From Patescibacteria group bacterium (GTDB taxonomy: Bacteria; Patescibacteriota; Patescibacteriia; 2-01-FULL-39-33), in assembly GCA_041662745.1 (NCBI GenBank), contig JBAZRV010000001.1, positions 384-64,383 of the forward strand: 64,000 nucleotides of DNA, given 5' to 3'. The position numbers and the translations under genes are program-made. Positions within the stretch are counted from its first letter, which is position 1. Every line of letters begins with the position of its first letter. Below the pieces are notes generated by a model. That model was given only the letters and a program-made list of their open reading frames with translations, did not search any database and was not told where the DNA came from. Positions 1-64,000 of this stretch are shown here, piece by piece.

Positions 1-3000
1 GTTTTCTATAACAATCGGATCGGTAAAATTGTTATGGCCGGGACAAGATCCCTGATTGCCGGTAGTTAATTCTACGCTGGCAATACGGAAATAACCCTTA
101 TCAGAGGGGGCAAACAAAGCGTCTTGATAGGTCCGCCAATCGGTCTCCTTTTGCGCCGTAGAAGTTGCTTTTGACCTGACAAAATCATTAACAATGGAAT
201 AATTGGCCGTTCCCTGGCTCCAAACACCGCTGGCTTGTTCCTCTTCGCGCCAACTCCAATTATAAGTGTCGGCATTAAGAATGATACAAACATTGTCTTC
301 GCTGACAACATCGGATTTGTGTGGCTGTTTCTGACCGTAATATCGGCTGATAAACTTTTGCGGCGAGCAATGCACGCAACCGACGCGACAATATTTGTCA
401 TTATCGCTTTGGCTGCGGGTATGGAAATTCCAACAGAAGGCGGCGTTGGGGAATTTCGCCGGATCATCGCAACCTGACGATTGCAACGCCTGCCCGTCAG
501 CATATAGAGGGAATCCCTCATAACTGATAACTCCGCTGGTAAGCACTATTTTATAATCAGCATCAGCTTCCAGGGACTGGGGCATAAATTCAAAATAATC
601 AAACAAGTCAGGACTGCCAAAATCACGACTGGCATAAGGACTAAAAGAACCGTTAGGCACTACCGCTTGCCACTCCCCGGCGCCATCCTTTTTATAAATT
701 TTCAAGTTCTTCCAACCCGGTGTCACTAAATCTATTCCGGTTAACGATTGCACATTCATGGGTCGATTGAATCTGGCTGAAATGGCGGCATTTAAACAAG
801 CATCGGAATTAGTCACTCCCGGGATAACCGTCGTCCATCTGTCTGATGGCGTCGGCGAAGGCAGGTTATCCTCATCTTTGCAAGTTTGGCTACGGGAACA
901 GTCCACTACGACATAAAACTTCTTCGGTCCCAATTCATGAGTAGCCAAAAACGTCCAAGAATATAATGATAATGAAGCTTGTTGTCCTGTCGGATAACAA
1001 ACTTGATTAGGCAGCGGCTCACAACCGCCCCAATGGCCGTTAGCTTGGCAAATACGCTGCTGTTGGCAGTTACCCAAGGCCGGACAACTCTTTAAATCAA
1101 CTTGGTTGGGCGTACATAATTGGGCCTTTGGTACGCAAGTGCAAGCATCGTGAGCAAGCGAAATCTCATTGATCACTAAATGATCAGTGGAAGACGATTT
1201 TCCAACCGCGTTCTGTTGGCCCACCGAGGAATTAGAAAAATAAATAAAGTCATTAGCCGAACCGGTGTCTAAACCATCAATTTTTCTTCCCCAAGAACCA
1301 GGTGAAAAAGCCACCGTCGAAGAACTGTAAGCAACCACATCGGCAATTTCATCGCTTACCCCCCTAACGAAAGCAATGGTGCCTTGATTTTTGCTAAGCT
1401 TAAAATTATTGCTGGGGTTGAGTGTTGAAGTGCTAATAATAAAATAATCACCGGCCTTCAAAGTAACGCTTTCCGGTATGTAGTAGGTTACGGCACTGTT
1501 ATCATTCAATAAATCATTAATACTCTCCTGTTTGCCGGAATAAATAATACGCCAATTGTCTAAGTTAATATCGGAAATTGTGGGATTATAAATTTCCACC
1601 CATTCCTCGTCTGACCTTACGGTATCGCAACCCAAATCACTGCCGCAATTTTGCGGGTCACAAGTGCCATCATGCCATAAATCAGACAAGCAGCGACGGC
1701 CGGATTGCGGAGCAAGCGAAGCCAAGAATGACCAAGAATACAACCCCAACGAGGCCGGAGTAACACCCAAATAAGAAACGCAATTGGGATCATCTTTAAC
1801 GCAAGCTCCCCAAGTATTATCTACTCGGCAAGTTTTCTTGCCCAGACAACCGCCCAAATCGCAACCGGTAACGGCATTCTGTGTCGGATCGGAGCTATAA
1901 ACACATTCCTGGTCGATTGGTTTTTGGCAAGTACAGTTTTTATCCATATCGCAATCGGAGCGATAAAACCATTTACCGACATCTTCTGTTTTATTACTGC
2001 ACCCCTGGCAAGCCAGATTATTTTTACAATCGTTACTTGAGGCCAAGCAAACCGCAGGATCGTTGCTGACACTTGCACCGCACGGATCACCTTCTGATCC
2101 ATTACCGATATTAAATAAAATCGAATTGCTATAACCATTATTATAAACTCTGACCGCTGATTTTCCGCGTTTATTCTCCGGCACCACATCTTTGGCTGAA
2201 GTGTTAGTCCAGGAGGTGGCGGCAGTGGAAGTTATACCGACTAAATTACTAAAATTGGTACCGGTATCCCTTAAATACCAAATCACTTTTCCCGTGCCAT
2301 CAGCAGCAAAACCGCGACCCGTCAAATCGACGGATGTCGGGAAAAGCCCGCTGGTCGGATCAATTGAGCACAGACCTGGCAATTCAATATTATTAGCCAA
2401 GAACGGCCGAGAATTACTGGTTAGGGGTATTAACGGCTTGGTTTTGTTGACAACTTCAATGTCATAATTGGCCGGCAAATCATTAATTGAATCCAACCCT
2501 GCCGGCACTTCAACTATAATTTTGTTATCCTGCCACGCCGTGGCGCAATCAGCCAACTTAGCTAAAGTAATAACACCATCGCTTTTAGCGATAAACCTGA
2601 CTTCGCCTACGACTTGGCCGAAACCGCTGCCATAAATAGTCAAATAATTGCCGACAGCGCCATAACCGACATCATCAGCCAAAGAATTAATATCATTCAA
2701 ATCACTATCATTGTTAAGATCAAAAGACGGATCAAGCCAGTTAATCGCCGGATCGCCGACACAATAACAATTAGTACCGCAATAATTAGTGCAGTTAGAA
2801 TCAGCGCAGGTTAGATCGTCAGGACGGGTGCAAGAAAAACCTGGGCAGTTCTGGGTACAACCGCCACCGCAATCAACGCCCTGCTCGTCTGCATCCTTAA
2901 AGCCATTAAAACAATGGGCGGGAGAAAATTTAACTTGCACCTTATTAGAATAATAAGATTTATCATTAGCAAAAGACCTTAAAGTGGTGGAAGTTAGGTT

Positions 3001-3846
3001 TTGATATTCAGTTGAAGAAGTATCCCAAGGAAAGGTGGTGGAGGCAGCATTGTATTGCCGGCCATTTATGATAACCGTTTGCGAATTAACATCAGTTGCG
3101 CCAACCTGAACTTCAGTTGAGCCATTCAAATCAAATAAAGATAAATCATTAACCGTATCTTCAGAATTATAAGAATATACCTTTACTTGCAGGGTGGGGC
3201 TTTGGGGAATTTGCACGCTACCGGAAAAACCGATTGAGCATTCGCGACTGCGACGTTGCGGCAACCAATTAGGAAAGGCGGGATCGGAAAACTCACAAAT
3301 TGTCGCTCTCTTTTTGGTAGCATCAAATAAACAATCAACGCCGATACAACTCGGCACACAGGTTGAATCGGTTTGGGCGCAACTGCCCCAAATTTCATCG
3401 TCACCGCAGACTTGCTCTCCACCACAACCGCCGATAGTGCAGGATCTGACATCATCAGGAGTACACGTTTGTCCTTGCGGATTAAACCAATACATTAAGA
3501 AAGTAGTAACGGCAAAAGCGGAAAAAATGATCACTAAACCAATAATGGCATTATAAATGGTTCTCTTAGCCTTATTGACCTTATCTGGATCGCCGCCGGC
3601 CGTCATCCAAGTAAAACCACCATAAATAATCAGCAACACCACGACTACTCCGAGCAAACCGAAAAGTATTTGCAAAATCCGCCCGATAATCATGCCTAAG
3701 CTGGCAGTGCCGAAAACTCCCGACAAGCTTTCCAGTGTCGGAGCAGCCGGCGCCTGCGCCAAAACAAAATTACCAACAGCAAAAACCGCTGCCCAAACAA
3801 GCAGAGACAAAAATATTTTTAATTTTACTTTACGTTTTGAAGGCAT
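1..3846 (-). CDS. Giant secreted/cell-surface protein, N-terminus complete, C-terminus cut by window edge (>1280 aa). Signal peptide + two-helix VirB2/TrbC-like (T4SS-pilin-like) module (motif WMTAGGDPDKVNKAK) + Cys-rich ectodomain with a lamin-tail-like segment (EWVEIYNP...LDNW)
   Basis: Manual minus-strand translation from ATG at 3846 runs without a stop to position 1. Spot-checked blocks at 1-60, 421-540, 1201-1320, 2101-2160, 3001-3060 and 3541-3600 are all in the same frame. The first ~110 aa are a near copy of the N-terminus of the downstream 1105-aa paralog. Not in the ORF track because the stop lies outside the window. Confidence 0.6.
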   Translation of the reverse strand, partial: MPSKRKVKLKIFLSLLVWAAVFAVGNFVLAQAPAAPTLESLSGVFGTASLGMIIGRILQILFGLLGVVVVLLIIYGGFTWMTAGGDPDKVNKAKRTIYNAIIGLVIIFSAFAVTTFLMYWFNPQGQTCTPDDVRSCTIGGCGGEQVCGDDEIWGSCAQTDSTCVPSCIGVDCLFDATKKRATICEFSDPAFPNWLPQRRSRECSIGFSGSVQIPQSPTLQVKVYSYNSEDTVNDLSLFDLNGSTEVQVGATDVNSQTVIINGRQYNAASTTFPWDTSSTEYQNLTSTTLRSFANDKSYYSNKVQVKFSPAHCFNGFKDADEQGVDCGGGCTQNCPGFSCTRPDDLTCADSNCTNYCGTNCYCVGDPAINWLDPSFDLNNDSDLNDINSLADDVGYGAVGNYLTIYGSGFGQVVGEVRFIAKSDGVITLAKLADCATAWQDNKIIVEVPAGLDSINDLPANYDIEVVNKTKPLIPLTSNSRPFLANNIELPGLCSIDPTSGLFPTSVDLTGRGFAADGTGKVIWYLRDTGTNFSNLVGITSTAATSWTNTSAKDVVPENKRGKSAVRVYNNGYSNSILFNIGNGSEGDPCGASVSNDPAVCLASSNDCKNNLACQGCSNKTEDVGKWFYRSDCDMDKNCTCQKPIDQECVYSSDPTQNAVTGCDLGGCLGKKTCRVDNTWGACVKDDPNCVSYLGVTPASLGLYSWSFLASLAPQSGRRCLSDLWHDGTCDPQNCGSDLGCDTVRSDEEWVEIYNPTISDINLDNWRIIYSGKQESINDLLNDNSAVTYYIPESVTLKAGDYFIISTSTLNPSNNFKLSKNQGTIAFVRGVSDEIADVVAYSSSTVAFSPGSWGRKIDGLDTGSANDFIYFSNSSVGQQNAVGKSSSTDHLVINEISLAHDACTCVPKAQLCTPNQVDLKSCPALGNCQQQRICQANGHWGGCEPLPNQVCYPTGQQASLSLYSWTFLATHELGPKKFYVVVDCSRSQTCKDEDNLPSPTPSDRWTTVIPGVTNSDACLNAAISARFNRPMNVQSLTGIDLVTPGWKNLKIYKKDGAGEWQAVVPNGSFSPYASRDFGSPDLFDYFEFMPQSLEADADYKIVLTSGVISYEGFPLYADGQALQSSGCDDPAKFPNAAFCWNFHTRSQSDNDKYCRVGCVHCSPQKFISRYYGQKQPHKSDVVSEDNVCIILNADTYNWSWREEEQASGVWSQGTANYSIVNDFVRSKATSTAQKETDWRTYQDALFAPSDKGYFRIASVELTTGNQGSCPGHNNFTDPIVIEN

Positions 3847-3866
3847 GATCGCCTATTAACTTAATT

Positions 3867-6800
3867 TTAATTACAGCCGGCGCCGTCGCAACACTTGCCC
3901 AAACAGCACTTAGTAACTCCGCTGGCGTCAGCTATGGGGAAATCCTTAGTTATTACCCAACTGCCATATTTAAATTGAGTCGTATCAATGGAAGTGGCAA
4001 TCGGTTCCATGCAAGTCTTGGTACAATTCGGTCTAGCGCCGACGATATCCTTACAATTCATATAGCCGAAGGAAACGGGATTAACCTTATTAACCGGAGA
4101 GGGCGTAATTAAACCCAAATCAGTAACGCAACCAGCGGTATTATATTCATCATTGATTTTATAACGGCATTTATTGAATTCAATATTAGCCTGATAGCCC
4201 CAACCTGATGGCAACGTTGCTGGATCAGCTGCCGCGTTCTGCGGACCGGCGCCCGGCAAGTAACAATTCTGCGTAATTGATTCTAAACCTGAACCGGCAC
4301 CGGGCGCATAAGTTACCGCCTGATCGTAAGGATTATGATTAAGTAGGGCCGCGCTATAATCAATCAGGCCGTCACCCGAACCCTGACCGTAAACATCGCC
4401 TTCATCTAAATTTTTTACGCTGGCCCAATAACCGACGGGATTAGCGTTTTGCGTCACTGTATTTAACATTAGGAAGCGGATATAAAAATCCCTGTCCGCC
4501 AAGCCCTCGCCATAACCGAATCCCGGCTTTAAGGTTACGGGATTCATTAAACGATCGAAAGAAAAAACAATGGGATCGCCAAAAGTTTCATTAATATCCT
4601 GCCCCCAACGTTGATCACCCTTCGGCTGAATAGAAAATAACAATGGCGCCTTGTCGTCAATAACTGTTGAAACGAAAAATGACCAGGAAAAATCATCACC
4701 TTGAGCCGAATTAGTATTATAAGTCGGTTTTTCAATGCCATTATCAATGGTAAAAGTATCGTTTACCAGGTAGGGATTAGCCAAGCCGGAGTAACCATAA
4801 AGCGTACCGGTGACGACTCGCCCCGTATGGCCTTCGGCTATGCCCACTATTTTACCCTTATCATCGGTTGCGCTGGTATAGTTGCCATTTAAGGAGTTAC
4901 CGGCCATATCCATGATACCGACAGTGCTTTCTAAGGCAGCCTTCGGATAATAAACGCCATTCTTCTGACAGCGATCATAAGCGTCGCCGTCACATTGGCC
5001 GCCCCAACGCTTGCACCAGCTATTATCACTATCATCTATACCCCCACCTTTGCACGATTGCAAAACAGCCGCAGAAATTACCACCCTGAACGGCTCTGAC
5101 TTAGCAGCCGCTCCAGTCGAAGGGTCAATCCAGCAATATCTTTCTTTGCCGCAAGCATTTTTGCCGCAAGCGTAAATACCGGTCATCTGTACTGTTTTGT
5201 ATTGATTGGAAATTTCATATTTTATCCTATCTGCCGCGATATCGGTCCAAACATCACCGATCTTATTTTGAACCTTAATGGTATTAGACAGACTCAGCGG
5301 GTTAACCGCTTTGTTAAAAGTAACGAAAAAAACGGAATTATTATAAGGATCCGGCGCCGCTCCTTGCGGAGTCTTAAGTTGAGCCTTATCTTTTCCGGAT
5401 AAATCGCCAACAACCGTCATGGTGTTATCAATCGCCGATTTATCAATGCTCAAAGTATTAGCTCCCGCTCCCTTGGGTTCAATAATCAAATATCTAAACA
5501 AACCGATTGATGCGATAGAGACATTCACCGAATTCCTGGCTTCGGAGCTGATAATAGCACTACGCAAATTTTCCAACGTGTCGCTAACATTGGCCGACTT
5601 GATTACGGCGATGTAATTGACAGTTACCGGCTGACCGTCAGCTCCGACTTGGGTTTTAGCGATATTGGCATCGTTAATATAAGCATCGGAAGCAAAAATA
5701 AAATTAATTTTACTGGTGCTGTTATTAATAGTATAAGTATCGCCGGTAACGGCTGTTTCGGCAGTGAACCTCCATTGGCTGCCCCGAGGGAACGTGCCAC
5801 CCTCAGCGGCGATAGTTAAACCATTGCCCAAATCAAAACTTACGCCGTTTACTATAGTAAAAGGTTTACCGCTGAGCGGAGCCGGGGAATCGGCAGAAAA
5901 TACAGCCGTTCTGCCGTCGCTGGAAACAGTAAAATTAGCAGTGCCCGCGCCGAGCTCAAAACCGCTTTGCGCGCTGACATAAGCCTTAAAGCCGGCAGGA
6001 ATATTACCGCCGGAATTAATCAATTCCTTTCTCAGCGGCCGGCCCAAAAAATACTCGCCCTGCAGTTTGATTGGTTTCTCCGCCTTCAGATCAACCAAAG
6101 ATTGAATCGTAGTGGTTGACCGTCCTAACGTAGACTGGGAAGATGCTGAATATAAATCAGGAAGGGTATCGGGGTAGGGATAAACCTCATACTTTACGAT
6201 CTGCGGCGGATCCAAGTCCATTTTGCCGTTGGTTTTGAAGGACCAAGCAAAATAATCCATTTTCCATAACTTAAAGATTGATTCGCCGGTGGAAGAGGCA
6301 ATGATGCCGTTCTTTAAAGTTACCATGAACTCTCGATTGGCGTTATCCTCTTTGCCTAAAAATGATTTAGTCATGAAAACAAAGGTTTTGGCATTGCCCG
6401 GAGTTTGAGTAACGGTTGTATTGGCACCAGCAAAAACCTGAGCAGTGAAATCGCCTGTTCCTAAGCATTTACGCGGAGTGGAGGCCGTATCAGCTTCACA
6501 AATTTCAATATTATTGCTAGCGCTATTAGAACAATAACCCTCGGCATTGGGGACGCAAATACTATCCGATTTAATATTTGATTTAAAAGTTACGACAATT
6601 CTGGTGTCAATTGACACATCCGCCTGATTAGGCGCAGGATAAACGCTTTCAATCGGCCCATTGCCGATGCCGCCTCGCCCCCAATCATCCGGTCCGCCCG
6701 GTATGCCTCCGCCTCCGCCCGCGCCGCCGCCTCTTGGACCGAACAATCCCATCAGCCAAGTAGTAATGGCAAAGGCCGCGAAAATGATTATTAAACCGAT

Positions 6801-7184
6801 AATAGCGTTATAAATGATTTTTTTGGCTTTATTGACTTTGTCCGGATCTCCGCCGGCCGTCATCCAAATAAAACCGCCATAAATAATAAGTAATAGTACG
6901 ATTACGCCCAATAAACCAAAAATAACCTGCAAAACCCGGCCAATATAAGTAGTAAGCGAGGTTTCGGTAGCGATTCCGGCAGCTTGTCCGACAGCCTGCA
7001 AATTAGCGTCTTGCGCTAAGACCGAGCTGGCGAAAAGAAAACCGAAAAAAGAAATAAAAAACACCAAAATAAGCGCCAACGCTCGTTTGGTGTTTCCAGT
7101 CACGATCAAAAACGACTTTAAATTCCCGCCCCGGGCGGAATTTGATCGCGAGAACTTTTGCATAGGGACAAAAGCTTTTGACAT
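3867..7184 (-). CDS. Giant secreted/cell-surface protein (1105 aa), paralog of the upstream gene. Same N-terminal signal peptide + VirB2/TrbC-like two-helix pilin module, Gly-rich linker, large Cys-rich ectodomain
   Basis: ORF track 1105 aa. N-terminus ...VLQVIFGLLGVIVLLLIIYGGFIWMTAGGDPDKVNKAKKIIYNAIIGLIIIFAAFAITTWLM matches the upstream paralog at protein level and about 80% at DNA level (3540-3660 vs 6780-6900). Many paired Cys, C-terminus ...KCCLGKCCDGAGCN. Confidence 0.7.
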   Translation of the reverse strand: MSKAFVPMQKFSRSNSARGGNLKSFLIVTGNTKRALALILVFFISFFGFLFASSVLAQDANLQAVGQAAGIATETSLTTYIGRVLQVIFGLLGVIVLLLIIYGGFIWMTAGGDPDKVNKAKKIIYNAIIGLIIIFAAFAITTWLMGLFGPRGGGAGGGGGIPGGPDDWGRGGIGNGPIESVYPAPNQADVSIDTRIVVTFKSNIKSDSICVPNAEGYCSNSASNNIEICEADTASTPRKCLGTGDFTAQVFAGANTTVTQTPGNAKTFVFMTKSFLGKEDNANREFMVTLKNGIIASSTGESIFKLWKMDYFAWSFKTNGKMDLDPPQIVKYEVYPYPDTLPDLYSASSQSTLGRSTTTIQSLVDLKAEKPIKLQGEYFLGRPLRKELINSGGNIPAGFKAYVSAQSGFELGAGTANFTVSSDGRTAVFSADSPAPLSGKPFTIVNGVSFDLGNGLTIAAEGGTFPRGSQWRFTAETAVTGDTYTINNSTSKINFIFASDAYINDANIAKTQVGADGQPVTVNYIAVIKSANVSDTLENLRSAIISSEARNSVNVSIASIGLFRYLIIEPKGAGANTLSIDKSAIDNTMTVVGDLSGKDKAQLKTPQGAAPDPYNNSVFFVTFNKAVNPLSLSNTIKVQNKIGDVWTDIAADRIKYEISNQYKTVQMTGIYACGKNACGKERYCWIDPSTGAAAKSEPFRVVISAAVLQSCKGGGIDDSDNSWCKRWGGQCDGDAYDRCQKNGVYYPKAALESTVGIMDMAGNSLNGNYTSATDDKGKIVGIAEGHTGRVVTGTLYGYSGLANPYLVNDTFTIDNGIEKPTYNTNSAQGDDFSWSFFVSTVIDDKAPLLFSIQPKGDQRWGQDINETFGDPIVFSFDRLMNPVTLKPGFGYGEGLADRDFYIRFLMLNTVTQNANPVGYWASVKNLDEGDVYGQGSGDGLIDYSAALLNHNPYDQAVTYAPGAGSGLESITQNCYLPGAGPQNAAADPATLPSGWGYQANIEFNKCRYKINDEYNTAGCVTDLGLITPSPVNKVNPVSFGYMNCKDIVGARPNCTKTCMEPIATSIDTTQFKYGSWVITKDFPIADASGVTKCCLGKCCDGAGCN

Positions 7185-7321
7185 AATTGCTATTTATACT
7201 CGGACTAAGTCCGATTATTTATCACCTTCCAAATGATTAATCCTATAAAATGAAAAACCCGTTAAAATACAAAATAAAATCTAACGATTGCCTTACTTTT
7301 GATTTTAATAATCCGGTTTGA

Positions 7322-7777
7322 CTATTTGCTTATTTCTTCCTTAACAATCTTACTCACCATAGTGCCGTCGGCGGCGCCCTTAGCGGCGGCCATGACCAAT
7401 CCCATAATCTTGCCAAAACCGGCCATACCCAAGTTACCCTGCTCAGCCATAATCTTAACCACCAGTTCCCTAACCTGTTCTTCGGTCATTTGTTCCGGTA
7501 AAAACTTAGAGATTAAATCAATTTCCGCCTGTTCTTTAGCTGCCAGCTCTTCACGGTTGGCCTGCCTATAAGAAGCAATGGAATCCTGGCGTTTCTTCAC
7601 TTCTGACTTTAAAACCGCCAAAACATCTTCATCGGAAAGCAACTCTTCCTTAGGCATCAGTTTTTCTATCTTTTTATTGGCGATAGCGGACTTAAGCAAA
7701 CGCAAGGTGGAAACAGCGGCTTCGTCTTTGGCCTTGTAGGCAATCATGAACGCTTCGCTAATTTGTTGATCTAACAT
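7322..7777 (-). CDS. GatB/YqeY domain protein
   Basis: 151 aa, Ala/Glu/Lys-rich helical protein with GatB_YqeY-like pattern (…LKSAIANKKIEK…EELAAKEQAEIDLISKFLP…). Confidence 0.7.
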   Translation of the reverse strand: MLDQQISEAFMIAYKAKDEAAVSTLRLLKSAIANKKIEKLMPKEELLSDEDVLAVLKSEVKKRQDSIASYRQANREELAAKEQAEIDLISKFLPEQMTEEQVRELVVKIMAEQGNLGMAGFGKIMGLVMAAAKGAADGTMVSKIVKEEISK

Positions 7778-7928
7778 ATATTAGTCCTTAGATCTATAAA
7801 GTTTAAAACCTATAAATTTAAAAATTATCGGTTTGGGACTTTACTGATTTTAACTTATAAATAAGTTCCTTCACGCTCCTTCCAACCTGAATTAAACAGA
7901 TTGGAAAGCAGCCTAAAGGCCTTATAAA

Positions 7929-8174
7929 TTATCTCTTATATCCGCCACGAGTCGGTTCTTCCACTAATTTGCCTATTTTTTTCAAATATTCGCGTTTGAC
8001 GGTAATTTCTTCTCGGCGGGCAGCGGCTGATCTGACGGCGGTTTTGTTCTTTTTCGGCTTATGGAAACGAATTTTCTTAGCTTGCAAAATTCGGCCGCTC
8101 TGCTGAACTTTTTTGGAAAACCTGCGCACTAACGCCTCAAAGCTCTCACCTTTCTTTCTTTTTACTTCTGCCAC
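7929..8174 (-). CDS. rpsU: 30S ribosomal protein S21
   Basis: 81 aa, very basic, ESFEALVRRFSKKVQQSGRILQAKKIRFHKPKKNK, typical of bS21. Confidence 0.8.
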   Translation of the reverse strand: MAEVKRKKGESFEALVRRFSKKVQQSGRILQAKKIRFHKPKKNKTAVRSAAARREEITVKREYLKKIGKLVEEPTRGGYKR

Positions 8175-8275
8175 AATTGTTCACCTCTCTTTCTTTTGAT
8201 TAATTATTATATAAAAGTTGAAAGCTCAAAATGAAAATCTTCATTCGCGCTTTTCAATTTTTGATTTATCATGCT

Positions 8276-9781
8276 TTAATAATCATCTCCGCCAGAATCT
8301 GGCGCACTCTCTTCAACAATAGCTTCTGCCGGTTCGTCCATCGCGTTTAAATCATTCTCCGCTTCTCTTTCGCCATAATCATGTTTGAAACGCTTATGGG
8401 ATAAAGCGGCCTTGGTTTCTTCCGTGTCTATTACCGCTACTCCCTCATCACTGTTATATCTCTCCAGCCGCTTAGTCAATTCAGTTTCAATCTTATTAAA
8501 ATCAACAATCTCTTGCACGCCGCCATTCATATCACGAAACATGATTGTGCCGTCACTGACTTCTTTCTGCCCCAAAATCAAACAATATTTAACTTTTAAT
8601 CTGCCGGCCTGCTCCAGTTGCGCCTTCAAACCGTCCTTATAAAAAGCTTGGGACAATTTGAATTTATGACGCAATGCCTCGTATAAAACAATGGCTTTTT
8701 TCTTAGCGCTTTCGCCTAACTGGGCGATAAACACGTCGGGCTGGTAAGGTTCAGCCACATCCGGATTTTTTTCCCGCAATTTTGCTATTACGCGATCCAT
8801 ACCGATAGACAAGCCGCAAGCCGGAGTATTCTCTCGTCCGCCCATTAATTCTATCAAACCGTCATAACGCCCGCCACCCCCCAAGGCATTTTTACCGTCC
8901 GGATCATCAACCGACCAATATTCAAAAATCGTTCGATTGTAATAATCCAAACCGCGTACAATCCAAGGATTGAGAACGTAGGGCAAATCAAGCTCGTCCA
9001 AATACTCCAAAACTTTCATGAAATGTTTTTTGCATTCGTCATCCAAATAATCTAAAATTTGAGGCACGCCAGCCCTAAGTTCTTGGCAACCGGGATCTTT
9101 GCAATCAAGCAACCGCAAGGGATTCTTGGTTAAACGCGCTTCGCAACTCTCACATAAATTCTTGGCGTGCTGACGATAGTATTTTACCAAAGCCTTTTTA
9201 TACTCTTCACGGCAAGCGGGACAGCCGATGGAATTAACTTGAATAGTCGCTTCTATGCCTAAATCATTAAGCAGATTATAGCCCATCAAAATCAGTTGGG
9301 AATCCAAAGCCGGACCATCTTCTCCGATTGCCTCATAACCGGCCTGATAAAACTGACGGAAACGTCCTGATTGCGGTTTCTCATGGCGAAACATCGGACC
9401 GTAATAAAAAAACTTTACCGGTTGAGGTTGATTCAATAAGCCATGTTGGATAAAAGCGCGCGCCACACTGGCCGTACCTTCTGGACGCAATACCAAATTG
9501 TCTCCGCCCTGATCAATAAAGGAAAACATTTCCTTTTCTACGATATCGGTCTGCTTGCCAATACCCCTGGCAAAAACGTCGGTGTACTCTAAAATCGGCG
9601 TTTCAATTTTGCCATAACCGTAATCGTTGGCGATTTTAGTGGCAACATTCTCCGCTAATTGCCAATATTTTTGATCCTGCGGCAAAACATCACGCATGCC
9701 GGTAACCGTGATAAATTCACGACCCCGTTTTTTTCTGGGTTTATCAACTGATTCTTTATCTGTTTTTTTAATTCTGGACAT
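8276..9781 (-). CDS. hisS: Histidyl-tRNA synthetase with internal Zn-ribbon insertion and acidic C-terminal tail
   Basis: Class II HisRS motifs (RGMRDVLP, LRPEGTASVARA, GGGGRYDGL). Insert CPACREEYKK…CESCEARL…CKDPGC. Acidic tail …DEPAEAIVEESAPDSGGDDY. Confidence 0.9.
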   Translation of the reverse strand: MSRIKKTDKESVDKPRKKRGREFITVTGMRDVLPQDQKYWQLAENVATKIANDYGYGKIETPILEYTDVFARGIGKQTDIVEKEMFSFIDQGGDNLVLRPEGTASVARAFIQHGLLNQPQPVKFFYYGPMFRHEKPQSGRFRQFYQAGYEAIGEDGPALDSQLILMGYNLLNDLGIEATIQVNSIGCPACREEYKKALVKYYRQHAKNLCESCEARLTKNPLRLLDCKDPGCQELRAGVPQILDYLDDECKKHFMKVLEYLDELDLPYVLNPWIVRGLDYYNRTIFEYWSVDDPDGKNALGGGGRYDGLIELMGGRENTPACGLSIGMDRVIAKLREKNPDVAEPYQPDVFIAQLGESAKKKAIVLYEALRHKFKLSQAFYKDGLKAQLEQAGRLKVKYCLILGQKEVSDGTIMFRDMNGGVQEIVDFNKIETELTKRLERYNSDEGVAVIDTEETKAALSHKRFKHDYGEREAENDLNAMDEPAEAIVEESAPDSGGDDY

Positions 9782-9830
9782 AATTTAAAAATTTTCAATT
9801 ACCGATTAACACTCAAAATAAAATTTCATT

Positions 9831-10430
9831 CTACTTATACTCTGGCGTGCTAAAAACGGTAAAACGGCTAAAAGGCCAACCACGAATCCAGGTTCGGCCG
9901 ACAATCAAATCTTTCTTAACTAATCCAAAAATGCGAGAATCCAACGATTGTCCGCGATTGTCGCCCAACAGAAAGTATTCATCTTCGGCTAAAGTAACCT
10001 CGCCATAACCGCGCACCGGCAAAACCGTCTCTGTCCCTGCCAATAAATAAGATTCTTCTAATTTATTACCGTTAATATACACGGCATTGTCTTGAATTTT
10101 TACTTTGTCGCCGGGCAAACCGATAACGCGTTTAATGAAATACTGCTTAGTGTCTTTGGGATATTTGAAAACAACGATATCACCGCGTTGCGGTTCATTG
10201 AACCGGTAGCTTATTTCATCAATAATTAGGTACTCATGGTCATAAAAATTCGGTTCCATGGATGCTCCTTTGACATAGAAAGGTTGAATTAAAAAATACC
10301 TGACCGGTAAAATAATGGCCAAAGAAATAATGGCCACCCTGACCATTTCCCAAATAAATTCGGAAATCGCCTGCCATCGAGAACGATTGAGATTAAAGCC
10401 GTCAGAAATCTGATAATTATCCATAAACAC
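9831..10430 (-). CDS. lepB: Signal peptidase I
   Basis: N-terminal TM, catalytic GASMEPNF and GDNRGQSLDSR boxes. Confidence 0.85.
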   Translation of the reverse strand: MFMDNYQISDGFNLNRSRWQAISEFIWEMVRVAIISLAIILPVRYFLIQPFYVKGASMEPNFYDHEYLIIDEISYRFNEPQRGDIVVFKYPKDTKQYFIKRVIGLPGDKVKIQDNAVYINGNKLEESYLLAGTETVLPVRGYGEVTLAEDEYFLLGDNRGQSLDSRIFGLVKKDLIVGRTWIRGWPFSRFTVFSTPEYK

Positions 10431-10689
10431 TAAAAATCGACTAGAGATAAAACAATCGAGTTATCCCCAACTGCATTAATTATTATATTTTAATCATAAC
10501 ATAAAATCTTAGAATAAATCAAGTTTAAAAAACTCTTTTTTCCACAATTGATCAAATTAAAACAATATGTTATGATATATGAAGATATTCAACTTTCAAA
10601 AAAATTAATAAACGGCTATATTTAGCTACTTTCGTCTAATTCAATTGCTTTTAATTTTTTAAAAAATCTAAAAAGAACGGACCGAGATT

Positions 10690-12333
10690 ATGTCTGACCC
10701 TATCAGAGTCAATTTCATCAATGATCCAATAATTCAAGAAAAACCGGCCATTACTGTCAAACAGCAAAAATCGCCAGACCCAGAAACAGCCGGACCAGCC
10801 GTGTCTGCTCCACGCAGGCGGCATTTTAGTTTTAAAAAGTTAATTATCAGCTTAACCATAGCAATAATTATAGTTTTTATTGTTTTTTCATCTTCTATCG
10901 CCTTCTCTAACGAGAATTTAATCAAAAACTTATCTCAATTCAATTGGCTGAGTCAAGTCGGCAGTTTAATCACTTCTGCCGATCGTGAACTCAAAGGTGA
11001 AGGCGAGGATCGCATTAATTTCGTTATTATGGGGATCGGCGGGGGCGACCATGAAGGAGCGGAACTGGCAGACACGATTATCCTGGCCAGTTATAAACCG
11101 TCCACCAAACAAATCGCCCTAATGTCTATCCCTCGGGATCTGTACGTCAAAAGTCCGGGGTATGGCTGGGTGAAAATCAACGGCATCCGTGCCATTGCCG
11201 ATAAAAAGAAAGCCGGCAGCGGCGATGAAGCAATGCGACAAACTCTTTCCGATTTACTGGACATTGATATCCAATATTACGCCACGGTTGATTTTGACGG
11301 CTTTGAAAAACTGATCGATGACTTTGGCGGCGTCGATGTGGATGTAGAGCGTGATCTCATAGATTATTCTTATCCTATTCGCGGTCGGGAAGATTCCTAT
11401 CCGATCGAAAGCCGCTATGAAAAATTAATCATAAAAAAGGGCCAACAACATATGGATGGCGCTTTAGCCCTTAAATACGCCCGCAGCCGCCACGCCTTGG
11501 GTACGGAAGGATCTGATTTTGCCCGTTCCAAACGCCAGCAAAAGATTCTTTTGGCCCTGAAGGACAAGATTCTGGCGCCGGGCACCTTCTTTAACCCGCA
11601 AAAAATCAACGGTCTGCTGGAAATGTATAACGAAAACGTCCATACCAACCTTCAAGTTTGGGAAATCATGCGTCTGTTACAATTCGGCCGGGATATTGAT
11701 TTTAACCAAGGCATTATCACTTATAGCCTGGTTGATGGAACTGAACAATTTTTATACGATCAGATGGTCAGCGGCGCTTACGTGCTTTTGCCTTACGGCG
11801 GCAACTACGACAAAATAAAATTCATTTGGCAGAACATTTATCTGCCGGAAATCGGCAAGGACTTGCTGATTGATAAAACCAAATGGGCCGAATTCAAGGA
11901 TGCAACTTCCACCAAGGCCACTACCACCTCGTCAACTGCCGCTACCATAAAAACCAACAACACGACCGACGACTCCGCGACCAAACCCATTGCCGCGCCG
12001 ACGGAAACCGCTAAACTCTACCCCAATGATCCGACAACCCAAGGTGAATCAACCTATCAAAAAGAACAGGCGCGCATTGAAATATTAAACGGCACCATGA
12101 TCACCGGCTGGGCCGGACAAGAAGCTGGCAAGCTCAAAGCCAAAGGATTTAATGTGATAAACAGCGGCAATGCCGCCACCAAAGGGTATGCTTCAATAAA
12201 AATTTATGATTTAAGCGGCGGCAGATATCAGCTAACCACTTCAGAGTTGCAAATTATCTATGGCGTAGAAGCCATTGCCCCGCCGGCCGGCTTAAAATCA
12301 TCAGCTGATATTGTTATAATTTTAGGCAAATAA
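10690..12333 (+). CDS. LytR-CpsA-Psr (LCP) family cell-envelope phosphotransferase with C-terminal LytR_C-like domain
   Basis: N-terminal TM; LCP core FVIMGIGGGD…ADTIILASYKP…LMSIPRDLYV; Thr/Ser-rich linker; C-terminal LytR_C-like segment. Confidence 0.8.
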   Translation: MSDPIRVNFINDPIIQEKPAITVKQQKSPDPETAGPAVSAPRRRHFSFKKLIISLTIAIIIVFIVFSSSIAFSNENLIKNLSQFNWLSQVGSLITSADRELKGEGEDRINFVIMGIGGGDHEGAELADTIILASYKPSTKQIALMSIPRDLYVKSPGYGWVKINGIRAIADKKKAGSGDEAMRQTLSDLLDIDIQYYATVDFDGFEKLIDDFGGVDVDVERDLIDYSYPIRGREDSYPIESRYEKLIIKKGQQHMDGALALKYARSRHALGTEGSDFARSKRQQKILLALKDKILAPGTFFNPQKINGLLEMYNENVHTNLQVWEIMRLLQFGRDIDFNQGIITYSLVDGTEQFLYDQMVSGAYVLLPYGGNYDKIKFIWQNIYLPEIGKDLLIDKTKWAEFKDATSTKATTTSSTAATIKTNNTTDDSATKPIAAPTETAKLYPNDPTTQGESTYQKEQARIEILNGTMITGWAGQEAGKLKAKGFNVINSGNAATKGYASIKIYDLSGGRYQLTTSELQIIYGVEAIAPPAGLKSSADIVIILGK

Positions 12334-12342
12334 AAAAATAAT

Positions 12343-12942
12343 ATGAAAAAATTCGGTAAGCCAGAATTAGGTTATACTGGCGGACAAATCGAGGAGGAAT
12401 TATTTGCAGAAGTAAATCGGCCATTACGCCTGACATTTGAACAATGGTTGAAAAATCGTGATAAGTTTAGAATGTCCAAATCAGAAATGTTTAGACTCAT
12501 TAAAGAAAACCAACCAGCAGCCCCAACCACTCCCGATACTGATTTTGCCTACGATACCCAATCGGAAATAGTAGAATTATTGCAAAAAGAAGAAGAATTT
12601 TCTGAGGTTGATTATAATGATTTACTTTCTAGAGTTAAGTTTTTTACTGCTGTAAATTCTCCCTTGGATTACGGCTTAGGCATTGATGCTTTTTTTGAAA
12701 TTTATTTGGACGATGAGCACTTTATAAGAATTACCCTGGATGCGGCCGGTTGGGAAAAAGGAGATTATAAAGCTGATATTTTAATTGTTTATCCTGAAGA
12801 AGGAATTGACCCCAAAGAAGACAAAAAGGACTGGAAAAAATTCATTCAAGATCAAGCCCAATTTATTGTGGAAAAATTTAAATCTAAATTAAAAAACCAT
12901 GAAGTCGAAAGAACAAGAGGAAATATCAAAAAGGCTGTTTAA
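12343..12942 (+). CDS. Hypothetical acidic protein
   Basis: 199-aa ORF 10 bp after the LCP gene; no recognisable motif. Confidence 0.45.
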   Translation: MKKFGKPELGYTGGQIEEELFAEVNRPLRLTFEQWLKNRDKFRMSKSEMFRLIKENQPAAPTTPDTDFAYDTQSEIVELLQKEEEFSEVDYNDLLSRVKFFTAVNSPLDYGLGIDAFFEIYLDDEHFIRITLDAAGWEKGDYKADILIVYPEEGIDPKEDKKDWKKFIQDQAQFIVEKFKSKLKNHEVERTRGNIKKAV

Positions 12943-13204
12943 CCAAATAAATAAAGCTGTTGCTGACGGAAACCATTGGCCTGATGTAAACATTATTAAA
13001 GAAGCATTATCAGGCGACGCGATAATCGCGATATTTTGCCATGGTTGCGGATTTACTCAGGGATTGACTCAAGAAGGATTAAATATTATAGCCCAGGATA
13101 CCGAGTTAAAATTGACAGAAAATAACAATGGAATTTTTATCGGAGTTGATCGCTGTAATTTATGTGATGATAATTTAGAAAATTTAAGGATTGAAAAATT
13201 ATAA
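12899..13204 (+). CDS. Hypothetical small protein with two Cys pairs (CHGCG…CNLCD)
   Basis: 101-aa ORF overlapping the upstream gene by 44 nt; followed by a hairpin (aaaaacaaccgccaaatggcggttgttttt). Confidence 0.4.
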   Translation: MKSKEQEEISKRLFNQINKAVADGNHWPDVNIIKEALSGDAIIAIFCHGCGFTQGLTQEGLNIIAQDTELKLTENNNGIFIGVDRCNLCDDNLENLRIEKL

Positions 13205-13257
13205 CCTATTACCCAATAAAAACAACCGCCAAATGGCGGTTGTTTTTATTATTATCT

Positions 13258-14046
13258 CTATCTTCTTTTATGATGCTTATGAGACGGCATTTTAGGCAAT
13301 GCTTGCGACCCCAACCAGGCTAATTCAAACAAGGAAACGAAAGTTTCGTAAATATTTTTATCCTCAATAATCACGCCGTTTAATTTATCCTTCAGCGAGG
13401 CAATCCGGACCTTATTATCAAAAAAAGCGATATCGCAATTAATCGGGAATCTATCAGCCGAAATTCTTAATCGTTCATCAAGCGGACTGGGATGAGCGCG
13501 ATCCTCGCCTTCCTTTAAAGTAAATATGGCTTTAGTTTTTGTTTTGCTGGCTACTCGATCTTGGTAAGCTTTATTGACTTCTTCTGCCGAGTACACTTTG
13601 CGCAAATCATCCAACGAGAAAAAGGCGCGGATAAGCTGTGATTTGGAAGACATCTGCTCTTGCACCATCGTTCGCAAGCCTTCTTTGCCTTCAAAAAACC
13701 TAACCACCGGCTTATTCTCCTGCTTATTGTAAATCGCTCGCAATTGCGGCATCAAATCATTAATCATTTTTTGCTTTTCTTCTATCTCTGCCTTTTCTAA
13801 TTCCAGCGCGCTAATAATCATTTCCGGCGATTCGGCAATGTAGCGGACTTTTTTATCTTTGCCGGCATAAGTGCTGCATAAGCCTTTTTTGATCAAAGAA
13901 TCCAAAATCACATAAGTGGTCGGCCGATTAACGCCGGCTTTTTTGGAAATATCCTGCACTGAAGCTTGGCCCAATTCCAAAGTAGCCAAATAAACTTTGG
14001 CTTCTTTGTCGGATAAACCGATTTTTTTCAATTCATTTATAAACAT
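13258..14046 (-). CDS. TrmB-family transcriptional regulator
   Basis: N-terminal wHTH LSDKEAKVYLATLELGQASVQDISKKAGVNRPTTYVILDSLIKKGL typical of TrmB regulators. Confidence 0.7.
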   Translation of the reverse strand: MFINELKKIGLSDKEAKVYLATLELGQASVQDISKKAGVNRPTTYVILDSLIKKGLCSTYAGKDKKVRYIAESPEMIISALELEKAEIEEKQKMINDLMPQLRAIYNKQENKPVVRFFEGKEGLRTMVQEQMSSKSQLIRAFFSLDDLRKVYSAEEVNKAYQDRVASKTKTKAIFTLKEGEDRAHPSPLDERLRISADRFPINCDIAFFDNKVRIASLKDKLNGVIIEDKNIYETFVSLFELAWLGSQALPKMPSHKHHKRR

Positions 14047-14100
14047 ATCTAGTATAATTAATGTCTATATTATTTTAGCTTAAATTCATTTTTTAAAAAA

Positions 14101-14460
14101 GAGGGGGCGCTTCCGAACTCGTCGGAGCGCCCCTTAGGTACCATTAATGTTCTTGTCTACTGACTGCTAGCCGGTTCTTATTATTGCCCCGGTAGGCAGT
14201 CATCGCACAGTCTTTTTTGACTTTTTTGACCCTTTTTGCGAGTCTTGAGCCTTCAGAGATTCAATCATTGTTTAGATCAACCGAGTCCGCCCATAGCTAA
14301 GCTACTCCTTTCTGATTCAGTGGTGTAACGGTTAGATAGCGATCACTCCAAGCCCCGACGCGCGCCAGATCCAGATTTGAACCGGAATCATGGCGCAGAG
14401 GGTGGGTGGAGTTATCCGCTACCCATAACCATCTCCTTTCTGCGGTTGTGGCTATTGCCG
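14101..14460. other. ORF-free, hairpin-rich intergenic segment; possible small structured RNA of unknown class
   Basis: No ORF ≥60 aa. 11-bp GC hairpin GGGGCGCTCCGacgagtTCGGAAGCGCCCC at 14101-14134. Minus strand carries a canonical tRNA T-arm-like element TCCGG-TTCAAAT-CTGGA (about 14375-14395) without a complete tRNA cloverleaf. Confidence 0.2.
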
Positions 14461-14461
14461 A

Positions 14462-14689
14462 TTACTTCTTGTTAAACGCCGCCTTCATCATAAAAACAAC
14501 CACCGCCACCACCAGTCCGAGCTGAATCGCCTGCATCGCCAATGGCCCCAATTCAGCAAAGAGTTGATTACAGGCATCAGCCAAGACTCCTGGAAACAAA
14601 CGGACAAACACCAGCGAAGTGCCAATACCTGCCAATGTTCCCAGAAACCGTTGCGGCGTGCCAAAGAAAAAACGCAAATAGCTATTCAT
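14462..14689 (-). CDS. Small hydrophobic membrane protein (75 aa)
   Basis: Internal Met of the 108-aa track ORF; start overlaps the stop of the upstream 59-aa gene (gaaTAAaATGaat). Confidence 0.4.
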   Translation of the reverse strand: MNSYLRFFFGTPQRFLGTLAGIGTSLVFVRLFPGVLADACNQLFAELGPLAMQAIQLGLVVAVVVFMMKAAFNKK

Positions 14690-14690
14690 T

Positions 14691-14870
14691 TTATTCCCCC
14701 CGTTGCTTTTCCACCGCGCGTTTGTCGCGTTGGCGGTCGTATCCCTTCTTGCCCAGTTTACTGCCATGGACACCGCCGGTTTTGACAATCGTCGGCCCGC
14801 GCTGTTTCAAAAGCAACTCCATCGGTTTAATAACCCCAACTAAAATAGTTCCTTTTTTGCTGTGACTCAT
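14691..14870 (-). CDS. Small basic protein (59 aa)
   Basis: Not in the ORF track (below length cutoff). Preceded by SD GGAGAGAATT-ATG. Lys/Arg/Gly-rich: MSHSKKGTILVGVIKPMELLLKQRGPTIVKTGGVHGSKLGKKGYDRQRDKRAVEKQRGE. Confidence 0.4.
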   Translation of the reverse strand: MSHSKKGTILVGVIKPMELLLKQRGPTIVKTGGVHGSKLGKKGYDRQRDKRAVEKQRGE

Positions 14871-15145
14871 AATTCTCTCCTTTTAAAGTTCTTTAGCTTC
14901 TAGTCAGCCCTATACTGACTTTTAGCTTGATATATCAGTATATCACATAGTATAAATTTTGTCAACAGCAATTAACAAAAACTTATCCACAGCCCCTATT
15001 TAAAACCAAGAAAAAACGAATGATTAACAGCTTAAAAGTGTTTTTGATACGATTATGTCAGCTTTAACTGACATAATTATAATAGAATATTTTATCTAAA
15101 TTTAGATAAAATATTAATAAAAAAATAAATTATTTATAATAACCA

Positions 15146-15174
15146 TTGACAAAATAATTTTAGTGTGATACAAT
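15146..15174 (+). promoter_or_regulatory. Near-consensus sigma70-type promoter (TTGACA-17-TGTGATACAAT, extended -10) pointing into the ORF-poor region
   Basis: ttgaca(15146-51) + 17 nt + tacaat(15169-74), TG at -15/-14; AT-rich UP-like sequence upstream. Confidence 0.45.
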
Positions 15175-16039
15175 GATTTATCAACCTGGTGAAACCAATG
15201 TCAAAACTTTCCGACAAGGAACAAAACCCAGGGTGATAGATTGAACTAAAATTGACAATCAAACAACCTCAAAATCCGTTGATAACCCGATTAAACTGAT
15301 TAAAAACGGATTAAGTTCTGCCAAATTAGACTGGATTTTCCAGTTTAATCGGCTTAACTGGAGGCTAGCAAGCTTGCTCCTAAATGAGCTTCTGCCCCGT
15401 TTCTTGCAAACGGGGTGAAATAAAGCCTACTATCTCCGGCTGTCGGAAAGATTTATTTGATATGGGTCCCCGAATATTTTTGCTTCGACCTAACGGTCTT
15501 AACGCAAAAATTTCGAGGATGACATTGACGGATAATCAGCTAAATAAAACTTGTCGTGCTAAGAACCTTAAATAATAATATTACTGACGCGTCTGTGCCG
15601 AATTGCCTTTCATAAATTATGAAAAATAATTCGGTGCAGATGCGCGCAGGCATCCGAGCACTACCTTAGAAAAGCTGGCCATCCAAATACGACACCTGAT
15701 CAGGTCGTTGAGGGAAACTCGGCAGTAAGGTAACACAGCCATATAGGGCTGTTCTAAACTTCCGTCATTTCATCGTCATGGCGATGGATGTGATGCGGAA
15801 GGACACCTCCTCATTACCACAGCGGTAAAAGACCGCTGGAGGAGCTGAATGGATGCCTGGTAAGCATCCGGATTATCCTGAACAGGCTAAGGGGGCAAGC
15901 AGATCCGCCAAGAAGGTGGAGCGGCTGATGGCAAAGCTTAAGCTTGCATCCCATAAAACGCCTAATGTTCAAGATAATCCACTGCGCAAGAATAGTTTCT
16001 TAAGGGACGAGAAGAGATGTATTACGGCTTTAGCTGAGT

Positions 16040-16400
16040 AGGATGGAAAAAACCATCGCAAAAAGCAGCCGATCTCTGATCGTGCCCGAGGTTCCTCCGG
16101 CAACCGTAATGGCGGTTGCATGAGAGAAGTCCGACCGATCGGGCTTCAAAGCTATAGGTCGAGGCAGCGGCCATAATAGTAAAAAGACGGGGAGATGACA
16201 GCTGAAAATGCTGTTTCTTGACCCCGCCTGCGATGAAAACCTCATCGCCACGTGGAACTACGCCGAGATCGTAGGAAGCGCTCACGGCTAATGTGAGATG
16301 GGTGTGAGGACACCAAGGAGGCTGGCTAACAGCAACCACTGCACGGTTTTTCTGGTGATTTTTACAGTCGGGAAAAATCACCGTTCCACTTTAGCGAATA
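16040..16400 (+). ncRNA. Candidate structured RNA with partial RNase P RNA-like motifs (tentative)
   Basis: GAGAGAAGUCCGACC…CUAUAGG (cf. CR-I GGAAAGUCCGG…CAUAGG). GGCUAAUGUGAGAUGGGUG + hairpin GGUGUgaggACACC + GGCUGGCUAACAG (cf. E. coli GGUAAGGGUGAAAGGGUGCGG…GGCUGGUAACAG, the P13/P14 region). Many short hairpins. The 3' part is much shorter than in canonical type A, so the assignment is weak. Confidence 0.25.
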
Positions 16401-16419
16401 AATTATTTGTTCACTAAAG
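16389..16419 (+). promoter_or_regulatory. 31-bp imperfect palindrome CTTTAGCGAATAAAT-T-ATTTGTTCACTAAAG (copy 1), operator-like or 5'-UTR hairpin upstream of a small-gene operon
   Basis: Half-sites match 13/15; conserved block 16386-16432 recurs at 17232-17278 (about 85% identity), 30-40 nt upstream of the start codon in both cases. Confidence 0.45.
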
Positions 16420-16460
16420 CGGACATTAAAAAACCCAATAACCACAGGGAGGATACAATC

Positions 16461-16892
16461 ATGGAAAATCAAGCAACTGGCTTGGTTAATGACCAACTTC
16501 GCTCCCAACTGGTAATATTAGTCAAACACGGGATTATGCCTCAGCCCAAACCGCTAAAAAATATGGTGCGGGCCAGAAGGATTAATTTTGAAGAAGATGG
16601 TGCTAGCAATTTTGGTTATTCTGAAATTGTGCTCTGCGTTAATGGCCGAGCTCATTTGAAGGTCAGTCATAGCTGGTTGGAAAATGGCGACCATGATGAA
16701 ACTAACAATTCAGCAACGGTAACTCGTTGCGATTGCCATAACTACCATGATCTGCTGATTAACGCAGAACATGCGGATTTGATCGAAAAATTTCTGCAAA
16801 CTGATGAAGACCAAAAATTAGAACAAACATTTGCACCATTTACATTTCCGTGTGACTATTTACAAAACCAACAACCAGGAGATTTATCATGA
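16461..16892 (+). CDS. Hypothetical protein (144 aa)
   Basis: Start at internal Met with SD GGGAGGA; GC-richer than flanks; ATGA overlap with the next gene. Confidence 0.5.
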   Translation: MENQATGLVNDQLRSQLVILVKHGIMPQPKPLKNMVRARRINFEEDGASNFGYSEIVLCVNGRAHLKVSHSWLENGDHDETNNSATVTRCDCHNYHDLLINAEHADLIEKFLQTDEDQKLEQTFAPFTFPCDYLQNQQPGDLS

Positions 16893-17182
16893 GCGATACG
16901 AGACAGAAGTGCCAGTTGTGCGGTGGTTTGGGTATGAATGGGGCCAAGTGGCTGGTTAAGACGAACGACGGCAAATCCGTCCAGGTGCATAAGCCCTGCG
17001 GCGAAAAGCTGATCGAATCGGCACCAGCTGAGGTAGGCGCTAAACTCGTCCCGAGTCCCGAGCTGAAAGCCGAATGGACCGCCAAGCGGACCGAACGACA
17101 AGCCAGGGACTTTTGGGCGAGCCGATGCCCGCAACTACTTGAGATCAAGAAAGATCTTGAGCAAAAGGAGAACACGACATGA
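16889..17182 (+). CDS. Hypothetical protein (97 aa) with CxxC…C motif
   Basis: Translationally coupled to the upstream ORF; ~55% GC. Confidence 0.5.
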   Translation: MSDTRQKCQLCGGLGMNGAKWLVKTNDGKSVQVHKPCGEKLIESAPAEVGAKLVPSPELKAEWTAKRTERQARDFWASRCPQLLEIKKDLEQKENTT

Positions 17183-17234
17183 CCTAGCACCCTTACAGGT
17201 TTTGATGATTTACCCTTAAAAAATCATCAGCCCA

Positions 17235-17265
17235 CTTGAGTGAATAAATTATTTGTTCATTAAAG
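17235..17265 (+). promoter_or_regulatory. Second copy of the 31-bp palindromic element (CTTGAGTGAATAAATTATTTGTTCATTAAAG)
   Basis: Conserved block 17232-17278 matches 16386-16432; lies about 35 nt upstream of the 17300 ATG and is followed by SD AGAGGGA. Confidence 0.45.
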
Positions 17266-17299
17266 CGGACGTTACTAAACATCAAAAAGAGGGATAACC

Positions 17300-17506
17300 A
17301 TGAATGATGAAGACAAACTTCGCCGACACCAAATTCGACAACTCAGTCAGGCCAAAGACCATGCCAAACGTCGGCAAATAGGTCGGAAAAGACAAGCCGG
17401 TACCGAAGACCTGACCAAAAACCAATTTGAGAAAAAATTTCCGCACCTATCAATCAAAGTTTGGTATGCCCAGCGCTGCTTTGTTGGCAAGGGTTACGAT
17501 TGGTAA
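17300..17506 (+). CDS. Hypothetical small basic protein (68 aa)
   Basis: ORF with SD; Arg/Lys-rich. Confidence 0.45.
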   Translation: MNDEDKLRRHQIRQLSQAKDHAKRRQIGRKRQAGTEDLTKNQFEKKFPHLSIKVWYAQRCFVGKGYDW

Positions 17507-17527
17507 AAAATGTAACTTTTTAAATTA

Positions 17528-17560
17528 AAAAGACGAGGCGTCAAAACCTCGTCTTTTATA
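17528..17560. terminator. Bidirectional rho-independent terminator
   Basis: AGACGAGG-cgtcaaaa-CCTCGTCT flanked by A-run and T-run; sits between convergent genes (17300 + and leuS -). Confidence 0.7.
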
Positions 17561-17575
17561 ATTGAATAATTAAAA

Positions 17576-20494
17576 TCAAACCACAATACTGACCAACTTG
17601 CCTTTAATAAAAATAACTTTCTTGGGCTCGCCAGTCAAATATCTTTTAACGTTTGCATCATTAAGCGCCGCGGCCTTGGCTGTCTCCTCCGTTACATCCG
17701 TCGGTAAAACCAATTTTGCTCTAATTTTGCCATTAACCTGCACTGGAATTTCCTTTTCAGCATCAACGACTTTAGCCGGATCATACTCTGGCCATTTTTC
17801 TTTAAAAATACTAGTTTCGTGCCCGAGCTGATACCATAATTCTTCACACATATGTGGAGCAAAAGGAGATAAGATAATTAGAAACGATTTTTTGATAAAT
17901 TCTAAAGAAGCCTCATCTATTTTTTGTTTATCTACTTTTTTTTCTACTTCATTTTTCCCTGTATTCCAAAAATTTATCAAAATCATAAATTGAGAAATCG
18001 CGGTATTAAACTTCATTTCTTCTATATCTTCCCCAGCTTTCTTTATTATCCTATGCATTTCTCTAATCATCCAACCTTCATTAGGTGATATCTTATTCCA
18101 CCAATCTTTATCCTGATAAAATTCCCAAACCTTATTCAAAAACCGATGCACGCCCAAAATATTTTTTGTACTCCAGGGTTTCATATCTTCCAAGGGGCCC
18201 ATAAACATTTCATACATGCGGAAAGTGTCGGCGCCATATTCTTTCAGGATGTCATCGGGATTAACCACATTGCCGCGAGACTTAGACATCTTCTCTCCAT
18301 CCTCTCCCAAAATCAAACCCTGATTAACCAGCTTGGCAAACGGCTCCTCAAACGGCACTGCTTCAATATCAAATAGAACCATATTCCAGAACCGAGCATA
18401 AAGCAAATGCAAAACCGCATGCTCAGCACCGCCCAAATACAAATCAACCGGCAACCAATACTTCAATTTTTCTTGATCGGCGAAAGCTTTGTCATTGTGC
18501 GAATCAATATATCTTAACCAATACCAAGAAGAACCGGCCCATTGGGGCATAGTGTTGGTTTCGCGCTTAGCCGGACCGCCGCAGGTAGGGCAAGTCGTAT
18601 TAACCCACTCGTCAATGGTCGCGAGCGGCGACTCGCCCGTTCCGGTCGGTTCGTATTTTTCTACTTCCGGCAAAGTCAAAGGCAAGTCTTTTTCCTCAAG
18701 CGGCACAATACCGCATTTCTCGCAGTGAACTAACGGAATCGGCTCGCCCCAATAGCGTTGGCGCGAAAATACCCAGTCGCGCAATTTATAATTAATCGCT
18801 TTCTGTCCGCAGCCCTTCTCTTCCAGCCAATCAGTCATCTTACCAATTGCTTTGGCCGGCGCCAAACCATTTAAAAATTCAGAATTAACCATCAAGCCAT
18901 TATCAACATCGGTATAGGCGATATCGCCTTTTTTAATCCGCTCCAACCAAATATCCATTTCGGCATGAACCATAAAATCCAAAGTCAGCTCGTCCGGATT
19001 CTTCCATAAAATCTCATTCTGAGCTTCCTTTTCCTCGTCAGAAATATCCACCTGTTCCTCATCAATTAAATCAAACTCTACTAAGTTGGTATAAGAAACA
19101 CGATTAACATCTTTGTGATTAGCAAAATATTCGGCTCGCACCTGTCCGCCCAAAATCTTGCCATTAGCAAGATTCTTATAACCGGTTTCTTCCAGAACTT
19201 CCCGCTTGGCCGCTGCCAGTAAATCCTCATCTTGGCCAACACCGCCCATCGGAAAAGTAACCCAGTTATATTTGTGGGAATGCAAGCATAAGATTTTTCC
19301 GGTTTTAGGATTTCTAACCACTACTTGGACGTTATGCCTCTCAATTTTTTCCTTGCCAACGACCGGTGGGTTCCTTTTATCGATCCTCTCCGGAATAATC
19401 ACTTCAATAATGGGCAAATCAAACTTCTTGGCAAACTCGAAATCCCGCTCATCATGCGCCGGCACCGCCATAATCGCGCCCGTGCCATAGGTCGCCAAAA
19501 CATAATCGGAAATCCAGATAGGAATTTCAGTATTATTGACGGGATTAATCGCCTTAATGCCTTTTAATTCAACGCCGGTTTTGTCTTTATTCAATTCTGT
19601 CCTTTCCAAATCTGATTTATTTTTAGCAGTTACAATATAATCTTCAACTTCAGGAAAGTTACTGATTTTATCTTTCAATTCTTGAACCAATTTATGCTCC
19701 GGCGCCAAAACCATATAAGTCGCGCCGAATAAAGTGTCGGGGCGCGTAGTATAAACCCTGATTTTTTCATCACTATCGGCAATCTTAAAATCAACTTCCG
19801 CTCCCTCGCTTCGGCCGATCCAATTTCTCTGCAAAGTTTTGATTGATTCCGGCCAAGCCAGTTTTTCAACTCCCTCTAACAATCTATCGGCATAAGCGGT
19901 AATCTTTAACATCCATTGGCGCATATCGCGGCGCTCCACTGCCGTACCGCAACGATCGCATTTGCCGTCTTTGACTTCTTCATTAGCTAAACCGGTCTTG
20001 CAAGACGGACAGAAATTTATCGGTATGGTGGCTTCATAAGCCAAGCCCTTTTTAAATAATTGCAAAAAAATCCACTGCGTCCATTTGTAATATTTCGGGT
20101 CAGTCGTATCCACTTCCCTGTCCCAATCATAGGAGAATCCCAGTGATTGGATTTGGCGTTTGAAAGTAGCGATATTGGCCTCGGTCGTAATTCGCGGATG
20201 CGTGCCGGTTTTAATGGCATAATTTTCGGCCGGCAAACCAAAGGCGTCCCAACCCATGGGGTGTAAGACATTAAAACCCTTGAGACGCAAATAACGGGAA
20301 TAAATGTCAGTTGCCGTATAGCCTTCCGGATGACCGACATGGAGTCCGGCTCCTGACGGATAAGGGAACATATCCAAAACATACTTTTTAGGCTTGACAC
20401 TAAAATCTTCGGCCTGATCAATTTTGGTGTTCAACCACTTGTCTTGCCATTTTTTTTCTCCGCCCGAAATGATGAATTCTTTGTATGAAGCCAT
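17576..20494 (-). CDS. leuS: Leucyl-tRNA synthetase carrying a ~135-aa Nudix hydrolase insertion inside the CP1 editing domain
   Basis: HVGHPEGY (HIGH) and KMSKS present; editing motif [13 protein letters not shown]. After …FDLPII comes an extra segment with a canonical Nudix box [23 protein letters not shown] (residues ~385-480, coordinates ~19000-19340) before the normal …NSEFLNGL…[12 protein letters not shown]. Confidence 0.9.
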
Positions 20495-20589
20495 AAAAAA
20501 ACGCTTTAATTTAGATATTTAAAGATTACCACAAACTAAAGCCTTTTTCAACGGCCATTCTCACCGACTTGGTTTGTTGACATTTTCTG

Positions 20590-20618
20590 TTGACATTTTC
20601 AGCAACCTTTGCTATAAT
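20590..20618 (+). promoter_or_regulatory. Consensus sigma70 promoter TTGACA-17-TATAAT for the ankyrin gene
   Basis: ttgaca(20590-95), 17-nt spacer, tataat(20613-18); a second TTGACA sits 10 nt upstream; SD AAAAGGAGAGG precedes ATG 20747. Confidence 0.55.
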
Positions 20619-20746
20619 AGTCTATTACTATCAGAACATTGACATTTTAATACAAATAACCCGTTAAAATTTAGTTCTGGGCTGGAAGTTTTGCAATTTC
20701 TATAAACATTATTAGCAAACAAAAACCAAACAAAAAGGAGAGGCAA

Positions 20747-21490
20747 ATGACCGAAAGTAAAGACGGGGCAAATATTGGTAAACCCCAAAACGCTGACGAT
20801 TATGAGAAGGCTACTCGCTATAAATTAATAGAATATTGCGCTGGAGGCAACAGTAATACCTGCTTAGCATTCTTAGCGAATTACTGCTCCACGCGCTTTT
20901 ATCCTCGTCGTCTTGATTTTAACGCTTATAGCGTCAAAGAACATCCAACAGAGGATCTTAGCGCCTTAACTCCGCTTACCGCTGCTTGCGGCTTAACATT
21001 GACTGGCAGCTTCGCCAGACGAAGCGAAGAAGATAAACGGTTAGAAATCGTCAAAAAGTTATTGCAATACCATACCGATCCCAATTTCCAACCGACCGGC
21101 AGTAGCTTCTGGAATACGCCTCTCATGATCGCGGCTTGGATCGGCTACGAAAAAATAACCGAACTGCTTCTGCGATATGGCGCCGCGATCAATTGTTCTG
21201 ATCGCCATAATTCTACTGCCTTGATTTATGCGGCCGGCCAAGGCCACAAAAAAATCGTTGAACAATTGCTTGAGGCTGGCGCTGATCCAGAAATAATCAA
21301 TAGCCGAGGCTGGTCGGCCATTCACTATGCAGTGGCCAAAGCCTACATTGGAATAATCAGAATTTTAATGAAAAAACAAGGTATCACTCCTGAGGAACTG
21401 GGCCTGATTGAAAAAAGCGTTTTCCAGAAAACCAACGTTAAAATCGTTAGCCCGACAATCGTCCAAAACACCTATCCGGCGCCAGGCTGA
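20747..21490 (+). CDS. Ankyrin-repeat protein
   Basis: Tandem ~33-aa ANK repeats (TPLMIAAWIGYEKITELLLRYGAAIN…STALIYAAGQGHKKIVEQLLEAGADP…). Confidence 0.8.
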   Translation: MTESKDGANIGKPQNADDYEKATRYKLIEYCAGGNSNTCLAFLANYCSTRFYPRRLDFNAYSVKEHPTEDLSALTPLTAACGLTLTGSFARRSEEDKRLEIVKKLLQYHTDPNFQPTGSSFWNTPLMIAAWIGYEKITELLLRYGAAINCSDRHNSTALIYAAGQGHKKIVEQLLEAGADPEIINSRGWSAIHYAVAKAYIGIIRILMKKQGITPEELGLIEKSVFQKTNVKIVSPTIVQNTYPAPG

Positions 21491-21535
21491 TTATTAATGG
21501 CCGGCACAACCATTTTACCTTAGCACTTTTTCCCT

Positions 21536-21575
21536 CCTCGCAAACAGCTGTCGGTTCGCGAGGATTTTTTATTTT
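21536..21575 (+). terminator. Rho-independent terminator of the ankyrin gene
   Basis: CCTCGC-aaacagctgtcggtt-CGCGAGG followed by ATTTTTTATTTT. Confidence 0.65.
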
Positions 21576-21602
21576 ACAAAAACCGCCCCGAAAGAGGCGG
21601 TT
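21568..21602 (-). terminator. Rho-independent terminator (minus strand) after the 77-aa gene
   Basis: AACCGCC-tctttcgg-GGCGGTT + TTTTGTAAAAT on the minus strand. Confidence 0.6.
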
Positions 21603-21608
21603 GAAGTG

Positions 21609-21842
21609 CTAACTCATAATCAGACGATCGGTTTTTTGTAAAAGCGCCACAACTTCCGGATCATCAATTTTGCCGATTAATTCCAAATCTCCGCTGTTTC
21701 GGATATCGGGCCCATACTGCCTCAGCATCACGGTCAGTTGATCATCCGGCCCGAAAGCCGCCCGCATAGTCTGTGGCGCCGGCACCACCAGCCGCAAAAT
21801 GCCAGTGGACTTTTCTTTAACGACCGTACCGAATGGAATCAT
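21609..21842 (-). CDS. Hypothetical small protein (77 aa)
   Basis: ORF with terminator downstream; no confident family assignment. Confidence 0.45.
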   Translation of the reverse strand: MIPFGTVVKEKSTGILRLVVPAPQTMRAAFGPDDQLTVMLRQYGPDIRNSGDLELIGKIDDPEVVALLQKTDRLIMS

Positions 21843-21911
21843 GGCTTACCCTCCTGATGTTTAGTTATTCCAAAATCAAGTACTGCAAAAAATTAAATTT
21901 ATAAGTTTCGG

Positions 21912-24794
21912 CTATTTCAGTATTTTTTTCAAATACTGGCCGGTGTAACTTTCTTTGACTTTCGCCACATCATAAGGCGTGCCGCTGGCCACCACATAAC
22001 CGCCTTTCTCCCCGCCTTCGGGACCCAAATCTATCACCCAGTCGGCCGACTTAATGACTTCCAAATTATGTTCAATGATCAATACGGAATTATCCTTATC
22101 AGCCAAGCGATTCAAGACGTGCAATAAGCGTTTGATATCCTCAAAATGCAAGCCGGTAGTCGGCTCATCCAAAATATACAAAGTCTTGCCGGTCGGTCGG
22201 CGCGATAATTCCGTAGCCAGCTTGACCCTTTGCGCCTCACCGCCGGATAAAGTGGTGGCGGGCTGGCCCAATTTAAGATAGCCCAAACCGACTTGATCAA
22301 GGATGTCAAGCTTATCAATGATCTGGTCATGACCGGAAAAAAACTTTTTGGCCTCGGTCACTGACATGGCCAAGACATCGGCGATATTCTTGCCCTTATA
22401 ATAAATTTCCAGGGCGTCATGATTATAACGCTGGCCGTGGCATTCCTCGCACTCCACATAAACGTCAGGCAAGAATTGCATTTCAATCTTAACCAGGCCA
22501 TCTCCCCCGCAAGTCTCGCAACGGCCTCCGCCCTTAACATTAAAAGAGAAATGACCTTGCTTAAACCCGCGCATCTTGGCTTCCGGCAATTCGGAAAACA
22601 AATCGCGGATATAAGTAAACACGCCGGTGTAGGTCGCGGGGTTGGAACGCGGCGTCCGGCCGATAGGCGACTGATTGATATCAATCACCTTATCCAAATT
22701 TTCCAATCCTTTGATCTCTTTATGCTGACCCGGCAAATCTTTGGTGCGATAAAATCTGTTGGATAAAGCTTTGGCTAAAATCTCATTCATTAGGGTTGAT
22801 TTGCCGCTGCCGGATACGCCGGTGATCACCACTAATTTTCCCAAGGGGATATTAACGGTGATATTTTTCAAATTGAACTCTTTAGCGCCGATGATTTCAA
22901 TGAATTTGCCATTGCCTTCGCGCAACTGGCTTTTGGCCTCAATGCGCCTGACGCCCGCCAAATATTGGCCGGTCAAAGATTTCTTATTTTTCTTTACTTG
23001 GCTGATCGGACCTTCAGCTACCACTTCTCCGCCTAAAGCGCCGGCGCCGGGACCGATATCAATCAGCCAATCCGAAGCCTCCATAATCTGCTCATCATGT
23101 TCCACGACAATCACCGAATTGCCCTTGTCGCGCAAGGTCTTCAAAGTATTGATCAACTTCTCCGTATTGCGCGGATGCAGGCCGATAGACGGTTCATCCA
23201 AAACGTAAGTTACCGATTCCAAACCGGAACCGATCTGCACGGCCAAACGGATACGCTGAGCTTCGCCGCCGGCCAAGGTATTGGCGGCGCGCGACAAAGT
23301 CAAATATTCCAAACCGACATTCCTCAAAAAAGATAATTTTTTCAACGCTTCGCGGATCAATTGTTTGGCTATCTTGCCTTCGCGTTTATCCTCCCATCTT
23401 TTGGTGAAACCCGATAAAAACTCTTCCAAATCAGACAAAGACAGATTGGTTACTTGGGAAATATTCTTGCCCTCCACTTTAACCGCCAAACTCTCCGGTT
23501 TCAGCCTGGTGCCATGGCAAGTGGGACAAGTGGACACGCGCATATAGTCCTCCAATGTCTTCTGCAAGTATTCCGACTTGGTATCGTTATATTTATCATC
23601 CAAAAATTTCAAAACGCCCTCAAACAGCAATGGTTTGCCGTCAACGTAATATTCCTTGCCGTCGCCTTCAAAAATCAAATCAACGACTTTCTCCGGCAAC
23701 TCGGCCACCGACACATTCAAAGAAAAATCATGGGCTTTGGCGACCGCTTCCAATAATTTCATATTGGAATTTTGGCTGGCAAAATTGCGCGACCAGGGCT
23801 TAATGGCGCCCTCGGCCAAAGTCAAGCGCTTATTGGGTATGATCAGATCGCGATCAGGATTGAGTTTAACGCCTAAACCGCGGCAAGCCGGACAAGCGCC
23901 GAAAGGCGAGTTGAAAGAAAAGGATCGAGGCTCAATTTCCGGAATGCTTAATTGGCATTTAGCGCAAAAATAATAAAGATTGAAAGGGATTTCCTGAATC
24001 TTGTCGGGAGCCTGGGCGGAGGAAACAATGATATTCACAAAACCGTTGCTTAAGTCCAGGGCCAAAAGCAACGCCCTATTCAAACGTTGAAAAGATACAT
24101 CCTTATCATCCTGCGCTTTAATTTCCTTAGTGATAGGCAAATTATCAAGTTGCACCTCAATCGTATGCGATAAATCCCTATCCAAAGACAATTTACCCCC
24201 GGAAATTTCATGGGCTTGATAAAAACTGCCGTCAATGCGGAAAATTTCGTAGTTAACGCGCAAAAGATTATCAATAATCTTGGCATGATTGCCTTTTTTG
24301 TTGATTACGACGGGCGATAGAAGAGAAATACGGTTGCCTTCCGGCAATTTGGATAAACGTTCCAAGATCTGCCCGGCAGTCTGGCGGGTCAACGGTTCGC
24401 CGCATTTGTGGCAATGCACTACGCCGACCTTGGCGTAAAGCAAACGCAAATAATCGTAAATTTCCGTTACCGTGCCGACAGTGGAACGGGGATTAATGGA
24501 AGAAGATTTCTGATCAATGGCAATGGTCGGTGATAATCCCTCAATCGCGTCAACATCCGGCTTATCCATCAAATCCAAAAATTGTTTGGCATAGGAAGAC
24601 AGGGATTCGGCATAGCGTCTTTGGCCTTCGGCATAAATGGTGTCAAAGGCTAATGACGATTTGCCTGAGCCGGACAAACCCGTAATAACCACTAATCGGT
24701 CTTTAGGAATGTCTACCGAGATGTTTTTCAAGTTGTTGACTCTGGCGCCACGGACGCTGATTTGTTTGCGATTAGAAGAAGGGGATTTTGGCAT
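21912..24794 (-). CDS. uvrA: Excinuclease ABC subunit A
   Basis: 960 aa; two ABC ATPase modules ([28 protein letters not shown] ×2); Zn-finger CxxC motifs. Confidence 0.95.
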
Positions 24795-24922
24795 AAGGTA
24801 TTTTAAGATATGTCAACAAAAAGCATATCACAATTTGCTTGGCAGGTCAAGTAAGAATGAAAAAGAATAAAAAAACGGGAGCTCTTGCGAACTCCCGGCG
24901 GGGTAATGTGCAGCAAAGCGGT

Positions 24923-25888
24923 TCAATCATACTTCTCGTCAGAGAAGCGAAACCGCTCCAGAATTGAGAGCGGATACTGTTCAACTAAGATCCCTCGAGC
25001 CTCCCATTGGAAGCTGGTTTCACGGCCCTCGCCATGAATGTCCTGGATCTGCTGAGCGGGAATCACTTCAGCGTACTTCACCCACTCCCCACACTTCAGA
25101 TAAGCCAGTCCATCCTCGCGTAGTGGTACCTGTGTCCAATGAACACGAGCCACCTCGCCGTTCGGCATTGCAATGGCGCCGAAACCGCGAGACAGATTCC
25201 AGAACAGAACGACAGAGTAAGACTCCGCCATTCCTCCCTCCTCAACACAATTCATGGAGGGAAGAGGCGGCGGCGGGTTCAGTATCAGCGTCTCCTCGGG
25301 CAAGAGGCCGTCTTCACCTTGTTCCCAACCCATAAACTGAGCGGCCAACCAGTCATTTAGTTGCGGCCAATCCACAGTCGGAAAGTAAACGCCGGCGCCG
25401 TTCCAAATGGCCTGATGCTCACCGATCTTCTGCAGGGTGGCAAAGAATTTGCCCATCTGACTAACGATCGCCGCCTGCCAGATCACGATCCGGCCAAGCG
25501 AATCAATGCCGATCAGGTGCAGATTGTTGGTCTGTGGCATGGTGGTGAAACACTTATGCTTCTCCGACCAGGTGACCGGCACTGTCCGATTGAAGTTGAC
25601 CGCAGTTTCCCGGCCGTCGTTTATAAGGCTCCGGGCTCGTTTCTCCACCAGATCGCCGCGGCCATTAGCCAGCAACACCATCCATGGTTTGGACGGTACT
25701 TCCGTCGGAGTGAAGGTAGTAACATCCAGCATGAACCGGCATGGATTCTCGGGGCATTCCTCCAGGGGTGTCACCCCAACGGACAGAGGAATATTGTTGA
25801 GCACCCCATCAACGACAAATTGCGCGTAGACCACCACTTCGGCCCCATCGATCGCGGGGATAACCCCTTGCTCTTGCATGGTCTTCAT
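24923..25888 (-). CDS. Hypothetical protein (321 aa) in a GC-elevated islet
   Basis: Long ORF, ~55% GC versus ~42% in flanks; no recognisable domain. Confidence 0.5.
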   Translation of the reverse strand: MKTMQEQGVIPAIDGAEVVVYAQFVVDGVLNNIPLSVGVTPLEECPENPCRFMLDVTTFTPTEVPSKPWMVLLANGRGDLVEKRARSLINDGRETAVNFNRTVPVTWSEKHKCFTTMPQTNNLHLIGIDSLGRIVIWQAAIVSQMGKFFATLQKIGEHQAIWNGAGVYFPTVDWPQLNDWLAAQFMGWEQGEDGLLPEETLILNPPPPLPSMNCVEEGGMAESYSVVLFWNLSRGFGAIAMPNGEVARVHWTQVPLREDGLAYLKCGEWVKYAEVIPAQQIQDIHGEGRETSFQWEARGILVEQYPLSILERFRFSDEKYD

Positions 25889-25972
25889 GTCTCATCTCCT
25901 TGAATTGCCGGATCATTCCGGCTGGGCTTATGGACAAAACCGTCTGACTCACATTGCCAGGCAGTACGGACG

Positions 25973-26230
25973 CTAACAATCGGGACAGTAAGGTATAACA
26001 TCCTCAGAAAACAACACCTCCTTCGGTTGTTTGATTTGACCGCACTCAAAGGCGATTCTCGCTGCCTCCCGACGGTCAACAAACTCTCCGCCGTCAGTCA
26101 CAAATCCCTGCTCCGCACCACTGAAAAATCCGGGTGGCGCAGAATGGCCATATTTCTGAATAATCCTGCCGTGACGGCAGGCGACGAATATCTCTCCGTC
26201 CTGTTGACGAATGGCCGCTTGCACGATCAC
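25973..26230 (-). CDS. Hypothetical protein (85 aa)
   Basis: ORF in the same GC-rich islet; contains CRHGR…CPDC. Confidence 0.4.
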   Translation of the reverse strand: MIVQAAIRQQDGEIFVACRHGRIIQKYGHSAPPGFFSGAEQGFVTDGGEFVDRREAARIAFECGQIKQPKEVLFSEDVIPYCPDC

Positions 26231-26232
26231 TC

Positions 26233-26697
26233 TTATTCCTCCTGCTTAATATATCGCCCCGTAGGATAGCCATCGGCTTGATATTCCTTAACATACCCGG
26301 GCTTCAACCGGTGGTCAATCCAAATGCCGTAAACACGTTGGTTATGCGAATAGCTCGTATGAGTCACCTCCAACTTCCAATCAATCAAATCAAACCAGGG
26401 TTTTTCCAATTCAAAACAATCCACTACACTTAAAATATTCCAAACCTCAAAAGTACCAATTCCCTCAACCACACTATAGGTATGGCTGTAGTTCCAATCC
26501 AATGGAATCCACGAATGACTGCCAATGGTGATTGTTTCCCCAATGGAATCAACGATTGACCTAGAAGCAACGACTGACCGCTGTTGTTCCTCTGCTTGCT
26601 TCGGATCCTGCGAGCACGAGGCGCCCACGACCATAACAACAATAATGAACCAAGCCACGCCGGTCGCTAAAGCCAAATTTTTCCAATTTTCGTTCAT
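26233..26697 (-). CDS. Putative lipoprotein (154 aa)
   Basis: Signal peptide + lipobox-like VVGASC; mature part rich in W/Y. Confidence 0.5.
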   Translation of the reverse strand: MNENWKNLALATGVAWFIIVVMVVGASCSQDPKQAEEQQRSVVASRSIVDSIGETITIGSHSWIPLDWNYSHTYSVVEGIGTFEVWNILSVVDCFELEKPWFDLIDWKLEVTHTSYSHNQRVYGIWIDHRLKPGYVKEYQADGYPTGRYIKQEE

Positions 26698-26883
26698 TGT
26701 AAAGTCCTCCTTCGGCCATTACAGCCGAATTCAACTCGGGCTGATTCCCGAATTAATATATAATTATAGCAAATTTAAACAATTTTGTCAATACCTTTAT
26801 CCACAACTGACATTTATCTAAATTTAAACAAAAAAATCGCCCAACCGCTAAAGCCGGACGATTTTTTAAAATTTAAATTCTGT

Positions 26884-27318
26884 TTATTTGATTTTGGTGC
26901 GTAAGCCGAAAAAATACACTAATGTCATCACCACCCAATAAATTCCTCCAATCAGGGATATAAGCCAACCAAGAATGGGAATAATAGCGACTAAACTGCA
27001 AACAATCGGAACCAAAACTAAAATATAGAACCATTTTTTCTTTTCTTCATTAACAGCAATAAAGGCGGCTTTGTCGGTCATGCCCCAATGATAGATATTA
27101 ATCAAACTCAAGACGGCCAAAACAATGCCGACGATCAAAAAAACAACGCCGAAAATAGCCATAGCGCCAACCATGGCGCCTAATCCTCCGCCCATCATGG
27201 CTCCGGCTCCGGTCGGAATTTGAGCGGCTTGGGCCGCTTGCATAGCCTGGCGTTGCAATTCTTGCAGTTGCGCCGCGTCAGGCATCGTTCCCGCGGCTTG
27301 CAAAACTAATGCTAACAT
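26884..27318 (-). CDS. Hypothetical integral membrane protein
   Basis: Gly/Ala/Met-rich N-terminus then 3 TM helices. Confidence 0.5.
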   Translation of the reverse strand: MLALVLQAAGTMPDAAQLQELQRQAMQAAQAAQIPTGAGAMMGGGLGAMVGAMAIFGVVFLIVGIVLAVLSLINIYHWGMTDKAAFIAVNEEKKKWFYILVLVPIVCSLVAIIPILGWLISLIGGIYWVVMTLVYFFGLRTKIK

Positions 27319-27369
27319 ATTATCACCTCCCTTCTTTATGATTTATCTTTGACTTTCTATTTGCCTAAC

Positions 27370-28263
27370 TTACATCAACTCAAACCTCTTGATATTCTCC
27401 TCGCAAATATCTTGCAATTTTTTAAGTTCGGCTTCCGCCCCCGGCTTGAACAAATGTTTAAAGCGTTTCTGCAGTTTTAAAAATTCTTCCACCGGTTTCT
27501 TCTGGGTAACCTTCATTTTATTGGTCAGCTCGCCATTGACATACTCCACAATCGGATAATAACCCGTCTGCACGGCCAGTTTGGCGACGTTAATCGTGTC
27601 TTTGGGATCTATGCCCCAACCCGGCACGCACGGCACATACAGTTGCAAATACTTCGGCCCCTTGACGCTCAGCGCTTTCTTAACCTTGGCAACCAAATCG
27701 GCGGGATAACCGACAGTGGCCGTAGCGACGTAAGGCACATGATGCGCTAAAGCGATGGCCACCATGTCCTTTTTCCTGGTGGGATTGCCGAAGGACTTTT
27801 TACCGGCCGGAGCGGTGGTGGTGTTGGCGTCAAGCGGCGTGGATCCCGATGTCTGATAGCCGGTATTCTCATACGCCTCATTGTCATAACAGACATACAA
27901 AACATTGTCACCTCGTTCCCATAGGCCGGAAATATGGCCCAAACCGATGTCAAAAGTGGCGCCATCGCCACCCAGGGCGATAACATTCACTTCCCGATCC
28001 TTGCCCTCATGTTTTAAGGCGTAATAAATGCCCGAAGCCAGACAGGAAGAATTTTCAAACAATGAATGAATCCACGGCACCTTGAACGCGGTCATGGGAT
28101 ATTGCGTCGTGGTTACTTCGCTGCAACCAGTGGCATTGGTCAGGATAGTATTGGGTCCGGCCGTATCAGTTACCAGCCGAGCGGCAATAATCATGCCGCA
28201 ACCGGCGCAAGCCGAATGGCCGGGATTAAGAATATGGGATAATGGCGCTTTATATTTTTTCAT
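27370..28263 (-). CDS. porB: Pyruvate/2-oxoacid:ferredoxin oxidoreductase beta subunit (TPP-binding)
   Basis: Start at MKKYKAPLSHILNPGHSACAGCG (5 nt after the porA stop); GDGATFDIG TPP motif. Confidence 0.85.
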   Translation of the reverse strand: MKKYKAPLSHILNPGHSACAGCGMIIAARLVTDTAGPNTILTNATGCSEVTTTQYPMTAFKVPWIHSLFENSSCLASGIYYALKHEGKDREVNVIALGGDGATFDIGLGHISGLWERGDNVLYVCYDNEAYENTGYQTSGSTPLDANTTTAPAGKKSFGNPTRKKDMVAIALAHHVPYVATATVGYPADLVAKVKKALSVKGPKYLQLYVPCVPGWGIDPKDTINVAKLAVQTGYYPIVEYVNGELTNKMKVTQKKPVEEFLKLQKRFKHLFKPGAEAELKKLQDICEENIKRFELM

Positions 28264-28267
28264 AAAA

Positions 28268-29404
28268 TTATTTTCCGACAAAAATTGTCCGCTCTTTGGT
28301 GGTTTTAGCCAGATCAACCGTTCGCTTGACCATTTCTTTGGTGATATCGCGGCCGCCCAAGCCCATGATGGCGCCGACGATTTTGGCTTGGCTTTGGCCG
28401 TAAAAAGCGCGGCGGATTTCTCCGGCCAGTATTCCCTCCTCGCCCAAGGAGACCGATTTATCAATTACTAAAATATTCTTCTTGGCGCCGATCAATTTAA
28501 ATATCTCTTCGGTCGGGAAAGGCCGCAGACCGCTAACTTTCACTACGCCGATTTTTTTGCCGGACTTTTTCAATTCATCCGCCGCCTCTTTGATCGTTCC
28601 CAAAACCGAACCCATGGCCACTACCACCGTATCGGCGTTCTTATCGCCGTAATAATCAACCAAAGAAAGCCGGCGACCGAACACCTTTGTAAACTCCGCC
28701 ATCTCCTTGGCGATTAATTTTTTGCTAGCCGCCAAATCAGCATGCAACTCCTGGCGGATTTCCATATAATGCGCCGGCGTAGCAAAAGCGCCTAAAGTCA
28801 AAGGATTTTTTACGTCTAATTTTTCTGACGCCTTAAAATCCGGCAGATACTTTTTGATCTGTTTGCTTTCCGGAATTTCCACCGGTTCAACCACGTGGGT
28901 CAGGATAAAGCCGTCCAAATTAACCATGACCGGAATAAGTGCTTGCTCGGCCACCTTGTAGGCCAATACATGCAAATCCACCGTTTCTTGCATATCTTCG
29001 CCATACAACATAATCCAGCCGGCATCGCGCATCGTTACGGCATCCTGCTGGTCGTTCCAAATATTGATCGGCGCCGAAATGGCGCGATTGGCGTCAGTCA
29101 TAACAATGGGCAAACGCATGCCCGCGACATTGAATATGACCTCGGTCATTAATAATAAGCCTTGTGAAGAGGTGGCGGTGTAAGTGCGCGCGCCGGCGGC
29201 TGAAGCGCCGACCAATATGGATAAAGCGGCGAATTCGCTCTCCGACCGGACATACTCGTAATCCGCCTCGCCGTCAGCCTTAAGCTTGGCCAAATCTTCA
29301 ACGATATGCGTTTGGGGCGTAATCGGATAAGCCGAAATCACGCCCACGCCGATATTCCTGATTGTTTCCGCGATCGCTCGCGATCCTTCCAATATTTTTT
29401 TCAT
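28268..29404 (-). CDS. porA: Pyruvate/2-oxoacid:ferredoxin oxidoreductase alpha subunit
   Basis: MKKILEGSRAIAETIRNIGVGVISAYPITPQT…, typical PorA/KorA. Confidence 0.85.
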   Translation of the reverse strand: MKKILEGSRAIAETIRNIGVGVISAYPITPQTHIVEDLAKLKADGEADYEYVRSESEFAALSILVGASAAGARTYTATSSQGLLLMTEVIFNVAGMRLPIVMTDANRAISAPINIWNDQQDAVTMRDAGWIMLYGEDMQETVDLHVLAYKVAEQALIPVMVNLDGFILTHVVEPVEIPESKQIKKYLPDFKASEKLDVKNPLTLGAFATPAHYMEIRQELHADLAASKKLIAKEMAEFTKVFGRRLSLVDYYGDKNADTVVVAMGSVLGTIKEAADELKKSGKKIGVVKVSGLRPFPTEEIFKLIGAKKNILVIDKSVSLGEEGILAGEIRRAFYGQSQAKIVGAIMGLGGRDITKEMVKRTVDLAKTTKERTIFVGK

Positions 29405-29405
29405 A

Positions 29406-29681
29406 TTATTTCTCTTCCTCCCTCATGGTTATGGCCTTGACCGGACAGACTTCGGCGCAAATACCGCAACCCTTACACCAATCCAAATCCTTTTCGTAAA
29501 AAAACTTGCCGGCCCGATTTTTATCGCCCGTCTTAAAACAAATGCCTTCCGGACAGACCTGCTCGCACAAACTGCAACCGATGCATTTCTCATGATCAAT
29601 CTCCGGATAATGGCTTTCCCGCCAATTGCCTGTCTTGACTTGGCTGGCGGTGCCGGGCTGGGCTGTTATTTTTATCTTCAT
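29406..29681 (-). CDS. porD: PFOR delta subunit (2×[4Fe-4S] ferredoxin)
   Basis: CIGCSLCEQVCP … CKGCGICAEVCP. Confidence 0.85.
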   Translation of the reverse strand: MKIKITAQPGTASQVKTGNWRESHYPEIDHEKCIGCSLCEQVCPEGICFKTGDKNRAGKFFYEKDLDWCKGCGICAEVCPVKAITMREEEK

Positions 29682-29682
29682 A

Positions 29683-30225
29683 CTAATTATTACTGATTAT
29701 TTCATATCCTTTCTTGGCGGCAATAATGTTCTTATCCGCCAACTCTCCGCTGAAACGATTTCTAATCGCTTGTTCTATCGCCGTCATCTTGATCGTGCCG
29801 ATGAGCCCGGCAAAAGCGCCGAGCATAATCGTATTGATTATGGGCCGTCCCAAAACTTCCTTGGCAATATCGGTTGCGGCCAATGATTTGACTCTGATCC
29901 CGCGAGGCAGTTTGGCCGTCAACTCCGTTTCTTTGGTGTTAACCAAAACCACCGCTCCGGCTTTCAAGTCGGATAGCAGTTTTTCGTCGTTAAGCAACGA
30001 AGGATCCTGAACAATGGCGTAATCAGGAGCGTAAACTTGGCTGCGCAAACGAATCGGCTTGTTGTCCAAACGCACAAAAGCCATCACCGGCGCGCCGCGT
30101 CGCTCCACGCCAAAACTGGGAAAGGCCTGCGCCTCCTGACCGGAATAAAAAGCGGCTTCCGCCAGAAGTTCCGCCAAAGTTACCGAGCCCTGGCCGCCGC
30201 GGCCGTGTATTCTTACTTCTAGCAT
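29683..30225 (-). CDS. porG: PFOR gamma subunit
   Basis: MLEVRIHGRGGQGSVTLAELLAEAAFYSGQEAQAFPSFGVERRGAPV. Confidence 0.85.
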   Translation of the reverse strand: MLEVRIHGRGGQGSVTLAELLAEAAFYSGQEAQAFPSFGVERRGAPVMAFVRLDNKPIRLRSQVYAPDYAIVQDPSLLNDEKLLSDLKAGAVVLVNTKETELTAKLPRGIRVKSLAATDIAKEVLGRPIINTIMLGAFAGLIGTIKMTAIEQAIRNRFSGELADKNIIAAKKGYEIISNN

Positions 30226-30227
30226 AA

Positions 30228-31094
30228 TTATTTGATTCCTTTATATAATTTAATCAATTCTTCCCAAGTATTCAGGGGTACGGCTCCCTCCAGCTTCTTG
30301 CCGTTAACATAAAAGGTGGGAGTGCCGCGAGCGCCCAGATCCAAAGCATCGGCAATATCCTCGGTTACCTTTGGCTGATATTTCAATGACTTCAAGCAAT
30401 TATTAAACTTCGCCAGATTAAGGCCGGAGGATTTGATGATGGCGTTGAATTCTTCCTCATTATTGAAATTTCCTTGTTGCAAAAATAAGCGGTCATGAAA
30501 CGGCCAGAACTTGCCTTGCTCTTGGGCGCAGTAACCGGCTTGAGCCAAAACCATGGAATCGTCGCCCTTGACCGGATAATTACGGAAGATAAACAGAATG
30601 TCTTGTTCGTATTTATTGGCGATAGTGCGAATAACGGAAAACTCTTCTTGGCAAACCGGACACTGAAAATCGGCGAACTCCACAATAACCAATTGAGCGT
30701 TGATATTTCCCAAATAGGGACGATCGATTTTTTCCGCCTTTTGCCGGGCCGGACTTTTTTCAAGAGAAGAACTGATGCTGGAAGACGCGGCGGCAATCGT
30801 ATTGTCAATGGTAGAACTGACAATATTAAAAAACAGCGCCTCAGTAGTGGTTGACTGGGTGGTAATACCGTTAGGGATCTGGTCCAATAACTGTTCCAAA
30901 AGCGGATTACCGGCCAAAGTCTGACCGTTCTCGGCTTGGCCGGCAAAATCCAATATCTCACGCATTTTCTGCTCTCGCGACGCCACCTCTACTGCCACCA
31001 AGGCAAAGAATCCCAACGCCACTAGAACAGCCGCGCCAAGCAAAATTATTTTCCACCAATTGCGCTGGCGGTTGTCAAGCGACGAATAATCCAT
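30228..31094 (-). CDS. DsbA-like thiol:disulfide oxidoreductase, membrane-anchored
   Basis: N-terminal TM; thioredoxin-fold CPVC active site (ADFQCPVCQ). Confidence 0.75.
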   Translation of the reverse strand: MDYSSLDNRQRNWWKIILLGAAVLVALGFFALVAVEVASREQKMREILDFAGQAENGQTLAGNPLLEQLLDQIPNGITTQSTTTEALFFNIVSSTIDNTIAAASSSISSSLEKSPARQKAEKIDRPYLGNINAQLVIVEFADFQCPVCQEEFSVIRTIANKYEQDILFIFRNYPVKGDDSMVLAQAGYCAQEQGKFWPFHDRLFLQQGNFNNEEEFNAIIKSSGLNLAKFNNCLKSLKYQPKVTEDIADALDLGARGTPTFYVNGKKLEGAVPLNTWEELIKLYKGIK

Positions 31095-31213
31095 AATTGT
31101 TATCTTGATTATAACAACTTTTACCCGGAATTGCCACTATTTGATTTTGGAATCGCCACTGCTTGATTTTTCCGGCTCAAGAGTTATAATTCATACAAAT
31201 AACAATAAAAATA

Positions 31214-31410
31214 TGCTAAATCCCGAAAGTGGCGACAGGGGGCGCCATATCTACGCCAATAAAAATGGCGAGGACGTTTACGAAGCCACCCCGCCATCCG
31301 GCCAAGTCGGCCAGGCAGAGACACCCGAATGGGAACGCGACTTCCACAAGCGCTTTGCCGGGCTCGGCCAAAAAAACAAAAGAAAAACTATTTACGATAA
31401 AACGGAATAG
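31214..31410 (+). CDS. Hypothetical small protein (65 aa)
   Basis: Internal Met of the 101-aa track ORF; followed by terminator 31435-31466 (ATCCTCTTG-attta-CAAGAGGAT-TTTTT). Confidence 0.3.
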
Positions 31411-31447
31411 CGCCGAATTATAATCTGTGACTTAAAATCCTCTTGAT

Positions 31448-32662
31448 TTAGCAAGAGGATTTTTTAGAGGATTTTTTATCGGCAATTTTATTTGAACGCG
31501 ACCCGGCGAAACGATTAAACAGCCAACCCAAAAGCAATAAGCCGGCCAGCCAAACAACGGTTAGCAACGCCGGCGGCAGAAATTCCAACCAGTCGCTGTA
31601 ACGGCTGATAATCGGCCAATGCCATAAATAAATTTCAAACGAATAAATGCCGAAAACTTCTAATAGGACGAATTTGACTTTTTTAAGGATAAATACCAAT
31701 ACCAGGCACAACATAGTAAACAGGGCGATCACTTGCTCAGGCCAAACCCCGTGTCCGACACCCGAATAATAAGCGGTATAAATAGCGGCAACGATAAAAA
31801 TAACAAGCAAAAACCAACGCCAATAATCAGACTGGGACCTGAAACGCGCTAAAACTCCGGCCAGCCGCTTTCTCTTGCCGATTATAGCGAACCAAGACTT
31901 GATTTTTTCCGCCGCCGCTCGAGGCCGGCACTTATCGCGGCGAAGGCATGACCGGCAAACCGCTTGAGGAGAAACCAAAAGCAAAGCGAATAAAACGCCC
32001 AGGGGAAAGGCCAGCGAATGCACCTGATAAAATTTTAAAACTTGATCGGAGACCGGCCAACCCGGCCAGAAAGCCAAAAAGCTTACAGCCGTAATCGCTA
32101 TCGCCGAAAACCAAGGATGCTTGGGCCGAAAGATCAAGGGGAATAATAAATAATAAAAAATCAGTGGCGTCAAAAACCATAAAGGCGAATTAAGCGAAGT
32201 CCACAAATTAGCGATCGGAAAAAATCCGATAAATGACAGGACGACTTCCGTAAGCGGATAAAAACGATTAAGCAACCAAGCGTCTAAGCCCAAAAATAAA
32301 ATCAAAGACAGCCATAACGGCCAATAAACTTTCAATATCCGTTTCTTATAAAACTGTCCGATCGTTTTGGGATGGTAAATAGCCGAGGCTGCTAAGCCGT
32401 AACCGGACAAGAAAAAAAACAAGTTGACAGCCACACCGCCCCAAATCCCCAAGGGGAATAAAAAATCAGTGCCGTAAAACTTGCCATAAGTCAAATGAGT
32501 AAAAATCACGCCCAAAATCGCCAAACCGCGCAGTTCATTGGATATCTCCTTAGGCAAAAGGCCGGGAGCGATCCGGCGACGCGCGGAAATAAAAACCGCC
32601 GTGCCCAAAAGCGCTAAAAAGATAGCGGTTTGGCCGGCGATGTAATTACTGAATAATATCAT
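31448..32662 (-). CDS. Acyltransferase family 3 (OafA-like) membrane protein
   Basis: ~10 TM helices; conserved N-terminal …GLAILGVIFTHL…. Confidence 0.75.
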   Translation of the reverse strand: MILFSNYIAGQTAIFLALLGTAVFISARRRIAPGLLPKEISNELRGLAILGVIFTHLTYGKFYGTDFLFPLGIWGGVAVNLFFFLSGYGLAASAIYHPKTIGQFYKKRILKVYWPLWLSLILFLGLDAWLLNRFYPLTEVVLSFIGFFPIANLWTSLNSPLWFLTPLIFYYLLFPLIFRPKHPWFSAIAITAVSFLAFWPGWPVSDQVLKFYQVHSLAFPLGVLFALLLVSPQAVCRSCLRRDKCRPRAAAEKIKSWFAIIGKRKRLAGVLARFRSQSDYWRWFLLVIFIVAAIYTAYYSGVGHGVWPEQVIALFTMLCLVLVFILKKVKFVLLEVFGIYSFEIYLWHWPIISRYSDWLEFLPPALLTVVWLAGLLLLGWLFNRFAGSRSNKIADKKSSKKSSC

Positions 32663-33392
32663 AAATCAAATCAGCCCACAGGGCGTAACCCCTGTCCGAG
32701 GGGTGGAATCTGTCTGCCGAGTATGCACCGGAAACGGCCTTCTGATCGGCGCTAAACGGCTTAGCCGAGATGGTATGCAAATCAATCAGCTTCACTCCGG
32801 TTTCTTGCGCCACTTCGGCGATAACGGCATTATATTCTTTAAGCTCTAATTCAAAATACCAATTGTAAGGCGGCAGGACCAAGTCCCGGGCGCCCAAGTA
32901 GGGCAAATTAATCAGATATATCTGCGCCTGGGCGATTTGTTGCAATGACCTGACCGCGGTCTCCAGATTGCTTTTGAACTTTTCTCGCGGCACAAAATTA
33001 TGCATGTCATTGGTGCCGATGAATAAAGTAATCATTTGGGGTTGCATCTGTCCGGCAGCAATGACTTGGCCGGTCAGAATATCAAAGCTGGTGGCCCCGG
33101 GTACGCCTAAATTATTGACAATGACTTGCACTCCGGAAGCGGCGGCTATTTTCTGCGCCAAAGCCCCGGGCAAAGAAGTAGCGGCGGAAGTCGCTCCCAC
33201 GCCGGCTGTCAATGAATCGCCTATGGCCACATAAGTCATCCTTTGCCCTTTTTCTTCAGTCATATAGTTTTTTTCTGCCGGCGGACTGATTAATTCAAAT
33301 TTTGAATAAATATAAGCATAAGCGCGATTGAGATAGATGCCGATCAGCGCGACAATTATGATAATAATGATTAAATTCTTATGCTTAGCCAT
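32646..33392 (-). CDS. SGNH/GDSL-family hydrolase
   Basis: N-terminal TM; GDSLTAG block I and GTND block III. Confidence 0.75.
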   Translation of the reverse strand: MAKHKNLIIIIIIVALIGIYLNRAYAYIYSKFELISPPAEKNYMTEEKGQRMTYVAIGDSLTAGVGATSAATSLPGALAQKIAAASGVQVIVNNLGVPGATSFDILTGQVIAAGQMQPQMITLFIGTNDMHNFVPREKFKSNLETAVRSLQQIAQAQIYLINLPYLGARDLVLPPYNWYFELELKEYNAVIAEVAQETGVKLIDLHTISAKPFSADQKAVSGAYSADRFHPSDRGYALWADLIYDIIQ

Positions 33393-33435
33393 GGCTTTAT
33401 CTTAGCAAATTGGAGGCAAAAAAACAAAAACTCCG

Positions 33436-33467
33436 GCAATTAAAAACACCGTCCCCGAGAGGACGGT
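33436..33467 (-). terminator. Rho-independent terminator (minus strand)
   Basis: CACCGTCC-tctcgg-GGACGGTG + TTTTTAATTG on the minus strand. Confidence 0.65.
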
Positions 33468-33480
33468 GCTACAAACGATC

Positions 33481-34134
33481 TTAATAAGACGAGGCCAAAA
33501 GCCGCAGATTCTCCAAAGCTTTGTCGCGCCTTGAAATAAACTCCGCTTTGGATTGAGGTGATAACCCCGCCTCCAAATCGGCATTCTTATAAATACACGA
33601 TAGCGCTGTAAAAACCAAACAAAGAATAGAAATATCGGCTTTACAACTACCGCCAGAACGGTTAATACTGTCAATAATCTCTTGTGTTTCCCGCTCAATT
33701 CTCCTTAGTACATCTTGCCGGATAGCTACGTCATGATTGACCACCGCTAATTCCAAATCATCCCTCGGATCATTAGTACAATAAGCGCGAATAAGCATGA
33801 TATCGGAAACAATCACTAATTCTTCCAGGGTGCGAGCCGTTTTAATTAGAGAATCTATAATGACTCGTTCCCAATCCAGACCCGAATAAACCTTCCGATA
33901 AAGCTTGTGCCAATCGGAAAAAGAACTGGCCGTTTCCATTAGGCGACGCTTAAGCGGATCGGTAAACAAATCAAAATTGCTGAAATCTGAATGAAAATGC
34001 TCCAAGTATTTTTCCAGATCGGCGAAGGTCAAATTCTTTAAGAAACTTTCAATTGACATAAAACGCTTCTCGGCAATCTTGTGAGCCATTCTCAGGCCAA
34101 CCAAATCAACCAAACATTTAACGCTCATAGCCAT
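33481..34134 (-). CDS. Hypothetical protein (218 aa)
   Basis: Start chosen at MAMSV with SD AAAAGGAG 8 nt upstream; no domain recognised. Confidence 0.5.
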   Translation of the reverse strand: MAMSVKCLVDLVGLRMAHKIAEKRFMSIESFLKNLTFADLEKYLEHFHSDFSNFDLFTDPLKRRLMETASSFSDWHKLYRKVYSGLDWERVIIDSLIKTARTLEELVIVSDIMLIRAYCTNDPRDDLELAVVNHDVAIRQDVLRRIERETQEIIDSINRSGGSCKADISILCLVFTALSCIYKNADLEAGLSPQSKAEFISRRDKALENLRLLASSY

Positions 34135-34181
34135 CAATAATCTCCTTTTGTTGCTAGGAAGCATTCGCTGTCCTCAATGTG

Positions 34182-35162
34182 CTAACACGCCGGAGCAAAA
34201 CCCACAGCCGAACCGAAATTTGCCCTGATCAAAATCCGATATGCTTCACAAAAAACTTGAGACTCCGGTGAATCGGAAGCGCAACTGGAAGCGCTTCTGA
34301 AAGAAGCCGACAAACAAAAATCAATACGCCTCTCCAGTGGAACATCGCAAGGACGTTCATGGCTCTCGCCGGGCGAATATTCGGTACCGGGACAATTAAT
34401 GCCCAGACAGCCGGGCTGGCCGATAAGATCCGGATGAGTCAGTAAAGCGGCGGCCATAACATAATGACATAAGCCGAATTCACTTTCACCATACCGTTCC
34501 TTTACATATCTAATGCTGGCCCCGCGCCATCTCATGCCGAAGTTAACCGGAATTACCAGATAATCACCGAGCAGATACTCATCCAGTTGCCCCAAAAAAC
34601 CGCGAGTCCTGGCGGTAGGACGAAGATGGCCATTGTATTTGACTTCTTCAACAAAACGTCCAAGAGGCATAATCTTATTAAGCAACCCAAATAATTCTCC
34701 CGCCGCCTTATAATACCCGCCCAAACAGGAAAACTTGGGAACAACGAGATCAAGCTCAAGCTTCTGGGGCAACTCCCGTTCCTCAAGATGCCTGTTTCCG
34801 CAAAGCTCATAGACATGCGAAGCATCTAAATTCCCGGTCAACTCCAGTCGGCGCCAAAAGTTAAGCTGTTCTCTTACTGAGCGTCGCCGAAAATTACGCG
34901 GGTAAGTGAAATTTGAATCCACTCGTTCATTGGCATGGGGCAGTTTATCGGCATCAGGATCTTCATAACGCCCCTCAATCAAACCCTGCAAGGGCTTCTT
35001 AACCGATTTTGGATCAATGGTTCTTTCCCTAATGCGACGATGCAAATCCGCCGTTTGGTCAAAAACTTTCAGCCGAGCCATTTCCCGCTCAAGCTCCCTA
35101 CTTTTCTCTTCCGCCTCTTTCAACCGTCGTCCTGCTTCGTCTGCGACATTTTTTTCTGTCAT
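34182..35162 (-). CDS. Hypothetical protein (326 aa), Cys-rich C-terminus
   Basis: SD AAAGGAG upstream of ATG; coiled-coil N-terminus; C-terminal …CLGINCPG…C…C…C. Confidence 0.5.
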   Translation of the reverse strand: MTEKNVADEAGRRLKEAEEKSRELEREMARLKVFDQTADLHRRIRERTIDPKSVKKPLQGLIEGRYEDPDADKLPHANERVDSNFTYPRNFRRRSVREQLNFWRRLELTGNLDASHVYELCGNRHLEERELPQKLELDLVVPKFSCLGGYYKAAGELFGLLNKIMPLGRFVEEVKYNGHLRPTARTRGFLGQLDEYLLGDYLVIPVNFGMRWRGASIRYVKERYGESEFGLCHYVMAAALLTHPDLIGQPGCLGINCPGTEYSPGESHERPCDVPLERRIDFCLSASFRSASSCASDSPESQVFCEAYRILIRANFGSAVGFAPAC

Positions 35163-35344
35163 GACGAATTCTCCTTTGTCAAAGTCCTTGCCCTGTTGGC
35201 ACTATGCCGCTTGGGCCAAGCGAAATCCTAAACCATTAGGATATCAAATAATAATACCAAATCTAATAAATCCTGTCAATAATCGCAGTTTAACCAAAAA
35301 GCGGCCGTCACCGACCGCTTCTCTTAGTAAAAAATATTTACCGA

Positions 35345-38300
35345 CTAAAGCTTTTCAATTTTTATCTTTACTTTTTCGCCGTTAATACTGACTGCCTTGG
35401 CATCGCTATCAGCCTCTATGATTTCCTGAGTTAGGGTGGATTTTTTCAATTCCTCATTAAGCAGAGCATCGCCAAAGACTTTTTTAACCGTTTCTCCTTC
35501 ACTCTGCCAGCTCAGTTTAATCCGGTCTTTAATGGTCAAGCCGGCATCCTTGCGCAAGGTATTAACAGTCCTGACAAATTCGCGCCAAGCGCCTTCAACT
35601 TTCAATTCATCAGTCAGATCGGTATCCAATTCCAATTTAATCTCCGTCCCGCCGGCAAACTCTAAATTCTTAAGATTCAGTTTGTCCTTAATCAAATTTA
35701 TGAGTTGCTGTTTATATGGTTCTTCGGCTAACGCCAAACCGAAAACCGTGGCCTTGTTAAGCGGTTGCCTGATTTTTATCTTAGCTTCGGCGCGGGCGGC
35801 TAAGCCCAACTCTTCTATGGCAGCGGCCAAACCCATCTGCTCTTTCAATTTGTCGCTGTAAGCGCTCGCCTCCTTGCTACCGTATAATTCCTTATCAATT
35901 TCCGGCCAACTCTCCAAATGGACCGATTCCTTCTCACCGCCGATCTGTTTGTAAACGTATTCGGCGACAAAGGGCGTAAAGGGTGCCATGATCTTGGATA
36001 ATTCCAGCAGGACGAGCCGGAAAGTGGCGATGGCTTGATTCTTGTCCGCTTCATCATCGCCCTTCAAGCGTTCGCGCGACGATTGCAGCCAACGAGTGGA
36101 GAACTCGTCTATGAATTCAGCCAAGGGGCGGGTGGCGCGGGGCAAATCATAAGCTTCCATGTTCTTGGTCACTTCCAAAAGCAACAGATTTAACTTTACC
36201 GACAGCCATTTATCCAAAATATTATCGCTTTTAACCGGCTCGGACGCCGCTGTCCCAGAAACTTCGTATAACTTATAAAAACTCAGAATATTATTCAACA
36301 GCATGGTAACCTTTTGCATTGCTTCTTTGACGGCGTCATCGGAAAAATTCAAATTTTCCGCAGTCATGACTGGCGCGGTCAAAAGATAAAAACGCAAGGC
36401 GTCGGCGCCGTATTTGTCCATGATTATTTCCGGTTCCGTGTAATTCTGCAAGCGCTTAGACATCTTCTTGCCGTCTTCAGCCAGAACAATGCCGTTGACA
36501 ATGACGTTTTTGAACGCTTCGCTGTCTCGTACGGCTGTAGCAATGATGTGGAGATAATAAAACCAAGCGCGCGTCTGATCCACGCCTTCGGCAATAAATT
36601 GCGCCGGAAAACCGGCCAGGAATTTCTCCTGATTCTCAAACGGATAATGCTGTTGGGCGTAAGGCATGGAACCGGAATCAAACCAAGTGTCCAGCACATC
36701 GGGAATTCTCGTCATTTTTTGGCCGCATTCTTGACAAACAATCTGCCATTGGTCCACGAAATGCTTATGCAAATCGGTTATCTTCTGTTTTATCTCCAGC
36801 ACTTGCCCTTTCTCCACCGCCAAATCCCTAAAGGTTTGGCTCGGTTCGTAGCCGTAAAGCCTGCCCAAAAACGACTTGATCGTGTCTTCGTGGCTGACCA
36901 ATAAAATATTCTTGCCTTCGTACTTTTCATTCAATTCTTGATACAGGGCCAGGGTCCGCTCCGTCACTTGCCGAACGCTTTCACCGGCCGGATAAGCATT
37001 ATCCCAATCGCTTTTCCATTTGGCGATAACCGCCTTGGCTTTATCGTCAACATCGGATTGTTCTTCCAGCTCGCCGGCATCAAGCTCGTTCAAGCGGGCG
37101 TCAAAAACCAGCTCTGCGCCCGTAACTTCGGCGATGAGCTGAGCCGTTTCCTTGGCGCGCAAGACTTCGGAAGAAACGATCAAATCAATTTTTTTATCTT
37201 TCAATCCGTCGGCGGCAACTTTAATTTGTTCTCGGCCGTTAGCTGTCAATGAGTAAACACCCAAACCGCTGCTGAACACGTGTTTAATATTCTTTTCCGC
37301 TTCGCCATGCCTGATGGCGAAAAAATTATTCCGATCTATTTTCAGCTCTTCCAGCTCAGCCACGCTGCCGATGACTTTTATTTCACCGCACTGGCACCGC
37401 CACAGCGGAATGACGCTGGCCCAAAATCGCTGACGGGAAATTGACCAGTCGCGCGCGCCCTCCAGCCATTTGCCGAAACGGCCTTCCTTAATATGCGCCG
37501 GCGACCAATTAATATTCTTGGCGGTTTCCAACGCCTTCGCTTTGATGTCTGTTACTTTGACAAACCAGGAACTGGTGGCGTAATTGATCAGCGGCGTATC
37601 GCACCGCCAGCAATGCGGGTAGCTATGTTCGTATTCGGCGCTGGCAAAAAGCAGTTTGTGTCTGTCCAGATATTCAATGACTTTTTTGTCGGTTGCCTTG
37701 GTATCTTCCGCCGGCTTGACATTCAGGCCGGCAAAATCAGCCACTTCATCCTTAAAATTCCCTGCCAAGGTCACATTCTGAATGAAAGCCAAATTTTCTT
37801 CTTGGCCCAATTGCATATCTTCTTCACCATAAGCCGGAGCGATATGCACTACGCCGGTGCCATCATCGGTGGTGACGAAATCAGCGGCTACGATAGTGTA
37901 TAAATTTTCTTTATTGGGCAAATCTTTGTCTAAATAATATGGGAATAACGGCTTATACTCTTTGCCAATCAATTCTGAACCCTTGAACTTGTCCAAAACC
38001 CGGACTTGCTGGCCGGCAAAAACTTTCTCCAAAAGCGCTTCAGCCAAAATCAATTTTTCACCGGGTCTGACCACTGACATCGTAGCAGTTATCTTATTCC
38101 CGCCTTCAACATCATAAGCTTCCATTTTCTTATTGGCGCCAGAACTGACGACAACATAGTCAATATCTTTTCCCACCGCAAGCGCCACATTGCCCGGCAG
38201 AGTCCAAGGCGTGGTCGTCCAAGCCAAAACATAAGCGCCCGGCTCATCAACCAACTCAAATTTAGCCGTCACCGACAAATCCTTAATATCCTTATAACCC

Positions 38301-38884
38301 TCACTAACCTCCTGCTGGCTCAGGGTTGTTTCGCATCTGGGACAGATATGCATGGACTTATAACCTTCATAAACCAAACCCTTGTCATACAATTCCTTAA
38401 ACACCCACCAAATTGATTCCATGTAAGACAAATCCATGGTCTTGTAAGAATCGTCCATATCCGCCCAGCGGCCGAAACGGGCGATGGTCTTTTTCCATTC
38501 CTCAACATAAACCAAAACCTTGCTGCGGCAGTATTCGTTGAATTTACCAATGCCGTAGTTTTCAATATCTTTCTTGCTCTTAAAGCCCAGTTCTTTCTCC
38601 ACGATGTTTTCAATGGGCAGGCCATGGCAATCCCAACCCCAGCGACGCTCCACATAACGGCCGCGCATCGTCCAAAATCGCGGCACCACGTCTTTCATCA
38701 GACTGGCGACCATATGGCCGTAATGCGGAGTACCGGTGGCAAACGGCGGGCCGTCATAAAAACTGTAAGCCTCGCCAGCCCTGGTCTGTTCCAGTGATTT
38801 CTCAAAAATTTTATTATCCGTCCAAAATTTTTGGATCTCTCGCTCTCTTTCCGGAATCGGATTAACCCACTTTTTTTCTTCCAT
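35345..38884 (-). CDS. ileS: Isoleucyl-tRNA synthetase with a ~180-aa histidine-phosphatase (PGAM-like) domain inserted between the Zn-knuckle Cys pairs
   Basis: Start at MEEKKWVNP. HYGH (HIGH) and KMSKR (KMSKS) present. Insert …FFAIRHGEAE…LTANG…IVSSEVLRAKETA…LVSHEDTIKSFL (RHG…H catalytic pattern) between WRCQCGE and CQECGQ, coordinates ~36790-37330. Confidence 0.9.
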   Translation of the reverse strand: MEEKKWVNPIPEREREIQKFWTDNKIFEKSLEQTRAGEAYSFYDGPPFATGTPHYGHMVASLMKDVVPRFWTMRGRYVERRWGWDCHGLPIENIVEKELGFKSKKDIENYGIGKFNEYCRSKVLVYVEEWKKTIARFGRWADMDDSYKTMDLSYMESIWWVFKELYDKGLVYEGYKSMHICPRCETTLSQQEVSEGYKDIKDLSVTAKFELVDEPGAYVLAWTTTPWTLPGNVALAVGKDIDYVVVSSGANKKMEAYDVEGGNKITATMSVVRPGEKLILAEALLEKVFAGQQVRVLDKFKGSELIGKEYKPLFPYYLDKDLPNKENLYTIVAADFVTTDDGTGVVHIAPAYGEEDMQLGQEENLAFIQNVTLAGNFKDEVADFAGLNVKPAEDTKATDKKVIEYLDRHKLLFASAEYEHSYPHCWRCDTPLINYATSSWFVKVTDIKAKALETAKNINWSPAHIKEGRFGKWLEGARDWSISRQRFWASVIPLWRCQCGEIKVIGSVAELEELKIDRNNFFAIRHGEAEKNIKHVFSSGLGVYSLTANGREQIKVAADGLKDKKIDLIVSSEVLRAKETAQLIAEVTGAELVFDARLNELDAGELEEQSDVDDKAKAVIAKWKSDWDNAYPAGESVRQVTERTLALYQELNEKYEGKNILLVSHEDTIKSFLGRLYGYEPSQTFRDLAVEKGQVLEIKQKITDLHKHFVDQWQIVCQECGQKMTRIPDVLDTWFDSGSMPYAQQHYPFENQEKFLAGFPAQFIAEGVDQTRAWFYYLHIIATAVRDSEAFKNVIVNGIVLAEDGKKMSKRLQNYTEPEIIMDKYGADALRFYLLTAPVMTAENLNFSDDAVKEAMQKVTMLLNNILSFYKLYEVSGTAASEPVKSDNILDKWLSVKLNLLLLEVTKNMEAYDLPRATRPLAEFIDEFSTRWLQSSRERLKGDDEADKNQAIATFRLVLLELSKIMAPFTPFVAEYVYKQIGGEKESVHLESWPEIDKELYGSKEASAYSDKLKEQMGLAAAIEELGLAARAEAKIKIRQPLNKATVFGLALAEEPYKQQLINLIKDKLNLKNLEFAGGTEIKLELDTDLTDELKVEGAWREFVRTVNTLRKDAGLTIKDRIKLSWQSEGETVKKVFGDALLNEELKKSTLTQEIIEADSDAKAVSINGEKVKIKIEKL

Positions 38885-39190
38885 ACTGTTATTTATGATT
38901 ACTGTTTGTTTAAAATAAAAAACACCAACTTGGCTGACCGGAGCCCTCGCGGGCGGTACCATCTCGGTGTTTGACTTGATTTCAGCTGTTACGGGCTGAC
39001 CGGCCGATTTTACTTTCCGTTACAAACGGGTTTCTTTCGGCAGCTCCAATGGTGATAACCACTGTCGGGCGCTGTTATTGATTGTTTAACTTGCTTATAC
39101 GATATTTTCAATATAACAAAAATCAAATAAAAAGTCAAAAATAAAAGTCGCCACTGCCGATGGCCTGGCGACTGAACTTACTCGGACTGA
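38885..39190 (-). promoter_or_regulatory. Putative T-box leader upstream of ileS
   Basis: Minus strand contains AGAUGGUACCGCCCGCGAGGG (cf. T-box GGGUGGUACCGCGG). A hairpin AACACC…GGUGUU + UUUUUUAUUUU lies just upstream of the start. Confidence 0.4.
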
Positions 39191-39197
39191 AATTATA

Positions 39198-39740
39198 TTA
39201 CTTACGTGTCTGCGTATCAGCATTAACCCGTAATTCGGCGTTGCGGGTCATAACCGAACCGGTGTCGTTGTCCACATAACAAAAATAATAGTCGTCATCT
39301 TCAAGGCTGATTTGCGGCCAGCTAAGGGTTGGAGATTGCGCCGTGGGATTATCAACCGGCAGATAAATCTTGCACAACGGGCAATGATTGCGTCGGCACC
39401 ATTGATAGCGCAGGTTATTGCCCACGGCCACCACGGTCAAAGACACCGCCTGTCCTTCATTGACAGTGAGATCATCGGGTTGGCGGATGATCATCGGCGG
39501 CATTTCCATCTCACCCCCCCCTGCGACGCCGCAACAAAAGCCGTCTTCAGTGCCGACTTCAGGGCAGGCATGATAAGCGCCGCTATTATAAAATTGGATC
39601 ACCCGCAATAATTCCGCAAGCGAGATTATGCCGTCCCGATCAACATCGGCGTCATGAAAATTATTTATCTCCGCCACTATTGGAAACAAACCGACGGCTA
39701 AGATAAAAACCAAGATCAGCAACAAGGCCCTGCATCTCAT
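39198..39740 (-). CDS. Secreted protein with dockerin/EF-hand-like Ca-binding motif and an Ig-like (I-set-like) domain
   Basis: Signal peptide; DVDRDGIISLAELLRVIQ; Ig-like …PDDLTVNEGQAVSLTVVAVGNNLRYQW…DDDYYFCYVDNDTGSV…. Confidence 0.6.
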   Translation of the reverse strand: MRCRALLLILVFILAVGLFPIVAEINNFHDADVDRDGIISLAELLRVIQFYNSGAYHACPEVGTEDGFCCGVAGGGEMEMPPMIIRQPDDLTVNEGQAVSLTVVAVGNNLRYQWCRRNHCPLCKIYLPVDNPTAQSPTLSWPQISLEDDDYYFCYVDNDTGSVMTRNAELRVNADTQTRK

Positions 39741-39778
39741 CTTATGTTTTCCTCCTTCTTGTTTTCAACCGTTTGAAT

Positions 39779-40147
39779 TCATTCAGGTTTAAATTGTTGG
39801 TTAAACCGATCAAAATTAGGATAGTAGGCGTCAAATAAAACCCTTTGACCGCAAATCTGAGCAACATGACCGCACCAAATTCTTTCAGGAATTTGCTCCA
39901 AATATTTCGCCATTAATTTACGCAAAAGCATTTTATCGGCCGTACTGGGCTGGAAACGCACCGGATTTGATCCTTTGAATCCATAATAACGGTAATACTC
40001 AATCTCTTCCCGCACATAATCTTCCAAAAAAAGCAGAGCTGACTTAAACATTATCTGAATCATTTCTTCGGCGGATACCTGTTTAAAGCCCAAACTATGT
40101 GCCATTGCCGTTCTCCTTATCCTATTGCAAAAGAACTCTGAATTCAT
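39779..40147 (-). CDS. Hypothetical protein (start possibly at internal Met MAHSL, ~40105)
   Basis: ORF track; no domain recognised. Confidence 0.4.
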   Translation of the reverse strand: MNSEFFCNRIRRTAMAHSLGFKQVSAEEMIQIMFKSALLFLEDYVREEIEYYRYYGFKGSNPVRFQPSTADKMLLRKLMAKYLEQIPERIWCGHVAQICGQRVLFDAYYPNFDRFNQQFKPE

Positions 40148-40353
40148 TTGAATACGCTATCATATCAATAGTTAATTGTCAATTAAAGGATTGCTCGTCC
40201 GGCAGGGCTTATGGGGCGATTTTGGAAAAATTAAGTGACGAGGATTAGAACTATTTAAAAAGTTCTTGATTCGTATAAACTGTGAATAACTATTTGACGT
40301 TTTTACCGGCATTTGTTAATATGCGTATATAAGACACAAACTAAAAATTATTT

Positions 40354-41031
40354 ATGAATTTGGGCAATAGCAAATACCAAAATCAATATCTGCATGCTGA
40401 CGCCGCAGTCTTTACGGTCGAAGACCGTAAGGTCAAGTTGCTTTTGGTGCGCCGTTCCCGCAAACCCTACATTGGACAGTGGTCGCTGCCGGGTGGAGGA
40501 ATTTACCGCACAGAATCAGCTAAACAGGCGATAAAAAGGGAATTGGCATACAAGACTGGATTGAAAAATCTCTATCTGGAAGAATTCGGCGTCTTTAGTG
40601 AGCCGAAACGCGATCCACGCGGCCGCATCATCTCAATCGCCTTTCTCGCCTTACTAGATAAGAACAAAGTGTCGCTATTGCAGAAAACACCCAAAACCAT
40701 GGGCGCGAAGTGGTTCGACATAAAAAAGTTGCCGCCTATAAAATGGGACCACAAAAAAATCACCAACTTGGCTATTGCAAAGCTGCGCAAGCGACTTTTG
40801 GAATCCAACATTGCTTGCCGGCTGTTGCCGAGATACTTCACGCTGCCAGAATTGCATAAGACTTATGAAATCATCCTTGGTAAACAACTCGATCGTCGCA
40901 ATTTCCGCAAGAAATTCCTCAAGCTGGGCTTGATTATCAAGACAGAAAACAAGGAACGCGGCAGTAGGAACCGTCCGGCCGCCTATTACAAGTTCAAGAC
41001 CGAACAGCATCAGGATATTTCCATCTTTTAA
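40354..41031 (+). CDS. Nudix hydrolase with C-terminal winged-helix-like extension (NrtR-like architecture)
   Basis: Nudix-like box GGGIYRTESAKQAIKRELAYKTGL plus a ~90-aa basic C-terminal tail. Confidence 0.6.
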   Translation: MNLGNSKYQNQYLHADAAVFTVEDRKVKLLLVRRSRKPYIGQWSLPGGGIYRTESAKQAIKRELAYKTGLKNLYLEEFGVFSEPKRDPRGRIISIAFLALLDKNKVSLLQKTPKTMGAKWFDIKKLPPIKWDHKKITNLAIAKLRKRLLESNIACRLLPRYFTLPELHKTYEIILGKQLDRRNFRKKFLKLGLIIKTENKERGSRNRPAAYYKFKTEQHQDISIF

Positions 41032-41120
41032 ACCTTCAACGCTTATTGAGACTATGACCCACGAGTGCATCATTTGGCAACTTAGTTTGAGTATATTTTA
41101 CACAAAAAATAATCATCATT

Positions 41121-42299
41121 ATGCCCAGTTTCCATCTCTGCAATAACAACGTCTGCACCCGGCTCTATCTTTTCGGCCAGGATTTAAAAAGCCTACTGTT
41201 GCAAAACTGCTGGCAGGAATTGCCTCTGAACCAAGCCGACCTTATTTTCGTCAATTCATGTTCTTTCCTAACAAAGACCGAAAATTTTTTTCTGGCTAAG
41301 ATTGAAAAATTAGACAAATCCAAAACCGCCAACCAGAAAATCATCGTCTTTGGCTGCTTGCCGCATACTTCTCTCGAAAAATTAAGAATGGTCTTCTCCG
41401 GCGAAATCATGCCGGCCAGGGACCTGGCGCAAGCAGCCGACCTGCTTGGTTTAAAATCAATAAACAGTAATATTGGCTATTCGATTCCGCGCCAATTGCG
41501 AACTTTAGATCGTTTCAATTATTTCATCAATAAATACCTGATTCGCAATGCCTATTTGGGCTATCTGTCCGGCGAACCGGCCTATTACCTCAATATCGCC
41601 CGAGGCTGCCTCGGCAAATGCACATATTGCTCAGAAAAAACAGCTCGCGGACCCCTTTCCAGTTGGCCGATTGCCGATATCGCCGCCTCTTTCCGAACCG
41701 GCTTGAAGCAAGGCTATAGGATATTCTCCCTTAATGCCGATGATGTCGGCGTTTTCGGCTGGGATCGGAAGGAAAACATCGCCGGATTGCTCAATGAACT
41801 GCTATCAGCTGACGGTGATTTTAAAATTATCCTGACAGAATTCAATCCCTGGGGTTTGATCAAGCATCAGCAAGAACTACTGTCGCTTCTGGCTTCAAAA
41901 AAAATAGCTCATATTACCATTCCCCTCCAATCCGGCTCGGATAAAATCCTCAAGCTGATGAGGCGACCTTATTCCATTCTGACAGTCATGGACATTATAA
42001 GACTTATTAGAAATAATAATCCAAACATCATCATCAATACCCATCTGATCGCCGGTTTTCCGGGAGAAACCGAAGAGGATTTCAGACTGACACTTGATCT
42101 CGTCAAGTCTGGCCTGTTTGACAAGGTCAAAGTCTTTCCCTATTCCGATCGACCGCAAGTGCCGAGCTACGACTTGCCGTATAAAATTCCGCCTCGAATA
42201 ATGGCTGAACGCTCCCGACGGCTGAGATATGAAACCTTCAGGCAGGCGCTACTGAAGCTAAACCTTAGAAATATATTGCTCAATCTGCAAAAAATTTAA
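41121..42299 (+). CDS. Radical-SAM methylthiotransferase-like enzyme (MiaB/RimO/MtaB family) lacking a C-terminal TRAM domain
   Basis: N-terminal MTTase-like domain (IFVNSCSF…), CxxxCxxC (GCLGKCTYCS), IAGFPGETEEDF box; 392 aa ends directly after the radical-SAM core. Confidence 0.7.
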   Translation: MPSFHLCNNNVCTRLYLFGQDLKSLLLQNCWQELPLNQADLIFVNSCSFLTKTENFFLAKIEKLDKSKTANQKIIVFGCLPHTSLEKLRMVFSGEIMPARDLAQAADLLGLKSINSNIGYSIPRQLRTLDRFNYFINKYLIRNAYLGYLSGEPAYYLNIARGCLGKCTYCSEKTARGPLSSWPIADIAASFRTGLKQGYRIFSLNADDVGVFGWDRKENIAGLLNELLSADGDFKIILTEFNPWGLIKHQQELLSLLASKKIAHITIPLQSGSDKILKLMRRPYSILTVMDIIRLIRNNNPNIIINTHLIAGFPGETEEDFRLTLDLVKSGLFDKVKVFPYSDRPQVPSYDLPYKIPPRIMAERSRRLRYETFRQALLKLNLRNILLNLQKI

Positions 42300-42302
42300 T
42301 TT

Positions 42303-42875
42303 ATGACCATTCTAATCTGTGGACAATCAGGCACAGGAAAAACGACGCTGGCCAAAATTATGGCAGATAAGCTTAATGCTGTCTGTATTTCGACTGACAG
42401 CATTAAGTTGTTTGCGCGTGCCAGCGGCTACGGCAATGCCTTTACCTATACCGACAGCCACGGCGCCTGGTCTAAGTTTGGTCGGAAGAATCGCCAGAAT
42501 ATCATCCGCGGCTTCAAAGCTCACAATCGCGTGCTCGAACAGCTCATTACAGACATCATCAAAGAAGCCGACGGTATTTCCCAACACTTAATCGTCGAAG
42601 GCGTTCAAATTACGCCTAAAATGTTAAAAGAGTTGCCAGGTGAAAAAATGGCTATCTATCTAGATTTACCGTGCAAAAAAACTCACTTCAAAATTTTCGA
42701 CTATAAGAATTCGAGACGCAAAATCGCCAACACTTTGTGGCGCGCCAATTACGATGCTATCCGACTGATTAATGACTATACTAAGGATGCCTACCGCCGA
42801 GCCGGATTCAGCATTATTAGGTCAGCTCCAGCCGAGCTTGTGGCCGATCGGTTGCTAACAAAAATCCGCATATGA
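42303..42875 (+). CDS. P-loop kinase (AAA_33 / 2-phosphoglycerate-kinase-like / polynucleotide-kinase-like)
   Basis: Walker A ICGQSGTGKTTLAK; 190 aa; starts 4 nt after the upstream gene. Confidence 0.6.
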   Translation: MTILICGQSGTGKTTLAKIMADKLNAVCISTDSIKLFARASGYGNAFTYTDSHGAWSKFGRKNRQNIIRGFKAHNRVLEQLITDIIKEADGISQHLIVEGVQITPKMLKELPGEKMAIYLDLPCKKTHFKIFDYKNSRRKIANTLWRANYDAIRLINDYTKDAYRRAGFSIIRSAPAELVADRLLTKIRI

Positions 42876-43735
42876 ACGACTACCGAGATTGCGATTATTT
42901 CATTGATGACTTGGGCGACATTCATATTGTGCGCGGCTACTTGCATCCAGTCAACTTAGTGCGGACCAAGCTGATATACAAAAAAACTTCCGCAGGCGAT
43001 CGCAGCCGCCGCAACGGAGATTGCTACGAAAAAAATCAGATCGACCAAATTATCTATCTCCCGGCCAGCCGTATAAAAGAGTATTTCCGGCCATTAAATA
43101 ATCCCATAAAGACGAGTTTGGAGGGTCTCTGGCTGGACATGTATAACGAGCTGAATAATTACGTCGCTGCAGACGACATTGGAATTTTCGGCTCCAGCCT
43201 ATTGGATTTTCCAGTCACCCGCGATGTCGACTTTATTATTTATGGCTTGGACAATTGCCGACGGATAAAAAGCAATATAGAAACGATCAAAATGGCGATG
43301 GCAGTGCCGGGAATCTCAACCAATCACATCAATTATCAATCGCAAAAATTTTCGGCATCGCATGAACCGGGCAATAACACCCTAGCCAAGACTTTAGCCA
43401 ACAAGTGGTGCACGGTGCAAATCGCGCCGGGAGTTTCCAACACGTTGATGTTCGGCTACAAGGCGGAAGAAATCGGCGACTGGCTAAATGCCGATGACCG
43501 GCCGGGGAAAGACATTGTTGTGGAGGGTGAGGTCCTAGATGATATCCGCACCAACTTCAGCCCGAGGATTTTCAACGTACGGGATCGCCGTGGTATAATT
43601 TTTACAGTAAAAACATATTATTGGGCTTATCATGCCTGTGTGCGCATCGGCGACATAGTTACGATTGCGGGCAGATTAGTCGACCGCAACATAATTCTAT
43701 TGAATAATTTCAATCACGGCATCGCAATTAGATAA
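42872..43735 (+). CDS. Minimal nucleotidyltransferase (Pol-beta superfamily) with C-terminal OB-fold-like domain
   Basis: GIFGSSLLDFPVTRDVDFIIYG (GS…DxD NTase motif); start overlaps the kinase stop (ATGA). Confidence 0.55.
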   Translation: MNDYRDCDYFIDDLGDIHIVRGYLHPVNLVRTKLIYKKTSAGDRSRRNGDCYEKNQIDQIIYLPASRIKEYFRPLNNPIKTSLEGLWLDMYNELNNYVAADDIGIFGSSLLDFPVTRDVDFIIYGLDNCRRIKSNIETIKMAMAVPGISTNHINYQSQKFSASHEPGNNTLAKTLANKWCTVQIAPGVSNTLMFGYKAEEIGDWLNADDRPGKDIVVEGEVLDDIRTNFSPRIFNVRDRRGIIFTVKTYYWAYHACVRIGDIVTIAGRLVDRNIILLNNFNHGIAIR

Positions 43736-43782
43736 CAAGCTTGGTTATATAATATCCGGTTTATTTCCAGCTTATTCCAAAA

Positions 43783-43887
43783 CCCTCCTCGTCCCGCCTG
43801 CCTGCCGGTAGGCAGGTCCGCCCTAACCATAAATCAACAAAAAAGACCTAAATTCATAGGTCTTTTTATGTTACTTCATTAAGTGAA
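43783..43887 (+). repeat. ~105-bp repeat element, copy A (GC-rich hairpin CCTGCC-N8-GGCAGG + terminator hairpin AGACCTAaattcaTAGGTCT-TTTTT)
   Basis: About 90% identical to 44683-44790; the embedded terminator is at 43842-43870. Confidence 0.7.
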
Positions 43888-44040
43888 GGATAATAGACGA
43901 TATTAGAACTTGTTTAGTCAAAATTGATAAAAATTATTTCGTCCCAAATTTAAGTTGACAAAAATAACTAGTTGCGATAACATATCGTCAATAAACAAAA
44001 AATGCACATTAAAATATAAACAACCAAAAAGGAGAAAGAA

Positions 44041-44610
44041 ATGCCATTGTTTAATATTGATCGCCCTAAGGCAGAAAGAATTAAATCAAGGTTGGTTGCC
44101 ATACTACCAACCAAGAAGCAGAAAAGAGAAATATTCCTAGCCACCGCCAGAAGAGTGGTCGGTCGAAAAGTAATCGAATGGAATTCTTGTTGTGGCACCT
44201 ACGGCCAGGGCGGGCCGGGATTCTTGGGTTTTAAGCTTGAAAAAAATTTCAGATACCACGAAGAATGGTTGATCTTAAGAATTTGGGGTGCGGATAATTG
44301 GTTGCTGGTCAACGGTCTATGGTTTGCGGCCGATCCCGATCAATATGATATTCAAGTCCCGCTTTATTCAAATTATTATGAAAAAGAATGGGATAATTTT
44401 TCCGAACTAATTATAAGCGAAAGAATAGAGACATTCGAGATTGCTGAAAAAACTATGACAATTACCATTGGATCTACTGTTATTTCGCTTGGCGATAATC
44501 CGGAAGAGCGGCCCAGATATGCCGGTAACGGCGATCAACGCAAACTCGATGAAGCTGATGACCTACGAGAGGCCTGGATACTTTCTCCTTATGCCTGGGT
44601 TGAAATATAA
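44041..44610 (+). CDS. Hypothetical protein (189 aa) bracketed by the two repeat copies
   Basis: SD AAAGGAGAAAG 7 nt upstream of ATG; no recognisable domain. Confidence 0.5.
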   Translation: MPLFNIDRPKAERIKSRLVAILPTKKQKREIFLATARRVVGRKVIEWNSCCGTYGQGGPGFLGFKLEKNFRYHEEWLILRIWGADNWLLVNGLWFAADPDQYDIQVPLYSNYYEKEWDNFSELIISERIETFEIAEKTMTITIGSTVISLGDNPEERPRYAGNGDQRKLDEADDLREAWILSPYAWVEI

Positions 44611-44682
44611 TTGTTACACTAAGAGACACATTAACCAATGCCGAGGACAAGGATGTCCCCGGCGTTTTCATTTTTCTAAAAT

Positions 44683-44790
44683 CCTCCTCGTCCCGCCTGC
44701 CTGCCGGTAGGTAGGCAGGTCTGGGCTAACCGCAAACCAACAAAAAAAGACCTAAATTCATAGGTCTTTTTATATTATTTCATTAGGCGG
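44683..44790 (+). repeat. ~108-bp repeat element, copy B
   Basis: Direct repeat of 43783-43887 with a 4-bp tagg duplication; its hairpin (44745-44775) can act as a bidirectional terminator for the 44041 gene and the ferredoxin gene. Confidence 0.7.
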
Positions 44791-44806
44791 GCAACCTTAT
44801 ATTGGA

Positions 44807-45004
44807 TTACTCTCCCCAGGAAATCGCCTGTGTTGGACAAGCACCGATAGCCTCGTCAATCTTGGCTTTTTCCGCTTCATAATCCGCCTCCAAAACTGTG
44901 GCAATCATCCTGCCGTTTGCTTCGGCCACCTTAAAAACTGCCGGGCAAATAGCCTCGCAAGTGCCGCAAGCGATGCACGCTTCGCTGACTGATGGTTTTG
45001 ACAT
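44807..45004 (-). CDS. Small ferredoxin (single Fe-S cluster)
   Basis: CIACGTCEAICP…GACP. Confidence 0.75.
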   Translation of the reverse strand: MSKPSVSEACIACGTCEAICPAVFKVAEANGRMIATVLEADYEAEKAKIDEAIGACPTQAISWGE

Positions 45005-45018
45005 AGTAATTTTATTAT

Positions 45019-45399
45019 TTATTTTTTGATAAGCTCTTTGACTTTTTGCGACAAAGTTCCGGGAGTAAAATCTGATTTGACCAGATAGCCGTTGACTTTC
45101 AACCCGGCCGCGCGGTCCTTATCCTTCTTTTGGGTCAAGTTGCTCCAAATATAAACTTTGAGTTTTGATAATTCGCTGTCTTTTTTGATTTGGTCAAACA
45201 AAGTCCAGCCGTCCAATTCCGGCATCATGATATCCAACAGCACCAAGTCCGGCTTAAGTCGTTTTAACTCTTCCAAAGCTTTGGTGCTGTCGCCGATGAT
45301 CGTCGCGTCAATGCCTTCCATTTGCATTTTCAAATGGTAAATTTCAGCCAAATCCGGCTCATCTTCAATCAAGGCGACTTTGTATTTTAATTCCGGCAT
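45019..45399 (-). CDS. Response-regulator receiver-domain protein (CheY-like, no output domain)
   Basis: VALIEDEPDLAEIY…DLVLLDIMMPELDGWTLF…K. Confidence 0.75.
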   Translation of the reverse strand: MPELKYKVALIEDEPDLAEIYHLKMQMEGIDATIIGDSTKALEELKRLKPDLVLLDIMMPELDGWTLFDQIKKDSELSKLKVYIWSNLTQKKDKDRAAGLKVNGYLVKSDFTPGTLSQKVKELIKK

Positions 45400-45493
45400 A
45401 TTATTAATTCCAATTTCTAAAAATTATTAATTAGCCCTTTAATTATTCCTGTTCCCTGCCCCCAATCCTCAATATTTTGACTTTATTATTATA

Positions 45494-47200
45494 CTACATC
45501 CGCTCCAAAGTTTCTATGCCCAGCAAATCAAGACCGTTAGTCAGCACTTGCCGGACGCCGGCGATTAGGGCCAACCGAGCCGACCGCAACTTATCTTCGG
45601 AATTAAGTATGGGGACTTCCTGATAGTAGGAAGAAAAAATCTTAGCCAGATCAAATAGGTATTTGCCAAGCGTGCTGGGTTCAAATTCCTGAGCCGCTTC
45701 ATTTATCGCTTGAGGGAATTCTGCCAATTTGATCAGTAATTCTTTTTCTGCCGGATCAGCCAAAAGCGCATAATCCACGGTTTGAGAAATACTCTTATTC
45801 TTCCTTAAAATGCTATTAATGCGAGTTACGGTGTATTGCAGATACGGACCGGAATAACCGTCAAAAGACAGGGCCTCCTGAGGATTAAAAACAATTACGC
45901 TGTTCTTCCCCACTTTAAGCATGCTGAATTTTATGGCGGCCAAAGCGATCTTCTCGGCCGTAGAGGCGATCTCCGCCTTGCCCCAGTCGCTATGGCGCTT
46001 GGCCGTTTCCGCTTGCGCCAAAGCGGCCATCTCGGCCAGAAGATCCTCAAACAAAACAACATTGCCTTGGCGTGAAGCCATGGCTCCTTCGGGCAGGGTC
46101 ACAAACTCATAGGCGATATGCTTGGTTTTCTTATGGAAGCCCATTATCTCCAAGGTTTTAAAAAATTGCTGAAAATAAAAGCTCTGGCGGCTGTCTACCA
46201 CCACGTAAGAAGCATCTATCTTGTATTTATCAAATTTTAATTTAGCCAAAGCCAGCTCCTTGGTGGAATAAAGAGAGGTGCCGTCGGATTTAAGCAGTAA
46301 AAACTGCTTCAGACCGTATTGTTCCAGATCAATAATTATCGCGCCTTCTGATTTTTCAGCGACGCCTTGGGCCAACAGCTCGGCAACGATTTTCTTGCCC
46401 GGTTTCTCCACTTCGCTCTCAAAGAAAAATTTATCAAATTTTATGCCCAAAATTTTATAAATGCCGTCAAACTCCTGAAGCGACCAAGCGCGGGTTTTTT
46501 TCCATAAGGCCGTCCAGTACTTATCACCGGCCTCTAATTTTTTCTGCACTACTTGGGCTTCTTGCCGGTATTTTTCGCTGGCCTCGGTTTTTTGCACCGC
46601 TTCGCTGTAAATCCTGCCCAGATATTGCCCCTTGTGTTCTGCCGGCTCCGGATCTTTTTTGTGGAATTTATCCAAAGCCCAAAGGCACTTGGCCACATGG
46701 GAACCGATATCGCCGATATAATTAACGGCAATGACTTTTTGGCCGACAAACCGATACAGATTAACCAAAGCCGAACCTAAGACAGCATTGCGCAAATGGC
46801 CGACATGGAATTCCTTATGGGTATTCGGTTGGGAATATTCAATCATCACTTTCTCTTTCTTCCAAGGCAAACGTCCGTATTTATCCTCTTTTTTCTTAAC
46901 CTCGGAAATCACCGCCTTGGCCAGATGTTTCTCGTTCAGAAAAAAATTAAGATACGGCCCGAAATTGCTGACTGACTTCACTCCGGTCGGCAATTTTATT
47001 TTCTGTTTTATTTCCAATGCCACCTGATTGGGCGAGATGCGCAAAAGTTTGGTCAAATAAAAACAGGGTACGGCCAAATCGCCCATGGCCGCTTCCGGCG
47101 GACGGGTAATTTCCAATTGGCTGATATCAAGTTCCTGACCGACGGCTTTTTCCACGGCGGACAAAATTTCCTTTTGCAGCTTGTTTATGAAATATGGCAT
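45494..47200 (-). CDS. argS: Arginyl-tRNA synthetase
   Basis: HVGHLRNAVLG (HIGH); DALR anticodon-binding C-terminus. Confidence 0.9.
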   Translation of the reverse strand: MPYFINKLQKEILSAVEKAVGQELDISQLEITRPPEAAMGDLAVPCFYLTKLLRISPNQVALEIKQKIKLPTGVKSVSNFGPYLNFFLNEKHLAKAVISEVKKKEDKYGRLPWKKEKVMIEYSQPNTHKEFHVGHLRNAVLGSALVNLYRFVGQKVIAVNYIGDIGSHVAKCLWALDKFHKKDPEPAEHKGQYLGRIYSEAVQKTEASEKYRQEAQVVQKKLEAGDKYWTALWKKTRAWSLQEFDGIYKILGIKFDKFFFESEVEKPGKKIVAELLAQGVAEKSEGAIIIDLEQYGLKQFLLLKSDGTSLYSTKELALAKLKFDKYKIDASYVVVDSRQSFYFQQFFKTLEIMGFHKKTKHIAYEFVTLPEGAMASRQGNVVLFEDLLAEMAALAQAETAKRHSDWGKAEIASTAEKIALAAIKFSMLKVGKNSVIVFNPQEALSFDGYSGPYLQYTVTRINSILRKNKSISQTVDYALLADPAEKELLIKLAEFPQAINEAAQEFEPSTLGKYLFDLAKIFSSYYQEVPILNSEDKLRSARLALIAGVRQVLTNGLDLLGIETLERM

Positions 47201-47239
47201 ATTTGCTTGCTTTACGATAACATAAAACCATTAAAATGA

Positions 47240-47275
47240 CAATAAAAAAAGCGCCGACCGCTGGGGATTGGCGCT
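47240..47275 (-). terminator. Rho-independent terminator (minus strand)
   Basis: AGCGCC-aatccccagcggtc-GGCGCT + TTTTTTTATTG on the minus strand. Confidence 0.6.
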
Positions 47276-47302
47276 GTTTAATTAAAGTGCTTATATTACT
47301 CT

Positions 47303-48118
47303 TTACGGCTCCGGCGACGGCTCTTGAGGCGTAGGGCCATCTTCTTTGTTTTCCGATTCAACCGGCTCCAATTCATCCAGAATCTCTAAAATCCTCAAGC
47401 TTAACTGTTCACTCTCGCATTTGCCCAGCCATTGCCTGATTTCGGACGCGCCCACTAATATTTCAACCTCTTTCCCTACACCCGGCTGGCGCCACCCCAG
47501 TAACGCCTCCAATCCCAACGCCGAATGGGCCGACGAATTGAATAGGTGGCGAGGCGAGGGCAAAGGAACATTACCCGCAAACCTTCTTTCCGCTTCCGGC
47601 GGATTCAGGCAGATATAACCGTCCAGAGGCAAAAACCATCGTTCCCCCTCCATCAACAAACCGCCCGGCTTCAAATTTCCCAAAATCAAATCATAGCGAG
47701 TGCTGGTAAAAGTCGGTTCGGGAACACACCAATCCGCCGATAAAGAAGTCAAAAAATGTTTAACGCCCAGGGTTATTTCTTCCACCGTTTCCACAACTAA
47801 CATTACCGTTTGACCGGCATTCTCACTGATGACTCTATCCAACTCGCGCAGATTATATTCCAATCGCCCGCCATCAGTCAGCCAGGTGACGATCAAATCT
47901 TCTTGCCGCACCATAAAATCAAGAATCCTGTCACTCAAACTTTCGCCCGCCTTAACCCGCCTGATTAATTGTTCGGCCAATAACCTCTGATCGTTCTGCA
48001 CCGCATTAACACGGGCTTGAAGATTTCTGGCCCAAACGGCGTGTTGCTTGATAAGCGCCATCAAATTATCGGCTGTTTGCGGTTCGGGTTGAGGGTTGAT
48101 ATTGTCTGCCTTGCTCAT
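47303..48118 (-). CDS. Hypothetical protein
   Basis: Start at MSKADN with SD AAGGAGG 5 nt upstream; Pro/Glu-rich C-terminus. Confidence 0.5.
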   Translation of the reverse strand: MSKADNINPQPEPQTADNLMALIKQHAVWARNLQARVNAVQNDQRLLAEQLIRRVKAGESLSDRILDFMVRQEDLIVTWLTDGGRLEYNLRELDRVISENAGQTVMLVVETVEEITLGVKHFLTSLSADWCVPEPTFTSTRYDLILGNLKPGGLLMEGERWFLPLDGYICLNPPEAERRFAGNVPLPSPRHLFNSSAHSALGLEALLGWRQPGVGKEVEILVGASEIRQWLGKCESEQLSLRILEILDELEPVESENKEDGPTPQEPSPEP

Positions 48119-48334
48119 AGTGCCTCCTTGGCGGCTTGCTCCGCCCGGTTTGAAACAAAGACCACTGATATTTTCCGCTATGTTTTCAAATTCTTTGCGT
48201 TCTTGTTGGTTATATTGCCGTTTATCAAAAAATTTTAAATGTTCAACTGCGAATATAATATAACTAATAACCGAATTTGTCAAGAACTTGCCAATATTAA
48301 TAAAATTGACAAATCAGCCGAAAAAAACTAAACT

Positions 48335-48560
48335 AAAATCAGTGATTGAAGCGGCCACCAACCGCTTACCCCCCAAGAGTCCGGCCAGCCGGCTAAACAG
48401 TAAAATCAAAGCGTCCGCTCGCCAGCCGCCAATCGACTGAAGCAAAGCGGAAACCCGGGTGGAACCGCGGGAACATCCCAGTTGAATGACACGACTTCAA
48501 CAGGATAAACTCTCGTCCCGAAAATATGTCTTTAATTCAAGATGTGTTTTCAGGATGGGA
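48335..48560 (+). promoter_or_regulatory. T-box riboswitch leader upstream of thrS
   Basis: AAACCCGGGUGGAACCGCGGGA at 48451-72 matches the T-box consensus AANNNGGGUGGNACCGCGGG. A sigma70-like promoter TTGACA-17-TAAACT sits at 48306-34. Downstream GC hairpin/U-rich tract and a possible ACC-containing specifier region GGCCACCAACCGC. Confidence 0.6.
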
Positions 48561-48600
48561 GTTTTTTAAAATAAAAAATCAACTAAAAATTTAAAATCAT

Positions 48601-50355
48601 ATGGCTACTCAAAACGACCAGTTAGACAAAATCCGCCATTCCACTTCCCATATCATGGCTTATGCCGTGCGGGAAATTTTCGGGGATAAAGTTAAATTTG
48701 CCATCGGCCCAACGATTGACGACGGCTTTTATTACGACTTTGACCTGGGGGACAAGACTTTTTCCGCCGAAGAACTCAAAGCGATTGAAAAAAAAATGAC
48801 GGAACTGATCAAGAAAAAATTACCTTTTGAAAAGATTGATTTGCCGATCAAGGAGGCGCTGGAAAAAATGTCCGATCAGCCCTATAAACGGGAATTGATC
48901 AATGATTTGGAAAAGGCGGGAGAAAAAACAGTCAGTTTTTACACTGTCGGCGATTTTACCGATTTGTGTCGCGGTCCGCACGTGGAAAATACCAAGGAGC
49001 TGGGCATTTTTAAACTAATGAAAACCGCCGGCGCCTATTGGCGGGGCGACGAGAAGAACAAAATGCTGCAAAGAATCTACGGCACAGCGTTTGAAACCAA
49101 AGAACAGTTGGCTGAATATTTAAAAATGTTGGAAGAAGCGGAAAAACGCGACCATCGCAAACTCGGTTCGGAGCTGAGTATTTTCATGTTTGATGACGAC
49201 GTGGGACCGGGACTGCCTTTATGGCTGCCTAACGGCGCCGTAATCATTGAGGAATTGGAGAAGTTGGCCAAAGACAGCGAATATGAAGCCGGTTATGTGC
49301 GCGTCAAAACGCCACACCTCTGCAAAGAATCCATGTACAAAACCAGCGGGCATTTGCCTTACTACACTGACAGCATGTTTCCGCCCATGGATGTAGACGG
49401 CGTGAAATACTACTTAAAGCCCATGAATTGCCCGCACCACCACAAGATTTTCGGCTCGTCCTTGCGCAGCTACCGCGATATGCCTATTCGCATCGCCGAA
49501 TATGGCACTTGCTACCGCTACGAGCAGAGCGGCGAGCTCTTCGGCCTGATGCGCGTCCGCTCCATGCAGATGAATGACGCTCATATCTACTGCTCGGTCG
49601 ATCAATTTGAGGAAGAATTCATTGCCGTCTGCAAAATGTATCTCAAATATTTTGAAATTTTCGGCATAGAAAAATACGTTATGCGTTTTTCCACTCATTC
49701 GGCCGAGGGTCTGGGCAAAAAATACGTTGATAATGCCAAGCTATGGCAAAAAACGGAAAAAATGGTGGAGACAGCCATGAAGAATAATGGCATCCCTTAC
49801 ATTAAAGTGGAAAACGAAGCGGCCTTCTACGGTCCCAAAATTGATGTGCAAGTCTGGAGCGCTATTGGCAAAGAATTTACTCTAGCCACCAATCAGGTGG
49901 ATTTTGCCGTACCGGAAAGGTTTGGCCTGACCTATATCAATGCCAAAGGCGAGCAAGAGACGCCTCTTTGCATCCACCGGGCGCCACTGGGCACGCATGA
50001 AAGATTTATCGGTTTCTTAATTGAGCATTATGCCGGCGCTTTCCCCACCTGGCTGTCGCCAGTGCAAGCTATAATCATCCCGGTTTCGGAAAAATTCACT
50101 GCTTACGGCAAAAAGGTTTATGACGAATTGTTTGCCGCCGGCGTACGCGTCAAGTTGGATGATGCCGACGAATCACTGGGCAAGAGAATCAGGAACGCCG
50201 AAAAACAAAAAACCCCCTACATCTTAGTGGTGGGAGAAAAAGAAGCCGCCGCTAAAACCGTGGCTGTGCGCAAACGCGGCGCCGGCGACCTGGGCGGCCA
50301 AAAGCTGACTGAATTCATTAAGCAAGTAAAAAAAGAAATAGCGGAGAAAAAATAA
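48601..50355 (+). CDS. thrS: Threonyl-tRNA synthetase (short form, no N-terminal TGS domain)
   Basis: HSTSHIMAYAV…; class II motifs; the Zn-binding C…H…H catalytic core is present. Confidence 0.9.
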   Translation: MATQNDQLDKIRHSTSHIMAYAVREIFGDKVKFAIGPTIDDGFYYDFDLGDKTFSAEELKAIEKKMTELIKKKLPFEKIDLPIKEALEKMSDQPYKRELINDLEKAGEKTVSFYTVGDFTDLCRGPHVENTKELGIFKLMKTAGAYWRGDEKNKMLQRIYGTAFETKEQLAEYLKMLEEAEKRDHRKLGSELSIFMFDDDVGPGLPLWLPNGAVIIEELEKLAKDSEYEAGYVRVKTPHLCKESMYKTSGHLPYYTDSMFPPMDVDGVKYYLKPMNCPHHHKIFGSSLRSYRDMPIRIAEYGTCYRYEQSGELFGLMRVRSMQMNDAHIYCSVDQFEEEFIAVCKMYLKYFEIFGIEKYVMRFSTHSAEGLGKKYVDNAKLWQKTEKMVETAMKNNGIPYIKVENEAAFYGPKIDVQVWSAIGKEFTLATNQVDFAVPERFGLTYINAKGEQETPLCIHRAPLGTHERFIGFLIEHYAGAFPTWLSPVQAIIIPVSEKFTAYGKKVYDELFAAGVRVKLDDADESLGKRIRNAEKQKTPYILVVGEKEAAAKTVAVRKRGAGDLGGQKLTEFIKQVKKEIAEKK

Positions 50356-50382
50356 TCTGCGCTCAATAATCCGGCTAAAATT

Positions 50383-50416
50383 AAAAAATTCCGACTGCTC
50401 AGTCGGAATTTTTTAT
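50383..50416. terminator. Bidirectional rho-independent terminator
   Basis: TTCCGACT-gctc-AGTCGGAA flanked by A-run and T-run. Confidence 0.7.
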
Positions 50417-50421
50417 CTCAG

Positions 50422-51306
50422 TTATTTTTTAACTTTTTCCGCCTTGCTCTTATCCGCTAACGGCAAAGAAAAGCTGAATTTGCTGCCTCGGCCCTTGCCC
50501 GGCGACTCGGCCCAAATGCGGCCGCCCAGGTTCTCAATCACCACTCGGGCAAAATACAAACCCAAACCCGTGCCCTCAGGATGAACGATGGTCATATTCT
50601 TGCCGCGCACGAATTTATTGAACAGGCGATTCAGATCTTCGGCCGAAATGCCCAAGCCCGTGTCACTGACAGAAAAAACCACTGACTGGCCTTCTTGATG
50701 CAAATCAATATTCACTTCGCCCTTCTTAGTGTATTTAACGGCATTGTCCACCAAATTAGAAGCAACCTCCTTGATTTTGGCAATGTCAGTTTTGACAGAA
50801 AGAAAATTTTTGGGATAATAGACTCCTAATTTTATCTTTTTGGCGTCGGCCTTGCTTTGGAACTCCTCCTTTAATTCCTCGGCGACTTTGGTTAAATCCG
50901 CCGGTTTGATATCAAATTCCAAACGGCCGGCCTCAATGCGGGAGATGTCCAACAAATTTTCAATCAAATTGAGCAGGCGTTCAGTGGCCATATGGACCTT
51001 CTCCAAATTCTCCTTGACCACCTTCGGGACCTTGCCGAAACTCCCCTCTTCCATCATGGAAATATAACCCTTGATAATGGTGGTGGGGGTGCGCAACTGA
51101 TGGGAAGCGATAGACAAAAATTCCGACTTAGCGTCATCGAGGCGCTGCAACTCGCTGTTGGCCTGTTGCAACTTGGCCAGCAATTCACGATTCTTCTTTA
51201 GCATTAAACGTTCGCGCCTGATGATGGAGACAAAAAAACAAACGATAACGGCGACCATCAAGGCCGCTAAGACACTGGTGCTTAAGATGATATAAAAATC
51301 ATGCAT
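50422..51306 (-). CDS. Sensor histidine kinase (one TM, HisKA + HATPase_c)
   Basis: H-box FLSIASHQLRTP; N, G1 and G2 boxes. Confidence 0.8.
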   Translation of the reverse strand: MHDFYIILSTSVLAALMVAVIVCFFVSIIRRERLMLKKNRELLAKLQQANSELQRLDDAKSEFLSIASHQLRTPTTIIKGYISMMEEGSFGKVPKVVKENLEKVHMATERLLNLIENLLDISRIEAGRLEFDIKPADLTKVAEELKEEFQSKADAKKIKLGVYYPKNFLSVKTDIAKIKEVASNLVDNAVKYTKKGEVNIDLHQEGQSVVFSVSDTGLGISAEDLNRLFNKFVRGKNMTIVHPEGTGLGLYFARVVIENLGGRIWAESPGKGRGSKFSFSLPLADKSKAEKVKK

Positions 51307-51375
51307 GGCATTATTTCATTACTACAGTATACCATAATTATAACACCAAAAACAGCGATCGCCCAGATCGCTTTG

Positions 51376-51864
51376 TTAATCAATCGCCTTAATCCGATAT
51401 TTTTTAACAGCGCCGGCCAAAAATAATTGCAACTCTTCGCCAAGTCGGCGCCGCAAAAGTTTCTGGCCCAACGGGCTGTTATAAGCGACGATAACGATTC
51501 CATCTTTTTCGTGTTCCGCGTGTTCCGGTCGGCCGCCGGAATTATAACTGCCGATTTTAAAAACCGTCTTGGTTTCTTGTTCATCAATCAATTCCACTCT
51601 GCTGCCGATGGCGACCGAAGCGCTGTTGTCGGCCGGATAAATGATTTCCGCTTGCCCGATTAATTCATCCAGTTCCGACAGGCGTTTGCCATACAAATCC
51701 AAATCGCGCATGGCTTGTTCAAAAATATAATTATCATGCCAAGTCTCGGAGCTCTGGCTGGCGTCTTCGGCCAACCCGCTTTTTATCTGCTGGTAATAAC
51801 GCGCTAACTCTTGCCGTCTGATCAGTAATCGGTCGTAATCTTGGGGAAGAAAAAAATAACTCAT
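51376..51864 (-). CDS. greA: Transcription elongation factor GreA
   Basis: N-terminal coiled coil; C-terminal FKBP-like domain …ISYNSPLGQKLLRRRLGEEL…. Confidence 0.7.
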   Translation of the reverse strand: MSYFFLPQDYDRLLIRRQELARYYQQIKSGLAEDASQSSETWHDNYIFEQAMRDLDLYGKRLSELDELIGQAEIIYPADNSASVAIGSRVELIDEQETKTVFKIGSYNSGGRPEHAEHEKDGIVIVAYNSPLGQKLLRRRLGEELQLFLAGAVKKYRIKAID

Positions 51865-51875
51865 AATATGATTAA

Positions 51876-51919
51876 GTAAAAATAAAACCGCCCGGGGCTT
51901 GCTTGGGCCTAACGGGCGG
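51876..51919 (-). terminator. Rho-independent terminator (minus strand)
   Basis: CCGCCCG…CGGGCGG + TTTTATTTTTAC on the minus strand. Confidence 0.55.
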
Positions 51920-52053
51920 TAATGTTAATCGGGTTGTTTTGGCTGAGGTTTAAATGGTTCTGCAAACAGCCGTTTAATTTGGTTTTTCTAACTCGGTGGG
52001 GCATAATAGATTCATTCTGCTCCTAAACGGTAAAATTGTCAAGTCCGATTAAT

Positions 52054-52374
52054 TCACCTGACTTGACGCAGTTTTTTCTCGGCTAATTCCTTCTCTAATC
52101 TTATGACCTCTTCCGTGTCGTCTTCCTCCCTGATTTTGTCATTGCGCGTAAAACCGCACGACTCGCAACGCTGGGAAACAATCCATTTGCCGCCGCGGTA
52201 ATATAAATCAATCGGCCGCATCAAACCGCCGCATTCCGCTCGCCTGTCGCCCGGCTCAATATCCACATGCTTGGACCATAAGCATTTGGGGCAATGGTTG
52301 GTATAGCCGGATCCCTTAACCTCGGCCCCGCAGTGTTCGCACTTAAAATTCTCTACTTTCTTAATAAATGCCAT
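52054..52374 (-). CDS. RNHCP-domain zinc-ribbon protein
   Basis: FKCEHCG…YTNHCPKC…CESCG. Confidence 0.65.
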   Translation of the reverse strand: MAFIKKVENFKCEHCGAEVKGSGYTNHCPKCLWSKHVDIEPGDRRAECGGLMRPIDLYYRGGKWIVSQRCESCGFTRNDKIREEDDTEEVIRLEKELAEKKLRQVR

Positions 52375-52568
52375 ATGCTTGACATATTACCATGCTTTTG
52401 CTATAATTTCAATACCTTAATTAATTCACCCGTAACCCTATAAAAAACGGGGCTTGAGGACGACACCGGCCAGGCGGCCGATTAAGCCAGTTAGACCGCC
52501 CACCCGTCCCAAGTTAATGCATGGCTTCTACCTATATGAGCATGATCCAACCTAAAAAGGATTCTGTA

Positions 52569-53813
52569 ATGAACGAACTGCTTGAAAGCAAGCAGTATTT
52601 TAATTTGCCTAAAACGGGCGAATTGGTTACCGGCAAGATTATTGCCATTGACAACAACGCTATTCATGTTGATTTGGGCGGCGTAGCCACCGGCGTAGTT
52701 CGCGGTCGCGAACGTTATGCCGATGCTGAACAATACAAAAACTTGGCGATCGGCGATACCGTTGAAGCGACGGTTTTGGAATTAGAAAACGAAAACGGCG
52801 AAGTGGAATTATCCTTCCAGTATGCCGGTCGGCAAAAGGCCTGGCAGACTCTCAGGGATTACGTTAAATCCGGAGAAATAATTTCTGCCACTATCACCGA
52901 AGCTAACAAAGGCGGCTTATTGGCCAAAGTTGATACTGTTGCCGGCTTCCTGCCCGTTTCCCAATTGGCGCCCGAACACTACCCGCGCATTCCCGGCGGA
53001 GACAAAAATCGCATTTATGAAATTCTTAAAAGCTATGTTGGCAAAAAATTCGACATCAAAGTCATTGATGCCAATGAAGATGAGGATAAACTGATCATCT
53101 CGGAAAAAGCCGCTTGGGAAGAAACCCAGCGCGACGTCATAAATAAATACAAAGTCGGCATGATCGTTGAGGGCGTGGTTACGGCCGTAACTGATTTCGG
53201 CGTCTTTGTGGAGTTTGACGATAAGCTGGAAGGCTTAATCCATATTTCGGAGATCGCTTGGCAAAGAATAGACAACCCGCATAATTTCGTTAAGGTCGGA
53301 CAAAAGGTCCAGGCGGAAATCATCTCCATTGAAAATTCCAAAATATTCTTATCCATGAAAAAACTGGAGAACGATCCTTGGGTCGGCATTGAGAAAAAAT
53401 TTGAGATCGGCCAAAAAGTTTCCGGCACCATCATCAAAGTCAACCCGTTCGGCTTATTCGTGGAATTAGGGGAGAATATCCAGGGCTTGGCCCATGTGTC
53501 CCAATTGTCTGACAAGCCGGTCAAAGATCCTTCAGAGATTGCCAAAGAAGGCGAGAAAAAGGATTTCTATGTGGTTTCACTGGACTCCAAAAATCATCGC
53601 TTAGGCCTATCTTTAGTCAAACCGGATAAGGCGGAAAAAATCGAGAAGACCGCAACAGAGGAAGCACCGAAAGAAGCAACCGAAACTGAGGCCAAAGAGG
53701 CAGTTGAGGGTGAGGAACAGCAAGAGAAAAAAGAGACTAAGAAACGCGGTCGCAAACCCAAAAGCGAAAAAGTTAAAGCAGAAGAGAAAGAAGAGACGGT
53801 TGAAAAAGAATAA
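52569..53813 (+). CDS. rpsA: 30S ribosomal protein S1 (4 S1 domains + K/E-rich tail)
   Basis: Start at MNELLESKQ; repeated S1 domains (GELVTGKI…, GMIVEGVVT…, GQKVSGTIIKV…); followed by terminator 53832-53868. Confidence 0.8.
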   Translation: MNELLESKQYFNLPKTGELVTGKIIAIDNNAIHVDLGGVATGVVRGRERYADAEQYKNLAIGDTVEATVLELENENGEVELSFQYAGRQKAWQTLRDYVKSGEIISATITEANKGGLLAKVDTVAGFLPVSQLAPEHYPRIPGGDKNRIYEILKSYVGKKFDIKVIDANEDEDKLIISEKAAWEETQRDVINKYKVGMIVEGVVTAVTDFGVFVEFDDKLEGLIHISEIAWQRIDNPHNFVKVGQKVQAEIISIENSKIFLSMKKLENDPWVGIEKKFEIGQKVSGTIIKVNPFGLFVELGENIQGLAHVSQLSDKPVKDPSEIAKEGEKKDFYVVSLDSKNHRLGLSLVKPDKAEKIEKTATEEAPKEATETEAKEAVEGEEQQEKKETKKRGRKPKSEKVKAEEKEETVEKE

Positions 53814-53950
53814 AAATCATAAGAGTGCGACAAAACCCCGTTTATAACGGGGTTTTGTTATATTTAAAATCTCATTGGCCAAAACATGATATTATGATAA
53901 ACTGCTTTTGTGATTGATAATCCGCACCTTAAAAAACAAAGGAGGTAGCT

Positions 53951-54928
53951 ATGCTGAAAATAGCAGTTGATTTAAACGGCGGCGACAAATCACCGTCCAA
54001 CATCATCAAGGGCGTACAATTGGCCTTAAAATTAGGCTACATTAAACCGGAAGAGCTTCTACTGGCAGGCACGGGGGAAACGGTTGCCTTCGCTCAAAAA
54101 AACAAAAAAATTGGCGGCTTGTCTTTTTTAATCTGCCCGGAAAAAATTGAGATGTCCGATGACAAGGAGCAAATCAGGAAAAAAAAGAACTCCACTATTG
54201 TCGGCGGCATCAAACTGCTGAAAAACACAAACGAAGGCGTCGGGGCTTTTGTCTCTGCCGGCAATACGGGAGCGATGGTTTTGTGGGGAACGATTATTTT
54301 AGGGCGCATTAAACGCGGCCTGCAGCCAGCCATCGCCGTACCCTTGCCCAATGAGCGCGGTCCCTGCTTGCTGCTGGATTCCGGAGCAATCCATAATGCC
54401 CAAGCCGCTGATTTGGTTAATTGCGCCTTGATGGGGTCAACTTACGCCAGAGAGATTTGGAAATTGGAACGGCCGATTATCAAGTTATTGAATATCGGCA
54501 AAGAATCGGGCAAGGGCAACGATACCCTAAAGCTGGCTGATGAACTGCTTAAACAGCAAAGTGGCTTGAATTATCAAGGGAATATTGAGGGTGATAAAAT
54601 TTTCACCGAACAAGTCAACGTTATCGTTTGCCCCGGAGAAATCGGCAATAACACCATCAAAGTTGCCGAGGGCGTAATGAAATTCATTAAGGATAAATTA
54701 GGATTCATTTGGAAAATCTTCTCCTTCCTTTATGGGCACCATAAAAAAACCGACTACGAAGAAATCGGCGGAGCGATTCTTCTGGGAGTTGACGGCATTT
54801 TGATAATCGCCCATGGCAAATCCCAGCCCCTGGCCGTCGCCAATGCTATTCGGCGCGCCAAAATGGAGATAACGGCCGATATCCTAAGTAAAATCAAAAA
54901 CGAAATAATCACTGCCGAGGAGCCATAA
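53951..54928 (+). CDS. plsX: Phosphate acyltransferase PlsX
   Basis: MLKIAVDLNGGDKSP…; terminator 54957-54989 downstream. Confidence 0.8.
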   Translation: MLKIAVDLNGGDKSPSNIIKGVQLALKLGYIKPEELLLAGTGETVAFAQKNKKIGGLSFLICPEKIEMSDDKEQIRKKKNSTIVGGIKLLKNTNEGVGAFVSAGNTGAMVLWGTIILGRIKRGLQPAIAVPLPNERGPCLLLDSGAIHNAQAADLVNCALMGSTYAREIWKLERPIIKLLNIGKESGKGNDTLKLADELLKQQSGLNYQGNIEGDKIFTEQVNVIVCPGEIGNNTIKVAEGVMKFIKDKLGFIWKIFSFLYGHHKKTDYEEIGGAILLGVDGILIIAHGKSQPLAVANAIRRAKMEITADILSKIKNEIITAEEP

Positions 54929-55382
54929 TCACTCTCTGCCTCTAGCACCTTATGCTAAGCCGCGGATAACCCTGCGGCTTTTTAAATTTAAAACCCTTCT
55001 AATGAAGAAGGGTCAAAGAAAAGATCTGCTATGATCGCAGAGGCGTTTGAACGCTTCAGCTTCGGCCGTCGTAGGCGTACGTCGGCAAATCAGATTGCTG
55101 AAGGCGCAAGTGCATTCCACCAACAAGCTGCCGTTTAAATTAATAAACACCAAATCATGGACATTGGCCGGCATCGTGGCTAAAAAACATGATTCAATAG
55201 TCATTATTCTTTCTCCTGACGAAGCACCGATTAAAACCGAATTAGCTGCCATGGCTATCTCCTCCCGGGGTTGCGATTAAGGGGCAAGACTGCTACCTAA
55301 GTAGCATAAGACTCGGTAAAAAATATGTCAAATTAAAAAAGCTGTCGAAAATTTTCGACAGCTGTTAGCGGTACTCTTTTAA

Positions 55383-56768
55383 CTACGCATAAATGGAAGA
55401 CGGTCCTCTGCGGACGTTGCTGCGCAAGGACAAATGCGCCGCCGCCGGGTGATCAATATTCTTCTTAATCACCCAAACCAGGCCGTTATCCTCCATTCGA
55501 TCGCGATCCCTGATCTGACTCAAATCGCCGTTAACGATGATCTTGCAACCGTCTCCGGGACGAGTACAAAGCAGGTAAGCTTCATACCAGGTGAAATTCT
55601 GGACTTCGTCAATTATCACCACCGAATTAAGAATGGTTTCACCGGCCACAAAATCAATCGGCCGTATCTCAAAAAAACCCTTGGCTTTCAAGTCAGCGAC
55701 CGTATTGATGCCTCGCTCTTGAAAAAAGGCGCATCTCTCATTACGGAGCGATTGCAAGGCCTCACCAATCCGGCTAAGTATAGCGTCGGTATAGGGACCG
55801 AACTTTTGTTCGGCATCACCCTTCAGAAATCCCATGCCCCTGAAATCATAAGGTCGGAAAACGACTAGGCTTTGATGCTTGCCGGCGGCAATACTCTTTA
55901 GGGCGTAATGAATCGGCAGAACCGATTTACCGGCTCCGGGAACGCCGTCAAAAGAAACGCCTATAATATCATCATCAGCTAACAAAGCGGAAGCAAAAGC
56001 CTGGTAAGGACCGACGGGCTTGATTATTCCGGTTTTATCCCGTTCTTGGAGTTTCGGCTTAGGCACCAAGTTAAAGCCAACTCCTTGCTTATAGATTACC
56101 ATGGCCGATTTATCTCCAAGGCAAAGATAGCAACACTCATTAGAATGAAGATTGTCCAATTGCCTATCGCTGAAATTGGCTGCCGGGATAAATCCTTTTT
56201 GATGCAACTCAACCAAAAAGCCGCCTTGGCTGTCAAGCAATTGCACCCGCGTAATATCGGAATACAAACGATCCAACAAATAACTTGTTTCATTATGCTG
56301 ATAGTTCTGCGCTTCCACTCCCATCACGTCAGCCTTAATGCGCTGATTGACATCGCAACTAAGGACGACCACGCGTCGTTCAGGATAATCAAGAGACCAC
56401 TTGCGAGCTACCATGACAATGCGATTGTCATTATTACTCTGCATGCCAGCCGGCAAATCTCCCCATTCAGCCATTTCACAGGAGACAAAGAGCAAGCCGC
56501 CGGCTTGAGTGCTCACACCCTCGGTCAACTTGCCTTGTTCGCGGTATTTATCCATAAGCTTGGAAAAATTGCGAGCGATCCTGGCTTTTTCACTGACACC
56601 CTTTTTCATACCATCCAACTCTTCAATTACCCAAATCGGAACTACAATAACGTTGTCCCCCAAAATATCAATAATACCGGCGGAATTGAGAATCGTGCTG
56701 GTATCCAGGACATAAATCTTGGCTCCGGGGTTGACGGGTAATGGCTTCGGCTGTTTCACTGCTGGCAT
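55383..56768 (-). CDS. PIN-domain + PhoH-like ATPase (PhoH2/YlaK-type)
   Basis: N-terminal PIN (KIYVLDTSTIL); C-terminal PhoH P-loop GVPGAGKS. Confidence 0.8.
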   Translation of the reverse strand: MPAVKQPKPLPVNPGAKIYVLDTSTILNSAGIIDILGDNVIVVPIWVIEELDGMKKGVSEKARIARNFSKLMDKYREQGKLTEGVSTQAGGLLFVSCEMAEWGDLPAGMQSNNDNRIVMVARKWSLDYPERRVVVLSCDVNQRIKADVMGVEAQNYQHNETSYLLDRLYSDITRVQLLDSQGGFLVELHQKGFIPAANFSDRQLDNLHSNECCYLCLGDKSAMVIYKQGVGFNLVPKPKLQERDKTGIIKPVGPYQAFASALLADDDIIGVSFDGVPGAGKSVLPIHYALKSIAAGKHQSLVVFRPYDFRGMGFLKGDAEQKFGPYTDAILSRIGEALQSLRNERCAFFQERGINTVADLKAKGFFEIRPIDFVAGETILNSVVIIDEVQNFTWYEAYLLCTRPGDGCKIIVNGDLSQIRDRDRMEDNGLVWVIKKNIDHPAAAHLSLRSNVRRGPSSIYA

Positions 56769-56946
56769 TATACATCCTCTCTCCGGTTAAACCGGTTTTG
56801 TTGCCTGTTTACGCGGACTAAGATCTTGTTGCCTTTAAATTGTCAAAGTTCCATATTAATAAATCATTTTAGCAAAATATCCGCATTTGTCAAGAATAAA
56901 ATAAAAAACCCGCCAAATGACGGGTTTACTCAATGTTCTATGTCTG

Positions 56947-58383
56947 CTATGGGTGGATCTCCGGATCAAGGGCATTGGCCGCGTAAAGCCCGGGAACGGC
57001 CCCGTAAGCCGCAAATTCCTCGTTATTCGTATAGCCGTCGCCATCGGCATCGCCGTTGGGAGCAAAATATTCCGGAAAAGCCATATACTGCGATAAATTA
57101 AGCCGGCAGTTCGGTATTTTGTCGCCAAAAATAAAGGCCATCCCCAAAACCATGCCGATTGATCCGGTACCGGAAATATATTTTTCCACCGAATAATCAG
57201 CTTGACCGTCGCCTACCAGCATCTGGCCGGCCAAAACCTCTTCCAAGCCGGGGAAAACCAGTGCGGCCAACTGCCAATAAGTGCCGAAATCCGCGGCGAA
57301 CCGTTCTTCATTATAATTCCAAGCATAGTGCAGAAGCCTATGATTCAAACCGTTAGGCAGACAAAACTCAGGATCTTTCAGTACTGTCTCAACCAGCTTG
57401 AGTTCTATCAAACAATCAGGATAACCATTACCGGACGCTTCATAAGTTACCGGATCGGTTCTTTGATCAATCCAGAGGCTGCCATTAACATCGGCAATGC
57501 TTGGATCAAATAAATCCAAAATATTTCCATAATCGCCCAATACCGCTCGCGGCGCTTCATAAACTTTCTGATAGCAAGCATAAAAACTGCTAAGCGGTTC
57601 CGGTAAGGGATCACTGGGATCATCGCCCTCATTGGCATTAAGGCAAAAATCTTCACCCTCGCCTTCGCCTTCTCCTTCACCCTCGCCTTCGCCTTCTCCT
57701 TCACCCTCGCCTTCACCCTCTCCTTCTCCTTCACCTTCTCCTTCTCCTTCTCCTTCCCCCTCACCCTCACCCTCGCCTTCGCCTTCTCCTTCACCCTCTT
57801 GGGCGATGACTGTTACAGTGGCAGTCCGTGAAACGACCGGTTGGTTAGTGATATTGTTAATTACGCAAAAATAATCCCCGGCATGATTTAAGTCGGCAGT
57901 TAGAACAGTTAAATCGCTAAGGGTGGCCCAAGGCAACAAAGTGCCGTTCTGATACCATTGGAAACGCCAAGGCTGAGTGCCAAGCACTAAGACTCTCAGC
58001 GTGAACATTTGCCCCGCTTCAATTTCAATATCCTGAGGCTCAGCCGCTATAATCGGCGGGCGATTAACTTTCAGCGTGGCAATAACGGAAGCCGGCTGGC
58101 CGTAAGGATTACTCGCAATACAAACATAATTTCCTTCATCATCAATGATCGCTGAAGGAATAATATAAATATTGGAATTGGCATTAACGAGGTCCTCTCC
58201 ATTTTTTTGCCACTGCCAGCTCCAAGCCCTGTCAGCGTCGCAGATGAATTGCACTTCTGTCCCCGGATTGACCAGGCGGGACAGAGGCTGAAGGGTAAAC
58301 TCTGGCGGACGTTCGTCGCAACCGGTAGCCAAAGCAAGCGCCGTAACGCATAAGACAAAACTTAGCAACAACTGTTTGCCCAT
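56947..58383 (-). CDS. Surface lipoprotein with two Ig-like domains, a (GE)~40 acidic repeat linker and a Ca-binding-like C-terminal region
   Basis: Lipobox LALATGC; Ig-like domains (…QFICDADRAWSWQWQKNGEDL…NYVCIASN…); GEGEGE… ×~40; C-terminal NGDADGDGYTNNEE. Confidence 0.7.
   Translation of the reverse strand: MGKQLLLSFVLCVTALALATGCDERPPEFTLQPLSRLVNPGTEVQFICDADRAWSWQWQKNGEDLVNANSNIYIIPSAIIDDEGNYVCIASNPYGQPASVIATLKVNRPPIIAAEPQDIEIEAGQMFTLRVLVLGTQPWRFQWYQNGTLLPWATLSDLTVLTADLNHAGDYFCVINNITNQPVVSRTATVTVIAQEGEGEGEGEGEGEGEGEGEGEGEGEGEGEGEGEGEGEGEGEGEGEGEGEDFCLNANEGDDPSDPLPEPLSSFYACYQKVYEAPRAVLGDYGNILDLFDPSIADVNGSLWIDQRTDPVTYEASGNGYPDCLIELKLVETVLKDPEFCLPNGLNHRLLHYAWNYNEERFAADFGTYWQLAALVFPGLEEVLAGQMLVGDGQADYSVEKYISGTGSIGMVLGMAFIFGDKIPNCRLNLSQYMAFPEYFAPNGDADGDGYTNNEEFAAYGAVPGLYAANALDPEIHP
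57652..57790. repeat. Hexanucleotide-type tandem repeat (GAAGGC/GAGGGT)n encoding (GE)n
   Basis: Direct read of ccttcgccttctccttcaccctcgcc… ; lies within the 56947-58383 CDS. Confidence 0.8.
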
Positions 58384-58481
58384 GATCCCATCTCCTTTGG
58401 TTGGCTTAGTTAATGTAAAGAACTTTCGGAAAATATAATTTACACCTTTTTTAACAAAAAGTCAAGACCGAAAAACCGGCC

Positions 58482-59252
58482 TTAATTCAGGTCGGCTTTT
58501 TTAATTTGTATATCTTCTTTTAGCCAATTCTTGGCAATTTCCTTAAAACGGCTATTGCTATCGGTAACAAAATATTCCTGCCGGCCCGTTTGTTCCTGAG
58601 GATTATCTGACAAATATCGTCCGAGCGCTTTGACCACTTCTTCGGCCGGATCAATCAACTTTACCCGCCGCCCCGCTTTATCGGCAATGATTTTCTTTAT
58701 CAGGGGATAGTGGGTACAGCCTAAAATCAAAGTGTCAATTTCTTGGCGCTTGAGCGGATAAAGATACTTGCGGGCGATTGTTTTCATTTCCGGTTTACTC
58801 AGCCAATCCTCTTCAATTAACGGCACAAATAACGGGCAGGCAACGCTTTTAACTGCAATCTCCCGATCTAATCTTTCAATCGCTTTTTCATAAGCGCGGC
58901 TACTAATGGTTCCCCTGGTGCCGATAACGCCGATCTTGCCCTTGGTTAATTCAACTGCTGCCGCAGCGGCCGGAGTAATGACTTCAAAAATCGGCAACTG
59001 ATATTTTTGACGCAGCAACTCACCGGCAAAAGCCGAGGCCGTGTTACAAGCCACCAGCACCGCCGTAACCCCCCGCTTGATTAAAAACTCAACAATCTCG
59101 CAGGCATATTCCTGTATAACCTCTTGCGATCTGGTGCCATAGGGCGTACGGGCGTTATCGCCTAAATAGATAAAAGAACAGTCGGGCAACTGTTTTTTTA
59201 GCTCTTTCACTACGGTTAAACCGCCAACGCCGGAATCAAAAATTCCAATCAT
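58482..59252 (-). CDS. murI: Glutamate racemase
   Basis: Start at MIGIFDSGVGGLTV; conserved CNTA and GCTHYP blocks. Confidence 0.85.
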   Translation of the reverse strand: MIGIFDSGVGGLTVVKELKKQLPDCSFIYLGDNARTPYGTRSQEVIQEYACEIVEFLIKRGVTAVLVACNTASAFAGELLRQKYQLPIFEVITPAAAAAVELTKGKIGVIGTRGTISSRAYEKAIERLDREIAVKSVACPLFVPLIEEDWLSKPEMKTIARKYLYPLKRQEIDTLILGCTHYPLIKKIIADKAGRRVKLIDPAEEVVKALGRYLSDNPQEQTGRQEYFVTDSNSRFKEIAKNWLKEDIQIKKADLN

Positions 59253-59253
59253 A

Positions 59254-59535
59254 CTATTGCGCTTTTCCCCAAAATGCGTCGGCGGCCCTTTCCATCTCAT
59301 CCAGCCGAGTATAATAATCGGCAAACTCGTTCAAATGCGCCAAGGCGATTTTACCGGTCATTAGCGGATCATCGTTAGTCACATTAGTGGCCGGACTAAC
59401 GGTGCCATGCTCTAATTCCACATCCAGACCACGGCGGAATTGCTCCACATCAAACTTGGACCAGTCCAGGCCCAATTGTTCGCCGATAGCCTGAGCCTCT
59501 TCGGCGGTAAATTTTGGTTGCGTCATATTTTTCAA
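59254..59535 (-). CDS. Hypothetical protein (93 aa)
   Basis: ORF ending directly at the murI start. Confidence 0.45.
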   Translation of the reverse strand: MKNMTQPKFTAEEAQAIGEQLGLDWSKFDVEQFRRGLDVELEHGTVSPATNVTNDDPLMTGKIALAHLNEFADYYTRLDEMERAADAFWGKAQ

Positions 59536-59639
59536 TTTATTTTACTGGTTAAATCTTACCACGACTGTGATTTTTGTCAAAACAAAAACCGTCCCGCTTA
59601 ATAAAAGCTAAAGACGGTTTTTACGGCGTCAGGCAGCCG

Positions 59640-59963
59640 CTAGGCCAATCGTCGGTCATACTTTTGATCTAATTCTTTCTGTTGTTTTTGACGACGCAAC
59701 TTACGAAATCTTTTGCGCGCCACTTGGTAATAATAAGTACCCACCATGGTGCCCAGGGCGCAGCCCAAGGCATAAAGCAAAGCCAGCGACCAATTGTCAA
59801 CATTGTCAACAATCGTCCGTACCACATAATACCAGATCAAGATATTGATCACGGTAATAGCTCCGCTAGACCAAACTTTGGTTTCCGTAACCGCTTTGGT
59901 CCATAGGGTAACTATAAGCATTTCCACGGCGCCCACAAAAAATAGAATGATGCTTATTTTCAT
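59640..59963 (-). CDS. Small membrane protein (3 TM) with basic tail
   Basis: Hydrophobic helices; …RKRFRKLRRQKQQKEL. Confidence 0.45.
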   Translation of the reverse strand: MKISIILFFVGAVEMLIVTLWTKAVTETKVWSSGAITVINILIWYYVVRTIVDNVDNWSLALLYALGCALGTMVGTYYYQVARKRFRKLRRQKQQKELDQKYDRRLA

Positions 59964-60123
59964 AAATTTGTGGGTTTAATTCCGCTGATTAATTCAGGGA
60001 ATCATTAATTTTAACGACCTTTTTAATGAAAAAACGCCCGCTCACGCGTACGCTTTATTCATGCCTTAAGTATAGACCTTTCAGAGCCTTTTGTCAATCA
60101 AAAACCCATAAAACATAACCTGA

Positions 60124-61488
60124 TTATTTGATCAACTTCTCAGTTTTCAACAGCAATTCCGCCAGAACCTCCCTGCTCCGCGCTTCAACATTCAAACGCG
60201 CCAGAGGTTCGGTATGCGACGGCCGGATGTTAAGATACCATCGCTCTCCCCTGTCCTTGATTGACAGTCCGTCAAGAACGGAAAACTCCGCTCCCTTGAA
60301 CTCCTGCCTGAATTTTTTAGCCAACCGATCAAAGTCTTTAACCTTATAATTCTTCTCTCCGGAAATAGCATAAGCAGACGAATATTTAGCGATGGCCTGC
60401 GACAAGGTTAATTTATTACTTTTAAGATAGGACAGGATAAGCAGAATCGGCAAAATCGCATCGCCCCAAACATAATTTTTCTTTCGGCCGAACAAGCGAT
60501 AATTGAACATAAAATGGCCGGAGTTCTCGCAACCGAACAGGATTTTTTTCTGATTCATGGTCTTGATGATGTTGGCGTAGCCGGCGCGATGCGCCAAGGC
60601 TTCACTGCCCCTGGCGCGGATCAATTCCGCCAAACCCAAACCTAAACGAGCGTCAATAACAATCCTTATCTTCGGCTTGTCAGCCAAAATTAACTCTGTT
60701 AGCAGACAATTCAAATAATACGGTTCAACAAACTTGCCCTTCTCATCAATGAATATCGCCCGATCGGCGTCACCGTCAAAAACTATTCCCAAATCGGCTT
60801 TTGCCGTCTTGATTTCCTTTACGATCGGCAGTTGATTCTCTTTGACCAAGGGATTAGGGCCATGATCGGGATAGGGATCGCCGGAAAAAAAATTCATCCG
60901 CGTTGTTTTTATCGGCAAAAAAGAAAAAACCGTCTCAGCCAAACGCGCTCCCGAACCGCCGGAAGCGTCTACCACGACATTCATTCCCTTCAATATTTGA
61001 GGGTTGATTAAAGATAGGACAAAATCACGGTATTCCTTGGTTACCGAAAAAAAATCGGCCTGCGGTTTGCCCATTGTTTGCTGTTTGATCTTACCGACCT
61101 GGATTTTAATTTTCTTTAGTCCGGTCTTAAGCCCGAAAACCCGGCCACGGCTGTCGCAGAATTTCACTCCGGTTTCTCCTGCCGGACTGTGGCTGGCCGT
61201 AATCATGGCGCCGGCGGGAAAATCATGCTCGCCGACGGCAAAAAATAATTCCGGCGTGGCGCAGACGCCCAAATCATAAACCTTTACGCCGCCCTTGTTC
61301 AGGCCGGCCAATAACGGCCAGAATACTTTTTCTGATTCCAAGCGGGCATCGCGACCGCAGATTATCTTTTTGGCTTTGGTCACTTTAGCGAAAGCCAAAC
61401 CCAAAGCAAACGCTGTGTGTTCATCCAATTCCTGCGGATATTTACCGCGGATATCGTACTCTTTAAAGATTTTGGGGTTGATATTCAT
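60124..61488 (-). CDS. Phosphomannomutase/phosphoglucomutase (alpha-D-phosphohexomutase)
   Basis: Active-site loop GAMITASHSPAGETGVKF; Mg-binding DGDADR. Confidence 0.8.
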   Translation of the reverse strand: MNINPKIFKEYDIRGKYPQELDEHTAFALGLAFAKVTKAKKIICGRDARLESEKVFWPLLAGLNKGGVKVYDLGVCATPELFFAVGEHDFPAGAMITASHSPAGETGVKFCDSRGRVFGLKTGLKKIKIQVGKIKQQTMGKPQADFFSVTKEYRDFVLSLINPQILKGMNVVVDASGGSGARLAETVFSFLPIKTTRMNFFSGDPYPDHGPNPLVKENQLPIVKEIKTAKADLGIVFDGDADRAIFIDEKGKFVEPYYLNCLLTELILADKPKIRIVIDARLGLGLAELIRARGSEALAHRAGYANIIKTMNQKKILFGCENSGHFMFNYRLFGRKKNYVWGDAILPILLILSYLKSNKLTLSQAIAKYSSAYAISGEKNYKVKDFDRLAKKFRQEFKGAEFSVLDGLSIKDRGERWYLNIRPSHTEPLARLNVEARSREVLAELLLKTEKLIK

Positions 61489-62093
61489 AAATCAATTTTC
61501 TCATATTCTTTAATGACCATTTTCCAAGCCCGATGAAGCGGGGTTAGCGCCTTTTTCACCTCCGGAAAGGCGGCGAGATCGCGATAGTCGCGAGCCATTT
61601 TGCCATAAGCGCGAAAAGGTTGTTTTTTGGCTTTATCAACGCAAGCGATGTCCATATACATAAAATCAGTTATATGACTGGCTGAATCGGCGCAAGCCAC
61701 AATTTTTGCTTCTAACGTTTCCGGCATAACATCCTTACAACGATGAGCGCGAATAGCATGCAAAGCTTTTTTCATTTTATCTTTAGGATATTTTTCTTGC
61801 TGAAAAAACTTTTTTGCTATTTCAGCGCTGCGTTTAGCGTGATCAATTGATGCGGACATGGGATAGTGGCCGATATCATGCAACCAAACTCCCAATAATA
61901 CTGTTTCCTTATCGGCCGTAGGGTGTTTTTTACACAAATATAAGGCCCATCTTTCCACTTCCGGCACATGTCTTAAAAGACCAAAGGGATCATCGCCGAA
62001 TTTATTAACACTTAAAACATTGCCCAAATCACCCTTGGACTTCTTAACTCTGTCTTGGAATAGTTTTTTTGCTTTAATAACGATACTTTTCAT
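61485..62093 (-). CDS. HD-domain phosphohydrolase
   Basis: H…HD motif (WLHDIGHYP). Confidence 0.7.
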   Translation of the reverse strand: MKSIVIKAKKLFQDRVKKSKGDLGNVLSVNKFGDDPFGLLRHVPEVERWALYLCKKHPTADKETVLLGVWLHDIGHYPMSASIDHAKRSAEIAKKFFQQEKYPKDKMKKALHAIRAHRCKDVMPETLEAKIVACADSASHITDFMYMDIACVDKAKKQPFRAYGKMARDYRDLAAFPEVKKALTPLHRAWKMVIKEYEKIDL

Positions 62094-62095
62094 AT

Positions 62096-62845
62096 TTACA
62101 TTCTACCATTTTTAACCGCGATCGCCAAAAGATTATCGCCGTACATAATGCCTTTTTTGCCTTCACTTTTAGCCTTGAACTCTAATTCCTCAATGATAAA
62201 TCCGGCTCGCCTCAACAAACGGCGGGTTTCTCCCTTGGTGAAGGAGTGGATATAGCGCTTAGTGTCTCTCCCGCCCGATTTCCAAGGCACAAAAGCATCG
62301 CTCATAGCCCAGGCGCCCCAACGGATTTTTTCCAGCCAATTAAAAAGATAGGGATAATAGCGGAATCTTTTTTTCCAACCGAACACTTGCCACAAATTCC
62401 AATTCACCATGACCAATCGCCCGCCGGGTTGCAGAATGTCATGGATGTTTTTTAACGCTCGCCAGCGCAATTGCCTACTCGGCAAATGATGCAGAACAGC
62501 AATTAGTAAAACTAAATCGTAAGAATTATTCTTAAACTGCAAATTATTAATATCCCCGACCTCAAATTTCACCCACGGCTTGTCCTTAAATCTTTCGCGG
62601 GCGATTTTTATCAATTCTTCGCTATTGTCAATACCCAAATATTCCACCTTTGAATCGGCAAAAATCTCGGCCATCCGGCCATTGCCACAGCCGATATCCA
62701 AAACCCTGTTCCCCGGCTTGACATATTTGGCAAAATCGCCGAAACCGCGCCACCAGTGGCCGCGCGTATCTGAAAAGTCTAAGGCAATCTCATTGTAAAA
62801 CCCTTTAGTCTGTCCGAGTATTTTTTGTGTTTTTTTCCGGATCAT
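62096..62845 (-). CDS. Class I SAM-dependent methyltransferase
   Basis: Motif I VLDIGCGNGRM. Confidence 0.75.
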   Translation of the reverse strand: MIRKKTQKILGQTKGFYNEIALDFSDTRGHWWRGFGDFAKYVKPGNRVLDIGCGNGRMAEIFADSKVEYLGIDNSEELIKIARERFKDKPWVKFEVGDINNLQFKNNSYDLVLLIAVLHHLPSRQLRWRALKNIHDILQPGGRLVMVNWNLWQVFGWKKRFRYYPYLFNWLEKIRWGAWAMSDAFVPWKSGGRDTKRYIHSFTKGETRRLLRRAGFIIEELEFKAKSEGKKGIMYGDNLLAIAVKNGRM

Positions 62846-62983
62846 AACAAACTAACTTTAGCATTTTTTTGGCAAAAATAAAACCGCGCTGGCAATAAGC
62901 CAGCGCGGGAAAATAACGATTCCAAGAGGTCAAGGTTCAAGGAATCAAGGTGACAAGCCTGCCTACCGGCAGGCAGGCTCGGC

Positions 62984-63721
62984 CTACCGGCGGGCAGGCT
63001 CGCGGACAACAGCGAACCGCCAAACGCCGCTGAAGCCACCCCCAAGACAGTCCAGGCTCAGAGCGCGCCTCGCACCATCCCCGCTGAGGCAAGCGAAGAA
63101 GCGGTAGCCGGCACGGCGCCAAATTGAACCCAGTGCGGCAATGGGGTATAGCCGTTGCAATTCGGGGTGGGCCGCACCCAGAGCCAGCAGTTCTTCAATC
63201 TGAGCAAAAAGATAGCGATAATTCGCTCCTTGCTTGGCCAGCCAATCATTGACTTCTTTCAATTTGGCAATAATCTGATCGCCATTGCTGAAATCCCGAT
63301 TGAAGTGGAGTAATTCCACTTTGATTTTCCGCTTACCCGCTCCATTGAAAGGGAAATGATCGGCGATGATGTTGGGATTGGGCCAGTCATAGCGGCCGGC
63401 GGCGATCATCTGCGCGAGATTCTTACTGGGATCAATGATCACATCGTAAACGCCGACCAGATAAGAGGAGACAATTTGTTTGGCGGCGATCCTTGTCTTT
63501 TGGGTCGCAGGCATCTCGGCGACAATCAATTCTCCTATCTTGCGAATCGTACCCTCGCCATTAACGCTCGCCAAATAAAGAAGGCACCTGTCAAAATCAC
63601 CGCCAAGTTCGCCTATAACCTTGATCAAGGTGGCGACAATCTCGGTAATCCTGCCCCAATACTTTAGGAGCAACCTCACTGTTATTTCCGCTTCGGCTTT
63701 GTTTGGATTTCTCTTGCCCAT
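62984..63721 (-). CDS. Hypothetical protein; the 3' end runs into a GC-rich hairpin-repeat zone
   Basis: ORF track; the C-terminal ~35 codons overlap the GCCTGCCtaccggcaGGCAGGC repeat region, so the true stop is uncertain. Confidence 0.4.
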   Translation of the reverse strand: MGKRNPNKAEAEITVRLLLKYWGRITEIVATLIKVIGELGGDFDRCLLYLASVNGEGTIRKIGELIVAEMPATQKTRIAAKQIVSSYLVGVYDVIIDPSKNLAQMIAAGRYDWPNPNIIADHFPFNGAGKRKIKVELLHFNRDFSNGDQIIAKLKEVNDWLAKQGANYRYLFAQIEELLALGAAHPELQRLYPIAALGSIWRRAGYRFFACLSGDGARRALSLDCLGGGFSGVWRFAVVREPARR

Positions 63722-64000
63722 GTCTCTTCTCCTTTTTTGGCCTAATCCCTCATCTCGACCCTATGCCGAAACCCCAGATTAGCCGTTTTTAGGTGCGAAT
63801 CAGCTTTGCCCGCGGGGCAAAAGCTAATAGATGATTATATTGCCTAAATAGTTATTTGTCAATATCTTTGATTTTTGCCTTAGCCAAGTAGATTATATTT
63901 TTAGCCAAATTTAAACAAAAACATAGTAGAATTATTGAAAATTAAACGGATTAATGCTATCATTTCCAGATGAAAAACAAGGAGAAACAATTAGCTGAAA

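Follow-up and report, generated by a model that had tools for sequence, protein, structure and literature searches.

Patescibacteria have very small genomes, and 1.2–1.4 kb of gene-free, folded, and conserved sequence is therefore a notable investment. What does such a sequence do when it heads an operon of small genes? The question is raised by a locus in a 64-kb window, the term used here for the whole stretch of 64,000 nucleotides that was analysed. Positions 15180–16440 of the window form a non-coding, conserved, and heavily folded region of ~1.26 kb, which heads a small-gene operon and belongs to no known RNA family. We read it, with a probability of about 0.6, as the composite structured leader or non-coding RNA of a ~2.4-kb polycistronic transcript that is probably cut at recurrent F elements. 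A first-pass annotation of the DNA had proposed a large or composite non-coding RNA. This proposal is borne out by the conservation, covariation, and folding of the region and by the lack of a conserved reading frame, whereas the RNase P identity and acquired origin suggested alongside it are not.

Promoter, genes, and genomic setting

The folded region is preceded by a sigma-70-type promoter with the arrangement TTGACA-17-TG-n-TACAAT (Table 1). The promoter matches the consensus at 11 of 12 positions and has the TG of an extended -10 element. The tract directly upstream has a GC content of 24%, in agreement with the AT-rich UP-like tract and TTGACA-17 promoter reported by the first-pass annotation. 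The block cTATTGACAAA...TGATAyAnTGAT is kept in eight loci, and the promoter is also conserved in the distant loci L127 and L130. Across eight loci, the candidate operator sites show little or no variation in the TGTCA..TGAC core and in TTTAAATTTAGATAAA. The segment further upstream contains a TTATCCACA box at 14983–14991, which corresponds to the DnaA-box consensus and is conserved without change in seven loci; perfect DnaA boxes occur only twice in the 64-kb window. A replication origin at the locus was considered and rejected, since a GC-skew switch is absent and a single DnaA box is present there.

Table 1 Features of the locus in window coordinates
Feature	Position	Strand	Description
TrmB-family transcription regulator	13258–14046	-	Pfam PF01978, E 2.7e-15
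Divergent promoter of the 59-aa gene, TTGACA-17-TATACT with TG	14937–14991	-	Sequence match
Candidate operator sites	15055–15115	.	Palindrome ATGTCA-N8-TGACAT (15055–15074) and perfect 30-nt palindrome (15086–15115)
Sigma-70-type promoter	15146–15174	+	Predicted start of transcription ~15180, AUCAACCU...
Domain A, conserved 5' domain	15180–15470	+	Helix P2 joins 15197–15216 to 15441–15463; z = -5.46; about 290 nt
Motif CUUGUCGUGC, end of the 5' leader	15550–15559	+	Window, L005, L086, L087, L088, L090, L101, L116, L127
Domain C-D, ends in CCACUGCGC	15586–15990	+	z = -8.81; about 400 nt
Domain E/G, ends in CCACUGCAC	15991–16345	+	z = -7.97 together with F copy 1; about 350 nt
F element copy 1	16346–16430	+	Hairpin 1 16354–16382, hairpin 2 16386–16422; covariance model R1 86 bits
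143-aa gene	16461–16892	+	Homologues in L086, L087, L090
97-aa protein, invariant CxxC...HxxC (CCHC) zinc site	16889–17182	+	Hallmark gene of the locus family, 112 homologues
F element copy 2	17196–17276	+	Between the 97-aa and 68-aa genes; R1 85.5 bits; includes a 62-nt direct repeat
68-aa gene, last cistron	17300–17506	+	tblastn E 1e-19 to 1e-21 in L005, L086, L116
26-nt-arm hairpin between the convergent 68-aa and LeuRS genes	17513–17572	.	Repeat search

The transcript would start at the operator-flanked promoter, continue through the folded 5' part and the 143-, 97-, and 68-aa genes, and terminate at the hairpin that follows the last of them; its ends and any cleavage are predicted from the sequence. 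This hairpin probably marks the end of the transcription unit, with a presumed terminator role, and neither an intrinsic terminator nor a known ribozyme was detected in the window locus. T-box control of LeuRS was discarded because the gene is convergent and no T-box model matches.

The 97-aa gene overlaps the 143-aa gene. The structure of its product was predicted by AlphaFold2 with a pLDDT of 87, and no PDB entry matches the fold at E < 0.4. A word-index search with the 143-aa protein found only the protein itself. The small proteins of the window have no significant match in Pfam, PHROGs, or PADLOC, and the genes of the relatives yielded only a T2SSF annotation (PF00482, L086 1039–1335) and one weak PHROG of unknown function. 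The TrmB regulator adjoins the locus in the close relatives L005, L101, and L116. Of the five groups of more distant loci, four also have it beside the CCHC gene, among them L124–126, L127–128, and L130; it was not seen in L129. A same-strand array of small genes is present in all five groups. A TROVE gene lies directly 5' of the CCHC-protein homologue in L129 only, where no Y-RNA model matches, and the window locus has no TROVE gene that would point to a Y RNA/Ro60 system.

No convincing open reading frame is present in 15180–16460, as the first-pass annotation had stated. Searches of the relatives with tblastn returned only short matches, which are explained by nucleotide conservation, and the frame of the ORF at 15853–16041 is lost after six codons in L088 despite the conserved DNA. 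The flanking genes are conserved as proteins (tblastn E 1e-16 to 1e-58). The block was also described as richer in GC than its flanks and hence as an acquired element; however, the GC content is 45.8% for 15181–16460 and 44.9% for 15181–17570, against a window mean of 45.1%, and high values are limited to 15586–16345 (85th–97th percentile). Furthermore, the locus occupies the same place, from the TrmB-type regulator to LeuRS, in relatives with 80% LeuRS identity. Shuffling is confined to internal modules and genes, and the chromosomal position is constant.

Folded domains and the mosaic of modules

The folding z-scores of 300-nt segments from 14800 to 16500 range from -5 to -8, and those of the neighbouring genes are about 0. 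For the individual domains, none of 100–200 shuffles was equally stable. The z-scores are nearly as low on the minus strand, and the strand therefore cannot be assigned from energy alone. The plus strand folds better in eight of 11 non-coding segments, and the G.U and U.G wobbles in the helices fall on the plus strand and would be A.C mismatches on the other. All five short perfect hairpins listed by the first-pass annotation are present. The CCGAATT/AATTCGG, CTACG/CGTAG, and GGTGATTTTT/AAAAATCACC stems are kept in relatives through compensatory changes, the CTCAC/GTGAG hairpin shows in relatives only a one-sided change that results in a U.G wobble, and the GCGATG/CATCGC hairpin was found in the window and not traced in a relative. 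An Infernal scan against Rfam and a covariation analysis with homologous regions had been suggested as checks; the scan identified no known family, and the helices are maintained by compensatory changes.

Domain A was found in nearly all relatives. Its closing helix P2 encloses hairpins that differ in sequence between loci, and the 5' end of the domain, AUCAACCU, shows complementarity to the beginning of the first one. P2 recurs in the minimum free energy folds of seven homologues and carries compensatory changes in L087, L088, and L127. CAA/UUG is replaced by CAG/CUG in L087, and CUUUCCG:CGGAAAG by CUUCUUG:CAAGAAG in L127, where the register was chosen by hand. A candidate terminator at 15435–15447 was rejected, as the relatives have no U-run and the sequence forms the 3' side of P2. 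Domain A is probably a regulatory or protein-binding part of the RNA.

Domain C-D contains a 23-bp hairpin (15589–15645), the closing helix GCGCAG (15644–49):CUGCGC (15982–87), and a further helix, GGCAUCC (15649–55):GGAUGCC (15851–57). The RNAalifold consensus of five loci has 68 pairs, and in 19 of these both partners have changed; like the other covariation counts, this one comes mostly from close relatives in a narrow clade and thus represents few independent events. The domain can pair either as s1:s2 and s3:s4 or as s2:s3, and the four segments have changed in concert in L086. In domain D, the sequence GGAGGAG is sequestered by CUCCUC. Domain E/G is 76% identical to its counterpart in L101, where two compensatory pairs convert CUACG/CGUAG to CCAUG/CAUGG, and its G part is common to L088, L089, L090, and L101.

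L005, L086–L092, L101, L116, and L130 differ in which modules they have and in what order, a mosaic view that is based on ten related metagenomic loci. In L089, the promoter and the F element are separated by about 190 nt, and domains C-D and E/G are lacking. Modules of similar kinds are also found at L087 2590–3010 and L088 2270–2700, between genes and a long way from the promoter. Comparison of the loci identifies domains C-D and E/G as lineage-specific structured inserts that appear to be swapped between loci like cassettes. A LeuRS-based synteny search of 80 species provided one useful relative, L005, and the F-element model had no match in the other 79. The pattern scan of a single metagenome added only two homologues, and a BLAST search of the region against a phage collection had no match. 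Pattern-scan matches in viral contigs (L085, in GC-rich coding sequence, and L118–L120) were rejected as chance.

The folded region may instead be a purely cis-acting leader, which would sense a signal or bind a regulator such as the CCHC protein and control elongation or translation without the production of a separate RNA. The family-wide conservation of domain A directly after the promoter, the mutually exclusive pairings of the 5' end with the first inner hairpin and of s1–s4 in domain C-D, and the sequestered GGAGGAG are in favour of this explanation. However, the length of 1.2 kb far exceeds that of any bacterial leader known to us. In addition, domains C-D and E/G are dispensable, as L089 demonstrates, modules of the same kinds lie far downstream of the promoter in L087 and L088, and no riboswitch or T-box model matches positions 14700–17700 or the seven homologous loci. 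A leader that acts only in cis is thus possible, if rather unlikely.

F elements and the hammerhead analogy

The F element consists of two hairpins and precedes two of the three genes in the window and most of the small genes in the relatives. The copies are 80% identical. Matches to covariance model R1, which was built from the plus strand, score 80–92 bits on that strand and 22–32 bits on the minus strand. In the F-element alignment, 96.8% of the cells are paired and six pairs are changed on both sides, and none of 500 shuffles was as good. Downstream of the first copy come an A-rich tract, a ribosome-binding site (GGGAGG), and the ATG of the 143-aa gene (16461). With only ~12–16 imperfect base pairs, hairpin 2 is shorter than a classical RNase III site would be.

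The distant locus L127 contains five matches to the type III hammerhead ribozyme (RF00008) with scores of 36–46 bits, against a gathering score of 48.5, and E-values of 5e-7 to 3e-4. Four of the five are in inter-genic gaps, and one is inside a called gene. Where the position was read, the hammerhead directly follows the homologue of hairpin 1 and takes the place of hairpin 2 of the F element. In the window, the hammerhead model has no match at E <= 10 on 14700–17700, and reading of 15180–17570 found no CUGANGA, the motif that forms the ribozyme core together with GAAA and is flanked by stems I–III, stem III being open in type III.

Because type III hammerheads occupy exactly this position in L127, the F element may function as an inter-cistronic processing module, in which cutting would take place at hairpin 2 and hairpin 1 would be left as the protective 3' terminus of the RNA upstream. 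Cutting at the first copy would release the 1.2-kb leader as a free structured RNA that ends at ~16383. Long transcripts in which hammerheads flank the genes have been described (Perreault et al. 2011, PMC3088659). These hammerhead-punctuated polycistronic transcripts of prophages and mobile elements resemble the locus in their long same-strand array of small, mostly unannotated genes with a compact structured RNA element at the junctions, and the proposed logic of a long transcript cut into gene-length pieces is the same. In contrast, the window and its close relatives have a two-hairpin element instead of any known ribozyme, the window locus is chromosomal, syntenic, and devoid of prophage genes, and its 1.2-kb non-coding head has no counterpart in the described arrangements.

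The proposal can be taken further. The modules would then be new classes of stand-alone structured RNA, 290–450 nt long and closed by long-range helices, carried as "RNA cassettes" in small-gene arrays that occur throughout the Patescibacteria and are usually TrmB-adjacent, and the F element, as a putative self-cleaving ribozyme or nuclease site that fills the type III hammerhead position, would set them free. We put this forward tentatively and regard it as unlikely. Models of twister, twister-sister, pistol, hatchet, HDV-like, hairpin, and glmS ribozymes, as well as those of GOLLD, ROOL, HEARO, OLE, raiA, and group I/II introns, have no match in the window or the seven close homologues, and the neighbouring ORFs that were scanned include no reverse transcriptase, IscB, or TnpB. 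Like GOLLD, ROOL, OLE, HEARO, and raiA, the folded region is a multi-domain non-coding RNA candidate of hundreds of nucleotides with long-range helices, was found by comparative analysis, and has no assigned biochemical function. It differs from them in being a mosaic of separable modules rather than one conserved architecture, and in being physically part of an operon leader. To our knowledge, few large bacterial RNAs outside the universal set exist. We found no paper on structured non-coding RNAs, integrons, or hammerheads in Patescibacteria.

Less probable origins and significance of the locus

The pairing might be a by-product of a function at the DNA level, with the F elements and the hairpins of domain C serving as integron-like recombination sites, or folding as single-stranded DNA hairpins in a leading region for transfer or in a replication origin. 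Loci differ, in a cassette-like manner, in the genes and modules that lie between their F elements, the units start with ...CUGCRCC and finish with CCACUGCRC, a DnaA-box consensus and an AT-rich tract are located upstream, T4SS-pilin genes are nearby in the window and L130, and the z-scores are low on both strands. Like integron arrays and CALINs, the locus has one promoter at its head, followed by same-strand, promoter-less, and mostly orphan small genes with imperfect-palindrome repeats between them, and its content varies between strains. However, no integrase or recombinase was found among 30 Pfam-scanned window ORFs or the called genes of the related loci, and inspection by eye detected no GTTRRRY/RYYYAAC attC cores at the unit boundaries; attC sites, with their R''/L''-L'/R' boxes, fold on the bottom strand. 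The repeats sit in 5' untranslated regions with a ribosome-binding site, their pairing favours the sense RNA, with wobbles that are consistently G.U on the plus strand, and the units also include long non-coding modules. The promoter that faces the region is a conserved one of the canonical double-strand type, the GC skew does not switch, and the locus keeps a single chromosomal position. Homologous recombination between the F copies suffices to account for the shuffling. We therefore consider a DNA-level function improbable.

It is very improbable that the region is a decayed coding sequence, made up of pseudogenised cassettes without RNA function: genes have been gained and lost at the locus, and in L088 a gene for a 71-aa membrane protein takes up roughly the place of a part of the window's domain E, but the folding lies 5–9 standard deviations past that of dinucleotide shuffles, compensatory substitutions maintain helices in several modules, and no cassette gene showed protein similarity in a consistent frame.

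The RNase P RNA-like strings noticed in the 3' third of the region, AGAAGUCCG (~16126) and GGCUAAUGUGAG (~16287), are short resemblances to conserved RNase P segments. It is hardly conceivable that the region encodes an RNase P RNA in reduced or atypical form, or another of the universal RNAs, for instance tmRNA, 6S, or SRP RNA. The models of these four RNAs have no match at E <= 10 on 14700–17700 or at E <= 5 in seven homologous loci, no RNase P covariance model matches at any threshold in the window or 14 homologous loci, and ARAGORN detected no tmRNA. At the gathering score, Rfam identified no family in the region and no rnpB elsewhere in the 64-kb window, the latter result being uninformative for the whole genome. 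In E-value mode, 13950–14750 and 14700–17700 gave only spurious miRNA or lncRNA matches, and 14 related loci (seven close and seven distant) gave, besides spurious matches, only tRNAs in L124 and the hammerheads in L127. The similarity to RNase P RNA (RF00010/RF00011) is limited to the size range of the 3' third and two strings of 7–12 nt, and the set of conserved regions, CR-I to CR-V, which the family model represents together with the P1–P4 core, is missing. The string-bearing segment 16040–16345 aligns only to L101, is replaced in L005, and is missing in L086; in L088, only the G part remains, beside the 71-aa gene. RNase P RNA is universally conserved and essential, and the absence of the whole insert from the minimal relative L089 is incompatible with such an RNA.

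The composite structured leader or non-coding RNA that we favour belongs to a type of locus that numbers at least 112 members in the phylum, as defined by the protein. The locus type combines a regulator, in most loci, with a leader domain, a zinc-site protein, fast-changing small genes, and RNA elements that recur between cistrons; in at least one lineage, hammerhead ribozymes take the place of these elements. If the region were only a long leader, it would still be an unusual one. The locus provides a testable case for RNA processing in the operons of uncultured episymbionts, and it is worth searching for new ribozymes or RNA–protein systems.

Setting and control region of the locus

The window derives from an uncultured Patescibacteria (CPR) bacterium and forms part of one contig. 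At NCBI, the 143-aa protein encoded downstream of the gene-free stretch is entered as hypothetical and attributed to a "Patescibacteria group bacterium" MAG. An identical locus is present on four metagenomic contigs. The housekeeping neighbours encode HisRS, LeuRS with an inserted NUDIX domain, UvrA, and pyruvate:ferredoxin oxidoreductase subunits, and no integrase or phage genes were found among the approximately 30 window ORFs scanned. The first-pass annotation had described the block as GC-richer than its flanks; its composition is average, with 45.8% GC for the whole block versus 45.1%. The NUDIX hydrolase insert of LeuRS (PF00293) lies between tRNA-synt_1 segments and is also present in the related locus L005 and the P0015 contig.

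Related metagenomic loci were identified by LeuRS synteny (L005, LeuRS identity 80%), via the 97-aa CCHC protein (L086–L092), and with a pattern from the 5′ end of the RNA (L101 and L116). A profile of the 97-aa family retrieved 112 proteins, some labelled Paceibacterota or Kaiserbacteria, from which L121–L130 were drawn. The homologues compared belong mostly to one narrow clade, and several contigs are short.

The near-consensus promoter behind an AT-rich tract, proposed previously, was confirmed: it has 11 of 12 matches, carries a TG upstream of the -10 element, follows a tract of 24% GC, and is conserved together with the remainder of the control region. In the window, a perfect 30-nt palindrome includes TTTAAATTTAGATAAA. 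A second site with the same architecture, positioned before a 154-aa gene, combines a TTGACA/TATAAT promoter with a TTTATCTAAATTTA palindrome and, at 26797, a perfect TTATCCACA box. The two sites may belong to a regulon-wide operator set. The gene upstream of the main promoter encodes a 59-aa basic protein (...GKKGYDRQRDKR...) on the minus strand, and its homologues in L005, L086, L087, L101, and L116 are ordinary members of plus-strand arrays; therefore, this cassette-type gene has switched side and orientation. Another non-coding stretch that is conserved and structured (z = -5.5) separates a 75-aa gene from the TrmB-type gene. Two CAGAAAGGAG repeats and a T-loop-like GGUUCAAAUCUGG occur within it, and at its end is a clear minus-strand terminator, in which GGGGCGCUCCG...CGGAAGCGCCCC leads into a U-run. 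Conservation of the stretch extends to L005, L101, L116, and L130 and, in part, to L127; no Rfam family matches it.

Features of the locus and of its distant relative L127
Feature	Position	Strand	Remarks
Second structured non-coding stretch	14095-14465	-
59-aa gene	14691-14870	-
Divergent promoter of 59-aa gene	upstream control region		invariant or nearly so in eight loci
TTATCCACA box	upstream control region		invariant or nearly so in eight loci
TGTCA-N10-TGACA palindrome	upstream control region		invariant or nearly so in eight loci
TTTAAATTTAGATAAA	upstream control region		invariant or nearly so in eight loci
Promoter TTGACA-17-TACAAT	15146-15174	+	invariant or nearly so in eight loci
Domain A	15180-15470		closed by common long-range helix; minimum-energy folds of homologues
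Motif CUUGUCGUGC	15550-15559		kept as far as L127
Domain C-D	15586-15990		RNAalifold on five loci
Domain E/G	15991-16345		contains RNase P-like strings; aligns to L101 with 76% identity
F elements (two-hairpin modules before small genes)	16346-16430, 17196-17276		two copies in the window, no others
143-aa gene	16461-16892
97-aa CCHC gene	16889-17182		hallmark gene of the family
LeuRS gene	17576-20494	-
154-aa gene	26233-26697
Second control site	26753-26833	-
L127 hammerhead matches	8343-8397, 9160-9214, 9944-9998, 10810-10864, 11595-11649		RF00008
L127 hammerheads with long stem II	7560-7645, 9510-9590		two more copies, by eye

Structure of the non-coding head

We take our comparative analysis of related loci to show that the region is an RNA structure of the transcribed strand, not a coding sequence, an RNase P RNA, or a chance cluster of hairpins, and that it is composite. 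Conservation, folding z-scores, covariation, and the lack of a conserved reading frame support the candidate composite structured RNA locus of the first-pass annotation.

As noted there, no convincing ORF precedes the gene starting with the ATG at 16461. From approximately 15180 onwards there are only short mechanical ORFs, the tblastn matches of which in nine related loci span 10–47 residues on conserved nucleotide blocks; the flanking genes match the same loci with E-values of 1e-16 to 1e-58. The 62-codon ORF at 15853 has only MPGKHP in common with its L088 counterpart, despite the conserved DNA. The mini-ORF AUG-GAU-GCC-UGG-UAA (15850–15864) lies 6 nt downstream of GGAGGAG, within the conserved hairpin GGAUGCC-UGGUAA-GCAUCC. 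L088 retains it, as does L086 with GUG as the start codon, and it could be a coincidence with RNA structure or a tiny leader peptide.

The 300-nt windows of 14800–16500 fold with z-scores of -5 to -8, and the interiors of the LeuRS and TrmB-type genes with approximately 0; on the minus strand, z-scores are low as well. The domain scores are -5.46 for domain A, -8.81 for C-D, and -7.97 for E/G with the first F copy, with no shuffle equally stable. The five hairpins listed previously were all found.

The closing helix of domain A, AAUGUCAA-AA-CUUUCCGACA with UGUCGGAAAG...UUGAUAU, is the same in the minimum-energy fold of each homologue, and the hairpins that it encloses have wholly different sequences between loci. 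In the helix, CAA/UUG is replaced by CAG/CUG in L087, C-G by G-C in L088, and, in a hand-chosen register, CUUUCCG:CGGAAAG by CUUCUUG:CAAGAAG in the distant L127, with three double changes in a row. In all loci, the first inner hairpin has a first strand complementary to the 5′ end AUCAACCU, so alternative pairing is possible. If any domain has a regulatory or protein-binding role, domain A is the strongest candidate, because it is universal in the family and adjacent to the promoter; its putative partners would be, most obviously, the TrmB-type regulator and the CCHC protein.

The prediction for domain C-D comprises a hairpin of 23 bp that includes several G.U pairs, a helix GCGCAG:CUGCGC that closes the domain across 340 nt, and a helix GGCAUCC:GGAUGCC across 200 nt, which in L086 is GGCGUCC:GGGCGCC. 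Both-sided changes occur in 19 of its 68 pairs. Between domain E/G and L101, CUACG/CGUAG changes to CCAUG/CAUGG, and CUCAC/GUGAG to CUCAC/GUGGG. The last 60 nt of domain E/G resemble a module of L088, L089, L090, and L101.

The whole 64 kb has no match in Rfam 15 at gathering scores, and at E <= 10 the segment 14700–17700 matches nothing beyond one miRNA hairpin and one lncRNA fragment. Seven close homologous loci gave only spurious miRNA and snoRNA matches, and ARAGORN found no tRNA or tmRNA. Therefore, RNase P, tmRNA, 6S RNA, group I and II introns, GOLLD, ROOL, HEARO, OLE, raiA, riboswitches, T-boxes, and all self-cleaving ribozyme classes are excluded in the window and the seven loci, within the reach of covariance models. 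The RNase P RNA-like strings lack statistical support. The Rfam scan proposed as a check yielded no family; covariation was found in domains A, C-D, and E/G, and in the F element.

Mosaic organization of the locus family

In L005, domains A and C-D are succeeded by a distinct unit of 240 nt, and the 143-aa gene is missing. L086 carries an additional C-type unit, and its C hairpin is interrupted by a T2SSF-domain mini-gene. In L087 and L088, another 450-nt non-coding unit precedes a CxxC mini-gene distant from the promoter, and in L089 the promoter is approximately 190 nt from an F element. Units tend to open with ...CUGCRCC and close with CCACUGCRC. Homologous recombination between F copies, which are approximately 80% identical, can account for the shuffling; a site-specific mechanism need not be invoked, and the genes scanned include no recombinase.

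Even larger heads occur in L090 (1–910) and L130 (2400–3800), with further module types common piecewise to L086 and L090/L092; the 1.4-kb leader of L130 is assembled from pieces common to L086 and L090. In L124–126, L127–128, and L130, the CCHC gene is near a TrmB-family regulator across 0.9–1.7 kb without genes (2.5 kb to the regulator itself in L130). Downstream of the CCHC gene come small genes on the same strand that have no Pfam match, more than twelve in L127. The L130 array is followed by five T4SS-pilin genes. In the Kaiserbacteria-labelled L129, a Ro60/TROVE (Rsr-like) gene (1186–2763) immediately precedes the CCHC homologue (2854–3135), and a Bro-N-domain gene comes after it. This arrangement hints that the role of the CCHC family involves structured RNA; L129 gave no match to a Y-RNA model. 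In the approximately 100-aa proteins of L086 (1039–1335) and L087 (1101–1430), one T2SSF (PilC/GspF platform) domain makes up the whole protein. They could interfere with the type IV pilus machines that these episymbionts are thought to rely on.

F elements, hammerheads, and putative processing

The F element consists of GGUUU, hairpin 1, CCACU, hairpin 2, AAGCGGAC, an A-rich tract, and a ribosome-binding site. In relatives it precedes most small genes, with 19 copies in the ten closest sources searched. Among 13 copies, 96.8% of cells are paired and six pairs have both-sided changes, a covariation level reached by none of 500 shuffles. Pair 50–71 is G.U in eight copies, A-U in four, and G-C in one, and pair 55–66 is C-G in seven and U.G in five; these wobbles are tolerable on the plus strand only. 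A two-hairpin element also precedes genes in L124, L127, and L129, where its sequences are quite different.

In L127, from a 578-kb Patescibacteria contig, five positions match the type III hammerhead just below the gathering score of 48.5 (36–46 bits, E-values of 5e-7 to 3e-4), four of them in gene junctions. The hammerheads examined in detail are positioned 30–40 nt past the stop codon, directly behind the homologue of hairpin 1, in the place of hairpin 2 at other junctions and in the window family. Multiple hammerheads also flank genes in long prophage transcripts; their cleavage was demonstrated in vitro, and they were taken to divide the transcripts into gene-length mRNAs (PMC3088659).

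We propose that a single transcript from approximately 15180 to approximately 17570 would form one unit, in which the F elements would be processing modules equivalent to the hammerheads, and hence the 1.2-kb head may be released as a free RNA.

What the first reader, a model, noticed from the sequence alone, without database searches (positions are those of the whole stretch)
18990..19345. Leucyl-tRNA synthetase with a Nudix hydrolase domain inserted in the editing (CP1) domain
Between the conserved editing-domain motif [13 protein letters not shown] and the downstream …NSEFLNGL…[12 protein letters not shown], LeuRS carries ~135 extra residues. These contain a textbook Nudix box, [23 protein letters not shown], preceded by beta-strand-like [17 protein letters not shown]. 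Canonical bacterial LeuRS has ~35 residues at this position. Synthetases make Ap4A and other dinucleoside polyphosphates as side products, and Nudix enzymes are the classic Ap4A/NTP-derivative hydrolases. A cis-fused Nudix module could hydrolyse such by-products, or non-cognate aminoacyl-adenylates. IleRS in the same window carries a different inserted hydrolase (see the next finding), so this looks like a lineage-specific theme.
Basis: partly seen in the sequence, partly recalled or inferred. Interest (0 to 1): 0.7.

Follow-up and report, generated by a model that had tools for sequence, protein, structure and literature searches.

The report
Nudix hydrolase nested inside leucyl-tRNA synthetase
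A complete, apparently active Nudix pyrophosphatase domain sits inside the proofreading domain of an otherwise normal leucyl-tRNA synthetase; I found no paper describing it, although it occurs in at least 80 (114 confirmed matches) species of the tiny-genome CPR/Patescibacteria bacteria, where it is swapped between genes like a cassette.

Summary

It is not a one-off. All 80 GTDB species loci examined, almost all labelled Patescibacteria lineages, carry it at the same site. The catalytic glutamates are 98-99% conserved across 286 family domains. The LeuRS synthetic and editing motifs stay invariant in 55 of 55 hosts.

The family is small (312 clusters) and mostly embedded in LeuRS, with up to three copies per protein. 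Some members are free-standing, and two of the four examined sit beside leuS or argS.

Insert history is discordant with host history. LeuRS genes 86% identical in the core carry inserts only 28% identical. The same loop also holds a second Nudix lineage, unknown domains, or nothing.

The substrate is unknown. Ap4A-type dinucleoside polyphosphates are the best guess, but the support is weak. I found no paper describing this. I rate it a new variant of known kinds, with moderately high interest.

The parts
17576..20494 (-). leuS: 972-aa leucyl-tRNA synthetase carrying the nested domain. It is 100% identical to a protein NCBI names 'MAG: leucine--tRNA ligase [Patescibacteria group bacterium]'.
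   Evidence: ORF; Pfam; P0010; E 9e-226 to T. thermophilus LeuRS 1H3N.
20327..20341 (-). HVGHP (HIGH signature, aa 52-56) of the synthetic site.
   Evidence: Invariant in 55 of 55 Nudix-bearing LeuRS.
19397..19828 (-). N-terminal part of the CP1 editing domain (aa 223-366), up to the insertion point.
   Evidence: PF13603 matches aa 223-372 to profile positions 1-146 of 185.
19733..19750 (-). TTRPDT threonine-rich editing motif (aa 249-254).
   Evidence: T249, T250, R251, D253 and T254 are invariant in 55 of 55 Nudix-bearing LeuRS; P252 is P in 49 of 55.
19442..19459 (-). AHDERD editing motif with the conserved aspartates (aa 346-351).
   Evidence: H347, D348, R350 and D351 are invariant.
18917..19396 (-). 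Nested Nudix domain (aa 367-526). It is equivalent to a whole free-standing family member, including its N-terminal leader ([17 protein letters not shown]).
19178..19246 (-). Nudix box [23 protein letters not shown] (aa 417-439). It contains E423, R431, E432, E435 and E436.
   Evidence: Conservation across 286 family domains: E432 99%, E435 98%, E436 99%, R431 93%, E423 90%.
19100..19129 (-). Family signature [10 protein letters not shown] (aa 456-465). An aromatic pair lies 17-18 residues after the box, followed by a basic loop in the position of the Nudix 'X-loop'.
   Evidence: K461 98%, N464 93%, R465 94%, position 456 Y 56% / F 39%. X-loop position taken from PMC5389931.
18785..18916 (-). 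C-terminal part of CP1 after the insert (aa 527-570; [19 protein letters not shown]...).
   Evidence: Aligns to T. thermophilus LeuRS from residue 379 on and to insert-less P0022.
18278..18292 (-). KMSKS loop (aa 735-739). It follows 'GEDGE' directly, so the leucine-specific domain is absent.

Best explanation
The gene encodes a working LeuRS (aminoacylation plus CP1 editing). A whole small Nudix enzyme has been grafted into a surface loop of the editing domain, giving a three-level nesting: Nudix inside CP1 inside the Rossmann fold.

The nested domain belongs to a small, CPR-restricted Nudix subfamily that is mostly found embedded in LeuRS. It keeps every metal-binding and catalytic residue of the Nudix box. 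It also has a near-invariant basic loop (H-K-x-x-N-R) where Nudix enzymes read the 'X' part of their substrate.

I infer that it is an active pyrophosphohydrolase. It would be made 1:1 with the synthetase and held next to its nucleotide- and tRNA-handling sites. It most likely cleaves a phosphate-rich nucleotide. Dinucleoside polyphosphates such as Ap4A or Ap3A, the known side products of aminoacyl-adenylate chemistry, are the leading candidates.

Shown:
- the domain's identity, fold and boundaries;
- conservation of the Nudix residues and of the host motifs;
- the distribution;
- the mosaic evolution.

Inferred:
- catalytic activity;
- any functional coupling to LeuRS;
- the substrate.

Rough probabilities: an active Nudix domain nested in a functional LeuRS, about 0.85; the substrate being an Ap(n)A-type compound, about 0.3.
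For: Domain identity:
- Pfam NUDIX 49.4 bits against a cut-off of 21.1.
- AF2 pLDDT 94.8 alone and 91-94 inside the full-length model (pLDDT 89.3, pTM 0.82, no low-confidence linkers).

Selection:
- Catalytic residues are 90-99% conserved in 286 domains.
- Within the window's insert type, mean insert identity (0.60) is close to mean LeuRS core identity (0.62).

Intact host:
- HVGH, KMSK, T249/T250/R251/D253/T254 of TTRPDT, and H347/D348/R350/D351 are invariant in 55 of 55 hosts.

Specific tie to LeuRS and other synthetases:
- Only 312 clusters match in 1.84 billion representatives, and most of the best 150 are LeuRS or LeuRS fragments.
- 80 of 80 GTDB loci are embedded at the same site.
- Some LeuRS carry 2-3 copies, using a second site at the start of CP1.
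- Free-standing P0144 lies 2 nt upstream of a LeuRS::Nudix gene, and P0279 lies 13 nt downstream of argS.
- The family is also nested in a ProRS.
- Stand-alone mini-CP1::Nudix proteins exist.

Substrate lean:
- Profile hits to the AvrM14 decapping Nudix, lupin and Aquifex Ap4A hydrolases, Dcp2, DIPP and RppH.
- Aromatic residue 17 aa after the box, where Ap(n)A hydrolases carry their specificity tyrosine.
Against: - No activity data exist.
- No curated Nudix subfamily is reached. The best NCBIfam score is 27 bits against a cut-off of 116.
- The closest structure has undetermined function.
- The position-456 aromatic is Phe rather than Tyr in 39% of members.
- LeuRS is not known as a strong Ap4A producer (my recollection, not checked here).
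- ArgRS, which neighbours one free-standing member, needs tRNA to activate its amino acid, so it is a poor Ap4A source (general knowledge).
- The same loop accepts unrelated cargo, and the same Nudix sits in a non-synthetase (M17 aminopeptidase). The site may therefore just be permissive.
- One free-standing member sits next to fpg, which hints at nucleotide-pool sanitation instead.
- The tools return no coordinates, so the distance from the Nudix site to the editing or synthetic pockets could not be measured.
Confidence: 0.45

Rival explanations
1. Passenger enzyme. The Nudix is an ordinary housekeeping hydrolase (for example nucleotide-pool sanitation of the MutT type). In streamlined CPR genomes it has merely been parked in a structurally permissive loop of an essential, constitutively expressed gene. 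It works independently of LeuRS.
For: - The same loop holds a second, unrelated Nudix lineage (P0037/38), two unknown domains (P0034/44, P0050), small inserts, or nothing, within LeuRS genes at least 73% identical.
- Other CPR LeuRS carry Ser_hydrolase, GIY-YIG or nucleotidyltransferase-like domains elsewhere.
- IleRS carries His_Phos_1.
- The same Nudix family sits in an M17 aminopeptidase together with GNAT domains.
- Free-standing P0176 lies 4 nt after fpg.
- GC and GC3 of the insert equal those of the host gene.
Against: - The family is small and mostly LeuRS-embedded.
- It was captured at two different LeuRS sites, in up to three copies.
- A free copy sits in an apparent operon with leuS.
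- CP1 plus Nudix persists as a stand-alone unit.
- A pure passenger would not be expected to show this degree of partner fidelity.
Confidence: 0.3
2. RNA-end enzyme. The Nudix acts on the 5' end of tRNA(Leu) or another RNA held by LeuRS, in the manner of RppH or a decapping enzyme. It would remove 5' pyrophosphate or NAD/Np4N caps.
For: - The best sequence-profile hits include the AvrM14 decapping effector (2.4e-8), Dcp2 and RppH.
- The weak NCBIfam hits are RppH and YtkD.
- The domain is embedded in CP1, which binds the tRNA acceptor end (established LeuRS biology).
Against: - All hits are weak and centred on the shared Nudix box.
- RppH family cut-offs are missed by a wide margin (27 against 116 bits).
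- tRNAs normally carry a 5' monophosphate after RNase P processing (general knowledge).
Confidence: 0.12
3. Conflict module. The nested hydrolases are exchangeable cis-acting protection or detoxification modules, directed against nucleotide-like toxins or antibiotics that target synthetases. Conflict-driven turnover would explain their cassette behaviour.
For: - Sharp mosaic: the flanks are 90-100% identical while the insert is 13-47% identical between WIN and P0016/P0017.
- Six insert types plus empty sites occur within one LeuRS clade.
- The cargo repertoire resembles resistance enzymes: ANT(2'')-like nucleotidyltransferase, GNAT, serine hydrolase, histidine phosphatase.
- Mini-CP1::Nudix proteins sit in a viperin-like nucleotide-modifying operon containing a pVip-kinase-like gene.
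Against: - Entirely circumstantial.
- Within a type, the insert evolves as slowly as the LeuRS core, with no sign of diversifying selection.
- There are no flanking repeats or compositional signs of recent mobility.
- Known aminoacyl-adenylate mimics are not typical Nudix substrates (general knowledge).
Confidence: 0.08
4. Non-catalytic module. The Nudix fold serves only as a structural, tRNA-binding or ligand-sensing add-on, like the NrtR or MRP-L46 Nudix domains.
For: - Non-enzymatic Nudix domains exist (PMC5389931).
- An NrtR-type regulator is encoded in the same window.
- A few free-standing relatives have degenerate boxes: Q at the first Glu position and A or M at the Arg position, in P0003, P0007 and P0008.
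Against: - The REx2EE residues are 93-99% conserved in 286 domains.
- The box is perfect in the window protein.
Confidence: 0.05

Closest known systems
Canonical bacterial LeuRS (T. thermophilus 1H3N/2BYT; E. coli 4AQ7)
   Same: Colinear over the whole length (E 9e-226). It has HIGH and KMSKS motifs and a CP1 editing domain with the Thr-rich and AHDxRD motifs, inserted at the bacterial position.
   Different: About 160 aa of Nudix replace residues 363-378 of the T. thermophilus enzyme. The leucine-specific domain (T. thermophilus ~581-636) is missing. No solved LeuRS has a domain at this loop.
PDB 2AZW, MutT/Nudix family protein of Enterococcus faecalis (UniProt Q836H1)
   Different: 17% identity, free-standing, and function listed as undetermined. 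It therefore gives no substrate assignment.
Ap(n)A hydrolases, decapping enzymes and DIPP group of Nudix enzymes (lupin Ap4A hydrolase 1F3Y, NUDT2, Dcp2, AvrM14, RppH)
   Same: Same fold and the same box. These are the top sequence-profile hits. An aromatic residue lies 17 aa after the box, as for the Ap(n)A specificity tyrosine.
   Different: E-values are only 1e-8 to 1e-4. No curated family threshold is reached. The family-specific H-K-x-x-N-R loop and the N-terminal leader are, as far as I recall, not features of those enzymes; this was not compared here.
Other synthetases with nested or appended enzymes in the same lineage (IleRS::His_Phos_1 in this window; CPR LeuRS with Ser_hydrolase, GIY-YIG or nucleotidyltransferase-like domains)
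   Same: Small hydrolase or transferase domains interrupt class Ia synthetases of Patescibacteria.
   Different: Different cargo and different insertion points. Only the Nudix family recurs at several LeuRS sites and in multiple copies.
Published view of PF13603 as an 'insertion-exclusive' domain (Protein Sci 2026, PMC13114784)
   Same: CP1 is itself an insertion into the Rossmann fold of LeuRS.
   Different: That survey reports zero cases of the LeuRS editing domain acting as a host. Here it hosts a Nudix domain in all 80 GTDB species loci examined.

Membership tests
Nudix hydrolase superfamily (Pfam PF00293) | Match to the family HMM above the curated gathering score | tested here: met
   49.4 bits against a cut-off of 21.1, E 6e-13, aa 388-514.
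Nudix hydrolase superfamily (Pfam PF00293) | Nudix box GX5EX7REUXEEXGU with the metal-binding glutamates | tested here: met
   G417-x5-E423-x7-R431-E432-V-x-E435-E436-x-G438-Y439. 90-99% conserved in 286 family domains.
Nudix hydrolase superfamily (Pfam PF00293) | Alpha/beta/alpha Nudix fold | tested here: met
Nudix hydrolase superfamily (Pfam PF00293) | Divalent-cation-dependent hydrolysis of a nucleoside diphosphate-X substrate | not testable with these tools
   Needs enzyme assays.
Ap(n)A (diadenosine polyphosphate) hydrolase subfamily | Conserved tyrosine in the X-loop, ~17 residues downstream of the box (Dunn et al. 1999, as summarised in PMC5389931) | tested here: inconclusive
   Y456 lies 17 residues after Y439 in the window protein. 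Across the family the position is Y 56% / F 39%.
Ap(n)A (diadenosine polyphosphate) hydrolase subfamily | Closest characterised relatives are Ap4A hydrolases | tested here: inconclusive
   Lupin Ap4A hydrolase 2.1e-7 and Aquifex 3.9e-6 by profile. AvrM14 and 2AZW score better, and Dcp2, DIPP and RppH score similarly.
RNA pyrophosphohydrolase RppH / YtkD (NCBIfam equivalogs) | Score above the curated equivalog cut-off | tested here: not met
   Best 27 bits against 116 (NF001938); 25 against 154.4 (TIGR02705).
MutT / 8-oxo-dGTPase (NCBIfam equivalogs) | Score above the curated cut-off | tested here: not met
   MutT1 21.1 bits against 475. The E. coli-type MutT models were not hit by the insert.
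Bacterial leucyl-tRNA synthetase | HIGH and KMSKS signatures, CP1 editing domain with Thr-rich and Asp motifs, anticodon-binding domain | tested here: met
   Pfam PF00133, PF13603 and PF08264. HVGH, KMSKS, TTRPDT and AHDERD are present. E 9e-226 to 1H3N.
Bacterial leucyl-tRNA synthetase | Leucine-specific domain before KMSKS (present in most bacterial LeuRS) | tested here: not met
   The alignment jumps from query 731/735 to T. thermophilus 580/637; the sequence reads [10 protein letters not shown]. This domain is not needed for membership, since Mycoplasma mobile LeuRS also lacks it (abstract of PMC3643597).
Intein or other self-mobile insertion | Hint or homing-endonuclease domains, flanking repeats, or foreign composition | tested here: not met
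   Only NUDIX is found in the insert. No repeats at the junctions. GC 0.427 against 0.426 and GC3 0.450 against 0.449.

The most novel reading that the evidence does not exclude
The CP1 loop of Patescibacteria LeuRS, and equivalent loops in other synthetases, may be a dedicated docking site for interchangeable enzyme cassettes: several Nudix lineages, unknown domains, nucleotidyltransferase-like domains and hydrolases. These cassettes would be exchanged laterally between orthologous leuS genes. The Nudix cassette would act in cis on a synthetase-linked nucleotide, either a by-product alarmone such as Ap4A or a toxic nucleotide analogue. That would make this a previously unrecognised, modular layer of quality control or defence built into the translation apparatus of ultra-small bacteria.
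Probability: 0.12. Interest if true: 0.85.

Novelty: new variant of a known kind. Interest (0 to 1): 0.66.

Why it matters
Synthetase editing domains are textbook examples of inserted modules. A recent survey found them never to act as hosts (PMC13114784). Here the LeuRS editing domain hosts a second, apparently active enzyme in at least 80 CPR species.

If the Nudix activity is coupled to LeuRS, it would be a natural case of a synthetase carrying its own clean-up enzyme for adenylate-derived side products or related nucleotides. That bears on the long-standing question of how cells control Ap4A-type compounds.

The mosaic pattern is also of interest: near-identical LeuRS flanks with unrelated inserts, several cargo types, and up to three copies per protein. 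It offers a tractable system for studying how domain insertions arise, spread and are tolerated in essential genes of minimal genomes.

If the domain turns out to be only a passenger, it still shows how CPR bacteria pack accessory enzymes into core genes.

Tried and rejected
- Single-sequence PDB search of the insert gave only box-level hits to Dcp2 and NudF. Foldseek against PDB gave generic Nudix hits. Neither assigns a substrate.
- NCBIfam: nothing near a cut-off.
- The AFDB50 fold library was unavailable.
- The search for related loci with the broad family alignment failed for lack of a conserved 7-10-column stretch. It was repeated with 8 close sequences, so the GTDB survey covers only the window's insert type and undercounts the family.
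- Suspected that the 273-aa 'half CP1 + Nudix' proteins were LeuRS fragments split by an alternative genetic code. Rejected: the upstream gene is radical-SAM-like and in another frame.
- Looked for flanking direct or inverted repeats and for compositional foreignness of the insert. None found.
- Looked for a second family member and for tRNA genes in the window. There is only an NrtR-type Nudix regulator, and no tRNA gene.
- The near-zero core-versus-insert identity correlation (Spearman -0.006) is partly inflated by how the hits were selected. I rely instead on the specific triplets and on the sliding-window mosaic.
- Five literature searches aimed at a prior description of a LeuRS (or synthetase) Nudix insertion found none. 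A sixth, broader search found only the general domain-insertion survey.
Full report
**What is there.** The region lies in a 972-aa ORF on the minus strand (17576-20494). Pfam finds the class I synthetase core, the LeuRS editing domain PF13603 (aa 223-372, stopping at profile position 146 of 185), the anticodon-binding domain, and NUDIX PF00293 at aa 388-514 (E 6e-13, 49.4 bits against a gathering score of 21.1). The 23-residue stretch [23 protein letters not shown] (aa 417-439, window 19178-19246) fits the Nudix box GX5EX7REUXEEXGU at all positions. The protein is 100% identical to a public entry that NCBI names 'MAG: leucine--tRNA ligase [Patescibacteria group bacterium]'.

**Boundaries.** Against T. 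thermophilus LeuRS (1H3N) the alignment is colinear, except that query residues 367-530 replace residues 363-378. The closest insert-less orthologue (P0022, 803 aa) reads LPIIEVI-SGGDITKE-AYTDIDNG, where the window protein reads LPIIEVI-[IPERIDK...[10 protein letters not shown]]-AYTDVDNG. The insert is therefore aa 367-526 (window 18917-19396). That is about 160 residues, roughly 150 net. Across 120 LeuRS, the distance between the PAHDxxDxxF and (R/K)(L/D)WxxSRQRxWG motifs is 62-75 residues without the insert and 208-217 with it.

**The host enzyme is intact.** In 55 of 55 Nudix-bearing LeuRS, the HVGH and KMSK signatures are invariant. So are T249, T250, R251, D253 and T254 of the TTRPDT editing motif, and H347, D348, R350 and D351. 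The Nudix is an addition to editing, not a replacement for it. The window LeuRS lacks the leucine-specific domain.

**The Nudix looks active and is under selection.**
- Across 286 domains of this family, conservation is E432 99%, E435 98%, E436 99%, R431 93%, E423 90% and G417/G418 98%.
- The family has further near-invariant residues: R386 97%, K461 98%, N464 93% and R465 94%.
- It also has an aromatic pair at 456/457.
- Within the window's insert type (27 sequences), mean insert identity (0.60) is about the same as mean LeuRS core identity (0.62).

**Distribution.**
- Of the 120 best LeuRS hits in the 5.8-billion-protein database, 55 carry a Nudix at this site. Named sources are Patescibacteria, Paceibacterota, Buchananbacteria and Parcubacteria.
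- An exhaustive HMMER scan of 1.84 billion cluster representatives with the insert alone finds only 312 proteins at E <= 1e-3 and 110 at E <= 1e-10. Most of the best 150 are LeuRS or LeuRS fragments with the domain at the CP1 loop.
- In GTDB species representatives, a scan restricted to the window's insert type confirmed 114 loci. In all 80 loci kept, the match is flanked directly by LeuRS sequence on both sides (on one side only in L020, where the contig ends).
- Record titles name Paceibacterota and Kaiser-, Yonath-, Taylor-, Wolfe-, Wildermuth-, Yanofsky-, Kerfeld- and Buchananbacteria. Many titles read 'uncultured Candidatus Saccharibacteria', and a few carry clearly non-CPR labels that I could not verify.

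**Variants and relatives.**
- Some LeuRS carry two or three copies: tandem at the canonical loop (P0141), or one or two at a second site at the start of CP1 plus one at the loop (P0131, P0135, P0292).
- The family also sits in a ProRS (P0216) and, with GNAT domains, in an M17 aminopeptidase (P0278).
- Free-standing proteins of ~160 aa align over the whole insert, including its N-terminal leader. The insert is therefore a whole small protein grafted in.
- Four free-standing members were examined. One lies 2 nt upstream of a LeuRS::Nudix gene. One lies 13 nt downstream of argS, with an IleRS::His_Phos_1 gene about 0.9 kb further downstream. One lies 4 nt after fpg. One lies next to another Nudix gene.

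**Mosaic evolution.**
- The window locus, the insert-less P0022 locus and the P0016 locus have overlapping neighbours: uvrA for the window and P0022; glnA and a LytR-family gene for P0022 and P0016. They are therefore probably orthologous leuS loci.
- P0015 and P0016 are 86% identical to the window protein in the 775-column core, but only 28% identical in the insert.
- P0049 is 60% identical in the core and 81% in the insert.
- P0022-P0032 are 80-83% identical in the core and have no insert.
- One LeuRS clade (at least 73% core identity) contains six insert types.
- In 30-residue windows, WIN against P0016 or P0017 is 90-100% identical in the windows that do not overlap the insert junctions, and 10-57% inside the insert.
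- A second Nudix lineage (P0037/38) occupies the same loop. It is 18-20% identical, lacks the H-K-x-x-N-R loop, and its nearest relatives are other free-standing Nudix proteins.
- Two domains with no Pfam match (P0034/44, P0050) also occupy that loop. A nucleotidyltransferase-like domain (P0060) lies next to it.
- I see no DNA signature of a mobile element. GC and GC3 equal those of the host gene, and there are no repeats at the junctions.
- Replacement by recombination between related leuS genes, or repeated capture and loss, is required. Which of the two applies is not resolved.

**Function.**
- No curated subfamily is reached: NCBIfam gives at best 27 bits against a cut-off of 116.
- 2AZW is listed as 'undetermined' in the Nudix clan survey.
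- A family profile hits, in order: the AvrM14 decapping effectors, 2AZW, lupin Ap4A hydrolase, an oomycete decapping Nudix, a Nudix family hydrolase of unassigned function (3EXQ), dihydroneopterin-triphosphate pyrophosphatase, Aquifex Ap4A hydrolase and Dcp2. DIPP and RppH follow lower down.
- This leans toward enzymes that cleave long polyphosphate bridges. The scores are modest, however, and centred on the shared box.
- The aromatic residue 17 positions after the box coincides with the X-loop position that carries the Ap(n)A-specificity tyrosine. It is Phe in 39% of members.
- The invariant basic H-K-x-x-N-R loop at that place suggests an anionic 'X' moiety. This is my inference.

**Verdict.** The most likely reading is an active Nudix pyrophosphohydrolase nested in a fully functional LeuRS. 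It belongs to a CPR-specific subfamily with an unusual fidelity to LeuRS. Its substrate is undetermined, with Ap(n)A-type compounds the leading but weakly supported guess. The main rival is that it is a housekeeping passenger in a permissive loop.

I found no description of this architecture in six literature searches. A 2026 survey states that the LeuRS editing domain never acts as a host. I rate it a new variant of known kinds, with moderately high interest.

Noticed in passing
window 35345-38962 (-): The 1205-aa IleRS carries a histidine-phosphatase domain (PF00300, E 1.2e-37) at aa 549-721. The same architecture recurs in loci L002-L004, where a 141-aa Nudix gene follows it.
   Followed up: partly
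window 18278-18310 (-), LeuRS aa ~729-739: The LeuRS lacks the leucine-specific domain. 'GEDGE' leads straight into KMSKS, whereas T. thermophilus LeuRS has ~56 more residues there.
   Followed up: no
L091:3063-3884, L092, L093; L001:5001-5822: Stand-alone 273-287-aa 'mini-CP1::Nudix' proteins exist (P0004, P0006, P0217, P0223, P0259, P0273). They have a shortened LeuRS editing-domain scaffold with a degenerate Thr-rich motif, and the same Nudix family nested at the same loop. In loci L091-L093 (P0217) they sit in a conserved operon with a weak radical-SAM-like gene, two CYTH genes and a double nucleotide kinase; two of those three loci also have a Nuc_deoxyri_tr2-like gene. The kinase hits PADLOC pVip-kinase at 7.6e-34. 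L001 (P0006) is similar but not identical. The cluster looks viperin-like and nucleotide-modifying.
   Followed up: partly
proteins P0131, P0135, P0292, P0141, P0143, P0263 (not in the window): Some CPR LeuRS carry two or three copies of this Nudix domain. They use a second insertion site at the Rossmann/CP1 junction (about aa 215-240) as well as the canonical loop.
   Followed up: partly
proteins P0033, P0052, P0087, P0060, P0034/P0044, P0050 (not in the window): CPR LeuRS genes hold other nested cargo. Ser_hydrolase (alpha/beta hydrolase) lies after CP1. GIY-YIG lies inside CP1. An aminoglycoside-2''-adenylyltransferase-like nucleotidyltransferase lies next to the loop. Two ~110-130-aa domains with no Pfam match lie at the very same loop.
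   Followed up: partly
proteins P0216 and P0278 (not in the window): The same Nudix family is nested in a prolyl-tRNA synthetase, between the anticodon-binding and C-terminal domains. It is also nested in a 1318-aa M17 leucyl aminopeptidase, in two copies by my family HMM (Pfam reports one NUDIX stretch), together with two GNAT domains.
   Followed up: no
window 40354-41031 (+): An NrtR-type regulator (Nudix domain plus winged-helix DNA-binding domain, PF21906 at 1.6e-23). It is unrelated to the LeuRS insert family.
   Followed up: no
window 20747-21490 (+), 39198-39740 (-), 3867-7184 (-): Three proteins that seem unusual for a bacterium, though this was not examined: an ankyrin-repeat protein between uvrA and leuS, a 180-aa protein with an immunoglobulin-type domain, and a 1105-aa protein with a T4SS pilin domain.
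   Followed up: no
L028, L060, L061, L078, L080, L085, L086, L088: Several GTDB records that carry the CPR-type LeuRS::Nudix are titled Thermodesulfobacteriota, Gammaproteobacteria or Nanoarchaeota. These are probably mislabelled or contaminated bins rather than real occurrences outside the CPR. This was not verified.
   Followed up: no

Follow-up and report, generated by a model that had tools for sequence, protein, structure and literature searches.

The window, by which we mean the whole 64,000-nucleotide stretch of Patescibacterial DNA analysed here, contains on its reverse strand an open reading frame at 35345..38962. Within it lies the coding sequence of a type-2 (eukaryote-like) isoleucyl-tRNA synthetase (IleRS) that carries an insert (ileS, 35345..38884, TIGR00392). 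The preliminary description had given this protein 1179 aa from MEEKKW, and that reading holds, with the ATG at 38884 and 1179 aa plus stop; it is likelier than an alternative of 1205 aa, since the longer version would begin within the terminator hairpin of the conserved leader. Judged by its sequence, the host of the insert is a genuine, housekeeping type-2 IleRS, because it passes the NCBIfam ileS equivalog TIGR00392 (858 bits against a cut-off of 621) and retains every IleRS motif: PHYGH (HIGH; aa 53-57, 38714-38728), the CP1 editing motifs WTTTPWTLPGN (aa 222-232, 38189-38221) and HIAPAYGEED (aa 347-356, 37817-37846), and KMSKR (KMSKS; aa 807-811, 36452-36466). Its top PDB matches are yeast IleRS (8wnd and 7d5c), IleRS2 of P. 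megaterium (8c8u) and the T. thermophilus enzyme (1ile), and P0001, from an NCBI Patescibacteria MAG, shows 100% identity to it.

Domains were mapped with the limits described for yeast IleRS (PMC7955072). Residues 1-494 (37403..38884, reverse strand, as are all ileS features) comprise the first Rossmann half, the CP core, the CP1 editing domain, CP2 and the CP2-3 linker. This linker, ARDWSISRQRFWAS (37415-37456, by equivalence with yeast IleRS), is the base of CP3 and forms the pocket for the CCA end of the tRNA (PMC7955072). The CP3 zinc knuckle that follows measures 44-46 aa in relatives without the insert and is here divided into an N-terminal half, WRCQCGEIKVIGSVAELEELKIDR (aa 495-518, 37331..37402), in which W495, C497 and C499 are invariant among 79 homologues, and a C-terminal half, QKITDLHKHFVDQWQIVCQECGQ (aa 700-722, 36719..36787), which aligns from yeast residue 496 on and in which D704, H706, D711, C717 and C720 are invariant. 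Residues 723-1179 and the stop codon (35345..36718) code for the second Rossmann half, with DTWFDSGS at 36668-36691, the anticodon-binding domain and a DUF5915 C-terminal domain (Pfam Anticodon_1 and DUF5915).

Comparison among orthologues also defined a conserved 5' leader of ileS (38885..39138, reverse strand), in which we recognise a promoter of sigma-70-like type (39138-39110), a small hairpin that displays AUC-A and a block resembling a T-box, GAUGGUACCGCCCGCGAGGGCUCCGG; a long hairpin with a U7 terminator stands right before the start codon. The leader is kept in two insert-bearing orthologues and in one insert-less orthologue, and the UGGUACCGC block, the AUC-A hairpin and the terminator are shared by four orthologous leaders. 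A T-box is only suggested by these elements, since a search of the leader against Rfam, RF00230 included, gave no match at the gathering threshold nor at E<=1.

Between the two knuckle halves lies a His_Phos_1 domain (aa 519-699, 36788..37330, Pfam PF00300). The preliminary description had placed about 180 extra residues here, at 36787-37330, which is right as to the end and the content, with the start one base over; the insert is 181 aa long. In the alignment to yeast IleRS (7d5c/8wnd), residues 10-519 correspond to yeast 10-496 and residues 701-1074 to yeast 496-881, and this clean break in two identifies a true 181-aa insertion and not a divergent stretch. The proposed HMM search against PF00300 matched aa 523-695 (E=1.2e-37, 130 bits against a cut-off of 21.7) over profile positions 3-176 of 194, and the noted interval translated by itself matched with E=3.5e-39. 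All of the motifs that had been named are found: WRCQCGE (aa 495-501), RHGE (aa 525-528), LTANG, LRAKETA (with R576), VSHED (with H665) and CQECGQ (aa 717-722). A complete branch 1 histidine-phosphatase domain, with the alpha/beta fold of the superfamily, therefore sits at the tip of the CP3 zinc knuckle of IleRS.

The claim that the catalytic residues are intact was borne out as well. R525 (codon at 37310-37312) and the nucleophilic H526 (37307-37309) form the RHG motif, and they are joined by N532 (37289-37291), the second arginine R576 (37157-37159), the acidic proton donor E600 (37085-37087) and the second histidine H665 (36890-36892). Among 52 inserts, R525, H526, R576 and H665 are conserved in 100% and N532 and E600 in 98%; R643 (36956-36958) is also invariant. 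When the copies found in species genomes (51 inserted, 25 split) were compared, R525, H526 and H665 remained at 100%, while the second arginine was missing in one inserted copy. The asparagine following RHG is replaced by glutamine in 23 of the 25 split copies, which we count against the main explanation offered below. Outside the catalytic residues the domain diverges to 25-30% identity, at about twice the rate of the IleRS core. Since all catalytic residues of a phosphatase are conserved, the inserted domain is predicted to be, almost certainly, an active enzyme. The AlphaFold model is confident, and the topology suggests that the active site, at the C-terminal end of strand 1, faces away from the attachment to CP3. 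The window insert has a pI of 5.0 and a net charge of -8; pI ranges from 4.7 to 10.3 in the family, with no conserved basic surface.

The domain had been introduced as an active phosphatase or mutase. Its sequence is phosphatase-like, and the mutase half of that statement falls, since the insert scores below the cut-offs of all dPGM models: TIGR01258 (39 against 81.7, N-terminal part only), NF038349 (95 against 225) and GpmB NF002901 (71.5 against 261). In this 181-aa domain SHED/SHGD stands at the place where mutases typically have HGNS. Its structural neighbours likewise speak against a mutase; they are PspA (4ij5), PhoE (1h2e), GpgP (6s2q) and CobC (6nru/6e4b), as well as a riboflavin-pathway phosphatase, and its best PDB sequence match is CobC 6nru (E=4.5e-16). 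Assignment to any one of these was not sustained, with 99.4 bits against a cut-off of 162.9 for the CobC alpha-ribazole phosphatase model TIGR03162 and a score under the cut-off of the PspA equivalog. The phospho-histidine protein phosphatases of the SixA and MutT1-CTD type were rejected on equivalog score and on their minimal, cap-less fold. NF005567 (bifunctional RNase H/acid phosphatase) is the best NCBIfam match of the split protein P0177 and the third-best of the window insert.

The arrangement is not peculiar to this genome; it belongs to a widespread Patescibacterial family in which the inserted domain alternates with a separate gene translationally coupled to ileS. Of the 120 closest protein clusters (NCBI, JGI, ENA and Logan), 52 show the same architecture, and the window ileS is syntenic with insert-less orthologues. 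In the split form, the gene for a separate protein of about 200 aa overlaps the start codon of ileS, and the genes mostly follow one another as ArgRS, His_Phos, IleRS. Among 80 species-level loci, the two were fused in 50 and split but adjacent in 25, and the domain stood alone in 5, so that 75 lay within or beside ileS, and the spacing from the His_Phos stop to the ileS start was between -10 and +4 nt in all 25 split loci. Fusion with IleRS in some genomes and adjacency in others is the Rosetta-stone pattern; on this genomic arrangement, the His_Phos family is a dedicated IleRS partner across Patescibacteria, and the alternation of fused and overlapping genes points to an undescribed working partnership. 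The module occurs in at least 236 species-level genomes, a number obtained with 7 stand-alone sequences; it is a lower bound and biased to one sub-clade, because the pattern used, KN..SHG[DC], misses the window's own KNILLVSHED. A word-indexed search with the insert alone returned just 9 distant stand-alone proteins, and the family became visible through exhaustive profile search. The split form is also found in many Saccharibacteria and in Candidatus Microsyncoccus archaeolyticus PMX.50 (L085), an organism grown in co-culture.

Insertion has taken place at several sites, copy number runs from 1 to 4, and the same domain was independently inserted into ValRS. A related two-domain copy of the tandem type of about 415 aa (P0141) adjoins a TyrRS/TrpRS-type gene; these tandem proteins are not uniformly linked to synthetases, P0153 being found in an unrelated context. 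Fusion of TsaC to His_Phos is rare (4 clusters) and TsaC is joined to many unrelated partners in these bacteria, so the idea that adenylate-forming enzymes are the common denominator was given little weight. Presence of the module is patchy across the IleRS tree, and the close relative P0013, which has no insert, has no His_Phos gene near its ileS either; the function is therefore a conditional one. A neighbour-joining core tree required at least 15 state changes, with split forms nested among inserted ones. A history of one early gain with only losses after it was considered, but the neighbour-joining trees are too weak to choose between gain, loss and relocation. Among open-access papers and preprints we found no account of a histidine-phosphatase insert in IleRS or ValRS, nor of a Nudix insert in LeuRS. 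The phosphatase module explains why NCBI gives these proteins no more specific name than 'class I tRNA ligase family protein'.

A second synthetase of the window is built in a comparable way. The LeuRS encoded at 17576..20494 (reverse strand) has a NUDIX domain inserted after its editing domain (aa 388-514, 18953-19333; Pfam NUDIX, E=6e-13), as had been noted, and its Nudix box (19178-19246) is intact and fits GX5EX7REUXEEXGU. Both domains are found together in the IleRS homologue P0057, which bears a Nudix and a histidine-phosphatase domain.

As to function, we suggest that the insert may be a tethered small-molecule phosphohydrolase acting on a product or by-product of aminoacylation, a candidate role to which we give somewhat less than an even chance. 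This reading is based on the full cap subdomain, the several insertion sites, the 1-4 copies and the existence of a separate-subunit form. His526 would attack the terminal phosphate of a phosphorylated aminoacylation product or by-product, with PPi, AMP or the nucleotides that Ap4A-type side products release as candidate substrates, and Glu600 would serve as acid/base in the subsequent hydrolysis of the phospho-histidine intermediate. Nudix inserts, like those of the window LeuRS and of the IleRS P0057, could supply the nucleotides released from Ap4A-type products. Removal of product beside the synthetase would drive the activation of the amino acid and the charging of tRNA, or would dispose of side products, when energy charge is poor. 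Several points weigh against this reading. Histidine phosphatases of branch 1 are known to act as phosphomonoesterases or mutases, and hydrolysis of PPi is known only from branch 2 (AppA and the phosphatase domain of PPIP5K). Destruction of AMP would be costly to a nucleotide auxotroph. Close relatives do without the module, which is patchy on the IleRS tree, and its active site probably points away from CP3. The preliminary description had offered proofreading or clearing of adenylate or nucleotide by-products, or moonlighting regulation; the clearing of by-products would be our preferred choice among these, whereas the adenylate itself is, on chemical grounds, an unlikely object of proofreading by a fold that attacks terminal phosphates.

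A different view is that a housekeeping metabolic phosphatase (for phosphoserine, a sugar phosphate or a cofactor) rides on the essential and highly expressed ileS as a matter of genome economy, with no chemical link between the two. The nearest structures are indeed metabolic phosphatases (PspA, PhoE, GpgP, the riboflavin-pathway phosphatase and CobC), the active site is probably turned from CP3, several insertion sites are tolerated and Patescibacteria join many unrelated enzymes, the partners of TsaC among them. The failure to detect phosphoglycerate mutase in some Parcubacteria clades (PMC7304191) also counts in its favour. However, all dPGM, PspA and CobC equivalog cut-offs were failed, and a chance hitchhiker should not follow class I synthetases as faithfully as this domain does, with its specific and recurrent place in or beside ileS, the start/stop overlap of every split locus, an independent insertion into ValRS and a two-domain copy beside a TyrRS/TrpRS-type gene. 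We consider this view unlikely, if the strongest of the rivals. The anchoring of CP3 to the linker that forms the CCA pocket would fit the healing of tRNA ends, in which a 3'-phosphate (or 2'-phosphate) is taken off damaged acceptor ends, perhaps once a cyclic phosphodiesterase has acted, before re-extension and charging. All partners handle tRNA (IleRS, ValRS and TsaC, with ArgRS and TyrRS/TrpRS-type neighbours), fusions of TsaC with Nudix domains and with 2H cyclic phosphodiesterases occur in the same phylum, and the similarity to NF005567 is to a phosphatase clade joined earlier to a nucleic-acid enzyme. Yet the capped site resembles that of small-molecule enzymes rather than the open one of SixA, Sts or PGAM5, the specificity for IleRS has no obvious reason and a basic surface is not conserved, with a pI too variable for a firm test of tRNA binding. 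We also know of no RNA 3'-phosphatase in the histidine phosphatase superfamily, and end-healing seems quite unlikely.

HipA/HipT kinases are known to act on the class I synthetases GltX and TrpS, which speaks for a regulatory protein phosphatase that dephosphorylates IleRS or a partner, for example to undo a phospho-histidine signal or the inactivation caused by a kinase of the HipA type. The presence of a response-regulator gene between ArgRS and IleRS in close relatives agrees with this, and the superfamily does include protein phosphatases, namely SixA, Sts-1, PGAM5 and the C-terminal domain of mycobacterial MutT1 (PMC12407098); such a role is nonetheless improbable. Degenerate hydrolase folds do occur in synthetases, and the HD domain of the bacterial GlyRS beta subunit, which has lost its catalytic residues, would be the precedent for a fold kept only as a structural or tRNA-binding appendage (PMC8464048). 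GlyRS, however, lost its catalytic doublet, whereas R525, H526 and H665 are kept here, and N532 and E600 in 98%, while the rest diverges, so that a non-catalytic module is very improbable. Last, the contig might have been chimeric or misannotated at the insert; nothing beyond its metagenome-assembled origin speaks for this, whereas the insert is in frame on both sides, recurs in independent assemblies (the 52 of 120 clusters, 50 species-level genomes), shows no GC break and gives a confident AlphaFold model, and the chance of an artefact is negligible.

Returning to the tethered small-molecule phosphohydrolase, its most extended version would have the phosphatase serve the class Ia synthetases of Patescibacteria (IleRS and ValRS) as a functional subunit or domain of a kind not yet described, one that couples charging to the destruction of PPi/AMP or side products and renders aminoacylation effectively irreversible at low energy charge, with the Nudix inserts of LeuRS and IleRS as the other half of by-product clearing; taken whole, this version is doubtful. 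Aminoacyl-tRNA synthetases belong to the most thoroughly studied enzymes, and the accessory active sites known in them hydrolyse aminoacyl esters. Not described in the open-access papers and preprints searched is a conserved and apparently active phosphatase within the catalytic body of IleRS and ValRS or as an IleRS-coupled subunit. It implies a step of tRNA charging or by-product handling that is kept by minimal-genome episymbionts despite the loss of most of their metabolism and, together with the Nudix inserts, it singles out the CP regions of class Ia synthetases as a platform on which nucleotide-phosphate hydrolases dock.

Set beside ordinary type-2 IleRS (7d5c, 8c8u and 1ile), the window protein has the same domains and motifs, including HIGH, KMSKS, CP1 editing and the CP3 knuckle, but adds 181 residues with an active site of their own at the CP3 tip. 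The insert shares the full cap subdomain of the small-molecule phosphatases PspA, PhoE, GpgP and CobC, unlike the open-type SixA, Sts and PGAM5; its identity to those four is 21-27%, under every NCBIfam equivalog cut-off, and they are free-standing enzymes, whereas the window family is inserted in IleRS or translationally coupled to it. That class I/II synthetases accept extra hydrolase or transferase folds, inserted or appended, in connective-peptide regions is seen in IleRS with a GNAT domain (NF040702), in the HD domain of GlyRS beta and in CP1 editing, although CP1 editing domains hydrolyse aminoacyl esters and not phosphates. In the NF005567 or Rv2228c type, a nucleic-acid enzyme is likewise linked with a CobC-like phosphatase of this clade, but that fusion is end-to-end while the insert is internal, and the scores are 94-97 against a cut-off of 326. 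Mycobacterial MutT1 (9cxx and 3fjy), with a Nudix part that acts on nucleotides and diadenosine polyphosphates and a C-terminal RHG domain, combines the same two folds that are put into class Ia synthetases here.

The ileS gene lies on the minus strand, within one long open reading frame (35345..38962). The likelier start is the ATG at 38884 (IleRS, 35345-38884), since the 26 codons before it run into the terminator hairpin of a conserved leader, and the protein counted from this MEEKKW start has 1179 residues. It passes the NCBIfam ileS equivalog model (858 bits against a cut-off of 621), has HIGH as PHYGH (aa 53-57) and KMSKS as KMSKR (aa 807-811), and keeps the CP1 editing motifs; the PDB entries that match it best are those of yeast IleRS, P. 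megaterium IleRS2 and T. thermophilus IleRS. The host protein is thus predicted to be a bona fide IleRS of the eukaryote-like type 2.

Pfam splits its class I catalytic domain into two stretches with His_Phos_1 (PF00300) between them at aa 523-695 (E=1.2e-37, 130 bits against a curated cut-off of 21.7). The match is far beyond chance, and the histidine-phosphatase domain that a preliminary description had read in this IleRS is indeed there, together with each sequence motif it listed. The interval proposed for it, 36787-37330, scores E=3.5e-39 when translated alone; its end was exact, but the codon span begins at 36788 (36788..37330, minus strand). In alignments to solved IleRS structures, residues 10-519 correspond to yeast 10-496 and residues 701-1074 to yeast 496-881, a clean break which argues that 181 residues were inserted at a single point. 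Yeast CP3 spans residues 459-526, and its CP2-3 linker (453-465) is part of the reveromycin A pocket, where the drug takes the place of the tRNA CCA end (PMC7955072). Because the equivalent residue 496 falls within CP3, the insertion point is in the middle of that region. CP3 in the window IleRS is a zinc knuckle, W-x-C-x-C...C-x-x-C, with a length of 44-46 residues in insert-less relatives (...ELEKDSGEKITDLHKH...) against 227-251 in insert-bearing ones. An AlphaFold model of the full-length protein (mean pLDDT 88.6, pTM 0.81) is confident in the insert region (about 90-97).

The catalytic residues had been described as intact, and R525, H526, R576 and H665, as well as G604 and R643, are invariant across 52 insert-bearing homologues, with N532 and E600 98% conserved. 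The insert diverges about 2x faster than the IleRS core (mean pairwise difference 0.66 vs 0.38), homologous inserts dropping to 25-30% identity with that of the window. Conservation of the catalytic set in such a rapidly diverging domain therefore reflects specific purifying selection on that set. Profile, catalytic residues and fold all place the insert in the histidine phosphatase superfamily, as a predicted phosphatase of the short, capped, small-molecule type, and its closest solved relative by sequence is CobC (E=4.5e-16). The insert did not reach the curated threshold of any specific NCBIfam model (CobC, archaeal and bacterial dPGM, GpmB, PspA, SixA, RNase H/acid phosphatase), and membership in the dPGM, CobC, PspA or SixA families was rejected on these cut-offs. 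Judged by these scores, the insert is predicted to be no mutase and to lie outside every characterised subfamily. From the "phosphatase or mutase" first suggested, the phosphatase type is retained on superfamily profile and fold, while the mutase is discarded on the dPGM and GpmB cut-offs.

An identical protein is present in NCBI on a 249-kb contig of a Patescibacteria MAG, named only "class I tRNA ligase family protein", and the insert architecture is common to 52 of the 120 closest protein clusters (NCBI, JGI, ENA, Logan). When 1.84 billion representative proteins were searched exhaustively with a profile, 1253 matched at E<1e-30, and architectures were read from the best 150. The majority are IleRS with a single CP3 insert, accompanied by IleRS with two tandem inserts (proteins P0133, P0136, P0138, P0140), IleRS carrying inserts at two separate places (P0131 and others; the second of these is past KMSKS, immediately before the anticodon-binding domain), stand-alone proteins of ~190 aa, tandem proteins of ~415 aa and a TsaC (Sua5/YrdC)-His_Phos fusion (P0243). 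Multi-insert IleRS of either kind are found among P0131, P0133-P0138 and P0140. The ValRS P0156, P0164, P0130 and P0165 hold 2-4 His_Phos copies each, and every ValRS examined has one at the homologous CP3 position, after RIPVWY. One IleRS homologue of 1305 aa (P0057) combines a NUDIX domain in the CP1 region (aa 323-454) with the His_Phos insert (aa 656-817). The Nudix domain already reported in the window LeuRS (17576-20494, minus strand) was recovered by Pfam as an insert after the editing domain (18953-19333, aa 388-514) with a perfect, intact Nudix box; it is probably a separate finding that belongs to this wider pattern of class Ia synthetases with inserted phosphohydrolases. Patescibacterial TsaC, a threonylcarbamoyl-AMP synthase, has many fusion partners (P0243, P0280-P0282 and other matches), most commonly an Ogt-like PF01035 domain, but also TruB, 2H cyclic phosphodiesterase (PF13563/PF07823), Nudix, GNAT and methylpurine glycosylase domains and, rarely, His_Phos_1. 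At two loci (L089, 2081-4890; L090, 2009-4818) a two-domain His_Phos protein (P0141) and a further His_Phos fragment immediately precede a gene for a synthetase of class Ic (tRNA-synt_1b, TyrRS/TrpRS type), and the phosphatase/synthetase neighbourhood may extend past IleRS and ValRS.

The stand-alone proteins nearest to the insert were placed on their contigs to read their neighbours. The gene for P0177 (42% identity with the insert) precedes a same-strand IleRS gene by 118 bp, that for P0161 is flanked by ArgRS and an insert-less IleRS, and that for P0208 comes after ArgRS. GTDB species, each represented by a single genome, were scanned with a pattern made from seven stand-alone sequences, and at least 236 loci were confirmed; the best 80 went on to classification by local BLAST of stop-to-stop ORFs. 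By record title they are mostly Patescibacteria (Saccharibacteria, Paceibacterota, Minisyncoccales, Ca. Microsyncoccus archaeolyticus, and Doudna-, Colwell-, Lipton-, Azam-, Yanofsky-, Nealson- and Vogelbacteria), with a few bins under other or no taxonomic labels. Among these best 80 of 236, the phosphatase is within IleRS at 50 loci. At 25 it has its own gene (about 190-220 aa), which directly precedes that of an insert-less IleRS and runs in the same direction, and at 5 it is alone, two of these being at the end of a contig. Every one of the 25 split loci has the phosphatase stop codon -10 to +4 nt from the ileS start (median -4, ATGA-type overlap), a spacing that usually signals translational coupling of subunits; the gene immediately before the phosphatase is usually ArgRS, and one locus (L043) has two phosphatase genes in tandem ahead of ileS. 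In a neighbour-joining tree inserted and split copies form a single clade apart from generic stand-alone histidine phosphatases, the split copies mostly as one sub-clade nested among inserted ones, which is weak evidence on direction. Being fused in some genomes and encoded by adjacent overlapping genes in others, the two are therefore a Rosetta-stone pair, and gene arrangement identifies the putative phosphatase as a dedicated partner of IleRS. Split copies (n=25) retain the core catalytic Arg and both His without exception, their proton donor is Asp more commonly than Glu, and Gln replaces the Asn after RHG in 23 of 25 (loci within L017-L085, e.g. L025, 5986-6555); inserted copies mostly retain Asn and Glu. 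These substitutions may represent an altered substrate preference or mere lineage drift.

The order ThrRS (48601-50355), ArgRS (45494-47200), IleRS, UvrA (21912-24794) is also that around an insert-less orthologue, P0013. Locally, ArgRS is followed by a response regulator, a ferredoxin and IleRS both there and in P0002 and P0003, the nearest relatives with an insert; the window gene is the housekeeping ileS. No phosphatase gene was found in the neighbourhood of the P0013 ileS, and insert presence needs at least 15 state changes on a neighbour-joining tree of the IleRS core. The module therefore has a history of repeated gain, loss or relocation, and is no universal requirement. Five synthetase genes lie within 42 kb of the window: HisRS (8276-9781), LeuRS, IleRS, ArgRS and ThrRS. 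A plus-strand block (40354-44610) breaks the ArgRS...IleRS arrangement conserved in relatives and includes an NrtR-like regulator (NUDIX plus NrtR winged-helix, 40354-41031), whose gene and ileS are 1.4 kb apart on opposite strands. The protein encoded at 3867-7184 (1105 aa) contains a type IV secretion pilin domain, and no tRNA genes or Rfam families were found across the whole 64 kb. The ileS leader (38885-39138, minus strand), conserved in P0002, P0003 and P0013, resembles a divergent T-box: AUC-A (Ile codon plus purine) is displayed on a small hairpin, the UGGU of an invariant block, CCGAGAUGGUACCGCCCGCGAGGGCUCCGG, could pair with tRNA 3'-ACCA, and a long hairpin with a U7 terminator follows 3' of the block, ending ~20 nt ahead of the start codon. 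An Rfam search of this leader gave no match even at E<=1.

The insertion sites vary (CP3 tip, before CP3, after KMSKS), copies number from 1 to 4 and a separate-subunit form exists; tethering or complex formation would therefore outweigh fixed geometry, which fits the capture of a diffusible small molecule made at the synthetase. The chemistry of the superfamily requires a terminal phosphate, so the aminoacyl-adenylate itself is excluded as substrate, and the fold allows PPi, AMP, other NMPs, pAp and nucleotides from Ap4A-type side products. Ap4A in cells comes mainly from synthetases, and its classic hydrolases are Nudix enzymes; the presence of Nudix and His_Phos inserts in this lineage's class Ia synthetases, including both in one IleRS, points to by-product clearing. 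We tentatively regard as the best explanation a tethered phosphohydrolase that would remove a phosphorylated product or by-product of aminoacylation, with a substrate and benefit that we infer; such removal would draw the reaction forward or clear side products.

An ordinary housekeeping phosphatase riding on ileS is somewhat unlikely, its association with class I synthetases being specific and repeated. Retention of the cap and absence of a conserved basic surface count against both the healing of tRNA 3'-phosphate ends, which is unlikely, and a regulatory protein phosphatase, which is quite improbable. That the insert is a non-catalytic module is very improbable. An assembly artefact has hardly any probability: a chimeric contig, raised initially as a reason for doubt, is not borne out by the GC content of the insert (0.485 vs 0.471 in the remainder of the gene) or by the same architecture in NCBI, JGI, ENA and Logan. 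The preliminary observation is real and its reading right, and the phenomenon is larger than it stated: comparison with sibling IleRS upheld the architecture and extends it to a phylum-wide His_Phos/IleRS partnership, not a one-off in the window genome.

Full-text searches of open-access papers and preprints brought up neither a phosphatase, whether active or not, that is inserted in IleRS or ValRS or coupled to them, nor the Nudix insert of LeuRS. The CP1 editing domains of synthetases hydrolyse aminoacyl esters. Among synthetases with appended domains, a GNAT-bearing IleRS is known to NCBIfam (NF040702), and the bacterial GlyRS beta subunit carries an HD domain from which the catalytic doublet has been lost (PMC8464048). 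Mycobacterial MutT1 is an example of both folds working in one protein, and its Nudix part acts on diadenosine polyphosphates; however, its histidine-phosphatase part is a SixA-like protein phosphatase (PMC11784022, PMC12407098). The system described here is classed as a synthetase with an accessory, putatively catalytic domain or subunit, the chemistry of which would be new among such appendages.
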